Shown here: positions 1 through 61,609 of the stretch, one piece after another
How the letters are laid out: each line of letters starts with the position of its first letter
How positions within the stretch are numbered: the stretch's first letter is position 1
Source: Eledone cirrhosa
Taxonomy: Eukaryota
Reading direction: 5' to 3'
Assembly: GCA_964016885.1 (NCBI GenBank)
Contig: CAXHJY010001475.1
Location: 1 to 61,609, forward strand
DNA length: 61,609 nucleotides
Notes under the pieces: generated by a model
What the model was told of the DNA's origin: nothing
What the model saw: only the letters and a program-made list of their open reading frames with translations
Database searches by the model: none
Translations under genes and position numbers: made by a program

Positions 1-2559
1 AGAAATATATCTATCTATCAATCTATCTATCTTCCTGTTTATAAATATATACAATAGCAAATAAAATTTTGAATCAATAAAATTTTGTTAAATATCATTT
101 ACTTTCTGATCAACAAAGGTGACCACTGGTGTTAACATCAATTGGGATTTTAGCTTGACTTCCAGGTCAGCTCTGACTACAAATGTGTTCCAGTTGTGAA
201 TATCTTGTAATGACTGACTTGAGATGTTTTATATCTAGTTTTGTGTTTCACTTTTATCATTTCAAATCCACTTGAGTGTGAGTGAAGTGGTATGGATTGG
301 GTAGTCTTTGCCTTCTATCCCTCTGGTAAGAAAAAAACGACAATAAAATAAGTATCAGTAATAAACTATAGTTTAGTCACAAAACCAAATAAGCTTATGT
401 GTTGATGAGAACAGAGAATTTTAACATTTCCATTGAAACATTGGCATTTTCTTCTTTGTAGGTTAGTCAACTGACCATGTACATTAAAAGACTTTCCACC
501 TAAAGTAGAAAAATCAGTTGTGTAATTTTAAAGTATAGAATCATAAAATGTAGGTAAGCTGCCAGTCAACTGCTTTTTACCTCTTTCATTACTAACATAT
601 AACACCAATTTTACCATATTTCTAATAAAAGATACTGCCTATAATTTTCAATAATTTGGACTATAATCAAAATGTTTAGGGGTTTAATAAAATTAATAAC
701 CTCATTAGTAAGCTGGTGTTTATAATATAACTTAACAAAGGTTTCCTCTTGCATAGAATTATGATGGAAAGTTTAAAGATAAATTTAAGTACTTTAAAAT
801 AATTGGTTTTGTATCATAGAACTATGGGTGGTTTCAGGTTTGGCATCAAACAGGCTAATCTTGTTTTGATTCTCCATCAAAGATATTTCGTATCACATAA
901 GTTGCTTATTTTTCTTGCAAAACTCCTAAACATCATATCACATCATCTTTCATTTTTTCAGAATAAATGAATATTTTATCTGACAATTTCCTTCAGGATT
1001 CAATCTGCAGCATTCTAAATTATCTTGCCATCCATATTTAAAATGTTACTCTTCTAGACTTTTACGTTTTCATCTCTTTGGGTGAAGAAAATTTAATAAG
1101 ATAAGAATTGGTTATAAACTCAGGTTGAATCAAACTTATAAAAATATAAAGGATCTCTCTCTCTCTCTCCAAAGAAAATCAATATTTATCAGATATTCTA
1201 TTTTATACAATACAATCTTCCTAATTTCTTCCACTGGTGCTGGTGTCATCAACTTCAATTCATTTTTTTTTAATTTATTGTTTAGTCCAGGAAGAAAGGG
1301 GAGTATCTATGACCTTTTACAGAGCATTTAAGACTGGTAGGAGGGAGGATGGTATCCTGGTTTGAATACTTGAAATAGTATAGTGGACTTAGCTGAAGGC
1401 TCTAAAGGGCCAGGTAGCAGTTTTAAACCAGGTGAAAAATTAAGTTTATCACCCAAAATGCTGATACCATCATTTTAATCAGTAAAAAAAGTACAAGGTG
1501 AAATCATTCCTAAAAACCTGCTGCATTCTGTTAAAAGTAACCATGAATAACTTTTCAGTGATGTTGCTTCAAGATTCTCTAAGTTGAAATATTTTGGTAA
1601 ACTATGAGATAAAACTATTTTTAAACAGAAAAAAAGAAAATCAAACAAAAAAATCTACTGAAATTTGTTTAACTTTTAACATCTTATAGTGATTTAGTAT
1701 AAAATCTCTAAAATGGGGTTTGTTAATTCAAATGTTTACAGTACCTTTACTAGTGGACACATTTTTATGAAAATTTGCAGTAAACTAAATTAAAGACTTT
1801 AGTTTTTTATGTCATAAAGCCATAGTGCTGTTTACTGTTTTGTACTTTTCAAGAATGTCTTGCTAATGAGGTTTCATGTGGTACAAGACGTAAAAGTTAA
1901 GGCTTTATTTATCTACTTTTACACAGCTTAAATTTATAATTAACTTCTTTAGCAAAAAAGATAAAGAATAGAATAAAACAAAGATTCATTATGTATTTGA
2001 CTGTATGTGCATTGATGTGGTGGTGTTAATACAAATGAAGAATTCTTGTTTACTTTTTTCATTCAAACTTGTTTTTTATAAAATTGAAACAGAAGAAATT
2101 ACCATATATAGCAAACTGAATGTAGGTAAATATTCTTAACTTGTACTGATCTTAAATGCATTTTCAGCTTTTGGGTGACTTGACAGCTTCTTGCTATTTA
2201 ACTAAGAAACGTGGGAAGTTAAAACAAACACAGCTTGAGCTTCTCTTTCATGCTGGTTCTGGTGTAGAATATTTTATTATTTGAGTTGAAACTGAAGATA
2301 AGATTCATGAAGACATTTATAAAGAATTTGTAGACGCAAGAATATTACCTTATCTGTTATTTTTTAAATATAAATTATTGATTTGTTGACAGTATTTTGT
2401 TTCAATGTTACTGCATATTACAGTGTATATCTATTTATTTAAACAAGCACTGTACCTAATAGATGTAAAGTTCCCGTCTATTATATTTTTGCAACATCCA
2501 CATCCACTGTTAATTAGGTTGCCCAGGTAATGGAAGCTGTCAACTTCTAGTGAACCTTC

Positions 2560-2875
2560 AGAGCACTTGAAACATTTCAATCTGTCAACATGCCTGTGGT
2601 CCCATTGCATCCCTTCTGCACTTACAGTTTACATTGAATTCCTACCTATGCTGTTTTGCATATCAACATGGCAACTTTCCAAATGGCAGTTAAGTTCTAT
2701 ATTTTTCTTGCTAAAACTTTTGTCTTCACTAGGTTTACTTTTAGACCTCTTGATTCTGGATTCTGCTTCCATGTTTGGAACTTTTCCTCTAATTCTTCAA
2801 CTGATTCAGCTATGATAGATATTTTTGACAAATATATTCCCATGAACAGTCAGTTTTAAACCCCTTTGTTATATA
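2560..2875 (-). pseudogene. Degenerate RTE LINE fragment (post-YADD RT region into the zinc finger)
   Basis: Minus strand gives IIAESVEELEEKFQTWKQNPESRGLKVNLVKTKV, matching the intact ORF's ALIAESMVELENKFQTWKQGLERKGLKVNMTKTKV. Confidence 0.85.
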
Positions 2876-3919
2876 AATATTTTAAATATTACAAGAAATT
2901 GTGTCATAGTTTGAGAATAGTTTACTAAACAAGAAAGGACTGAGAATCAAGCTCTGATGGACACCTATTTGCAAAACAAAACCACCCATTTTAAAGGGTT
3001 CTTATTTCAATTTGAATTTCCCAACATAATTTTATACAAAGGCTTCTATATAAGTTACTGTCTTAATAATGAAATAATTAATAATTTTAATAAATTCCTC
3101 AAAATTCTTCATTGATTAATCTAGAATGAATTTCATTATAAATATGGTAACGAAAGGGTTAAGTTGAAAGAGTCTATTTTGGTTTAAAAAATCCCAGTTA
3201 TATATTAAACTTGCTCCCATTGGAAACTGACTGCATTGTGAATGACCAACCATTTGCACACAAAATACTACATAACTCAATTGACCTTTCCTTTCTGGCT
3301 ACTTTACATGTAAAGCTACTTTAAATAACATGTACCTATAGCATGTTTACAAATACAAATAGATGTGTCCACTAACATATTCCAATCCTGTTTATAATTG
3401 CTTTACTGACTCTAAATGTCTCAGCTTTTGTTTCTGGAGTAAAATGCCCTGAGTTCAAATCCTGCTGAGGTCAATTTTGACATTCATCCCTTTTGGGGTC
3501 AATAAATAAAGTACTTGTCCAGGAGTGGTAGATTGGCAGAATTGTTAAAGAGTGGAACAGGGTGCTTTGCAGTATCTGATCTAGCTCTGTGCAGTCTGAG
3601 TCAAAAATCCCACTTCCTTCTGCAACTGGCAGATAGTATCAGCAATGGAAAGACCAGTGGAAACATTGTTTTCTTGGCCCAGTCTGAAGATTAGTTCCTT
3701 TCCTTTTTAGAAAAATATGAAAGTCATTGCCTTTGGCTGGTGAAGGTTTTAATAATAGCAAAATGTCAGACAATAAAATGAAAGTGAATGTAATTGAAAG
3801 AAAATCGAAATGAAATGAACTTGTCTTGTTGTAAAAGCTCGCTTTTTAAATTTTCTTTTGTCACCAAACTGAAAGATTCTTCGAGATGAATTGGCTGAGT
3901 CATTAAAGTGTTGGATTAA

Positions 3920-4140
3920 CCCTTTAGCATTTAAACTGGCCGTATCCAGCCAGAATTCTCTCACCTCTTTCTGTTCAAACTGGCTGTAGCTGGTCACTCA
4001 TACTGATGTTAATGTATTGTTCTCAAAATAAATAATATCAACACCTCATAGATTCTATATTATGTGAGATAATTATGTAAGATAAAGCCTTTACCATGAA
4101 AATATAATAGTAAATATAGAGTAATGTAAATGCTAAAGGG
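3920..4140. mobile_element. piggyBac-type MITE
   Basis: TTAA|ccctttagcattta ... taaatgctaaaggg|TTAA: 14-bp perfect TIRs with TTAA target duplication. Confidence 0.85.
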
Positions 4141-4214
4141 TTAAATGTCTTGGTATTTGGTTTTTCCACTTACACTTTAATTTTATTGTCTGTAAATACT
4201 GGGGCTTGTCCGGC

Positions 4215-4410
4215 TGCTTCCTCTTTGTATTGGTTGCCGTCGAGACCTCAGGTGTCCTTATACCCCATACAGCCAAGCTCCTCCATAAAATTGGAATGAC
4301 AGCAGCCTGTCTGAGGAAGCCTTATGAGGTGGGGTGGTTGCTGCAGCGTGTGTCACTGGCCATTGTCCACGGAAATGACATTGCAATTTTGTCCACATTG
4401 CACAGCTGAA
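4215..4410 (+). pseudogene. Degenerate 3' end of a CRE-like RLE non-LTR element
   Basis: FVLVAVETSGV...GWLLQRVSLAIVHGNDIAIL parallels the better-preserved copy at 6660-7260 (FQPVVFETFG...WLFQRLSLAITRGNAASV). Confidence 0.7.
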
Positions 4411-4642
4411 ACCCTGCTCTGACTGAGGTGTAGAGCCTGTCACCCTTTCCCCTTTCTTTCTTCTGTGACCTAATAGTCATTGCTCTTCCCCTCGTTTTCC
4501 TCTTCCCATTTATGGAATTTATAGTCCTTTCTTTTACTTTTCTATTCAGTCAGATTTAATTATATAATAAACAACACAATATAATAATTCCATTTCTTGA
4601 AACCTTTGGTAATGGTATAATTATATTGTGTTGTTAATTATG

Positions 4643-4740
<98 letters not shown>

Positions 4741-4930
4741 CAAGACCCCGATGGCAGAGCTCAAGCCTTTTCGACTGCTATTTCTGGAATCAGTCCAGAA
4801 ATAGCCGTCGAAACGGCTTGTGCTCTGCCGTTGAAGTTTGAAATTTTTCCTATTACCCACTCTACTGCCCTAAGTATTGAGTACTCTGGTAGCGTTATGG
4901 TCCATCTGGTTCCTTACCACACTTCCTTCG

Positions 4931-5004
<74 letters not shown>

Positions 5005-5171
5005 ACGTATATACATATATGTGTACAGACGCACAGTAGTATGTATATATATATACATACATGCACACATATATATGTACGTATGGGTTTACCGAACATT
5101 TATTATAATGCTCGGTTTGTTTGGTATCAGCCGTACTAAGAGTGAGAAATGAAATTTCGTTTAATTCTTTT

Positions 5172-5209
<38 letters not shown>

Positions 5210-6659
5210 GTATAGCAATGTATATATACGTATATATATATATATAGCTATCTGTATGTGTATATATATATATATAGATAGAGAGCGCGAGAGAGCGATG
5301 TATTCACTGAATTTTTAATCGTTCATGTGCGTACATGAATGGTGAAAACACTGTCTCACGCTCATGAACTCAGTCACATTACTTCACGTTCTCACTTTCT
5401 CCCGTGTCTGTCATTTTGTTTCGCTTTCTCATTCATCTTTTAAAATTTCTTTATTTCTCCTTCCCGCTTTTCTATTTTATTTTTTTCTAGCTCTTTTCTT
5501 TCTCCCTCTCTCTCACACACACTTTTATAATTTACTCCCTTTCACTATTTCTTTCTCTTTCTCCTCTCATAATAACACAAACACACACGCACATACTCCT
5601 CCCTCTTATCTTCACCTCATCCTTCTCTCTTTCTAGCTACCTTTAACGTTTTATTTTATTTGTCATTCACGCTTTCAAGAATTAATGTAAATATAGGTTC
5701 TCTATTATGAGTGTGAATTATGTTAAGTTGGGCGGAGCATATAGCTGTATGTATATCGATTAATCGTAGCAGCAAGAACAGACTTTTTTTTCTCCATATA
5801 TGGGCATTTGAACCTTATAAGGCTGTTCTTACACACAAACAATTGTTTTTACTCACATGTAGTACCTAGGACCGGGCTATTTATTTTGTTAGTGTTGTGT
5901 CAGTGGGTTTTTCCAGTTCTTTGTTCTTTTTTTCATTCGTTTGCTGAATGGGTGTTACGCAACCACGTATATCTAACTATATATACATAAATGAAGTAAT
6001 TCTGTCGGAAAGGTACGGGAAAAAAGAGTGCTCTATGTAGGTTACAAGAAAAAAGAGTGCTCTATGTAGGTTACAGAGCTTATTAAATCCACATTTAATA
6101 AAAACACCATGTTTTATTCATTCGGACGACTGAAAGCAGATATATCTGCTTTCAAGAAACCACTGGTAAATAAAATAATTATCTTATGTTGTTTATTATA
6201 TAACTATATATACATATACTATACAGTGAGTGTCTTGGCTTGTTTCAAAAATTATTAAAGGGAAGCTCCAGCTGTTGTGGTGTGTAATTCAAGGTGCTTG
6301 TCTTCTTCCGTCTTTTTATTTTCTCTTTTTTGTTTATTTTTTCCTTTTTCCTTTTCTCTCATTACTTTGTTTCTGAACATGTTTGTCAACATATAATTCG
6401 ATATATCGAAATAAACGATGTATATGAAATTACATAATAGCAAAGTCATATTTTCCCCCAAATAAATATGCTGACAATATAGGTAGCTTGAAATTGCAAA
6501 TACAAATGCCATAGCTGTCAAAATTCAACACATACACAGATATATCTCCATTATTTAATTATATATATATTTCAATGTTAATTTAGAATCAAAATGCACG
6601 AAAATATTAAGTCAACACTAAGTGTGTCAATCGGTCCTAATACTCTAATACTTTTTGAG

Positions 6660-7260
6660 ACGAACCACACACTGGCAGCGTTACCGCGGGTGATAGCGAG
6701 GCTAAGGCGCTGGAACAACCAAGCAACCCTCGCGGGCATCACCTGATACATCGGTAAGGCGAGCCACCAACGATGACAAAAACTTGTTGTCAGCGGCCCA
6801 GCTCCTCCAAACGTCTCAAACACCACAGGTTGGAAAAAATAGTTTGTCGACAATTCCCAGTATTTAAATTTTTTTCTATTCCATTCGGCTACGGAAGCAG
6901 TGACCCTCACATTTATCGCACTATCCAAGATTTGCGAAAGAGTGAAAGAGTCACTGACTGTGACATCCTAAATGAGACATCTACCTCATACTGAGGGACA
7001 AAGGGTAAGACTATCTGATCTCTTCCCATCAATTCTGGACAATCCAGCCGGCACCAGAATTGAGCGGATATTTACCAGAGTCAGGGCCCGCTTAATAATT
7101 AAATTTAGCTCGGTATGGCGAGCAAAATTACCAGCATTCAGGCGGCACGACAAACTATAGAGGTCTGTGGAGTCAAAAGGACATTTTAGTCCCCACAGAC
7201 ATGCATATCAGAGATCACCTTCTGGCGATTTAAGTAGCACCATGTCATTTGCAAATTTCA
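6660..7260 (-). pseudogene. CRE-clade-like non-LTR retrotransposon 3' fragment (zinc knuckle + restriction-like endonuclease)
   Basis: Minus-strand translation LSCRR..AGNFARHTELNLIIKRALTLVNIRSILVPAGLSRIDGKRSDSLT...VVFETFG...WLFQRLSLAITRGNAASV is the typical CRE RLE C-terminus; frameshifted. Confidence 0.8.
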
Positions 7261-7289
7261 GCCGACTGATCGTACACTCGCTGGTCTTG

Positions 7290-7610
7290 ATACCTCTTCC
7301 AGCCTGGTTGCGTATATCAATTCTCTTCACGAAGATTGTGAACAGGTGAGGTGATACCTTTGGCGAAGTTAGTCACCCACATTGAATAGCTTCGACTTAG
7401 AATAATTCATCCAAACATAAATACTAGGGTATTCGTATAGGGATTTCCGGGCAGCAAGAAGCTGTCCATTGATCCTATACTCTTGCAGAACCTTCCACAA
7501 CAGGTCCCGTGGAACGCAGTCATGTCTTTTCGAGGTCCACGAAACACGCATACATCTTTTGGCAATACTCACACGGTTGCACACAGAGTGAATATTTGAG
7601 AGTCAAAAAT
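7290..7610 (-). pseudogene. RT fragment of a second RTE-like family
   Basis: VDLEK..DCVPRDLLWKVLQEYRINGQLLAARKSLY resembles the RT segment DLEKAYDRVPR..LW..L..YG....L..AIKSLY. Confidence 0.7.
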
Positions 7611-8480
7611 GGGTCGTTTTTATTACCCAAAAGATGCGAAAAGCAAACTTCTTAGACGATTTTTTTCTGTTTTTCGATCAATTTGTCTCACTCACTTTTC
7701 AAGCTTCTTCGACTCAAATGTTCAGAAATTGTTCCAATGCTTACATCTAGCTCTTCTGTAAGATATCAAACAATTGTGTGTTGGAATTTTTTAAACTAAT
7801 GTTGCACTGTACATTCATTAACACTACATTGGCCTCAAATTTCATTGATGTTTCTACCCATTTGTGCAGCACTACGGCCGAGTTTAAACTTATAGAAATA
7901 AATTTGGCGAAAATCTTATTTTGGCATTTTAATTTCAAAGATCTGAAATAGATTCTAATGAAAGAAATAAAATAGAATAAGCTTTAAAATGATAAAAAAA
8001 TTTGATTGATCCTTGATATCAGGAAGGCATTTGAGGCTTGGGAGCCGGAAGTGCAGATGAGGTCTTGCTAGAAGTGAGGAACCAATGACGCCCCATCGGA
8101 AGTGTAGGCTGAAAGGGGACGCTAGGAACGAGTTTGGGGACTGTCTCTCTCCTTCTTGAGCCATATTTAGCGGCAAAGTGTAGACGTTCTATATTGATTG
8201 GTGCGAATGAGTGTGTGAATTTGGTTATGCTCTCTGGCCAAACGCGAAACAAGTCAGCATCTCACAGGGAGATTTAGTCCGGACACGTGTGAAAACGCAA
8301 AGGTAGATTCCTTCACTTCTTTCGATACCTCACTAAATGGTTAAAAAAAAAGAAAAAAACACCATAAAAACCTGCCGATGATAGAAGTAAAGAGAAACAA
8401 GAAATCGGCAAAATTTTGCTCTCTAGCCAATTCCCTATAACTCGCTTTAGATGTCTTTAGTAGTATCTAAACAAACTGGT

Positions 8481-8772
8481 CAGGCCGGTCGCCAGGTTTT
8501 GCTGTTCGGGGTGGCACTCTAATTCTCTAAGGAATTTTTTGACCAGCTTCTTTGGTTAATTTTTTGCTTGTATTTTTAAAAATTATTTTTTGTAGTTTAT
8601 TCTTGTTTTGAGAGAAAAAAGTTAATCAAGACGTAAAAGAACATATTTCAGAACGTTTAAAACATTTTTCTTTCATAAACTTCATTTGCTAAATCTGAGG
8701 GTGTACCATTGAAAAGTATAATATAATATATTGCCGTATAATATCCCCCACTCTTCTCTGGCGACGGTCATG
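8481..8772. mobile_element. hAT-type MITE
   Basis: Imperfect TIRs caggccggtcgccag / ctggcgacggtcatg, flanked by a near-identical 8-bp duplication aaactggt / aaattggt. Confidence 0.7.
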
Positions 8773-9486
8773 AAATTGGTCAATGGAAATAGTGCCAAGT
8801 ATCCAGATTTACGTACGGCACACCCATCTGCGAATCTCAACTAGCCGTTTGACCAACTTGCCTACGTGCTATATGTCTACTCTATCAAGGATGACATAGA
8901 GCTACGCAACGACAACAGCACGTTTTGACCAAGCTGTGTTGTTTAGCTGCATCGAACAGTAGCACAACTATATTTAGAAATAAAAACAGAGTGAGGGAAA
9001 AAGATAACGTTGAGGGAAGTTAGTGAATGAATTGATGAACGAATGAATGAATGGACAGATAGATGAACGACAGGGTGGATGGGTGGATCAATTGGAGGTT
9101 GAATGAAATAAACTACTAAGACGAGAGAGAGAAAGCAAATATATTGAGATAGTGTTGGAAAGATATTAAAATAAAGATATTTGAGATGGAGTAATGAAAG
9201 AAATTGGAAGAAAGAGAGAGATTGTATGAAAGAGAAAGGTACTGAGAAGATATAGAATATTAAAGAGGAAAGTATAGGAATACAAAAGAGAGACGAGAAA
9301 AATAAAAATCAGAGTAACATATATATAAAGTGTGAGAGAGAGAATGTGTGTGTGGAACGCAGAATTAGAGAATGGACGAGAAAGATGATGGAAGACATGT
9401 GTATACGATATATTAACAAATGGAAACTATATTTATAAAACCATATTTATTTCATTTTACATATTTTCAAGGACACCAAGTTAAAT

Positions 9487-9945
9487 CGAATCGTGGTCTT
9501 GGCTACAGAGCCGACGAAGGCGGAGGAACTGGAAGTAGAGTATGGAGAGTTTGGTGTGGGTTGGATGAGAAGAGGTGAAGTCGAGGTAAGAGTAGGAGTT
9601 AGTAGGTTTATAGAATATATATAGTTGTCCCCTGGGGGATTACGTTCCTAGAGCACCCGCGAAGAGCGAAAAACCGCGAATATTGGACGTGGTCCATAAA
9701 AATGCCAATAAACGTTAAAACATAATGTAAAATATAGGCCGGCAAATACGGTATATTGTTACTAATAATTTAGCGTTAAAAAGCGGGAAAAAATATATAT
9801 GACCACGGAAAAAGACAAAAATCGCGGAAGATATTTACGATTCTGCGAATATGTGGTGATTTCCACGAACAATTATTAGTTAGGTTCTAAGGAAAATTCC
9901 GCGAATAACCGGGACCGCGAATGCTGGGGTACACTATATATATAT
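9487..9945. repeat. Left arm of a ~450-bp inverted duplication (partner 12975-13434); includes a pogo/Tigger-like MITE at ~9622-9935
   Basis: Near-exact reverse complement of 12975-13434. MITE terminus ccgcgaatgctggggtacacta lies in a TA run. Confidence 0.85.
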
Positions 9946-10471
9946 ATATATAGTTATGTAATAAACAACATAAGGCAATTATTTCATTTACCAGTGGTTC
10001 TTAAAAGCAAACAAATTTTGCTTTCAATCATCAGAATGAAAAAATCCTGGTGTATTTATTGACATTGGATTTTAAAACAAAAATATAATCTATATGAAAG
10101 TGAGGCTGGAAAAGGAAGAAGGAAAGGAAAAATAAACACACATGCACACACACACAATTACATACACACATATATATATACACACACATATACGCACACA
10201 CATAAACACACACATATATATATATGTATATATACAATATTAAATAAATGGAAACTATATTTATAAAACCATATCTATTTCATCATATATATTTCAGGGA
10301 TATCATATATATATATATCATATATATATATGATGAAATAGATATGGTTTTATAAATATAGTTTCCATTTATTTAATATTGTAAATATACTCCAAATATT
10401 TGTCGAGTGCTTTTATATCAGTTATAAATATTTACTAGTTGTAACCCAACAATTTTAAATATAACTTTTCA

Positions 10472-10517
<46 letters not shown>

Positions 10518-10823
10518 CACATACACATACATATACATATACACACATATATATCAACATATCCATACATACACATACACACAAATACACAACACGCACA
10601 CACACACACATGCATATATATATATATTGTTATACTTTGGGAGGGTCATGTTGCCAATAAGAAACACACGCACCAGTTGTTTCACTTCAATTTATTATAA
10701 TAAATTTATAAATTTAGGAATGCGTGCGATTCTTATTGGCAACATGACCCTTCCAAAGAATAACAATATCGGTTTCAACACACGTTTTCAGATAAAGAAT
10801 CTTGCTAAACAAAATCAGAAACG

Positions 10824-10886
<63 letters not shown>

Positions 10887-11419
10887 CATACAAACAATCA
10901 TATATATATACACACACGTACATACACACACATACATACACACATATATACACGCATACATACGCATGCACAAATATAGATATATGTACACACACCTACA
11001 TATGCACACGCACAAATAATTATAAGAAAAAATATAATAATAAAAATACCGTCACATAAGAATAACTGAATATAAAAATTATTATAAAGTTGACAGCGAT
11101 ACAGGCAACAAATAAATGAACAAACAAACGTGGTAAGCAATACACACAATTGCACATACACATACATACGTAAAAATAAATACATACATACACACACATA
11201 TACATATACATATACATACATGTACACATATACATACACACATATATACATATATATATATCGCTCATTTCGAATTTTGTTTATCGTGAACTCGTGCGCC
11301 GATTTTTCGATACTCGATTATTCTACTATACACAAACACATACATACAAATACATATGCACACATGTATGTGTGTAAAACTCATTCTTAGATGTATTCAT
11401 ATGAACCTTGTTTAACTCT

Positions 11420-11462
<43 letters not shown>

Positions 11463-11484
11463 GTATATATATATATATATACAT

Positions 11485-11517
<33 letters not shown>

Positions 11518-11970
11518 CACATACACACACATACATACACACACACACACATATATATATAAGAAAATACATAAATATTATATATATATAAAAATAAAAA
11601 GTTGGGAATACGACAAATAATAAATAAATAAATAATTAGAAAAGGGTATAAATGTTTATAGCTGATTTAGAGCACTCAACAAATTCCTGGAGCAAATGAT
11701 CAATGAAGATAAGCATTAAATCACTGTATATAATTATGCATATACATACATACATATACATAATTATATATATACACACACACACACAACCATACAAATA
11801 CACACACATATACATACACATACATACATATACGTATATATATACACATATAGGGAAAAGTATGACCCCACGACAGAGCTCAAGCCGTTTCTGAGGCTAT
11901 TATATATATATACACACAAAAACAAATATATAAAAATACAAACACACAAATAAACACACGTACACACACA

Positions 11971-12003
<33 letters not shown>

Positions 12004-12094
12004 AATACAACAGAAGCATATAAAATACAATTATATACACACATACATATACATACAGATATATAAACATACATACACACATACATATCCATAC

Positions 12095-12139
<45 letters not shown>

Positions 12140-12239
12140 AACCAGTAAGACCCCGACAGCTGAGCTCAAGCCGTTTCGACGGCTAATTCTGGACTGTGGT
12201 GCGTTATGGTCCACCTGGTTCCCTACCACATTTCCTTCG

Positions 12240-12284
<45 letters not shown>

Positions 12285-12974
12285 TATGCGCAACACACAC
12301 ACACACACAGAAATATCTAAAAATAAAAAAAGGTGGGTATGTGAAGGGTAAGGTAGAAAGTAGGGGGGGGGGATAAGGAAAATAAATGACATAGGAAAAG
12401 GTTTAAATATAAGGGGAGATAAGGGAGAAAAAGAATATAAGAGTACAGAAAGTGAATTCAGAAGGTAAAAAAACCGTAGTGGATGTAAGGCATAGAGAGC
12501 AGAGAAGAAGTTCAAGGTGGTTGAGTTATCGTAGGAATGTCAATCCAGTTACAGATCAGATGTGATTTCAGGTGAGGACAACATCTGAAGATCTCGGTCT
12601 TGGAGTTCAGGCAAGTTGAAGTGGCTTTCATTTGCGACCATTTCAATGCGACATTTGCGACATTTCAATGCGACCATTTCTGTTGGAAGCTCCCAGGAGC
12701 TTCCAACAGAAATGGTCGCATTCTTTAAGGGTATGTCAATATTTATTTATAAAACTGCTCTATATTATATTTTATCTGATGAAAGCACACCATAATTTAA
12801 CTTGGTGTCCTTGAAATATGTATAATGAAATAAATATGGTTTTATAAATATAGTTTCCATTTGTTAATATATCGTATTTTTACTCCAGTAATTTGTTGAG
12901 TGCTTTATATCAGTTATAAAAATATTTGCTTGTTGTATCCCAACAATTTAAATAGAACTTCTACATATACATAT

Positions 12975-13434
12975 ATATATATAGTGTACCCCAGCATTCG
13001 CGGTCCCGATTATTCACGGAATTTTCCTTAGAACCTAACTAATAATTGTTCGTGGAAATCACCACATATTCGCAGAATCGTAAATATCTTCCGCGATTTT
13101 TGTCTTTTTCCGTGGTCATATATATTTTCTCCCGCTTTTTAACGCTAAATTATTAGTAACAATATACCGTATTTGCCGGCCTATATTTTACATTATGTTT
13201 TAACGTTTATTGGCATTTTTATGGACCACGTCCAATAGTCGCGGTTTTTCGCTCTTCGCGGGTGCTCTAGGAACGTAATCCCCCAGGGGACAACTATATA
13301 TATTCTATAAACCTACTAACTCCTACTCTTACCTCGACTTCACCTCTTCTCATCCAACCCACACCAAACTCTCCATACTCTACTTCCAGTTCCTCCGCCT
13401 TCGTCGGCTCTGTAGCCAAGACCACGATTCGATT
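12975..13434. repeat. Right arm of the inverted duplication
   Basis: tagtgtaccccagcattcgcgg ... gccaagaccacgattcgattt is the reverse complement of 9487-9945 with few substitutions. Confidence 0.85.
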
Positions 13435-14514
13435 TCGGAAACACATTCCCTTCACATGGCTTCCTGCTTCATCCAGCGTGGATATCACCCCCACCCTGAT
13501 CCAATCTGCTCTCACCGCCCGTGAAACCGACTGTACCACAGCCCTCTCACACTACCAGCGCCCTCCCAACACCCGCCTTTCTTTCCCTCCCAACACCCAC
13601 AATCCTTTCCCTCCCACCAACCACCCCAAACCCAACGACACCGGCGACATATTATCCGTTTCTTCCGCACATTCTCTTCCGACTTCGTCATTTCTCGCCT
13701 TTTTCCTATCACCGCGTTTAAGCGAGCCCCTAATCTCCTCGACCTCCTGGTACGCAGTTCCTTCTCGTCCTCTCCTACGATTCCACTCGGCTCTCGTCCT
13801 TGTTCACGTCCCCGCTGTATACCTGTCCTTTCATTTCCATCCTCACCACTCTCACAGGCACCAACGATTTATTCCGTATCCGCCACTCCTTCACCTGCAT
13901 CTCCACCCACGTTGTCTATGCCCTCCGGGACTGAACAGAGTCTGATTTTCCGCCTTGGGTCCTGTTTCCCTCACGGACTCAACTCCCCTTCATAACTTCT
14001 TTAATATTACACATATACGTTGTGCTTACTTCTCTACCCTTTTCTCCCGTCACATTTTCACACACACTCTTGTACATTTACCCTAGATTCCTATAGCTCT
14101 CTTATGGTCAGAAACATACACTCTTACAGCTGATACAGACCAAAAATACGCACACACTCCTCTACTTTTCCCTTCACAACTCTGTACACACACACACACT
14201 TATATATACACATACTTTTGCTCACAGCTTCGTACTTACAAGCACACACACACACATTCTTCTACTTACTTATACACACACATATCCTCTTAGCTGCGTA
14301 CGGACGTGCACACAAAACGTTTTCTTTTTCCATTTCCGATGGACGCACCCCATCATCCACTTTTCTAAAAAAAAGTATATCATTCTCAAAATGCCTGCAC
14401 CAACAGTTTTCCGAGAGATGGCAACATGAACGGACTTGTTATATTTCTCTAAAAAACATTTTTTTTCCGATTCCACCCTCCCCGTCCCTTCAACCTTTCT
14501 AATTTCTCGTTCTT

Positions 14515-14550
14515 TCTTCTGATGAAGGACTTGCGTCCGAAATGTTAAGA
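14515..14550 (+). ncRNA. Minimal type I hammerhead ribozyme (Penelope-like element associated), slightly degenerate
   Basis: UCUU CUGAUGA A GGAC-uugc-GUCC GAAA UGUU AAGA. Stem I UCUU/AAGA, stem II 4 bp, stem III AUGU (likely decayed ACGU palindrome). Confidence 0.7.
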
Positions 14551-14671
14551 CCCTCTTCGTGCTATTTCAAGCGTTAAACTAATATATTCCTTCCACATAC
14601 TGCACCGATTGTGTTGTTATTTCTGTTTACCTTTTGCATTATATATATATATATTGTTATACTTGGGGATG

Positions 14672-14713
<42 letters not shown>

Positions 14714-14716
<3 letters not shown>

Positions 14717-15806
14717 AAACAAAATGAAAACGAAATTTCATTTCTCACTCTTAGTATGGCACTTACTTAAATGTAAGTATGCATGTATACGTACATACAT
14801 ATATGTATACAGACGTACAGTAGCATGCACATATATATATATATATACATATATACATACATATGCATACAGGTACACATACATATATGCACGTATCAGT
14901 TTAGCGGCGCTAACGTCGCTTTGTTCGTTTGTAAACAAACTGAACAGCCTGAATTTATGCCATACGGTGTTAAGGCAACCACGTCACCTTTTTGTTCAAC
15001 ACTGACACAGGAACGATGTACTAGTTTCAAGCTTGTTAGCTATCATCAGCACCGTTTACCCATCTGCCAGATAGTTGAACGTTCGAAAGTATATACTTTC
15101 CTTATGAAAATTAACGGCTGAGCAGCCTAATTTGCATATTGAGTGAGTTAAATCGGTCAGGCATACCGAAAACGATAAATTGAAACAAAATGAAAACGAA
15201 ATTTCATTTCTCACTCTTAGTATGGCACTTACTTAAATGTAAGTATGCATGTATACGTACATACATATATGTATACAGACGTACAGTAGCATGCACATAT
15301 ATATATATATATACATATATACATACATATGCATACAGGTACACATACATATATGCACGTATCAGTTTGGCGGCGCTAACGTCGCTTTGTTCGTTTGTAA
15401 ACAAACTGAACAGCCTGAATTTATGCCATACGGTGTTAAGGCAACCACGTCACCTTTTTGTTCAACACTGACACAGGAACGATGTACTAGTTTCAAGCTT
15501 GTTAGCTATCATCAGCACCGTTTACCCATCTGCCAGATAGTTGAACGTTCGAAAGTATATACTTTCCTTATGAAAATTAACGGCTGAGCAGCCTAATTTG
15601 CATATTGAGTGAGTTAAATCGGTCAGGCATACCGAAAACGATAAATTGAAACAAAATGAAAACGAAATTTCATTTCTCACTCTTAGTATGGCACTTACTT
15701 AAATGTAAGTATGCATATGTATGTATATATGTATATATATATATATATGTGCATGCTACTGTACGTCTGTATACATATATGTATGTACGTATACATGCAT
15801 ACTTAC
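14714..15806. repeat. 466-bp tandem duplication (2 full copies + partial third) followed by a ~100-bp inverted copy of part of the unit
   Basis: ORF starts recur at 14724/15190/15656. One visible difference between the copies (tttagcgg vs tttggcgg). ~15706-15806 is the reverse complement of unit sequence. Confidence 0.9.
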
Positions 15807-16415
15807 ATATATATATATATATATTTGTTTTGCGAGGTTTTTGATATGAAATCGTGTGTCGAAACAAAAAAATGAATGTGTGTTTAAACAGAAAAAATGA
15901 ATGGAATAACAACAACACCCAAACAAACAATACTGACCTAAGAAAAGTATAAATAAATAAATAAATAGATAAATAAATAAATACAAACACACACTAGTAA
16001 AGATAGAATACATTAACCAATACACGGTCACTCAATCACGAACACACATCAAACAAAACACTATACACACACGCAAACGCATGCGCAAAGAAGACAAAAA
16101 AAAACAACAAATAAATAAATATATAAACAGACTAAATAAAGATGGCGTAGAAAATACAATGCAACGGGAGGAAACAATAGCACCACTGACGATGTTGCAG
16201 ATGTGCAACGAAAGAACTTTGATAGACTATATATATGTGTTTGTGTCAATATTGTATCTGTATTTTTGACTGTTGGTCAGTCAATGGCAACATTGAGGAC
16301 CGAATAAATTAAATTAACCGATATAAAAGGCACAGAAGCGAAAACCAACCAAACAGTGAGTGTGTTCTGTTATTAATTCTGGCAATATTACACAAATATG
16401 ACCCTCCCCAAGTAT

Positions 16416-16517
<102 letters not shown>

Positions 16518-16534
16518 TTATATATATATATACA

Positions 16535-17279
16535 CAAAGTGTTAAAACAATCAAATCTTAGTTTAATACATTTATTTGCTGGCAATTGTTTCTTCCAGAG
16601 GGAAGTCTGGAATCATCGGGGCATAGGGAATGTCTAAACTGGTGATTAAAATCCTAGTCGTTCAGAACATATACATCTACATACAACCAACATATACATC
16701 TACATATGAACTACAATATATAAACACTTGAGTGAAAATCACCTACCCAATTCAATCAGGTGCTTTGCATTACACCTCACATAACATCTCTCACTACTAT
16801 ATAGCACGCCATTTTAAACATCTCTAACACTTATAACATGCTTTAACATTCTATACGAAATATGCTTATTTCAGCTGTAATATAACTCTTTCCTCATACA
16901 TGCCTTATTAATTGTATTGACTCTTGCATTGTATACTCCTAACATTACCTGATCTCCAATGCTAAGATATCTTATATCTTATGTCTATCCTATCTTTCAT
17001 TTTTCCTTGCTTGTAACATATTTTGCCTGTACCTCCTGCACTTTCAACCAGTGCTCCTTGTAATTGTGTTCTCTCAAGCATAACATCTTTTAAACTCCTG
17101 ATTCTATACATGATGTCTAACAAAACTTATGTATCTGCCTAAATGTTCTGAACGACTAGGATTTTAATCACCTGTTTAGACATTCCCTATGCTCCGATGA
17201 ATCCAGACTTCCCTCTGGAAGAAACAATTGTCAGCAAATAAATGTATTAAACTAAGATTTGATTGTTTTAACACTTTGT
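16535..17279. mobile_element. Penelope-like inverted terminal repeats (~135-bp arms at 16535-16670 and 17143-17279), each with a hammerhead-like motif
   Basis: The arms are reverse complements with few mismatches and both carry CCGAUGA..stem II..GAAACAAUUG. Confidence 0.7.
17190..17236 (+). ncRNA. Hammerhead-like ribozyme with a variant core (CCGAUGA)
   Basis: UGCU CCGAUGA AUCCAGA-cuuccc-UCUGGAA GAAA CAAUUG UC AGCA. Stem I UGCU/AGCA, palindromic stem III ACAAUUGU, GUC cleavage triplet. Confidence 0.6.
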
Positions 17280-17406
17280 ATCTCGGCTCTGTAAAACACT
17301 TGATAATTTACATTGAGCCTTTTGTCATACCGGTAACCGGCTAGTACTTATTATTACCCTCCATATTTATAATTGTATATTAAACATAAATATTCTTATT
17401 ACTACA

Positions 17407-17438
<32 letters not shown>

Positions 17439-18074
17439 GGTTTGTAACTCTTTGCAATTTACACGCACACATTGCATTTCCTATCTAGTCGCGTTGCTAT
17501 AAGTTCGCTTTCTAATCACTAGATCCTGGGTTCTAACCGAATATTTGTTCCTGTAAATAGTTATTTATCCAAAGTTACATATTTACTCCTGTATGCCATG
17601 TATACACGCATGTTGAATATTTCTATAATTTATTCCTAGAAATAAATTATTAATTTTATCTTAAATTATATCTACTTGTCACCAATCAAAAGACCTATAA
17701 GGTTTCTCTTATGCAAGTCATTAATTTATCAAAATGCAAATTTCTCAGTTTGTATGATTGTTCATATACCCGGTAATCCTGGTATATAGAATAGAGGGGG
17801 GGGTATAGAGGGAGAGGGAAAAGAATGAAAGTTAGATGAATAACTGGAAATTTTGAGGAGAAAGACAGAAATTGATATGATAAATTAACAATGTATGGTG
17901 AAGATGTGGAGACAGAGAGAGAGAGAGAGGGGGGGGGGGGTAAAGAAAACCCTGCAGAAATGTTCTCTGTGCGCAGACGACAAGTTGCCCGCTTCACCAG
18001 ATCTACCTCATTCAATGTGAGAAGTGTCCAGGTGGACTTTTTGTTAGCTGTGCTGTTGCTGCTACTTCCGTTGT

Positions 18075-18106
<32 letters not shown>

Positions 18107-18799
18107 GTTTGGTGCGGCATCTCCGTGTCCACCCTTCTCTATCTCTCTCTCTCACTTTCTCTCTCCCTCTCTCTTCATGTGATGGAATGATACCAACTGT
18201 TTATAAACACACACGTCTAGAGTGGAAAAAAGAGAGATGTACTAGAGCGAGCGAGAGACAGAGAGAAAACGCATAGATAGATAGATGAGATAGATAGAAA
18301 GATAGATAAATGGACAAGTAGGCAAACAGGTAGGTATTAGGGAGACAGAGAGAGAGAGAAACACATGGACAGCCAACGAAAACGGATATTAAAAAAAGAC
18401 ACTTGCTGAAAGGCAAATTTCGTGTTGGCATTACAGTAATACGGAATCCAGATAACAATCTACAAACCATAACAAGGTGCATGTAACATGTCTTGAAGTG
18501 TTTATAGTATGTAGTTACCACGACAACAATTGTTCGAAGTGAATTCTTTGCGTAATCAGCATCACATGAGTTGGGTAATTTCCATATAAGATGAGGATAA
18601 CGAAATGGCAGATGGAATAAAAATCTGTCTGTCCGTCTGGCTGTATGTATGTACGTACATATATATATATACATACACACATACATACAGGCAGACAGAC
18701 ATATTTTTATTCTCATTACTTTTAATCTTTTCTATATTTCATTTGCCTGTCACCCACCTTGTGGATTGTCTCTCTGTTGACTGTTGGCCACTGGTCCCT

Positions 18800-20110
18800 G
18801 TCCTCTGAGGCATTTTTGCCCATCACATCATGGCCACCATCTTCTTCCCCACTCTGTCTCTCCAGCTCACCCCGTCGGCTTATCTCTTGACATAGCTGCA
18901 TGGTGTTCAGAACCACCCTGCGATTGGATAGTGACACACCAAATTCCTACACATCGAGAAAAGTTCTCATCTGTCCATGCTGGTGCCCAGTTCTGGGACT
19001 TCATTTCTCCTCCAAAATACCAATATGCCCGTCTTGTCTCAAGTGCAGCTCCTCCTTCCATCACTTCTGGCAGTTTAGCTGTTCACCCAAACCTTTCTAG
19101 GTGGCATGAGACCTCTGTTGCTGACACCACGGTTTCGTCTATCAAGATATCATCAATGTAGGAATTTGTGGCTTTCTTCAGCATGTCCACTTTTCCCAGA
19201 ATGACCTTGAGGACCATCACCATGATCTTTAGTGCCAAATTCAACCCCAACCCCAACCTAGTTAAGCAGTATGTCCGGTTCTTATACCTAACCAGCTGAC
19301 ACTGTTTCTCAGCTACATGTAGCAGCAGATATGCCGACTTTAAGTCAACAATTGTAGAGGACCCCGTCATTTGTCTCTTCTCTTGCAAGGTTTCCCCACA
19401 GACATCTGTGACCTCATCACCTGTGTGGCACAATACATGTTCATTCAGTTCACGAAAGTCCAGCACCAGCCTGATCATGTTCTTCATTGGCTGCACTGCT
19501 GCCATTAGCGGCAACACTCCGCTTTTATTTCCTCCTTCCAAGAAATTAATGTGCCCTCCTTGATCTATCTTTGCATCTCTCCCTCAAACTTGCTTCTAGC
19601 ATCTCTTTTCAGGTTATGTTGATAGCAGCTCACTCTGTTCTTCAATGTGGGAGATCTCCTTTACAGTACCACCCAACTTTCCACTGCTAACCGTTGAACA
19701 CAATCCAGAAATCCTTATCTTGAACTGCACATTTTTCTTCATGGCTTTCCCTGTTGCTCTGTTGCACATGTATGGTGCATGGTGTTCCTGCACTACCAAA
19801 CGTTGCCCCATCCTCATTCACTGTAACTCTTCCTAAGTGGCCAATTGCATCCATGCCCATTACCACATCAATTCCATTTGCTATGTAGTCGATCATGATC
19901 GCCCATAGCCTTATTTTTATTCCTCGTACCACTATCTCCACCTCACTTCTACCCTTGCATCTAATCTACCTACCATCAACTGCCATTACACTACTCATCC
20001 CACTCCACTTTTTAACCAGCCCCAGGATCACTAAAGTTGTTGTGCAGCCCGTGTCCACAAGGCTCTTGACAGCTCCTCCCTCCCCACCTCAACCGCCACT
20101 ACAGGCAACG
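18800..20110 (-). pseudogene. Gypsy-like LTR retrotransposon pol remnant (aspartic protease + RT)
   Basis: LVDTGCT protease motif (~20040-20062), VVMGMDAI, RLVLDFRELN, STIVDLKSAY, YCLTRLGLGLN, SYIDDILID; broken by stops and frameshifts. Confidence 0.85.
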
Positions 20111-21294
20111 ACTGCAAGAGCACCTCACCTCTACTTACATCCAAGGGTAGCCACTGGTGCAGTAACTCCCCTTTCACAGTAGCAGATTAGAGTGTTGACT
20201 GAATAACTGGCAGGAGCCCCACAATTATTTTTTTTTTTGCTATAAATATTATAGAAGGGCCTCAATTAAATGTTCATCTAGGGGCCCCATGCAGGCTTAT
20301 CTGTTCCTGTTGTTACTAAGATTTCTTTATCCTTATTTGTCTTCCCTTAAATTGTCTTCTTTCATCACAACAAGAACTTCATCCAAATATATTTGACAAT
20401 ATCAACTCTTGCAGGCTACACTTATTCCTTGATCCATTGACTGGATTGGTAAGGTAATATTGCATGATAAGAAAGGTGATTGATTGGCAGAATTGGAAGC
20501 GCACCAGATAAAATGCCATTGCAATATTTGTTCTGATTCTTTAGATTCTGAATTCAAATTTAGCCAAACTCAACTCTGCCTTCCATCCTTCTGAGGTAAA
20601 TAAAATAAAGTACCAGTAAAGTACAAGAGTTGATTTAATCAAGTTTTCCCTTCCTCCAAATTTGCTGGCCTTGTGCTTAAATTAGAGATCAATATAAGTA
20701 TGAACATTTAAAAATGAGTGGTTTTTTATCATAAAAGCCAAGATGGCTTCAGGCAGTTTGGTATTAAAGGAGTTAAGGATTGGTGTTGTTGATGCCTTCT
20801 CTACCTCTGTTCAGCTACTAACTCTTTTATTTACGTCTACCAGCTTCCTAGATACCACTACATCTTCCCTGTTACACTGTCTTTAAATGAAGATTAGGTC
20901 ATGTTTAAATGAGCTTACTATGAAATCATTATTCTCACTATGGTTTGCTTTGAAATTGTTCTTAACATAGAGGTAATATGTGCTCACTTAGAATTACTAC
21001 TACTACTACTAATTCCAATGACAAGACTAACCACATTACCATCATCATCATCATCATTATTATCATCTTCCTTATCAATAACATCGACCTCACCTCTTCT
21101 TGATATTAACTAAAATGAATAAATAAATAATTCACCCTCCTCTTCCCCCTTTGTGGGAACTGGCTCAGCAAACATCTGTTGTTCCATCCAGTCATGGAAA
21201 GATCAGCTCCTGAAAGGTCAACATTTTGGGAAACTGCTTCTTAACTTCTTCACGTCTGAAAGAGTATGTGTGAATAAAACACTTTTATTTGTGT

Positions 21295-21708
21295 GTCATC
21301 ATCATCATCGTCATCATCGTTTAACGTCCATCTTCCACGCTTGCATGGGTTTGGACGGGAGTTTTCCCACTTGAGGCAAGATTGGTTGTCCTGCTCGTAT
21401 AGGACTGTTTGGCGGGTTTTCTACGGCTGGATGCCCTTCCTAACACCAATCACGTTTACAGTGTGGACTGGGAGGTTTTTACCGTGTTACCTACACGGCC
21501 ACATTGCAGCGTGGACTGTGTGTTTTTTTGTCTTGACACCTACACGACCTCATTTGTTTCGGACTGGATGTTGTGGTACCAACATAACTTCACATTGAAG
21601 GGGGTGGTGTGGATGGGGTGGGGGTAATGGGACAGGGGTGTATTTTTGTTAGAGGTGCCTACTGACTGTAGGTTTCGCTTTGTACTTAGGCAAGGCGGGT
21701 CTTCTGTA
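21295..21708 (-). mobile_element. RTE 3' UTR fragment with (GAT)n tail, same subfamily as 27190-28125
   Basis: 21370-21708 is a close reverse complement of 27800-28125; the shared terminal motif and catcat tail are at 21295-21360. Confidence 0.85.
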
Positions 21709-21759
21709 TGTGTTGTATATTTGTGTGTGTGTTGTATATTTGTGCATTTGTATACATCT

Positions 21760-21803
<44 letters not shown>

Positions 21804-22257
21804 TTGTGTGTCTATGTATATGTGTGTATGTCACCAGCTTAACCTATATGTTTGTGTGGAAGATTTTGAGTCTGAACTTCTGTAGGTGTGTGTTTGTATT
21901 TGTATGACCAGATGAAGACAGTACCATTCTCTCTCTCTCTCTTTTATGTTTGTCTTCTTTGGTCCCACTACTTTCTCTGTCTTTCACTCAATGCTCCACC
22001 ACCACCACCACCACCACTATCTACAGTTGTGATACTGTATGTCTGTTTTTCTATCTTTCTTTAATGATACACGTGGTGGTTGTGGTGGTGACAGGGGTGG
22101 TAGTGGTAGCATAGTGTAGAAGTGGTTCTTACAAGTAAAGCAAGTTTTAAAGATGGAAATTAGCAATATATATAATCTAATCTAGTCATTGCTTTCTAAA
22201 TTATATATATACATATACATATATATATATATATATAATATATAATATATATATATA

Positions 22258-22301
<44 letters not shown>

Positions 22302-22323
22302 TATTTATATATACATATATATA

Positions 22324-22858
22324 TCATCATCATCATTTTACGTCTGCTTTTCCCTGCTTGCAAGGGTTGGATGGGTCCTATTCAGCACAGCATCTCTCTA
22401 CTTGTCACGCTCCTTCGTCATCTCCACAGTGAGCTTCAGCTATCTGAGGTCTGCTCTCACCACCTTCGCCCATGTTTTTTGTGGTCTACCTCTACTACGT
22501 CTTCCTTCAACTGGCATTTCTTCACCCATCGGTCATCCTCCATGCGCATCACATGTCCATACCATCGCAGTCTCCTCTCCCGCACACAACAATTTATCCC
22601 TCTCAGACACAGTTTCTCTCTCAATACATCCATGCTCGGCCGTTCACGCACATTGACACTGCACATCTAACAGAGCATGCTTGCCTCATTTCTCTCAAGC
22701 CGTCGCATATCCTCTGCAGTTGCTGCCCATGTCTCACTACCATGCAGCATCGCGCACCTCACACAGGCATCATATAACCGGCCTTTCGTACGCAGGGAGA
22801 AACCCTTCGTCAGCAGAGGAAGCAGCTCCCTAAACTTCTTCCAACCCATCCTTATTCT
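22324..22858 (-). mobile_element. 5'-truncated RTE copy (C-terminal coding region + tail)
   Basis: RIRMGWKKFRELLPLLTKGFSLRTKGRLYDACVRCAMLHGSETW...RLRWYGHVMRMEDDRWVKKC; catcatcatcat tail at ~22325-22337. Confidence 0.9.
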
Positions 22859-23134
22859 ATATATATAATGATGAAACACACCATCATATTGGCTACTGTC
22901 TGGTTTCATGCTCAAACAGACAAATTTAGTAGAGGTAATATATCTCTTTATCTGTATAGAATTTATCTGGTCTTTATGTTTACATATGGCTGATTTGAGG
23001 AAATTATACATATGTAAATATAAAGGTCTAATGAATACTGAACTGATAAAGAAATATATTATTTCTAATTCGTTTGAGGAAGTATGAAACCAGATGAGAG
23101 CCAATATAATGTTGTGGAACATCATTATTATGTA

Positions 23135-23790
23135 AGGCGGTGGATTGACAGTATCGGTAGAGGGTCGGACGCTATGCTTTCCAGCATAGTTACGTCCCTT
23201 TATGATCTGAGTTCAAATCCCGTCGAGGTTGACTTTGCCTTGCATTCTTACGGGGTCGATAAAATAAAGTACCAGTAATGCACTGGGTAATTGCTGGCCT
23301 TGTGCCTAAAGTAGAAACAATTATTATCTAAGGGTGTTCTGAGTTAAAATCCAGCCGCATTAACTTTTCTTTTCATTCTTACGGGGGTTGATAAAATAAA
23401 GTACCAGTAATACACTGGGATAATTGCTGGCCTTGTGCCAAAAGTAGAAACAATTATTATGCAAAGGCGGTGGTTTAGCAGTATCGGTAGAGCGTCTGAC
23501 ACCATGCTTTGCAGCATAGAGTTATGGCCCTTTACATAAAATAAAGCACCAATAATGTACTGAGATAATTGCTGGCCTTGTGCCAAAAGTAGAAACAATT
23601 ATGTGATTGGCAGTATCAGTAGAGGGTCGGACGCCATGCTTTCCAGCATAGAGTTATGTCCCTTTATGGTCTGAGTTCAAATCCTGCCGAGATTAACTCT
23701 ACTTTTCATCCTTACGGGATCAATAAAATAAAGTACCAGTAATGCACTGGGATAATTGCTGGCCTTGTGCCAAAAGTAGAAACAATTATT
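23135..23790 (+). mobile_element. Head-to-tail cluster of four tRNA-derived SINE copies
   Basis: Recurrent ggcggtggattggcagtatcgg (A box-like), gagttcaaatcc (B box), gactttgcctttcatcc..gataaaataaagtaccag body and ggccttgtgcc..aagtagaaacaattatt end. Two copies are partial. Confidence 0.85.
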
Positions 23791-24199
23791 ATGTAAAACA
23801 TCTTTTCTACTGTGTGCTGGGTGCTTTTCATTGTTTCACCTACATAACTACTTTACAGGTGAATACAAATGCCCCAGATGGGTTTCTTTTGAAGGGTCTT
23901 TGGAATAATGTTACTTGATAGAGTGCATAGCTTCGAGATCAGAAAGTCACTCCAGACTTCTGTAGGAGATCAGATGTAGAGCATGTCCAGCTTCAAGTTC
24001 AGGTTAATCCTGCCTGAACAGACCTACTATCAAAGATGTTCTGGTTGTGATTATTCTGTCCTTTTGTTTGTCAAGGACATTATCTAATGTGTGGTATGAC
24101 ATGTAAGTCACTTCTTGGTTTGACAAGCCATCTAAGAAGTTGCTGTACTTAGGCACGAGTTGGCTTCCACTATGTATGTTAAAAATGTTTAAGTTTAAA

Positions 24200-24600
24200 A
24201 AAAAAATGAGAAAAAGTGAGTGGAGCATGCTGTTTTGGAGCGTTCACTCTGTAAGAGGGACACAAATGCAATGCCTGCAAAAATTCAGCAGGAATTGTGG
24301 TGCAATATATGTGGCTGTTTTCTTCTATCAAGAACTGTATTTACTAACCATCTGAAGTCACACAAGCCTAGGAGAAATCGAACCAATTGTAAGATGGTTC
24401 TACCAACACACACTCCATGGTACATTTGCAATGAGTGTGGCTTAATTTGCAAGTCAACTTGTGGAGTGACCAGACATGGTAGAATGATTGAAGACACACC
24501 CTAGCCAGTATTGCCAGGAGACAGAAAGTTCAAGTGTCATATTTGTGAATGTGCCTTCAAAACAAAAGCGAGTCTGAAAAGTCACCTGCGTGCACATGAT
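24200..24600 (+). pseudogene. Degenerate region with three C2H2 zinc fingers, probably the 3' end of an RTE/BovB-like LINE ORF
   Basis: CNICGCFLLSRTVFTNHLKSH, CNECGLICKSTCGVTRHGRM and CHICECAFKTKASLKSHLRAH lie in one frame with one internal TAG (24502-24504). The linkers are long and not TGEKP-type. Confidence 0.6.
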
Positions 24601-24639
24601 CGTGTTCTATTCAAAGATGTAGCAATATATATGTATGCA

Positions 24640-24687
<48 letters not shown>

Positions 24688-26359
24688 TTATATATACACA
24701 TGCCTAATAGGCACACGTACCAATATAGAAGGTTAATGAGTGCTCAGTATTAATAATCTTGAACATTTCGGAACCCAAATACTGGTTAAACTAATAAAAT
24801 ATCCAGAGTCTTACTTGACCTGCTAGAAATAGCAGCCAAACTCCCTACAAATCGCATCCTACTGTTATCATCTAATATGTTGAAAATAGCTATCAGTGAT
24901 ATAATGTAGAAAAGTCAACAGATTCAGTCATCTGCATCATTCTAAAAAAAAATTGGCTCTGTGCCCTGTGTAGAACACATATGTGTGTATTCTCATTATT
25001 TATTTATTTATTCATTTATACATACATTCATGCATACATAGATACATACATATATACATACATACATTCACACAAACATAATACAAATACATACATACAT
25101 ACAAATACATACACACATACAAACATACATACATACACATACATACATACATACACACATACAAATACATATACATATATACATTATCTTATTTATAACC
25201 ATCCCTAAATTTCAAGTTCCTACTTTTCAAGACTTGTCAGCTTAGATACTGAGTTCATAAATAACCAGAACTGGGTCAGTATTTAGTATTTATAAACAGC
25301 TCCAACTTTCAAATCATTTGCACATTGAAATATTGATATAATAATTATAATATTCAACATTTTACTAACCAGTTACCTACAAATATTGCATTGTTGGATT
25401 ATATAATAAATGTTTAAATGATTAGTATAAATAATAATAATGCTGAGAAGTAAAGCAGTCTATATATACCCATCCTTCTTACCTCCCACTCATTGTCTAT
25501 TTCTCTATTTATCTATCTTTCTGTTACCCTGGTTTTATGATATAAAGCTGCCTGTTTTAAACCTTTAGCATTTACATTACTTTATATATACTATTTTATT
25601 TTTGTCTTAAAGGCTTTACCTCACATAATTATTTCACATAATATCGAATCTATGAGATTTTGATGTTATTTATTTTTAGAACAATACAGTGAAATTACGT
25701 TATAACAAAATTCATGGAGTATAAAAAAATCATTATAATGAACAATTATCGATAAAATAAAGTACCAGTAATGCACTGGATAATTGCTGGCCTTGTGCCT
25801 AACGCAGAAACAATTATAATGAACAATTCTTTATAATGAGATTGACTGAAACAAATCAAGTGTTTGTATGTTATTACCTCGGGAATTAAATAAGATTTCG
25901 TTATACTGAAAAATTCATTATAACGGAATTTTACCTGTATATATATTTCAGGCTTGATCTGGGCAGAGGTTGAGAGAGCTGATCACAAATCACTGAAGCT
26001 CATAGAGGATATGATGAAGGATGACCACATGTGAAGGGATGTTGTGCTGGAAAAGAACCACCCAACCCATGCAAGCATTGAAACACAGATATAAAACGAT
26101 GATGAGGATAATGGAACCTTCCATCATGTAAGGATCTTTGTTAAGATCTAAACACCAGATTAATAACAGTTTCTGGATTCTTGTCCTTATATATATATCC
26201 GTATCGGTGGCCTAATGGTAGGAATTAGAGATGGTGCAGATCCTGGTTTGGAGCTCAATGTTGGTCAGGAGATACACATAGGGGAAGTCTTACTAAACTT
26301 TTAATGCCCCCTCCTTGAGTCTTCCCTTATTTATATTGTATGCTATCGAATACTAGTTC

Positions 26360-26800
26360 TTGTCTGATCACCCTGTGTACGAACTGCAATACTGCATAGA
26401 GGTGAGAGCTAGGTAATGTGTGCAGAGGACTTATGAAGATTGGAAAGAAATGATACTTACTTGCTCTGATGGATGTTTAATAGTAGTGTGCGTGAATGAC
26501 AAAGCATTAATGAACTGAGAGAAACTAGGCATAAGAGGGGTCAGATACAGTGTACAGGAGAGGAGATTGCAGTGGTTTGGACATGTGATACATATGAAGG
26601 ATAACAGCTGTATAAAAAGGTGCAGGATACTCAAAATCGATGATAACTATGGAAAAGGAAGGCCTAGGAATGCTTGGGATGAAATGATAAAAGCTGACTT
26701 TGCCCAATTAAACCTCACAAAAGAGATGACACAGGATCAAGAACACTTGTGTCATGTTGTACTGCAGAAAACCTGTCTTCCTATGTGCACAAAATGAAGT
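26360..26800 (+). mobile_element. Degenerate RTE 3' coding fragment
   Basis: QWFGHVIHMKDNSCIKRCRILKIDDNYGKGRPRNAWDEMIKAD. Confidence 0.85.
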
Positions 26801-26884
26801 GAAACAAACATGTAGTGGACACTAGTCTGCACTAATCTTCTCTTCCCCCTCCTGGTAATGTGGAAATATGTCAAGCTGTTAATA

Positions 26885-27140
26885 TATGTGTGTGTATATA
26901 TATATATATAATATATATAAATATATATATATATATTATATATATAAATATATATATATATATAGATATATAAATATATATATATATATAGATATATAAA
27001 TATATATATATATAAATATAAATATATATATATATATTATATATATAAATATATATATATATTATATATATAAATATATATATATTATATATATAAATAT
27101 ATATATATTATATATATAAATATATATATATAAATATATA

Positions 27141-27185
<45 letters not shown>
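26885..27185. repeat. Long compound (TA)n microsatellite; one of many (TA)n/(CA)n/(GA)n tracts in the window
   Basis: Direct inspection; similar tracts at ~4650-4735, 4930-5000, 10825-10880, 16420-16530. Confidence 0.95.
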
Positions 27186-27187
<2 letters not shown>

Positions 27188-27189
27188 AG

Positions 27190-28123
27190 CAGCAAGTGCC
27201 CACAGAATACTAGCTCATTCCATTGCACAGATGGTTCTATAGAAATAGTGGACAGCTTCCGTTACCTGGGTGACAAAATCAGCAGTGGGGGAGGGTGCTC
27301 TGAAAGTACAGTAGCTAGAGTCAGAACGGGATGGAAAAAGTTCAGAGAGCTTATACCACTATTAGCCGCTAAAGGGTTCTCTCTAAAAAGGAAAGGCAGG
27401 CTGTACGATGCCTGCATACGAACATCAATGTTGCATGGCAGTGAGACCTGGGCATTGTGTGCAGAGGATCTATGCAGACTGGAGAGAAACGAAGCTTGCA
27501 TGCTCCGCTGGATGTGTAATAGTAATATACATGAACGGCAAAGCATAAACGAACTAAGGGAGAAATTAGGAATAAGAGGGATCAGATGTTGTTTACTCGA
27601 AAGACTACGTTGGTACGGTCACGTGATACGCATGAAAGACAACAGCTGTATAAAAAAGTGCAGGGCGATAAAAATAGACGGTAGCCACGGAGTAGGCAGA
27701 CCCAGAAAAACCTGGGACGACTTGATAAATTCCGACCTCACACACTTACACCTCTCCAAGACAATGTCACTGGACCGAGATCTTTGGCGCTACAGTTATA
27801 CAGAAGACCCGCTTTACCTAAGTACAAAGCGAAACCTACAGTCAGTAGGCACCTCTAACAAAATATACCTCCGTCCCACTACCCCCACCCCATCTACACC
27901 ACCCCCTTAAATATGAAGTTATGTTGGTACCACAACATCCAGTCCAAAACAAATGAGGTCGTGTAGGTGTCACGACAATAAAACACACAGTCCACGCTGT
28001 AATGTGGCCGTGTAGGTAACACGGTAAAAACCTCCCAGTCCACACTGTAAACGTGGTTGGTGTTAGGAAGGGCATCCAGCCATAGAAAACCCGCCAGACA
28101 GTCCTGAGCAAGACAACCAATCT

Positions 28124-28125
<2 letters not shown>
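27190..28125 (+). mobile_element. 5'-truncated RTE copy with subfamily-specific 3' UTR
   Basis: DSFRYLGDKISSGGGCSESTVARVRTGWKKFRELIPLLAAKGFSLKRKGRLYDAC...GRPRKTWDDLI is highly similar to the intact ORF C-terminus. Confidence 0.93.
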
Positions 28126-28161
<36 letters not shown>

Positions 28162-28772
28162 CTGTATATATATATATAATACTGTATATATATATATATA
28201 TATAAATAGAGAGAGAGAGAGAGAAAGAATTAGAATTTATATATATATATACATATATATACAGTATATATATATAGGCATTAGAAAGGTCATCCAGCTG
28301 TAGAAACCAAGCCAAAATCAGCCCGAGTGATCGAAACACGGTCCTCTGACCTGATTCTTTCCCTAAGGGTCAGCTCCTGCTACTCATGCCAGCATGGAAA
28401 ATGGACATTAAATGATGATGATGATGATGATGTGTGTGTGTATATATATTCATATGTGTGGTGTCTATAAGTATTTATATAATACTTGCTTGTGAGGTTT
28501 TGTATTGTACATTTATATGACCGTATAATCATGTTACATGTCTATTTGATGTGTGAATGATAAGAAGCAAGAGCAACCAGAGGAAGACAATTGCTTAACC
28601 TATCCCATCCACAGTCATGGACAAACAACTATGAAACCACTAAAAGTAATTATTTATATCATGTAAATGTGTGAGAGTCTGTGTATGTGTTTGAGTGTGT
28701 ATGTGCGTTTGAGTGTATGTGTGTGTGTTTGTATGTTTGTGTGTGTGAGTGTTGTCTCTATATATATGTCTG

Positions 28773-28808
<36 letters not shown>

Positions 28809-29272
28809 AACATTATTGGCTTGAAAATCAAGTTGAAGCGTGAGTGTATTTGAAATTCATAGAAATAATTAGAAATCTCAACACTATCCTAGCATTGAGA
28901 TCTCTAATTATTTCTACGAATTTCACACGTGCACACACACACACACATTCATAGCTGAGGCTTTCAAAATATTTATTTATTAAACATACCATATATCTTT
29001 AGATATACGGAATTCACACACATGTATGTATACAGCTATGCCGAAACTAAATTTTAATTCTACTTTTAAGTTGAGCCAACTTAAACTGCTTCATGTGCAA
29101 ATGAGGCTAATTAAACCCACTTACACAGACAAAAAAAATATATATTTTCACCTGTTTCAAATTCTAGCAGTAAGCAAGAGGAAACATTGTCGTAATGAGA
29201 CCCAATTATGAATTTCCGGTTGGCTGGTTGGTTCGATAACTGGATGATTGTTTATATAGTCAAAAATCTTTC

Positions 29273-29315
29273 GTCACTGAAGAGGTCACAGAATGTGTGA
29301 TGAAAGAGCTTTGAC
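29273..29315 (+). ncRNA. Minimal hammerhead-like motif inside an inverted repeat (29214-29360)
   Basis: GUCA CUGAAGA G GUCACA-gaaug-UGUGAU GAAA GAGC UU UGAC. Stem I GUCA/UGAC, stem II 6 bp with one G-U pair. Confidence 0.55.
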
Positions 29316-31214
29316 AATATACAAACGACCATCCGGTTATTGAACCAACCAACCAACCAGATTTTTATAATAAATGGAAGTGAAAACCAACAGGTGCGTG
29401 TTTTTATTGGCAGCATGACCCTCCCAAAGTATAACAATATCTGCTTCAACACACGTTTTCAGATAAGAAATCTTGCAAAACAAATTCAAAAAGCGAAGTG
29501 TGTGTGTATATATATATATATATACATTTAATGAATGCAAGAGTAGTTTGTTTGTTGCGTGGTTGTTTGTTTGCTTGATTCATTTGTGGTGCCTTAGTTT
29601 TGGAGTTGAATGAGGGGGTTTGTTGGTTGAGTCCATGGCAAGTGAATGAAATGTGTGTCAGTAACTCAAGAGAATTGTTGCTGTGAAGTCTTACCATGGT
29701 TGATGAAACGAGTAGTTATAATCACTTGTTGTGGTGAAGTAATATTGACATGGGGAAGACGATTTTCCCAAACCTCATTAATATAGATTTTACAAATGAA
29801 CAAAACACTGCTAATTTTTATTTTTCTGTTTTTTTGGTAACATGATTTACTCCCAAATCATACGTAGTAATGAACAACGGAAAAAGACACTCATATATTT
29901 ATGGTATGTTTAGTTGGTTGGATTTTGTATGTGAATATTGAATCTAAAAGTAGTGAATTCTACTAACCTTGATTGAAGTTGGTATGCTTGGCCAGAACAG
30001 CCAACCACATAATCTAGAACTGCCTGGCCAGTTTGGAAGTAACAGTTTGTCTGTGACTGAGAAAAGAAGCAGACTGAACATTCTGGGGTCAAAATTTCTT
30101 GTATATATATTTTCTAGGTCCCGAGAAACATAATAAAGTTGGCCTTTCCTTTTAAACAAAGGCAATAAGCCAGACGGCGACAATGTGATCTCAAACAAAG
30201 GAATTGGTATCCAAGATAGGCTTAGTTAAAGGTCTGTGTGTGTTGATATGCAACTATTTGAGAACAATTTCATTGTGGTTTCAGTACATATATATATCAT
30301 CTAACCCATGCTAGCGTGGAAGATGGACGTTAAACGAAGATGATGATGATCATCATTTAACGTCCATTTTCCATGCTTGCATGGGTTAGATGGGTTGTTG
30401 TGTGATGAGACAATTCAGGTTAGGAGACCATGTCTTGCTCATACAGATCTGTATTTTGGCTTGGTTTCTACGGCTGGATGTCCTTCCTAACACTAACCAT
30501 GTTGCAGCATGGACTGAATGCTTTTTAATGTGGCATCTAAACAATCATCTAACAGGGTGGACTGGGCTCTTTTTGTTGTGTCCCTAGCACAACCACCTTA
30601 CAGGGTATCCTGAGTGTTGTTTTTCTTGTGTTACTTGCTCGACCACTCAACAGAGTGGACTGGGTCCTTTTTCTCATGTCAACAACACAAAATCTATACA
30701 GGGGGGATTGGGAGCCTCCTGCCATGACACAATCACAACCATCTTATAGAGGGCATTTGGAGCTGCCTCTTGTTATGTTACCAGTACAACCCCTTTATAG
30801 GATGTACTGGGTGCTTTTTTTGTTGTGGCACCAGATCGCCATATAGTGTGGACAAGTGCTTTTTGTCTAGGCAGCAACATAAAGGGAGTGAGTGAGAGCA
30901 TATTTGGAGCATGCCCAGCTTTTCATACTTTGTATGCATGGGTTGAACAGGACAGGAGGTACCCCAGAGGTGTTGAAGATAGGAAGGGGAGTGAGTATAC
31001 AAGTTGGACATGGATGAGGTGAGTGAAATATTTAGTTGATGAGGGCAGGATATTATGAATGGGAAGGGTGAAAAAGGCAGGCTTGTTTGATTCATCCTGT
31101 ACATGTGGGAAGGTATATCTACAGTACAGCATAATGCCAGAGATATTGATCCAGTATTGTCTCCTTTGAGAGGCTTAATTGTAAGAGGTCAGCTTCTATC
31201 ACTTATACACTTCA

Positions 31215-31765
31215 GCCTGTGGTCATGAGAAGGTGGGTCTTCTGTATTTTTGCATAATACCAGAGATCTCGGTCCTGTTATCATCGCCTTTAAGAGGTGC
31301 AAGGTCAACTTTTATTAACTCATCCCAAGCTTTCTTGGGTATTCCTTTTCCATAGCTTCCATCAACTTTGAGCACCCTGCACCTTTTTATACAGCTGTCA
31401 TTCTCCATGCACATCACATGTCCATAGCACCACAATCTCCTCTCATGCATACTGCATCTGACTCCTCTTATGCCCAGTTTCTCTCTCAGTTCATTGACAC
31501 TTCACTGTTCATTTATACTACTATTATACATCCATCAGAGCATGCTAACTTCATTTCTTTCCAATCTTCATAGATCCTCTGCACACAGTGCCCAAGTCTC
31601 AATCCCATAGAGCATTGCTGTTCATACACAAACTTCGTACAATCTGCCTTTTATTTTGAAAGAAAAACCCTTTGTAGTTAGCAGTGGTAGTAGCTCCCTG
31701 AACCTTTCCATCTTGTTTTCACTCTGGCTACTGTACTTTCGGAACACCCACTTCCACTGCTAATT
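31215..31765 (-). mobile_element. Degenerate RTE 3' coding fragment
   Basis: ERRLWCYGHVMCMENDSCIKRCRVLKVDGSYGKGIPKKAWDELIK; upstream sequence matches the GCSESTVARV region. Confidence 0.85.
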
Positions 31766-32459
31766 TATACTCTATATGTCAATCGAGATCTCACAAATGC
31801 TTCAAGTAACTTTCTCCTTGTCTTCATTTTAACATTATTTCTGTTATCACTGTTCTCAGTTCATAAAACTTAGCTGTTGCCTTTGATACTTGCAGCTCTA
31901 TATATTCCTATTTATCTTATAACGATAATTACATACATATAATGCTTACTAAAATAAATTTAACACACATTCTAGTTATAAATAATATCAAGCTCCCATT
32001 TAATGTTCAGTAGGATCCAGCCATGAATATCAGTAGACTCTCTCTCCCTCTGTGTGTGTGTGAAAGAGAGCATGCACGCTTTTCTACCATCTGAAAACAG
32101 CGATCACAATTGTCAGAATAGTTTCCCTTGTTTTGCTATAGTTTTAACAATTTTAGTTAACCAGAGTCGTTTCCCTTTGTACCTTATTGCGGTGTATTTT
32201 CTTCATCTAACAAATAAAGGTTCAAACGCCTAGTTACATGCAAACAAACAGACACACACACATATATATATATATAAAGATCTGGTAAACACCGATCTGT
32301 ACCGAGGGAATGTTCCACTGCAAGACCATAGCTACTTGGTACCAACCACCAATATAGGCAACAACATCTTGCACAACAATCTTTGGTGAGTCTAATGCTG
32401 TGATTCCGTCCTCCACAACATGTCAGAACATCCTGAAATTAGATGGATTTGGTGTTATG

Positions 32460-32940
32460 CTTCTAAGCCAGCGTCTCTATCTACCTCAATCTGTCAGGTG
32501 CACTTTTCATCTCCTCTTTCTCAGCTGCCTCCGATAATACCAGAGAAATATATTTCTTTACCTTTGTCGCCAGTCGAAAAACCCTGAAGAACGAGTCAAC
32601 CCTGGTTTTAACAAATCCTCTGTCTCCTACTTCTAGAGAAACAGAATGCCTCTTATCCACAGGTTTCACAGAGTTCAACCAGCTCACTGTATTTTCTGGC
32701 CTTCCTGTTCAATACATCATCAATGTTTACCTCCCAAGAGACAGTAAGCGCCACCATCTTCACCACCTTCCCTTCCCTGCACCACGAGGTCGGATCTCTT
32801 GGTGGTAATAAGGGGAAAGTGATATTTGCTATCCAGATCAACTGAGACCTCCCAGATCCCTTCCCATTTTGGGTCAGTCTTCATTCTTATAGTAACTGGC
32901 TTGCAGCCTATTTACAAGACTTCATCCTTCTCTTCTCTAC
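32460..32940 (-). pseudogene. RLE-type non-LTR 3' fragment, HERO-like
   Basis: ALTVSWEVNIDDVLNRKARKYSELVELCETCG...SLEVGDRGFV...LSEAAE matches the ELTVPWE..RK..KY..L...EVG.RGF..AAE pattern of HERO-like endonucleases. Confidence 0.65.
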
Positions 32941-32956
32941 AACATATGGTCTCTGT

Positions 32957-33436
32957 GAAGTGGTTGTGTAGGTGTCACAACAAAAATCACCCAGCCCACA
33001 CTGTAAAGTGGTCGTGTAGGTGTCACAACAAAAATCACCCAGCCCACACTGTAAAGTGGTCGTGTAGGTGTCACAACAAAAATCACCCAGCCCACAGTAA
33101 AGTGGTTGTATAGGTGTCACAACAAAAATCACCCAGCCCACACTGTAAAGTGGTTGTATAGGTGTCACAACAAAAATCACCCAGCCCACAGTAAAGTGGT
33201 TGTATAGGTGTCACAACAAAAAGCACCCAGCCAACACTGTAAAGTGGTTGTGTAGGTGTCACAACAAAAAGCACCCAGCCCACACTCTAAATGTGGTTGG
33301 CATTAGGAAGGGCATCTGGCTGCAGAAACCTAGCCAGAAACAGTTCTATATGGGCAAGGCACAGTCACCTGATCCCGAACCTGTCTAACCCATTCTAGCA
33401 TGGAAAATGGAGATTAAACAATGATGATGATGATGA
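32957..33436 (+). repeat. RTE 3' UTR fragment with 7 tandem 46-48-bp units, then the conserved end and (GAT)n tail
   Basis: Unit gtaaagtggtYgtRtaggtgtcacaacaaaaaKcacccagcccaca(ct) x7 at 32957-33286, then ttaggaagggcatc ... gcatggaaaatgg..ttaaac atgatgatgatgat. Confidence 0.9.
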
Positions 33437-33443
33437 TATATAT

Positions 33444-33562
33444 GTGAAGGCGCGTGGCTGAGTGGTTAGAGAATTGGATTCGCAATTGTGAGGTTGTGAG
33501 TTTGATTCCCGGACCAGGTGATGTGTTATGTCCTTGGGCAAGACACTTTATTTCACATTGCA
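33444..33562 (+). mobile_element. tRNA-derived SINE head of a second family (related minus-strand copy at ~36590-36775)
   Basis: ggcgcgtggctgagtggttag (A box), gagtttgattcc (B box-like), gtccttgggcaagacacttt body. Confidence 0.7.
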
Positions 33563-34702
33563 CCTTCTACCTGGAGTTGTGACTGATAGATAATATTAGC
33601 AATTGTAAAGACCAATGGAAACATTGTTTCCTCCTTTTGATTTGACGAAAGTCGATTGACTCTCAATATATATATATCATCATCAACGTCCATCTTCCAC
33701 GCTAGCATGGGTTAGACGGTTTTGTTCCATTTGATGCAGGAATGGTCGGGAGACCGTGTCTCGCTCGTACGGAAGTGTCAGATTTACAGATATATATATA
33801 TATAGAGAGAGAGATACAGAGGCTGGCCATCGTAGTGATGTCATTGCTAGTCATGTTGCTTCCGTATCAATTCTTTGTTTATATTTTTCTGTAACCCAGT
33901 AGGGATTACAGAACTACATCTTTTAAATCTTTCATGTTCATCAAATCTGATGACATCACCGATTGTCTTGTGTCATGGTTTTATGATGTAAGCTGACCGT
34001 CGAGGTTAACTTTGCCTTTCATCCTTACAGGATCGCTAAAATAAAGTACCAGTAATGTACTGGGTAATTTCTGGCCTTCTGCCAAAAGTAGAAACAATTA
34101 TATAATTGTACAACATTAATGGAAGATATTGGAATCCAGCCTTCTTGTATTTTCATGGATGTATGTATATATGTATATACATATATATATATATGTATAT
34201 ATACATATATGTATATACATATATATACACACATACATATATGTATATACATACACACACACACACATACATATATGTATATACATACACACACACACAT
34301 ATATATATATAAAAATATAAAGGTTTACATATACATAAAGTTATAGATATATATATGTTGCAACCGGTCACTTTTAAGCTCTATGAAGAATTAATAAATT
34401 AAATAATCAGAGCAATATATCATAAATCATGTCCTTAGAATTATTAGATAAAATATATACTATTTCCTCTTCTAATTAGCATAATTAACCATATAAAAAA
34501 TCAATTAGACCAAGCTATAAGAAGAAAGGCTCTTATGAAGAAATCTCCGACAAATAACTAAAAGTGGCCTCTTCGCGGTGGCCCCAATAGATTATTTATC
34601 CAACATTTCGACAGCATGTAGAAACTGACTAAATATATCATCAACCATACACAATTAGGTGTAAAATTAAACTTAGAAGAAATGTGTACATACCGTAATT
34701 AT

Positions 34703-34779
34703 ATCTCTACCATGGTTTCATCCGTATTTTTAGACATCCAAATAATAGGAATGTCTTGAGTTAGGATTCATCAGGAGAC
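34703..34779 (-). ncRNA. Type I hammerhead ribozyme with an intact catalytic core, within a Penelope-like inverted repeat (arms ~34417-34492 and 34862-34938)
   Basis: Minus strand GUCUC CUGAUGA AUCC..(agacau/auguc u inner helix)..GGAU GAAA CCAUGG UA GAGAU. Stem I GUCUC/GAGAU, stem II AUCC/GGAU, palindromic stem III ACCAUGGU, GUA cleavage triplet. Confidence 0.8.
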
Positions 34780-36172
34780 AAACTCAAAATCAGACATCTA
34801 GTTTTCTAACCTGATTGCGCCAAAATTAGATTAAAAAATGGCTAAGAATCGCTATGTGGCTGTGGTCAATTATGCTAATTAGAAGAGGAAATAGTATATA
34901 TTTTATTTAATAATTCTAAGGACATGATTTATGATATAAAATGAAATGTGTAGTACATTGGAGTTCTATTTACTCTTAGGCAACACAAGTCAAAAAAGTT
35001 TGAAGTAGTTCCTATACAAATACAGCAGTTGTGTTGCTCATTGCATTTATCATATGTAGCTGAAAGCACTCAAAACACAATCTTATGGTAGAAAGGTGTA
35101 ATTTCTGTGTGTATACTTGCTACACACACACATTATCATCTTTTCTGTCAACTTTTCCTATAGTCGTATGGATTCACATTTCATTATCTTATTACTAATA
35201 AAAGACACTTTTATGATTTTCAATTAATTTTTTAGATAATCAAAAATTTGGAAGAAATGTAGTAATAAAACTAACTTTCTCATTATTAACCTAGTAATTA
35301 TAAAATTATGATGGAAGGTTTTTTTGAGAAATATAAACACTTTTGTATCATAGAACCAGCGGTGGTTTCAGGTCGTTTGGTATCAAAAGGGTTAAATAAA
35401 TGTTTCAACAGCATTTCTCAGTTGTAATCATATTTTTTCATATCTTTTGTGGATACTGGTGCATAATCTTTTCTCAGCATTAACTCTTAACATCCTTTAC
35501 CGCACAAAACTGAATTAACAAGACATTCTTGAAAGATATAAAATAGCACTATGATTGCATCACATTAAATATTGAAGTTTTTATATTAATACTGTGAAGG
35601 TGCATGGCTTAGACCTTACGGTTTTGAGTTGTACCTGTAATTCAAAGGGCCAGCCTTGTCACATAGTGTCTCACACTGAATCTCCCTGAGAATTATGTTA
35701 AAGGTACATGTGTCTGTAGAATTTCACAAGCAAGCTATTCCATTGATCAAACAACTGGAACACTCATCGTCATCACCAGTGGAGTTCAAATACAACATTA
35801 CACACTAATATTGCAAATGTTCACAATTATCTGTCCATAAATAAAAAGACTATAATAAACATTTGAATTAACAAACCTGTTTTTACATATTTTCTGTTAA
35901 ATCATTACAGAATGTTAAGAGTTAAGAGAAATTCATTCACAATTCTTACTGAGAATAACGAAACTACACTAAATTAAGACCAGCTTCATCCCTCCTCCGC
36001 TCTAATTCTTCTCCAGCCCTCCTAATCATTATCAACATCTTCATTGCTACTATCATTTATTAGTGTGCTTTATAAACGTGTGTGTGTGTGTCTATGTGTG
36101 CTTTTGTGTACAACAACCAGATATCTCTGGAAAAAAAACCCTCCCCATCTATTGAAGATAGAGGGGGGAAGT

Positions 36173-36208
<36 letters not shown>

Positions 36209-37879
36209 GGTGGAATGTGATTAAAAATATAATTGAAAACTGTAATTTTATTTTCCATTCAAACTCATCATGAATTTCCTCAGATGTAACATTGTTATTG
36301 TTATTTTATTTTGACATTAATAGGAAGATAGGAGGAAAATGTGATATATCCATGACAACCAATCTTTTGTTTGGCTTCTATGTGACAAGGAAAATTGTAT
36401 TGTTTATGCAATAAATCATGTGACTAAATAAAGCCGATCTTTATAGTTTTCATATTTCTATTTTTAGATATAAAAATATGTTGTTACAGATCTCACATAT
36501 GTAGGTTTAGCTGGCCCCCTATGAGATTCCATCTCATAGGGGGTTTATTGCATGTTTTAGAGATAGGTGGGTTAGTCATATCACGAAAAGACTTCACCCC
36601 TTGGACTGAATGCTAGTCCAATGCAAGGGTTAACCCCAGCTGCTGCTGGTACTCGTTTTTTCCTTCGGCAAAGTGAAACGAAACATCTTGCTTCAGAACA
36701 CAATGCACTGCTCAGTCTAGGAATTGAACCCATAACCTTATGATCATGAGTCCAACACCTTAACCACTCAGCCAAGCAAAGTCATAAACATGTGAAGCAG
36801 CAAAAACAACTAAAAGAATAAATAAAACTAATTGAAAATTCAATACCTTAATTCATTTTCATTAAGAGTTTTTGTCATATATTCTAGTGAAATGTTGCTT
36901 TAAAATGTTTTCAAACCCTTTTATTACTAAATTTCTAATGAAAGACATTGCCTATGATTTTCAAATCTTTTAGAAAATAAACAAGAATTCCAAGGGATTA
37001 AGTAATATAGCTAACTTTTACATTATAAAGTTGTTGTTTGGAATATAACATAACCAAGGGTCTTACACAAAATGGAAGGATTTTAGATATATAAATATAG
37101 GCACTTTAAATTTCACAGTTTTGTAACACCAAGGGTGATTTCAGACAATTTGATATCAAAAGTATTAAAATACACACCCACATGCATTTATATGAACAAA
37201 TTCCTGCGTATAAATGTTCAGATAGATATGTTTGTGTAATTGTATATGTATTTGTTTATTTATGCATCAATGCTTATTCACAAGCATACATAGACTGACA
37301 CACATAGAGAAAGACATATATATCTATTGTTTTACAAACATTCCATTATAAAATGTATAAAAACATAAATTCATGACAAATTGTTAATATAAACTAACAT
37401 AGGAATTCAAACATGACAGAGGGGGAGATAGAGAGAAAGAGTGTGTGTGGGTGTGTATGTGCTTTACATAAAAGACAACATAATGAAAGATTTGTAGAGA
37501 AAAAACTTTTCATTATTTAAAATATATTGCTATATTAAACTATGTACATACATGCATATTATATATACCATGATGGTGACATGAGAAAAAGCACCCAGTC
37601 TACACTGCAAGGTGGTCATGCTGGTGACATGATAAAAAGCACCCAGTCCACACTGTGACGTGATTGGTGTTAGGAAGGGCATCCAGCTGTAGAAACCAGG
37701 CCAAAATATATATGAACAAGACATGGTCTCTGGACCTGACTTGTCTCATAACATGACAACCTGCCTAACTCATGCAAGTGTGGAAAATGTATGCTAAATG
37801 ATAATGATGATCACAATGATACACTTGTCTACAAGTTGCACCAGTAGATATGTCACACCTCAATTCTACATACGGGCAC

Positions 37880-38650
37880 CTACAATGATACTGGAAATCT
37901 CTAAACAATGCTCTAGAAGGTTGTACTTGGGTACTTGAAATGAAAAACATAGATCATAGAGGAGATAAACTACACTAAAAGCCCAACATAGAGTTCTAAC
38001 AAGTTCATAGCTTCTCACCTTCAAAGATATCTCTATGCAATCCAGGAACACGAAATCCCCACCAAGTAGCTACTACACAAAAAAGGAAAATCATCAGCTG
38101 ACAAAGACTAAAAATGTTAGCCACATTTTTGCAAACTGAAAGAATGTCTTCCCATTATTACCTTCCCATGAGATATGATGTGATAGGCAGAACAATCTGA
38201 AATGCCCTATAGAAGATGAAAGTAAGAATAAATGGGGATGAGCATAGTGAGGCAGCTGACTCAAAGGAATCATGATTGAACATAAAAATAAAAGCTGCCA
38301 CCAAATTAAAACATGACTGGCCTGATATTGTTGTTTGGAATCACTGATTGAAAATATGTTCTGTTACAGAACGTTATGTTAAAACGTTAACATAGTAAGG
38401 AAGATACAGGAGGAGGATATCTATTGATCACTGATGAGGAGTTTGCAGATCCAATACCCAAAATACATGTTCAGTTTCATACCTATTATTATTAGTGCTA
38501 CAGGATATATACCAACTCCACTGGACCAAAGTATGACTGAACTTGGATTCTTGGAGAAAGAATGCAGCTCATTAATCCATAAGCTGTAGAATGGCCATAA
38601 TACCCGGAACCTTCAAAATCTATAAAACATTCTTAAGATTCAGAAGATGA
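37880..38650 (+). pseudogene. R4/Dong-like RLE non-LTR 3' fragment
   Basis: IKAATKLKHDWPDIVVWNH.LKICSVTE ... FSFIPIIISATGYIP ... GTFKIYKTFLRF resembles the RPDI..D..IPIVIGA.G endonuclease end; many lesions. Confidence 0.6.
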
Positions 38651-39498
38651 ATTGATTGTACAAGGGATGGTGGAAATTTCTTTTTCCTTACAATTTTGCC
38701 ATCAGGAAGGTAGCTAGTTAAAATAAACTTGAAATTAAGAAAAAGAGATTTACATACATAATTCATCATCATCATCATCATCGTTTAACGTCCATCTTCC
38801 TCGCTTGTATGGGTTACAAACACATACTCCATGTTGGGATTTTAGTATGGTTTATCCCCTCTATGATCTATTGTCTAACGTCTAACCCATGCTAGCATGG
38901 AAAGTGGACGTTAAATGGCGATGATGATGATGATAACACATATGCACACACACACTTGATATATGCATGTATGTAGGAGATAATTTCAGAATTTAATCTC
39001 ATGAAAAATGAAAATGACCATCAACTTTAAAGTTTAGAAGTTTGATGTTTAGGAAAGAGGGAGAAGAGGAAATGAAAATGATAGGGAAATTGAGAACAAT
39101 AGAAAGTAAAATACAGTAAGTACTAATGTCTTATCATAGCTGAACTATGGCTCAGTCAGAACAACATAAATCCCCATTCATATACCCCTTGTTTCTAACT
39201 TAAAGACTTCATGCTTAATCAATGGGAGTGAGTGGAGATAACATTGGTTAATAATCTCTTCCATTACCATATTTTTACTGAAAGACACTGTCTATCATTT
39301 TAAAAAATAACCATGAATTTGATGAGATTTAGTAATATAATTGACTTTCTCATTATTAAGCTGGTGTTTGGAGCATAGCTGAATAAAGCCTCTTATAATA
39401 AAATTATGATGGAAGGTTCTTAGATAAAAATACACACATTAATATTGTAGGTGGTTTGGTATCAAAAGAGTTAAATGTTATTTCCTTGCCCAACTTCT

Positions 39499-39888
39499 TC
39501 AATTTGTATTTGCTTCTGTCAATTCAAACATATTGGTTTTGTAAACACCGGAAGATATTTCAGTATTGCTATTTAGATTAAATGAGCTTCTATCTTTGGA
39601 AGATTTTGTTGCATAACGTCCATGATAAGGGTGCAGTTGGTACACAAAAGTCTCCCAGTTGATATTGCTGATGCCAGTAAGTTTCACTTCTGCAATCTTC
39701 TGTTCAATAAATTTGACTGGATCTGGAGGTCTTTCTAATACCAAGCTGCTGAGCAAGCATTCAAAGAGCTGTGGAATTCCATGCTCAGCCAAGTAGATCT
39801 TTGCCTCATCTCTAGTAGTAGGCATCACTGGATTTAAACTCTCCTGCACTGAGTTTAAGGTAATACTATTAAAAAATGGTGACACAAT
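39499..39888 (-). CDS. Terminal coding exon with an AK5-like dimerization/docking (RIIa/Dpy-30 superfamily) domain; first in-frame ATG at 39825 gives 108 aa
   Basis: DEAKIYLAEHGIPQLFECLLSSLVLERPPDPVKFIEQKIAEVK..GISNINWETFV resembles the adenylate kinase 5 N-terminal D/D domain. A strong minus-strand polypyrimidine tract + AG acceptor (ttttttcttcatag, AG at 39890-39889) precedes it. Stop TGA at 39501-39499. Confidence 0.8.
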   Translation of the reverse strand: MVSPFFNSITLNSVQESLNPVMPTTRDEAKIYLAEHGIPQLFECLLSSLVLERPPDPVKFIEQKIAEVKLTGISNINWETFVYQLHPYHGRYATKSSKDRSSFNLNSNTEISSGVYKTNMFELTEANTN

Positions 39889-40394
39889 CTATGAAGAAAA
39901 AAAAAAAAGAAGAAAAATTCTGAAGAAAAAATTTTAAAATACAGTTGAAGAAAATGAAAAGATAAAGAAAATGATAAAGAAATGAAAAAAATAATTTTAG
40001 AAAGGTAAAAGAATTGAAGAAATTAATAAAAAAAATAGGAATAAGAAATCTTTTATTTGAAATTCAGTTTATATATAAAGAAATAAAGATTAACTGAAAT
40101 TCACAACGGATTTTGTTTTTTGTTGTTGTTCTTTTTTTTGTTATTATTTACTCTTCTTATGAGATAAAATATATATTTATGGTTTCACAATCATATTTTT
40201 TAGAAAGCGGCTGTTTTTTAAACTGAAATTCTAGATTTAATAATAAAGCAGACACTATTGTTATAGCTTATGATTTTTATGTTATGCATACTATTGAGAA
40301 GAGCTCTAAAGCCATTACACAACAATGGATCCCTATATCTTTTCTATTGTATTTTACATTACTTACTAAATTGTATTACTTTTCTTCTAACAAG

Positions 40395-40580
40395 GGCGGT
40401 GGATTGGCAGTATCGGTAGAGGGTCGGACGCATGCTTTCCAGCATAGTTACGTCCCTTTATGATCTGAGTTCAAATCCCGCCGAGGTTGACTTTGCCTTT
40501 CATCCTTACAGGGTCGATAAAATAAAGTACCAGTAATGCACTGGGTAATTGCTAACCTTGTGCCTAAAGTAGAAACAATT
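40395..40580 (+). mobile_element. Full-length tRNA-derived SINE (same family as the 23135-23790 cluster; other copies near 3440, 20480, 25750, 34000)
   Basis: A box tggcagtatcgg, B box gagttcaaatcc, conserved central gaggttgactttgcctttcatcc..gtcgataaaataaagtaccag. Confidence 0.85.
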
Positions 40581-41309
40581 ACTTATCTTCTAACATAAGA
40601 TTAATCAAAGATTTTCTATTGGAATTAATAACCTTTGTTTTCTAACAACATTGTTTGTTTACTTAGATTAATTTACTTTCTGAAAACTCAGGAATGTATT
40701 CAGTTGAGTTTTCAATTATTCAAAATCTATAGACTAGGGAAGCCATAGATGCACAACAAGAGATGTAATCACATCCCTCCATCTTTCTTGGTCAGCAACC
40801 AGCCTCGTGTTTCCCAGAATCTTCTTCCCTGTCCTGTTCTTTCTTTGATGCTGCTCAATCAACCTCTCAGTAGCCTTCCAATAGCCCTTTTCATGGAGTT
40901 GTCCATACGTGAGCATATTTGTTAGAGATAGAGTCATAGTACATGACTAAACCACTTCATTTTCTACATCTTAACAATTGACAGAAGAGTTTTGTGGTTC
41001 AGAGTTCTTCCAGCAATGTCTTTCCCATAAGTTGATTTATGATAAGGAAAATATGGTTTCCATCTTTACTTTTCTCCAAAACTACCTATATTGTGATGTT
41101 TGAACTTCCAAACTTATCACTTTACCAACTATATCATTAACACCCTTTTCTATCTGGTACACTGAAACGGAACTATTTTTCATCAAAGGAAAGACAAATT
41201 GCCAGTCTTTCTGCAGATTATTTCATACAAATCAGAATCAATTTTTTTTGTGCTTATCTGTTAGTTTCGGTTTACTTTTGAGCTTCTGTCATTCAAAATA
41301 TTTGTAGAT

Positions 41310-41890
41310 TTCATCATCATAATCATTTTATGTCTGTTTTTCCATACTTGCATGGATTGGATGAGTCTTTGCCAGCACAGCCTCATGCTAGTCATTGTAG
41401 TTCCTTGTTATCTCCTTCCAGAGGTTCAACCTCCAGAGATCAACTTTCCACACTTCTTCCCATGTCTTCTTTCACATGTTCCTTCCAGTTAGACTGTTTG
41501 ACATGTTTATAACCAACTGCCATCTTCCACATGTATCACATGTTTGTATCAAAATACTTTTCTCTCTTGTAAACTTTGCAAACTATAAGTTCATTCATCT
41601 TATACCCAGTTTTTCTCTTGGCTTATCTGTGTTCCATTGTTCTAACACTAATATTTCACATTGAACAAAGCATGCTCACCGCACTTCTTTCCATCCTTCA
41701 CATTCCATATCCATGTTTCGCTACCATGTAACATTGAACTTCATACACATGCATGATAATTTGCCCTTCAGCTGAAGAAAGAATCCTCATGCCAGCAGAC
41801 TTTAATAGCTCCCTGAAATGTTTTAACCAGATTCTTTACTCTGGCAACTGTGTTTTCAGAACACTTTCTTCCACAGTTGATTAAGCCACA
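41310..41890 (-). mobile_element. Highly degenerate RTE 3' fragment (similar remnant at ~42930-43190)
   Basis: catcatcat tail + tttccatacttgcatgg terminal motif; decayed matches to the MLHGSETW and WYGH regions. Confidence 0.65.
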
Positions 41891-42346
41891 TGTTGTTCTG
41901 GCCAAGAAATACAAGTTTGATACACAGCTGTCATCTACCTACAGGTAATGTTCCGTCCAAATTTTAATAGTCAGTGTGCAAAAGTCTTACATTGTACAAT
42001 TTTTACCCTGTGACAAAAGTGTGTGTGTGCTAAATGTATAATGTATACTATAATGATTGTATGGAATTCCTTTGTCCGGCTGTAACTGTCTGTTAATCCA
42101 AAAACATAGCTTTGTTAAAGTTTCATGAAGAAACAGTTTCAGGTACAAGTAAGTAGAATTATTGATTACATCATTATTTTAGGCAACTAACTCATTGTAC
42201 ACACTTTAATTTCATTAATGTTAATATGCTGATTACAAAACATGTGTGCACATGTATACATACACAGCTTAGAGGGAACAGACATCTTAAATCTATTGTC
42301 CTGACATCAGGGATTTTAGTCACTTTGTTTCAGTTTTATAACAGCT

Positions 42347-42809
42347 TTAACCCTTTCATTACTGTATTCTTACTGTATTTCAATTAATTTTTAAAATAAC
42401 CAAAAATTTAGAGGAATTTAATAAAATAACTGTAAAGTGGTCATGTAGGAGGCATGGTAAAAAGGCTCCCAGTTCACACTGTAAAAGTGGTTGGTGTTAA
42501 GAAGGGTATCCAGCCATAGAAAACCTGCCAGAGACACTTCCGTATGAGCGAGACACAGTCTCCCGACCAATCCCGCATCAAATGGAACAAAACCGTGTAA
42601 CCCATGCTAGCGTGGAAGATGGACATTAAACGATGATGATGATGATGTTTTCCATTAGTAAGCTGATATTTAGAACATTACTTAACAAACATTTCTAAAA
42701 TAAAATTATAATGAAAGGTTTTAATATAAGGATAACTATTTTTAAATGAGCAGGTTTGTATCATAAATCCAGAGTAGTGTCAAGCAGTTTTGTATTAAAA
42801 AAGGTTAAA
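42347..42809. mobile_element. piggyBac-like MITE family member interrupted by an RTE 3' end (~42430-42647); other copies at ~575-860, 35185-35397, 36915-37170, 39255-39475
   Basis: TTAA-ccctttc...aaaggtt-AA ends. Shared internal blocks (aagctggtgttt, aattatgatggaaggttt, gtatcatagaac, tggtatcaaaagggttaa). Confidence 0.7.
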
Positions 42810-44689
42810 ATGCTTGTTCATATAATTGCTGTGGAAATCTACCAGCTGTTAAGAATGCAACAAAAAGTTTTACACCACAAAATAAATGAAAAATGAATAA
42901 AAGTTGGGGTTTTTTTTCAACAGTTTCAACATCATCATTATCATCATCTCCATTTTATGTCTGCTTTTCCAGGCCTGCGTGAGTTAAACAAGACCTCTCT
43001 AACACAAAGTCCCTTGGTCTTCCTCTAATGCTGCTACTTTCCACTGGGATTTCCTGGTACTTCATTACCCAAAGATCAAGATCATCATCCATATGCATAA
43101 CATGTCCATACCAGCATATTCTTCACTCTTGCACACTGCATTTGATTCCTTTTATACCCAGTATTTTTTTCTCTCAGCTCATTCACACGGTCTCAAATCA
43201 AGTCACTTGCCAAACGAGTACAGCTCAGAAATTTTATGACTAAAATAATCTTAAATGTTTAGAAAGGTTCTTTTTACCTTTATTCACTTCCTGCTAAAAT
43301 AACTTGAGATTACATTCAATCCTATATGGCTCAGAATATTTTCCTTTCGTGGTAGGAAGTACTTAGTAATTACTGAAGTATTACTTTAGTCATATTCAAA
43401 CCTTCACATTTTGGAACAGTAACACACTTAAACCCCCCATAGTATATTAATATTTATAGGACAACTCACTTAATGAGAATACATTTTTCAGTCTCCAATT
43501 ATGGTAACATAAGCTTTATTTCAATGAATGTAATATAATTAATTGTATTTGTTTACATGTGTTTATATGGATATATGTGTGTGGTTATTCAAATATGTAT
43601 TTGAATCAATATATGAGTGCAAATGACTTTATGTCAACATGTATGACTAAGAGTCTACACATGTGTATGTGTATAGTTGGGAGAGAGAGCGAGAGAGAGA
43701 TTAAGAGAAAAAGAAAATGTATATTCAAGGAATATATTCCATCTTTCTGTGTGTACCTCAGAATAGAATAGAATAGGTACACTGTATCCCTGTATGTTGT
43801 AAGAAGCAAATAAAGGGCTGACATAAAAGAGGGAATCATTACCATCAACATCATTTAGCATCTGTTTTACCTGCTTATAAAGGTTGGAAGGGTTACTACA
43901 AACAAGTCTGTATTCAAGTTAAGCCATAGCCCTCCACGTGGGCCCAGGAGTTCGACATATGAACCCTTACTCTACTAAGTACATTTTAGCATGGCACCAA
44001 CAGTAGGGAAGTTGTCATGTTCTTGACACAGCTGAAGAGTCCTCCTGATCTTTTGTTTAGCAGGTTTTCTATAGCTAGATGCCCTTCCTGTCAGCAACCA
44101 CTTCACAGAATGTACTGTGTGCATTTATCGGATAGATAATGAATGAAGGAATGCTGTGCTAGAAAAGACAGTCTAACCCATGCTAGCATGGAGAAATAGA
44201 CATAAATAGGATGGTGATGATGATAAAAATACCTATAGAATTTATACAGATTCTGTAATTATGAAATTTTGTGTTACTTTTATATTTCACATAAAGGTAT
44301 GCATGCATACACTTTCATGTACACATACCTTTGCATTGTGCATGCACCTGCATGTATATTCACACACACGTGCGCAAACACTTGTCTCAACATATCAGTC
44401 TAGGTCTCAACTTGCTAAGTGTTATTAATACACAGACCCCAGAAAGAAAAGCCAAAATAATCCAAATATTTTAGGAAAGAGGGAAGGAGAAAGAAAGACA
44501 AAAAAAGAGGAAGAGAAAAAGAGGAAAGAAAAGAGGAGGATAGAAAAAGAGAGAAAATATAGGGAAAGGGGTAGAAATACAGAAAGAGAGGAAAATAGGG
44601 CATTCAAGGACATGTTGAGAGATGTCACATAGGTCCATCTGATTTATGACATTATCAATATAATCAATCATAATAATATGCCACATGTG

Positions 44690-44920
44690 TTTGTGTCAGG
44701 TAAAAGTACCACAGACGCTCTTTTCCTTGTACGACAACTACAGGAGAAGTACCTAGCTAAAAGTAAACCACTCTACTTAGATTTTGTAGAGCGGGAGAAA
44801 GCCTTTGACAGAGTCCCCCCACTCCATTATCTGGTGGGCTCTTAGAAAACTAGGTGTAGATGAATGGCTTGTGAGAGCTATACAAGCTATGTATAAAGAA
44901 ACAGTCAGTAAGGGTAGAAT
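44690..44920 (+). pseudogene. Older RTE RT fragment of the same family, opposite strand, ending at the full-length element's tail
   Basis: Translates to GKSTTDALFLVRQLQEKYLAKSKPLYLDFVEREKAFDRVP (frameshift) IIWWALRKLGVDEWLVRAIQAMYKETVSKGRI, closely matching the intact ORF. It stops exactly at the (tca)n tail. Confidence 0.92.
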
Positions 44921-45221
44921 TCATCATCATCATCATCATCACCGTTTTACGTCCGTTCTTCCACGCTAGCATGGGTTAGACGGGTTGTCCTGTTGTGGGC
45001 AGTGTCTGGTCGGCTGACCATGCCTTGCTCATACAGGAACTGATCTGGCTTGATTTCTACAGCTGGATGCCCTTCCTAACACCAACCTCATTTACAGTGA
45101 GTGCTGGGTGCTTTTTCGTGGCGCCTACACGTCCACTTTACAGTGTGGGCTGGGTGCTTTTTTGCCGTGGCACCTCCACGACCACCTTGCGGTGGGGGGG
45201 GGGGCATATTGTTTATATGCT

Positions 45222-48200
45222 TCAGCATGTACCCATGGGAGGTCGGGTACCCTGTATTACTGCGTGACGCCAGAAGTCACGGTCGTGTGTCATTGACTTT
45301 GAGAGGTGTAGTTGGGTAAGGTCGGCTTTTATCACCTCATCCCAAGTCATCTTGGGTCTCCCCACTCCGCGGTTTCCATCAACTTCTAGTGCTCTGCACC
45401 TTTTTATGCAGCTGTCATCCTTCATACGCATCACATGTCCATACCAGCGTAACCGCCTCTCCTGCACGCAGCATTTGATTCCTCTTATGCTCAGTCTCTC
45501 TCTCAATTCATTTATGCTTTGTCGTTCACGTATATTACTGTTACACATCCATCGGAGCATGCAGGCTTCGTTTCTCTCTAATCTACGTAGGTCTTCCACC
45601 TTCAGCGCCCAGGTCTCACTACCATGCAACATCGCTGTTCGGATACACGCATCATACAGTCTGCCTTTCATTCTGAGGGAGAAGCCTTTTGCAGCTAGCA
45701 GTGGTAGTAGTTCCCTAAACTTCTTCCATCCCGTTCTTACCCTAGTTATTGTACTTTCTGAGCACCCACCTCCGTTGCTAATTCGGTCACCTAGGTAGCA
45801 GAAGCTGTCTACTGTTTCTACAGGGCCCTCCCAGAGATTGGTGGTACTTGTTTCCTGTGGCTGTTTGCTTGCTGTTTCAGCACAGCTGCTGCATGTGAAT
45901 CCTACATTCTTAATTAAGCTTCCTGAGATCCCGCTACATCTCTTGTGTACCCATTGTTTGCATTTGGGGCAAAGAATGGAGTTCCTACCTACACCTTTCC
46001 TACATACTGAGCAAGGCCATTTCCCTGAGGGGATCTGGGTTCTGTTTTCTCGTCTACTTATAAGGACCTTAGTCTTTGTCATGTTGACTTTGAGGCCCTT
46101 TCTCTCTAGTCCCTGCTTCCAGGTTTGGAATTTATTCTCTAGTTCTACCATAGATTCAGCTATGAGTGCGAGGTCATCAGCATACAGGAGTTCCCATGGG
46201 CATCCGGTCTTAAACTCCTCCGTTATTGCCTGCAGGACTATGATGAACAGGAGAGGGCTAAGAACAGAGCCCTGGTGGACCCCAACCTGTACGCTAAATT
46301 CCTCGCTATACTCATTGCCAATCCTAACTTTGCTGACTGCTCCCCTATACATGGCTTGTACCGCTTTCACAAGCCATTCATCTACTCCTAGTTTTCTAAG
46401 AGCCCACCAGATTACTGCACGTGGAACTCTGTCAAAGGCTTTCTCAAGGTCGACAAATGCCAAGTAGAGTGGCTTACTTTTAGCTAGGTACTTTTCCTGT
46501 AATTGCCTCACAAGGAAGAGCGCATCAGTGGTGCCTTTCCCTGGAACAAACCCAAATTGCATCTCGTCTATATTCACCCGGTCCCTAATCAGCTGTGCTA
46601 TAACTCTTTCTGTTACTTTCATGACCTGGTCCATCAACTTTATACCTCTATAGTTTCCTCTATCTAGTGCATCGCCTTTACCTTTGTAGCAGTTGACAAT
46701 GATGCTACTGCACCAATCTTTTGGTATGGCCCCCTCTAGTATTACCTGGTTAACGATACGTGTGGTTATAGTGTGACCTACAGACCCAGATGCCTTCAGC
46801 ATCTCGGCAGCTATACCCGATGGACCGGTTGCCTTCCCTATCTTCATATCTCTGATTGCCTTACTTACTACGCTGCCGCTGACTTGTACTGCTGGTCCCT
46901 CTATAGGGTCTACGTGGGGTAGGGTCTCTTCTTCCCATGCATTCTCCTCATTTAGTAATCTATCATAATGACTCTTCCATGCATCTTTCTTCTCAGCACT
47001 TGTGAGGGCAAGCTCACCTTTATCATTCCGGATACACTTCTCTCCAATGACATCACAACTATCTCTGACACACTGCCTCGCAATCTTGAATACCTCCTGT
47101 TTCTGGTCCTCACGTTGTAAAACATGCTTGAATTTTCTATCCTCTGCTTCCCTCCTAGCTAAGTATACTTGTCGCCTAGCTTCCCTCTTGGTCTCTATGT
47201 AATGTACCCTGCTCCCCCCGTTCTTCCATTCTTTCCATGCCTGTCTCTTGGCCTTGACTGCTTCATCTACCTTATTGTTCCACCACCAAGTCACTCTCCT
47301 CCTGCTTGAGGTCTTACTCCAGCCACAAACCTCATCCGTCGCCTCTAGTAAGTTATTTTTTAGGAACTCCCAGTTCTCTTCTACGTTAAATGTCTCTATC
47401 TGTTCTTCTTTACTGTCGTAGGCGTTGAGTAAAATATCTTTAAATCTGTTACTGGTTGAGGGGACTTTCAGCTTCCAGATCTTTCTTCTCCAGGTTGGCC
47501 TCTGTTTCAGGGCTCGTCTAGTTCTGACCGTGAGGTCGCTGACAACTAAGCTATGTTGGGATGTACATTCCTCACTAGGGAAGGCTTTTGTGTTTACGAC
47601 CGTCCATCTGTCACGTCCTCTGATGAGGATAAAATCTAACTGACTAGAGTGCTCCCCTGATCTATAGGTGATCAGGTGGTTGTCGGGTTTTTTAAAGTTT
47701 GTGTTACATATCGACATGTCATTGGCGTCGCAGAATTCTAGAAGTCTGAATCCTTCCTCATTCCTTGTGCCAACTCCATGGCCTCCATGTACTCTATTGA
47801 AGCCGTCGCAGTGTTTACCTACGTGTCCGTTAAAATCTCCTGCAATGATTAGGAAGTCCTTGTCGTCTGTTAGAGCAGTAGTGTGTATTAGGGACTCGTA
47901 AAACCTATCCTTAAGTTCGTCTGGCAGCCCCGATTGGGGTGCGTAAGCTGATATTATTGTGGTAATTGTCTTATTCAGGACTAGTCTGAGTTTAATGATT
48001 CTTGCATTTACCCTGTACACTGAGATTACTTTATCTACCCACTTGTCAGCTAATAGTATACCTACACCACCCATCCCATCGTCATTTCCCACCCAGAAAA
48101 ATTTGTAGCACTGGCTTTTTCCTACAAGGACTCTAGCAGACCCTCCTCTCCATCTAGTCTCTTGCACACAGCATACATCAACTTCCTTTCGCTCTAGCAT

Positions 48201-48341
48201 TTCTACGATTTCTCCTGCTCTTCCTTTCATTGAGCCTACATTGATGGTACCAACTCGGAGTTTTGGGCATTTGTCGACACTCGTAGGGGAGGGTCTCTGG
48301 GTTGGTGCTTCACGTGGGTGCTTGGTAGCTCGCAGATTCAT
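45222..48341 (-). CDS. Intact RTE-clade non-LTR retrotransposon ORF (APE endonuclease + reverse transcriptase + PHD-like zinc finger + RTE C-terminal region), 1039 aa
   Basis: Uninterrupted ATG-started ORF. APE motifs: GTINVGSM, VQETRW, SAYAPQ, GDFNGHVG, LDFIL, SQHSLV. RT motifs: YRGIKL, QFGF, FVDLEKAFDRV, GVHQGSVLSP, LYADD, GLKVNMTKTK. RTE-type C-terminus: FCYLGD, MLHGSETW, RLRWYGHVMR, GRPKMTW. No ORF1 seen. Confidence 0.97.
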   Translation of the reverse strand: MNLRATKHPREAPTQRPSPTSVDKCPKLRVGTINVGSMKGRAGEIVEMLERKEVDVCCVQETRWRGGSARVLVGKSQCYKFFWVGNDDGMGGVGILLADKWVDKVISVYRVNARIIKLRLVLNKTITTIISAYAPQSGLPDELKDRFYESLIHTTALTDDKDFLIIAGDFNGHVGKHCDGFNRVHGGHGVGTRNEEGFRLLEFCDANDMSICNTNFKKPDNHLITYRSGEHSSQLDFILIRGRDRWTVVNTKAFPSEECTSQHSLVVSDLTVRTRRALKQRPTWRRKIWKLKVPSTSNRFKDILLNAYDSKEEQIETFNVEENWEFLKNNLLEATDEVCGWSKTSSRRRVTWWWNNKVDEAVKAKRQAWKEWKNGGSRVHYIETKREARRQVYLARREAEDRKFKHVLQREDQKQEVFKIARQCVRDSCDVIGEKCIRNDKGELALTSAEKKDAWKSHYDRLLNEENAWEEETLPHVDPIEGPAVQVSGSVVSKAIRDMKIGKATGPSGIAAEMLKASGSVGHTITTRIVNQVILEGAIPKDWCSSIIVNCYKGKGDALDRGNYRGIKLMDQVMKVTERVIAQLIRDRVNIDEMQFGFVPGKGTTDALFLVRQLQEKYLAKSKPLYLAFVDLEKAFDRVPRAVIWWALRKLGVDEWLVKAVQAMYRGAVSKVRIGNEYSEEFSVQVGVHQGSVLSPLLFIIVLQAITEEFKTGCPWELLYADDLALIAESMVELENKFQTWKQGLERKGLKVNMTKTKVLISRRENRTQIPSGKWPCSVCRKGVGRNSILCPKCKQWVHKRCSGISGSLIKNVGFTCSSCAETASKQPQETSTTNLWEGPVETVDSFCYLGDRISNGGGCSESTITRVRTGWKKFRELLPLLAAKGFSLRMKGRLYDACIRTAMLHGSETWALKVEDLRRLERNEACMLRWMCNSNIRERQSINELRERLSIRGIKCCVQERRLRWYGHVMRMKDDSCIKRCRALEVDGNRGVGRPKMTWDEVIKADLTQLHLSKSMTHDRDFWRHAVIQGTRPPMGTC

Positions 48342-48528
48342 ATTTCATCTATTGATTCAGAGTTGCTCGTGTATTCCCAGCTCATCCATCCCTAACGGTG
48401 GGAAAATTGAGGGCTAGAAGGACAGTGGTGGTGGGGTAATGGCAGGGTGTGTTGGGATGCGCCAGAGGAGGAGAGAGTTAGTTAGGCAGGTAGTAGCAGC
48501 AGCAGCAGTGGAAATGGCATGCTAGGTT

Positions 48529-48573
48529 TGATTGGTCGAATAGACTATGGTGGTGTGTGGGGGTGGGCGGGAG
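48529..48573 (-). promoter_or_regulatory. Candidate internal Pol II promoter elements in the LINE leader: CCAAT box and GC box
   Basis: gaccaatca on the minus strand (attgg at 48531-48535; NF-Y-like) and GGGCGG at 48565-48570 (Sp/KLF-like), about 30 bp apart and ~190-230 nt upstream of the ATG. Motif match only. Confidence 0.4.
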
Positions 48574-48580
48574 GGAAATT

Positions 48581-51500
48581 GTGAGGTAGGAACTGAGGGT
48601 CGCATGGTAAATATCCAAGTTAATACTACATCAGTAAAATTAACAATAATAACGTCATGAAAAAAGCTACTAAGAGAAACCCTCGAAAATTTATCGCTAA
48701 TACAGCAGGGAAAATTTATTGTGAGGTAGGAACTGAGGGTCGCATGGTAAATATCCAAGTTAATACTACATCAGTAAAATTAACAATAATAACGTCATGA
48801 AAAAAGCTACTAAGAGAAACCCTCGAAAATTTATCGCTAATACAGCAGGGAAAATTTATTGTGAGGTAGGAACTGAGGGTCGCATGGTAAATATCCAAGT
48901 TAATACTACATCAGTAAAATTAACAATAATAACGTCATGAAAAAAGCTACTAAGAGAAACCCTCGAAAATTTATCGCTAATACAGCAGGGAAAATTTATT
49001 GTGAGGTAGGAACTGAGGGTCGCATGGTAAATATCCAAGTTAATACTACATCAGTAAAATTAACAATAATAACGTCATGAAAAAAGCTACTAAGAGAAAC
49101 CCTCGAAAATTTATCGCTAATACAGCAGGGAAAATTTATTGTGAGGTAGGAACTGAGGGTCGCATGGTAAATATCCAAGTTAATACTACATCAGTAAAAT
49201 TAACAATAATAACGTCATGAAAAAAGCTACTAAGAGAAACCCTCGAAAATTTATCGCTAATACAGCAGGGAAAATTTATTGTGAGGTAGGAACTGAGGGT
49301 CGCATGGTAAATATCCAAGTTAATACTACATCAGTAAAATTAACAATAATAACGTCATGAAAAAAGCTACTAAGAGAAACCCTCGAAAATTTATCGCTAA
49401 TACAGCAGGGAAAATTTATTGTGAGGTAGGAACTGAGGGTCGCATGGTAAATATCCAAGTTAATACTACATCAGTAAAATTAACAATAATAACGTCATGA
49501 AAAAAGCTACTAAGAGAAACCCTCGAAAATTTATCGCTAATACAGCAGGGAAAATTTATTGTGAGGTAGGAACTGAGGGTCGCATGGTAAATATCCAAGT
49601 TAATACTACATCAGTAAAATTAACAATAATAACGTCATGAAAAAAGCTACTAAGAGAAACCCTCGAAAATTTATCGCTAATACAGCAGGGAAAATTTATT
49701 GTGAGGTAGGAACTGAGGGTCGCATGGTAAATATCCAAGTTAATACTACATCAGTAAAATTAACAATAATAACGTCATGAAAAAAGCTACTAAGAGAAAC
49801 CCTCGAAAATTTATCGCTAATACAGCAGGGAAAATTTATTGTGAGGTAGGAACTGAGGGTCGCATGGTAAATATCCAAGTTAATACTACATCAGTAAAAT
49901 TAACAATAATAACGTCATGAAAAAAGCTACTAAGAGAAACCCTCGAAAATTTATCGCTAATACAGCAGGGAAAATTTATTGTGAGGTAGGAACTGAGGGT
50001 CGCATGGTAAATATCCAAGTTAATACTACATCAGTAAAATTAACAATAATAACGTCATGAAAAAAGCTACTAAGAGAAACCCTCGAAAATTTATCGCTAA
50101 TACAGCAGGGAAAATTTATTGTGAGGTAGGAACTGAGGGTCGCATGGTAAATATCCAAGTTAATACTACATCAGTAAAATTAACAATAATAACGTCATGA
50201 AAAAAGCTACTAAGAGAAACCCTCGAAAATTTATCGCTAATACAGCAGGGAAAATTTATTGTGAGGTAGGAACTGAGGGTCGCATGGTAAATATCCAAGT
50301 TAATACTACATCAGTAAAATTAACAATAATAACGTCATGAAAAAAGCTACTAAGAGAAACCCTCGAAAATTTATCGCTAATACAGCAGGGAAAATTTATT
50401 GTGAGGTAGGAACTGAGGGTCGCATGGTAAATATCCAAGTTAATACTACATCAGTAAAATTAACAATAATAACGTCATGAAAAAAGCTACTAAGAGAAAC
50501 CCTCGAAAATTTATCGCTAATACAGCAGGGAAAATTTATTGTGAGGTAGGAACTGAGGGTCGCATGGTAAATATCCAAGTTAATACTACATCAGTAAAAT
50601 TAACAATAATAACGTCATGAAAAAAGCTACTAAGAGAAACCCTCGAAAATTTATCGCTAATACAGCAGGGAAAATTTATTGTGAGGTAGGAACTGAGGGT
50701 CGCATGGTAAATATCCAAGTTAATACTACATCAGTAAAATTAACAATAATAACGTCATGAAAAAAGCTACTAAGAGAAACCCTCGAAAATTTATCGCTAA
50801 TACAGCAGGGAAAATTTATTGTGAGGTAGGAACTGAGGGTCGCATGGTAAATATCCAAGTTAATACTACATCAGTAAAATTAACAATAATAACGTCATGA
50901 AAAAAGCTACTAAGAGAAACCCTCGAAAATTTATCGCTAATACAGCAGGGAAAATTTATTGTGAGGTAGGAACTGAGGGTCGCATGGTAAATATCCAAGT
51001 TAATACTACATCAGTAAAATTAACAATAATAACGTCATGAAAAAAGCTACTAAGAGAAACCCTCGAAAATTTATCGCTAATACAGCAGGGAAAATTTATT
51101 GTGAGGTAGGAACTGAGGGTCGCATGGTAAATATCCAAGTTAATACTACATCAGTAAAATTAACAATAATAACGTCATGAAAAAAGCTACTAAGAGAAAC
51201 CCTCGAAAATTTATCGCTAATACAGCAGGGAAAATTTATTGTGAGGTAGGAACTGAGGGTCGCATGGTAAATATCCAAGTTAATACTACATCAGTAAAAT
51301 TAACAATAATAACGTCATGAAAAAAGCTACTAAGAGAAACCCTCGAAAATTTATCGCTAATACAGCAGGGAAAATTTATTGTGAGGTAGGAACTGAGGGT
51401 CGCATGGTAAATATCCAAGTTAATACTACATCAGTAAAATTAACAATAATAACGTCATGAAAAAAGCTACTAAGAGAAACCCTCGAAAATTTATCGCTAA

Positions 51501-54500
51501 TACAGCAGGGAAAATTTATTGTGAGGTAGGAACTGAGGGTCGCATGGTAAATATCCAAGTTAATACTACATCAGTAAAATTAACAATAATAACGTCATGA
51601 AAAAAGCTACTAAGAGAAACCCTCGAAAATTTATCGCTAATACAGCAGGGAAAATTTATTGTGAGGTAGGAACTGAGGGTCGCATGGTAAATATCCAAGT
51701 TAATACTACATCAGTAAAATTAACAATAATAACGTCATGAAAAAAGCTACTAAGAGAAACCCTCGAAAATTTATCGCTAATACAGCAGGGAAAATTTATT
51801 GTGAGGTAGGAACTGAGGGTCGCATGGTAAATATCCAAGTTAATACTACATCAGTAAAATTAACAATAATAACGTCATGAAAAAAGCTACTAAGAGAAAC
51901 CCTCGAAAATTTATCGCTAATACAGCAGGGAAAATTTATTGTGAGGTAGGAACTGAGGGTCGCATGGTAAATATCCAAGTTAATACTACATCAGTAAAAT
52001 TAACAATAATAACGTCATGAAAAAAGCTACTAAGAGAAACCCTCGAAAATTTATCGCTAATACAGCAGGGAAAATTTATTGTGAGGTAGGAACTGAGGGT
52101 CGCATGGTAAATATCCAAGTTAATACTACATCAGTAAAATTAACAATAATAACGTCATGAAAAAAGCTACTAAGAGAAACCCTCGAAAATTTATCGCTAA
52201 TACAGCAGGGAAAATTTATTGTGAGGTAGGAACTGAGGGTCGCATGGTAAATATCCAAGTTAATACTACATCAGTAAAATTAACAATAATAACGTCATGA
52301 AAAAAGCTACTAAGAGAAACCCTCGAAAATTTATCGCTAATACAGCAGGGAAAATTTATTGTGAGGTAGGAACTGAGGGTCGCATGGTAAATATCCAAGT
52401 TAATACTACATCAGTAAAATTAACAATAATAACGTCATGAAAAAAGCTACTAAGAGAAACCCTCGAAAATTTATCGCTAATACAGCAGGGAAAATTTATT
52501 GTGAGGTAGGAACTGAGGGTCGCATGGTAAATATCCAAGTTAATACTACATCAGTAAAATTAACAATAATAACGTCATGAAAAAAGCTACTAAGAGAAAC
52601 CCTCGAAAATTTATCGCTAATACAGCAGGGAAAATTTATTGTGAGGTAGGAACTGAGGGTCGCATGGTAAATATCCAAGTTAATACTACATCAGTAAAAT
52701 TAACAATAATAACGTCATGAAAAAAGCTACTAAGAGAAACCCTCGAAAATTTATCGCTAATACAGCAGGGAAAATTTATTGTGAGGTAGGAACTGAGGGT
52801 CGCATGGTAAATATCCAAGTTAATACTACATCAGTAAAATTAACAATAATAACGTCATGAAAAAAGCTACTAAGAGAAACCCTCGAAAATTTATCGCTAA
52901 TACAGCAGGGAAAATTTATTGTGAGGTAGGAACTGAGGGTCGCATGGTAAATATCCAAGTTAATACTACATCAGTAAAATTAACAATAATAACGTCATGA
53001 AAAAAGCTACTAAGAGAAACCCTCGAAAATTTATCGCTAATACAGCAGGGAAAATTTATTGTGAGGTAGGAACTGAGGGTCGCATGGTAAATATCCAAGT
53101 TAATACTACATCAGTAAAATTAACAATAATAACGTCATGAAAAAAGCTACTAAGAGAAACCCTCGAAAATTTATCGCTAATACAGCAGGGAAAATTTATT
53201 GTGAGGTAGGAACTGAGGGTCGCATGGTAAATATCCAAGTTAATACTACATCAGTAAAATTAACAATAATAACGTCATGAAAAAAGCTACTAAGAGAAAC
53301 CCTCGAAAATTTATCGCTAATACAGCAGGGAAAATTTATTGTGAGGTAGGAACTGAGGGTCGCATGGTAAATATCCAAGTTAATACTACATCAGTAAAAT
53401 TAACAATAATAACGTCATGAAAAAAGCTACTAAGAGAAACCCTCGAAAATTTATCGCTAATACAGCAGGGAAAATTTATTGTGAGGTAGGAACTGAGGGT
53501 CGCATGGTAAATATCCAAGTTAATACTACATCAGTAAAATTAACAATAATAACGTCATGAAAAAAGCTACTAAGAGAAACCCTCGAAAATTTATCGCTAA
53601 TACAGCAGGGAAAATTTATTGTGAGGTAGGAACTGAGGGTCGCATGGTAAATATCCAAGTTAATACTACATCAGTAAAATTAACAATAATAACGTCATGA
53701 AAAAAGCTACTAAGAGAAACCCTCGAAAATTTATCGCTAATACAGCAGGGAAAATTTATTGTGAGGTAGGAACTGAGGGTCGCATGGTAAATATCCAAGT
53801 TAATACTACATCAGTAAAATTAACAATAATAACGTCATGAAAAAAGCTACTAAGAGAAACCCTCGAAAATTTATCGCTAATACAGCAGGGAAAATTTATT
53901 GTGAGGTAGGAACTGAGGGTCGCATGGTAAATATCCAAGTTAATACTACATCAGTAAAATTAACAATAATAACGTCATGAAAAAAGCTACTAAGAGAAAC
54001 CCTCGAAAATTTATCGCTAATACAGCAGGGAAAATTTATTGTGAGGTAGGAACTGAGGGTCGCATGGTAAATATCCAAGTTAATACTACATCAGTAAAAT
54101 TAACAATAATAACGTCATGAAAAAAGCTACTAAGAGAAACCCTCGAAAATTTATCGCTAATACAGCAGGGAAAATTTATTGTGAGGTAGGAACTGAGGGT
54201 CGCATGGTAAATATCCAAGTTAATACTACATCAGTAAAATTAACAATAATAACGTCATGAAAAAAGCTACTAAGAGAAACCCTCGAAAATTTATCGCTAA
54301 TACAGCAGGGAAAATTTATTGTGAGGTAGGAACTGAGGGTCGCATGGTAAATATCCAAGTTAATACTACATCAGTAAAATTAACAATAATAACGTCATGA
54401 AAAAAGCTACTAAGAGAAACCCTCGAAAATTTATCGCTAATACAGCAGGGAAAATTTATTGTGAGGTAGGAACTGAGGGTCGCATGGTAAATATCCAAGT

Positions 54501-57500
54501 TAATACTACATCAGTAAAATTAACAATAATAACGTCATGAAAAAAGCTACTAAGAGAAACCCTCGAAAATTTATCGCTAATACAGCAGGGAAAATTTATT
54601 GTGAGGTAGGAACTGAGGGTCGCATGGTAAATATCCAAGTTAATACTACATCAGTAAAATTAACAATAATAACGTCATGAAAAAAGCTACTAAGAGAAAC
54701 CCTCGAAAATTTATCGCTAATACAGCAGGGAAAATTTATTGTGAGGTAGGAACTGAGGGTCGCATGGTAAATATCCAAGTTAATACTACATCAGTAAAAT
54801 TAACAATAATAACGTCATGAAAAAAGCTACTAAGAGAAACCCTCGAAAATTTATCGCTAATACAGCAGGGAAAATTTATTGTGAGGTAGGAACTGAGGGT
54901 CGCATGGTAAATATCCAAGTTAATACTACATCAGTAAAATTAACAATAATAACGTCATGAAAAAAGCTACTAAGAGAAACCCTCGAAAATTTATCGCTAA
55001 TACAGCAGGGAAAATTTATTGTGAGGTAGGAACTGAGGGTCGCATGGTAAATATCCAAGTTAATACTACATCAGTAAAATTAACAATAATAACGTCATGA
55101 AAAAAGCTACTAAGAGAAACCCTCGAAAATTTATCGCTAATACAGCAGGGAAAATTTATTGTGAGGTAGGAACTGAGGGTCGCATGGTAAATATCCAAGT
55201 TAATACTACATCAGTAAAATTAACAATAATAACGTCATGAAAAAAGCTACTAAGAGAAACCCTCGAAAATTTATCGCTAATACAGCAGGGAAAATTTATT
55301 GTGAGGTAGGAACTGAGGGTCGCATGGTAAATATCCAAGTTAATACTACATCAGTAAAATTAACAATAATAACGTCATGAAAAAAGCTACTAAGAGAAAC
55401 CCTCGAAAATTTATCGCTAATACAGCAGGGAAAATTTATTGTGAGGTAGGAACTGAGGGTCGCATGGTAAATATCCAAGTTAATACTACATCAGTAAAAT
55501 TAACAATAATAACGTCATGAAAAAAGCTACTAAGAGAAACCCTCGAAAATTTATCGCTAATACAGCAGGGAAAATTTATTGTGAGGTAGGAACTGAGGGT
55601 CGCATGGTAAATATCCAAGTTAATACTACATCAGTAAAATTAACAATAATAACGTCATGAAAAAAGCTACTAAGAGAAACCCTCGAAAATTTATCGCTAA
55701 TACAGCAGGGAAAATTTATTGTGAGGTAGGAACTGAGGGTCGCATGGTAAATATCCAAGTTAATACTACATCAGTAAAATTAACAATAATAACGTCATGA
55801 AAAAAGCTACTAAGAGAAACCCTCGAAAATTTATCGCTAATACAGCAGGGAAAATTTATTGTGAGGTAGGAACTGAGGGTCGCATGGTAAATATCCAAGT
55901 TAATACTACATCAGTAAAATTAACAATAATAACGTCATGAAAAAAGCTACTAAGAGAAACCCTCGAAAATTTATCGCTAATACAGCAGGGAAAATTTATT
56001 GTGAGGTAGGAACTGAGGGTCGCATGGTAAATATCCAAGTTAATACTACATCAGTAAAATTAACAATAATAACGTCATGAAAAAAGCTACTAAGAGAAAC
56101 CCTCGAAAATTTATCGCTAATACAGCAGGGAAAATTTATTGTGAGGTAGGAACTGAGGGTCGCATGGTAAATATCCAAGTTAATACTACATCAGTAAAAT
56201 TAACAATAATAACGTCATGAAAAAAGCTACTAAGAGAAACCCTCGAAAATTTATCGCTAATACAGCAGGGAAAATTTATTGTGAGGTAGGAACTGAGGGT
56301 CGCATGGTAAATATCCAAGTTAATACTACATCAGTAAAATTAACAATAATAACGTCATGAAAAAAGCTACTAAGAGAAACCCTCGAAAATTTATCGCTAA
56401 TACAGCAGGGAAAATTTATTGTGAGGTAGGAACTGAGGGTCGCATGGTAAATATCCAAGTTAATACTACATCAGTAAAATTAACAATAATAACGTCATGA
56501 AAAAAGCTACTAAGAGAAACCCTCGAAAATTTATCGCTAATACAGCAGGGAAAATTTATTGTGAGGTAGGAACTGAGGGTCGCATGGTAAATATCCAAGT
56601 TAATACTACATCAGTAAAATTAACAATAATAACGTCATGAAAAAAGCTACTAAGAGAAACCCTCGAAAATTTATCGCTAATACAGCAGGGAAAATTTATT
56701 GTGAGGTAGGAACTGAGGGTCGCATGGTAAATATCCAAGTTAATACTACATCAGTAAAATTAACAATAATAACGTCATGAAAAAAGCTACTAAGAGAAAC
56801 CCTCGAAAATTTATCGCTAATACAGCAGGGAAAATTTATTGTGAGGTAGGAACTGAGGGTCGCATGGTAAATATCCAAGTTAATACTACATCAGTAAAAT
56901 TAACAATAATAACGTCATGAAAAAAGCTACTAAGAGAAACCCTCGAAAATTTATCGCTAATACAGCAGGGAAAATTTATTGTGAGGTAGGAACTGAGGGT
57001 CGCATGGTAAATATCCAAGTTAATACTACATCAGTAAAATTAACAATAATAACGTCATGAAAAAAGCTACTAAGAGAAACCCTCGAAAATTTATCGCTAA
57101 TACAGCAGGGAAAATTTATTGTGAGGTAGGAACTGAGGGTCGCATGGTAAATATCCAAGTTAATACTACATCAGTAAAATTAACAATAATAACGTCATGA
57201 AAAAAGCTACTAAGAGAAACCCTCGAAAATTTATCGCTAATACAGCAGGGAAAATTTATTGTGAGGTAGGAACTGAGGGTCGCATGGTAAATATCCAAGT
57301 TAATACTACATCAGTAAAATTAACAATAATAACGTCATGAAAAAAGCTACTAAGAGAAACCCTCGAAAATTTATCGCTAATACAGCAGGGAAAATTTATT
57401 GTGAGGTAGGAACTGAGGGTCGCATGGTAAATATCCAAGTTAATACTACATCAGTAAAATTAACCAATAACTTACCTACCCTACGTCATGAAAAAAGCTA

Positions 57501-60500
57501 CTAAGAGAAACCCTCGAAAATTTATCGCTAATACAGCAGGGAAAATTTATTGTGAGGTAGGAACTGAGGGTCGCATGGTAAATATCCAAGTTAATACTAC
57601 ATCAGTAAAATTAACAATAATAACGTCATGAAAAAAGCTACTAAGAGAAACCCTCGAAAATTTATCGCTAATACAGCAGGGAAAATTTATTGTGAGGTAG
57701 GAACTGAGGGTCGCATGGTAAATATCCAAGTTAATACTACATCAGTAAAATTAACAATAATAACGTCATGAAAAAAGCTACTAGAGAAACCCTCGAAAAT
57801 TTATCGCTAATACAGCAGGGAAAATTTATTGTGAGGTAGGAACTGAGGGTCGCATGGTAAATATCCAAGTTAATACTACATCAGTAAAATTAACAATAAT
57901 AACGTCATGAAAAAAGCTACTAAGAGAAACCCTCGAAAATTTATCGCTAATACAGCAGGGAAAATTTATTGTGAGGTAGGAACTGAGGGTCGCATGGTAA
58001 ATATCCAAGTTAATACTACATCAGTAAAATTAACAATAATAACGTCATGAAAAAAGCTACTAAGAGAAACCCTCGAAAATTTATCGCTAATACAGCAGGG
58101 AAAATTTATTGTGAGGTAGGAACTGAGGGTCGCATGGTAAATATCCAAGTTAATACTACATCAGTAAAATTAACAATAATAACGTCATGAAAAAAGCTAC
58201 TAAGAGAAACCCTCGAAAATTTATCGCTAATACAGCAGGGAAAATTTATTGTGAGGTAGGAACTGAGGGTCGCATGGTAAATATCCAAGTTAATACTACA
58301 TCAGTAAAATTAACAATAATAACGTCATGAAAAAAGCTACTAAGAGAAACCCTCGAAAATTTATCGCTAATACAGCAGGGAAAATTTATTGTGAGGTAGG
58401 AACTGAGGGTCGCATGGTAAATATCCAAGTTAATACTACATCAGTAAAATTAACAATAATAACGTCATGAAAAAAGCTACTAAGAGAAACCCTCGAAAAT
58501 TTATCGCTAATACAGCAGGGAAAATTTATTGTGAGGTAGGAACTGAGGGTCGCATGGTAAATATCCAAGTTAATACTACATCAGTAAAATTAACAATAAT
58601 AACGTCATGAAAAAAGCTACTAAGAGAAACCCTCGAAAATTTATCGCTAATACAGCAGGGAAAATTTATTGTGAGGTAGGAACTGAGGGTCGCATGGTAA
58701 ATATCCAAGTTAATACTACATCAGTAAAATTAACAATAATAACGTCATGAAAAAAGCTACTAAGAGAAACCCTCGAAAATTTATCGCTAATACAGCAGGG
58801 AAAATTTATTGTGAGGTAGGAACTGAGGGTCGCATGGTAAATATCCAAGTTAATACTACATCAGTAAAATTAACAATAATAACGTCATGAAAAAAGCTAC
58901 TAAGAGAAACCCTCGAAAATTTATCGCTAATACAGCAGGGAAAATTTATTGTGAGGTAGGAACTGAGGGTCGCATGGTAAATATCCAAGTTAATACTACA
59001 TCAGTAAAATTAACAATAATAACGTCATGAAAAAAGCTACTAAGAGAAACCCTCGAAAATTTATCGCTAATACAGCAGGGAAAATTTATTGTGAGGTAGG
59101 AACTGAGGGTCGCATGGTAAATATCCAAGTTAATACTACATCAGTAAAATTAACAATAATAACGTCATGAAAAAAGCTACTAAGAGAAACCCTCGAAAAT
59201 TTATCGCTAATACAGCAGGGAAAATTTATTGTGAGGTAGGAACTGAGGGTCGCATGGTAAATATCCAAGTTAATACTACATCAGTAAAATTAACAATAAT
59301 AACGTCATGAAAAAAGCTACTAAGAGAAACCCTCGAAAATTTATCGCTAATACAGCAGGGAAAATTTATTGTGAGGTAGGAACTGAGGGTCGCATGGTAA
59401 ATATCCAAGTTAATACTACATCAGTAAAATTAACAATAATAACGTCATGAAAAAAGCTACTAAGAGAAACCCTCGAAAATTTATCGCTAATACAGCAGGG
59501 AAAATTTATTGTGAGGTAGGAACTGAGGGTCGCATGGTAAATATCCAAGTTAATACTACATCAGTAAAATTAACAATAATAACGTCATGAAAAAAGCTAC
59601 TAAGAGAAACCCTCGAAAATTTATCGCTAATACAGCAGGGAAAATTTATTGTGAGGTAGGAACTGAGGGTCGCATGGTAAATATCCAAGTTAATACTACA
59701 TCAGTAAAATTAACAATAATAACGTCATGAAAAAAGCTACTAAGAGAAACCCTCGAAAATTTATCGCTAATACAGCAGGGAAAATTTATTGTGAGGTAGG
59801 AACTGAGGGTCGCATGGTAAATATCCAAGTTAATACTACATCAGTAAAATTAACAATAATAACGTCATGAAAAAAGCTACTAAGAGAAACCCTCGAAAAT
59901 TTATCGCTAATACAGCAGGGAAAATTTATTGTGAGGTAGGAACTGAGGGTCGCATGGTAAATATCCAAGTTAATACTACATCAGTAAAATTAACAATAAT
60001 AACGTCATGAAAAAAGCTACTAAGAGAAACCCTCGAAAATTTATCGCTAATACAGCAGGGAAAATTTATTGTGAGGTAGGAACTGAGGGTCGCATGGTAA
60101 ATATCCAAGTTAATACTACATCAGTAAAATTAACAATAATAACGTCATGAAAAAAGCTACTAAGAGAAACCCTCGAAAATTTATCGCTAATACAGCAGGG
60201 AAAATTTATTGTGAGGTAGGAACTGAGGGTCGCATGGTAAATATCCAAGTTAATACTACATCAGTAAAATTAACAATAATAACGTCATGAAAAAAGCTAC
60301 TAAGAGAAACCCTCGAAAATTTATCGCTAATACAGCAGGGAAAATTTATTGTGAGGTAGGAACTGAGGGTCGCATGGTAAATATCCAAGTTAATACTACA
60401 TCAGTAAAATTAACAATAATAACGTCATGAAAAAAGCTACTAAGAGAAACCCTCGAAAATTTATCGCTAATACAGCAGGGAAAATTTATTGTGAGGTAGG

Positions 60501-61609
60501 AACTGAGGGTCGCATGGTAAATATCCAAGTTAATACTACATCAGTAAAATTAACAATAATAACGTCATGAAAAAAGCTACTAAGAGAAACCCTCGAAAAT
60601 TTATCGCTAATACAGCAGGGAAAATTTATTGTGAGGTAGGAACTGAGGGTCGCATGGTAAATATCCAAGTTAATACTACATCAGTAAAATTAACAATAAT
60701 AACGTCATGAAAAAAGCTACTAAGAGAAACCCTCGAAAATTTATCGCTAATACAGCAGGGAAAATTTATTGTGAGGTAGGAACTGAGGGTCGCATGGTAA
60801 ATATCCAAGTTAATACTACATCAGTAAAATTAACAATAATAACGTCATGAAAAAAGCTACTAAGAGAAACCCTCGAAAATTTATCGCTAATACAGCAGGG
60901 AAAATTTATTGTGAGGTAGGAACTGAGGGTCGCATGGTAAATATCCAAGTTAATACTACATCAGTAAAATTAACAATAATAACGTCATGAAAAAAGCTAC
61001 TAAGAGAAACCCTCGAAAATTTATCGCTAATACAGCAGGGAAAATTTATTGTGAGGTAGGAACTGAGGGTCGCATGGTAAATATCCAAGTTAATACTACA
61101 TCAGTAAAATTAACAATAATAACGTCATGAAAAAAGCTACTAAGAGAAACCCTCGAAAATTTATCGCTAATACAGCAGGGAAAATTTATTGTGAGGTAGG
61201 AACTGAGGGTCGCATGGTAAATATCCAAGTTAATACTACATCAGTAAAATTAACAATAATAACGTCATGAAAAAAGCTACTAAGAGAAACCCTCGAAAAT
61301 TTATCGCTAATACAGCAGGGAAAATTTATTGTGAGTAGGAACTGAGGGTCGCATGGTAAATATCCAAGTTAATACTACATCAGTAAAATTAACAATAATA
61401 ACGTCATGAAAAAAGCTACTAAGAGAAACCCTCGAAAATTTATCGCTAATACAGCAGGGAAAATTTATTGTGAGGTAGGAACTGAGGGTCGCATGGTAAA
61501 TATCCAAGTTAATACTACATCAGTAAAATTAACAATAATAACGTCATGAAAAAAGCTACTAAGAGAAACCCTCGAAAATTTATCGCTAATACAGCAGGGA
61601 AAATTTATT
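48581..61609. repeat. Tandem array of 93 x 140-bp units, essentially identical, running to the window end
   Basis: Unit: gtgaggtaggaactgagggtcgcatggtaaatatccaagttaatactacatcagtaaaattaacaataataacgtcatgaaaaaagctactaagagaaaccctcgaaaatttatcgctaatacagcagggaaaatttatt. Length 13029 = 93x140 +11 (~57464-57483) -1 (~57783) -1 (~61335). The ORF track repeats with a 140-bp period. Confidence 0.99.

Follow-up and report, generated by a model that had tools for sequence, protein, structure and literature searches.

Tandem arrays in the 5′ region of a young RTE-type LINE of Eledone cirrhosa and a duplication-breakpoint hotspot beside its G-tract

A LINE insertion running into an array of 140-bp units

The window, that is the whole stretch of 61,609 nucleotides of Eledone cirrhosa DNA analysed here, is one complete contig (C1502) of a 3.0-Gb assembly, and its end falls within a tandem array. 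The LINE insertion from which this array extends has the following features, numbered along the window.

44690..44921, plus strand: fragment of an older RTE-like family, the insertion target, cut by the insertion and continued in frame on contig C1544
44919..44921, no strand: 3-bp target-site duplication (TSD), ATT, with its second copy on C1544 at the 5′ end of the element, an exact continuity that would link the two contigs
44922..44941, minus strand: (TGA)n microsatellite 3′ tail, carried by other copies as well
44942..45221, minus strand: 3′ UTR of 280 bp, with a G12 run on the plus strand (G4Hunter 1.92) and no tandem duplication beside that run
45222..48341, minus strand: intact single ORF of 1039 aa, with AP endonuclease (aa ~32-266), reverse transcriptase (RT; aa 557-761) and PHD finger (aa 777-820)
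48342..48580, minus strand: unique, tether-like leader of 239 bp between the ORF and the monomer region
48559..48575, plus strand: G-tract with a four-run G-quadruplex pattern on the antisense (cDNA) strand, whose folding is predicted
48579..48598, no strand: duplication-breakpoint hotspot, -2 to +17 relative to 48581
48581..61609, minus strand: array of 93 assembled 140-bp units, each joining 137 nt of native first-monomer sequence to ATT, running off the contig end

The uninterrupted 1039-aa APE-RT ORF reported in the preliminary description was confirmed, and Pfam assigned a PHD domain to it in addition to the endonuclease and RVT_1 domains. Its best match among solved structures was L1 ORF2p, and the full 1039-aa ORF is kept in 96 of the 145 copies tested, while the longest ATG-started frame in the leader and monomers is 73 aa. 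The window copy departs from the subfamily majority at only 3 positions in 3.66 kb and is, by this measure, very young, as had been proposed before. An uninterrupted paralogous copy of the target (L232), 92-94% identical to it, confirmed both the continuous target sequence and the 3-bp TSD, and a search for an empty allele of the window locus returned a single match, this being an old paralogous copy and not the empty allele. On C1544 a leader is followed by 64 units, 7.6 monomers and then the in-frame continuation of the cut RTE-like fragment, so arranged that C1544 is most likely, from its sequence, the far side of the window locus; this probable same-locus link is drawn from the exact continuity of the sequence. 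The TSD that was at first not recognised is present, since the ATT at 44919-44921 has a match at the far end on C1544.

The array was recovered by TRF with a period of 140, 93.0 copies and 99% matches, and its units are identical in 90 of 93, units 64, 66 and 92 differing by indels alone. The near-identity of the units first described is borne out, while the number 93 is an assembly count and is not reliable, C1544 showing 64 units and the window at least 93. The leader runs straight into the array as had been described, with 239 bp from the ATG to the array and no host DNA between. The amplified segment is, as suspected, native 5′ LINE sequence lying in place, but the microhomology to which its amplification had been ascribed amounts to just 1 nt, and the real junction is out of register with the resemblance of gggaaatt to gggaaaattt that had been pointed out.

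A single ORF with AP endonuclease and RT together with a microsatellite 3′ tail, (TGA)n included, are given as RTE features in the portion of PMC2887409 consulted, and the present element shares with that clade the single ORF with both domains, the (TGA)n tail and, via the inferred link of C1502 to C1544, the 3-bp TSD. The 3′ UTR of 280 bp compares with 14 bp in HmRTE-e01 (PMC2887409) and about 600 nt in RTE-2_OV of Octopus vulgaris, which is described in the available part of PMC9115989 as having 1109 aa, a zinc finger and ~600-nt UTRs. The 120 homologues listed were 45-55% identical, often had a PHD finger and carried no clade names; the RTE label is applied here provisionally, from architecture and known motifs. 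A 5′ monomer array goes unmentioned in the accessible text of the octopus RTE literature, with no match to ‘tandem’ in PMC9115989 and none to ‘monomer’ or ‘satellite’ in PMC13282606. The partly accessible literature that we searched described neither a 5′ monomer array in an RTE nor a G-quadruplex (G4) hotspot in LINE promoters.

Monomer number and array age across the family

A genome search with the 140-mer and the leader, suggested at the outset, found 137 nt of the 140-mer once, directly upstream of the leader, in 24 of 29 other leader-bearing copies, and single 137-nt copies at many loci. Its alignment to these copies indicates that the 140-mer is part of the first monomer of ~450-500 bp, a piece with newly set limits. 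Exact matches genome-wide numbered 449 for a 23-nt leader motif and 257 for the leader/unit junction; the 140-bp junction motif had 159, which are fitted by C7, C1502 and C1544 with the last 59 assigned by count. At C7 the same 140-bp junction lies at an unrelated insertion site with 18 units. Detached 140-mer arrays were not found in this search, the three junction contigs each being attached to a LINE leader. Short-read contigs of four runs list no joint in the 5′ region, and such contigs cannot show absence.

The copies examined numbered around 160 out of at least 449, with near-full sampling on C1 alone; copies L046-L060 were chosen from the best matches, some for their unusual look, and L151 and L159 stand outside all counts. 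The family monomers measure ~400-600 bp (~500 typical) and have a poly-G run at their boundary; each contains a hypervariable sub-repeat of 98 bp, and their GC content is 37%, against 34% for the 140-bp unit. Their number per copy runs from 0 to ~168. In 149 parsed copies the 5′ region has a median length of 1,021 bp, reaching at least 3 kb in 26 and at least 6 kb in 8, and the 5′ ends of insertions are spread across the whole monomer with no single start point. The analogy with mouse L1 monomers drawn in the preliminary description holds for the family, but the family monomer is not the 140-mer; the true monomers are found on the distal side of the array.

The array in the window had also been presented as a case of its own kind, and this did not survive comparison with other copies of the same LINE family, in which arrays of 14 kb (L128; about 28 monomers, 14.3 kb), at least 23 kb (L156; at least 42 monomers, 23 kb) and 63 kb (on C1, behind a copy of full length; about 168 monomers, arranged in a higher-order structure) occur. 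Shorter repeats were also seen, namely 62 bp x15 in L046, about 260 bp x21 in L058 and 98 bp x17 in L068. The window array is one point on a family-wide continuum and not a one-off fusion. Arrays leave back into native upstream sequence. Variants common to blocks mark block duplication in L091, L156 and the 63-kb array, and all 12 of the 12 monomers in L140 share a locus-private substitution. In L063 two copies are joined head to tail as a chimera, from which a further jump leads into position ~26; L086 and L160 each have two duplicated parts that are not identical. The 3′ flanks are alternating purine/pyrimidine repeats in 66 of 131 copies. The idea that host-derived arrays are created at the 5′ junction was rejected, the identical minisatellite of L047 and L048 being present on both flanks. 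Orphan first-monomer matches on C1, considered as possible G4-spanning deletions, turned out to be copies with a variant G-tract or parts of the 63-kb array.

The length of the 5′ region drops with the number of private SNPs (Spearman -0.34, p 2.6e-5, n=147), and it exceeds 3 kb in 22 of 63 copies with 0-1 private SNPs versus 5 of 84 others. Slow growth with age was discarded on this ground, long arrays being in the youngest copies. The four arrays of new units held no single-unit substitution in 24,208 bp versus 7.0 expected (P about 9e-4), while in the other young arrays of 2.5 kb or more, 32 in number, the singleton rate was 0.034% versus 0.029% in the body (p 0.51); the substitution deficit is thus limited to the new-unit and longest arrays, in a split made after seeing the data, and correction of reads or assembly can erase unit variants and homogenise arrays. 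The rate in the medium arrays fits their having been copied along with the body. For the others, the deficit of 0 against 7, the private substitution in all monomers of L140 and the block duplications together point to an expansion that was fast and accurate and that followed the origin of the private changes.

A duplication-breakpoint hotspot beside the G-tract

An automated list covering 161 copies contained ten non-native go-back junctions of more than 10 bp, and 10 of 10 land within the same 20-bp interval, at -2, 0, 2, 5, 6, 10, 12, 12, 16 and 17 relative to 48581, while their take-off points vary. All remaining non-native junctions in these copies either delete sequence or duplicate no more than 7 bp. 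Besides the window copy, nine other copies carry independent duplications landing on the same 20-bp spot. Microhomology was 0-5 nt in the 7 junctions examined and 1 nt for the 140-mer; one possible exception, L131 (148 to 46, with 6-nt microhomology), was dropped by the filter as native-like. As a control, the LINE body was scanned in 95 copies and no tandem duplication was found in 340,483 aligned bases. A rough, after-the-fact estimate places the chance for 9 of the ten landing sites at 1e-11 to 1e-14.

The hotspot adjoins the G-tract at 48559-48575, which is the sole four-run match in the element and ties for its top G4Hunter peak (2.52); in the window copy, where G is replaced by C at 48568, the tract scores 2.08, versus 2.52 for the family form. 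What is new here is that non-homologous duplication junctions of more than 10 bp cluster beside the element's only canonical G-quadruplex motif. From its geometry, the tract would sit on the strand and on the side where sense-strand synthesis stalls, as a polymerase making the sense strand reaches it right after passing from +17 to -2, and the hotspot likely marks such a DNA-copying stall. Neither the poly-G at the distal monomer boundary (2.52) nor the G12 run of the 3′ UTR has non-homologous duplications beside it; therefore, a G-tract alone is insufficient. The length of the G-run showed no correlation with 5′ length (rho 0.02, p 0.81), a weak test with one single length in 86 of 98 copies, and in 27 comparisons of sub-repeat number the proximal monomer had more than the distal one in 10, fewer in 5 and an equal number in 12. 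Back-splicing as a source of the junctions was ruled out, since the landing sites vary over 20 nt and a common splice dinucleotide is absent.

Candidate mechanisms and known systems

The mechanism that we favour, and regard as about equally apt to prove right or wrong, is that sense-strand DNA synthesis stalls at the G-tract and thereby seeds a duplication, which is then expanded in register. A polymerase making the sense strand, either in second-strand completion of the insertion or in replication soon after it, would stall just short of a G-quadruplex in the antisense template, then re-prime upstream and leave a duplication as the seed; in-register slippage or unequal exchange could then rapidly multiply the unit. 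A wider proposal, advanced tentatively and with less than even confidence, is that the LINE has a built-in amplifier. In this proposal the G-quadruplex at the leader boundary would regrow an eroded promoter array, stalling and recopying serving to restore the monomers removed by 5′ truncation at each retrotransposition, while overshoot of this regrowth would yield satellite-like arrays of 10-60 kb within very few generations and retrotransposition would spread the seeds. If true, monomer regrowth in a LINE would thereby be traced to a mapped mechanism acting in cis.

Among the alternatives, the one that fares best, though we consider it unlikely, places the junction and possibly the array at the RT step of insertion. 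Here transcripts starting in upstream monomers would end at the G-tract with RNA 3′ ends at -2 to +17, and the RT would jump from the 5′ end of its template onto such an RNA, or circle a small circular RNA. End-to-end template jumping by non-LTR RTs is established, and the same hotspot is predicted by this route. Take-off points that vary as the family's random 5′ truncation points do, long arrays in the youngest copies, the L063 chimera and the differing duplicated parts of L086 and L160 all agree with it. According to the available part of PMC10620060, daughters of mouse L1 lose monomers and L1 RT made 1 error in 33,374 bases, and array uniformity is therefore compatible with an RT origin as well. 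The exit of arrays into native upstream sequence would, on the other hand, need extra template switches, and higher-order blocks together with private variants fixed in all units argue for steps at the DNA level. An Rfam search of the leader and first monomer also returned no ribozyme or other family above chance (two chance-level matches).

It is decidedly unlikely that the arrays are an ordinary VNTR to which the G-tract is incidental, with one 140-bp duplication in a source element, retrotransposed to at least two sites and grown by unequal crossing-over. The identical junction at C7 and at the window locus is what such a history predicts, and it means that the seed of the window array may have been inherited rather than made at the locus; unequal crossing-over has been proposed for a 50-monomer mouse promoter (PMC6454616, in the part available), and growth of this kind would be compatible with the in-register expansion of the favoured mechanism. 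Left unexplained, however, are the ten independent junctions out of ten within 20 bp, and with gradual growth the older copies should have the longer arrays, whereas the observed trend is the opposite.

That a few true units were inflated by out-of-register joining of reads is very improbable. The contig does end within the array, C1544 has its 64 units at apparently the same locus beneath a leader without two SNPs of the window's leader, and the first irregular unit of the window is number 64; yet on C1544 the run of leader, 64 units and monomers, its array marked throughout by read-like indel noise, seems to resemble one uncorrected molecule, and the arrays at C7, L058 and L128, like the one of 63 kb, have flanking DNA at either end and no N. 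A long array at the window locus is very likely real and its exact count of 93 perhaps wrong; the discrepancy between 64 and 93 may arise from a difference between two haplotypes, instability of the array, a read that belongs to another locus or units assembled out of register. Chance landing beside an unrelated satellite, the condition under which the first interpretation was to fall, retains practically no probability and is refuted: the family does enter host micro- and minisatellites, as the 3′ flanks and L047 and L048 attest, but the unit belongs to the element itself, native monomers follow on from the array, and the junction matches are fitted by C7, C1502 and C1544.

A close parallel to the 5′ monomer arrays of this family is found in mouse L1Md (A, Gf, Tf) and rat L1, which likewise have tandem monomers in variable number joined to a unique tether and 5′ ends inside monomers; the tether to the ORF measures ~250 bp (PMC5381506, in the text available). 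Unlike these, the present element is of single-ORF RTE type, its arrays extend to 63 kb, and its new units and junctions arise at one mapped hotspot. Mouse-type L1 has GC-rich CpG-island monomers on two ORFs, whereas here the monomer has 37% GC and there is a single ORF, and the 5′ array would work like an L1 promoter without being one, its promoter role being putative. The accessible portion of PMC6454616 places the 50-monomer mouse promoter on record, calls the mechanism of regrowth unclear and gives second-strand priming and unequal crossing-over as proposed routes. How monomers lost at each jump are regained, a question posed by mouse L1, is made testable here by mutating one tract, and in the family there are hundreds of young copies that hardly differ, with ten independent breakpoints on a single 20-bp spot and arrays of 2 to ~168 units.

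A second parallel is offered by C. elegans dog-1/FANCJ mutants, in which G4s block nascent-strand synthesis and leave microhomology-scarred rearrangements (PMC12426944, as far as its text is available). One breakpoint fixed at a G4 barrier and microhomology at the joint are common to both systems (PMC12426944), but the worm mutant shows small deletions in the portion of that source consulted, while tandem duplications beside a predicted G4 are found here.

Satellites can derive from transposable elements, a part of a retrotransposon being built into a tandem array. In contrast to such satellites, the arrays described here stay inside intact, flanked insertions, with stages from 2 units to the 63-kb array, and detached arrays of the 140-mer at several loci, by which a dispersed satellite family would be recognised, were not encountered. 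Satellite arrays are seen forming within intact retrotransposons, and these arrays account for contig breaks in the assembly.

Monomer arrays of the LINE family

Variants of the roughly 500-bp 5′ monomers that mark subfamilies were never mixed inside any one copy (28 and 13 loci; all parsed copies), a pattern suggesting that arrays are often rebuilt from a single monomer. At G000:C1:422727000-422795000 (assembly prefix, contig and positions; stretches L209-L214 and L224-L225), a full-length LINE copy with 99.2% identity to that of the window is followed by a 63-kb array with closed flanks; its ~168 monomers measure 355 and 405 bp and form higher-order repeats. A second long array, of at least 42 monomers over 23 kb, is carried by a very young copy (L156, with L215 and L230; C2:403.817-403.844 Mb); its monomers follow a block pattern of roughly eight, and its end lies beyond.

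Insertion structure and target sites

Examination of the 3′ flanks of 131 copies placed 66 of these insertions within (TA)n-type microsatellites; such target site duplications as were recognised by eye were short. The stretch L063 (C1:8877603-8887602) holds two LINE copies arranged head-to-tail; one is truncated at position ~32 and joined to the tail of the second. The second copy in turn passes from 1.5 kb directly to position ~26 in the first monomer. The 5′ ends of L114 and L115 appear inverted.

PHD finger and repeats in the window

A PHD finger, which was annotated in many of 120 homologues among the matches listed, and four further features were located in the window:

45882-46013, minus strand: PHD finger of the LINE ORF, following closely on its RT domain
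14709-15741: 466-bp unit, 2.2 copies, 98% identity, unrelated to the 140-bp array
32953-33299: 48-bp unit, 7.3 copies, by eye resembling a short repeat of the LINE's 3′ UTR region
22667-23125, minus strand: decayed 3′ fragment of a related RTE-like element
27428-27910, plus strand: decayed 3′ fragment of a related RTE-like element

LINE pieces in runs under other organism labels

Comparison with the LINE copy L132 (positions 5745-9820) revealed near-identical pieces at low depth in three sequencing runs, X4, X5 and X7, that carry other organism labels. These pieces may reflect contamination, horizontal transfer or a related species; the greater depth at the shared 3′ repeat is consistent with contamination. 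Against the same interval, X4 showed 0 differences over 1,273 bp and X7 showed 1 difference over 2,575 bp.
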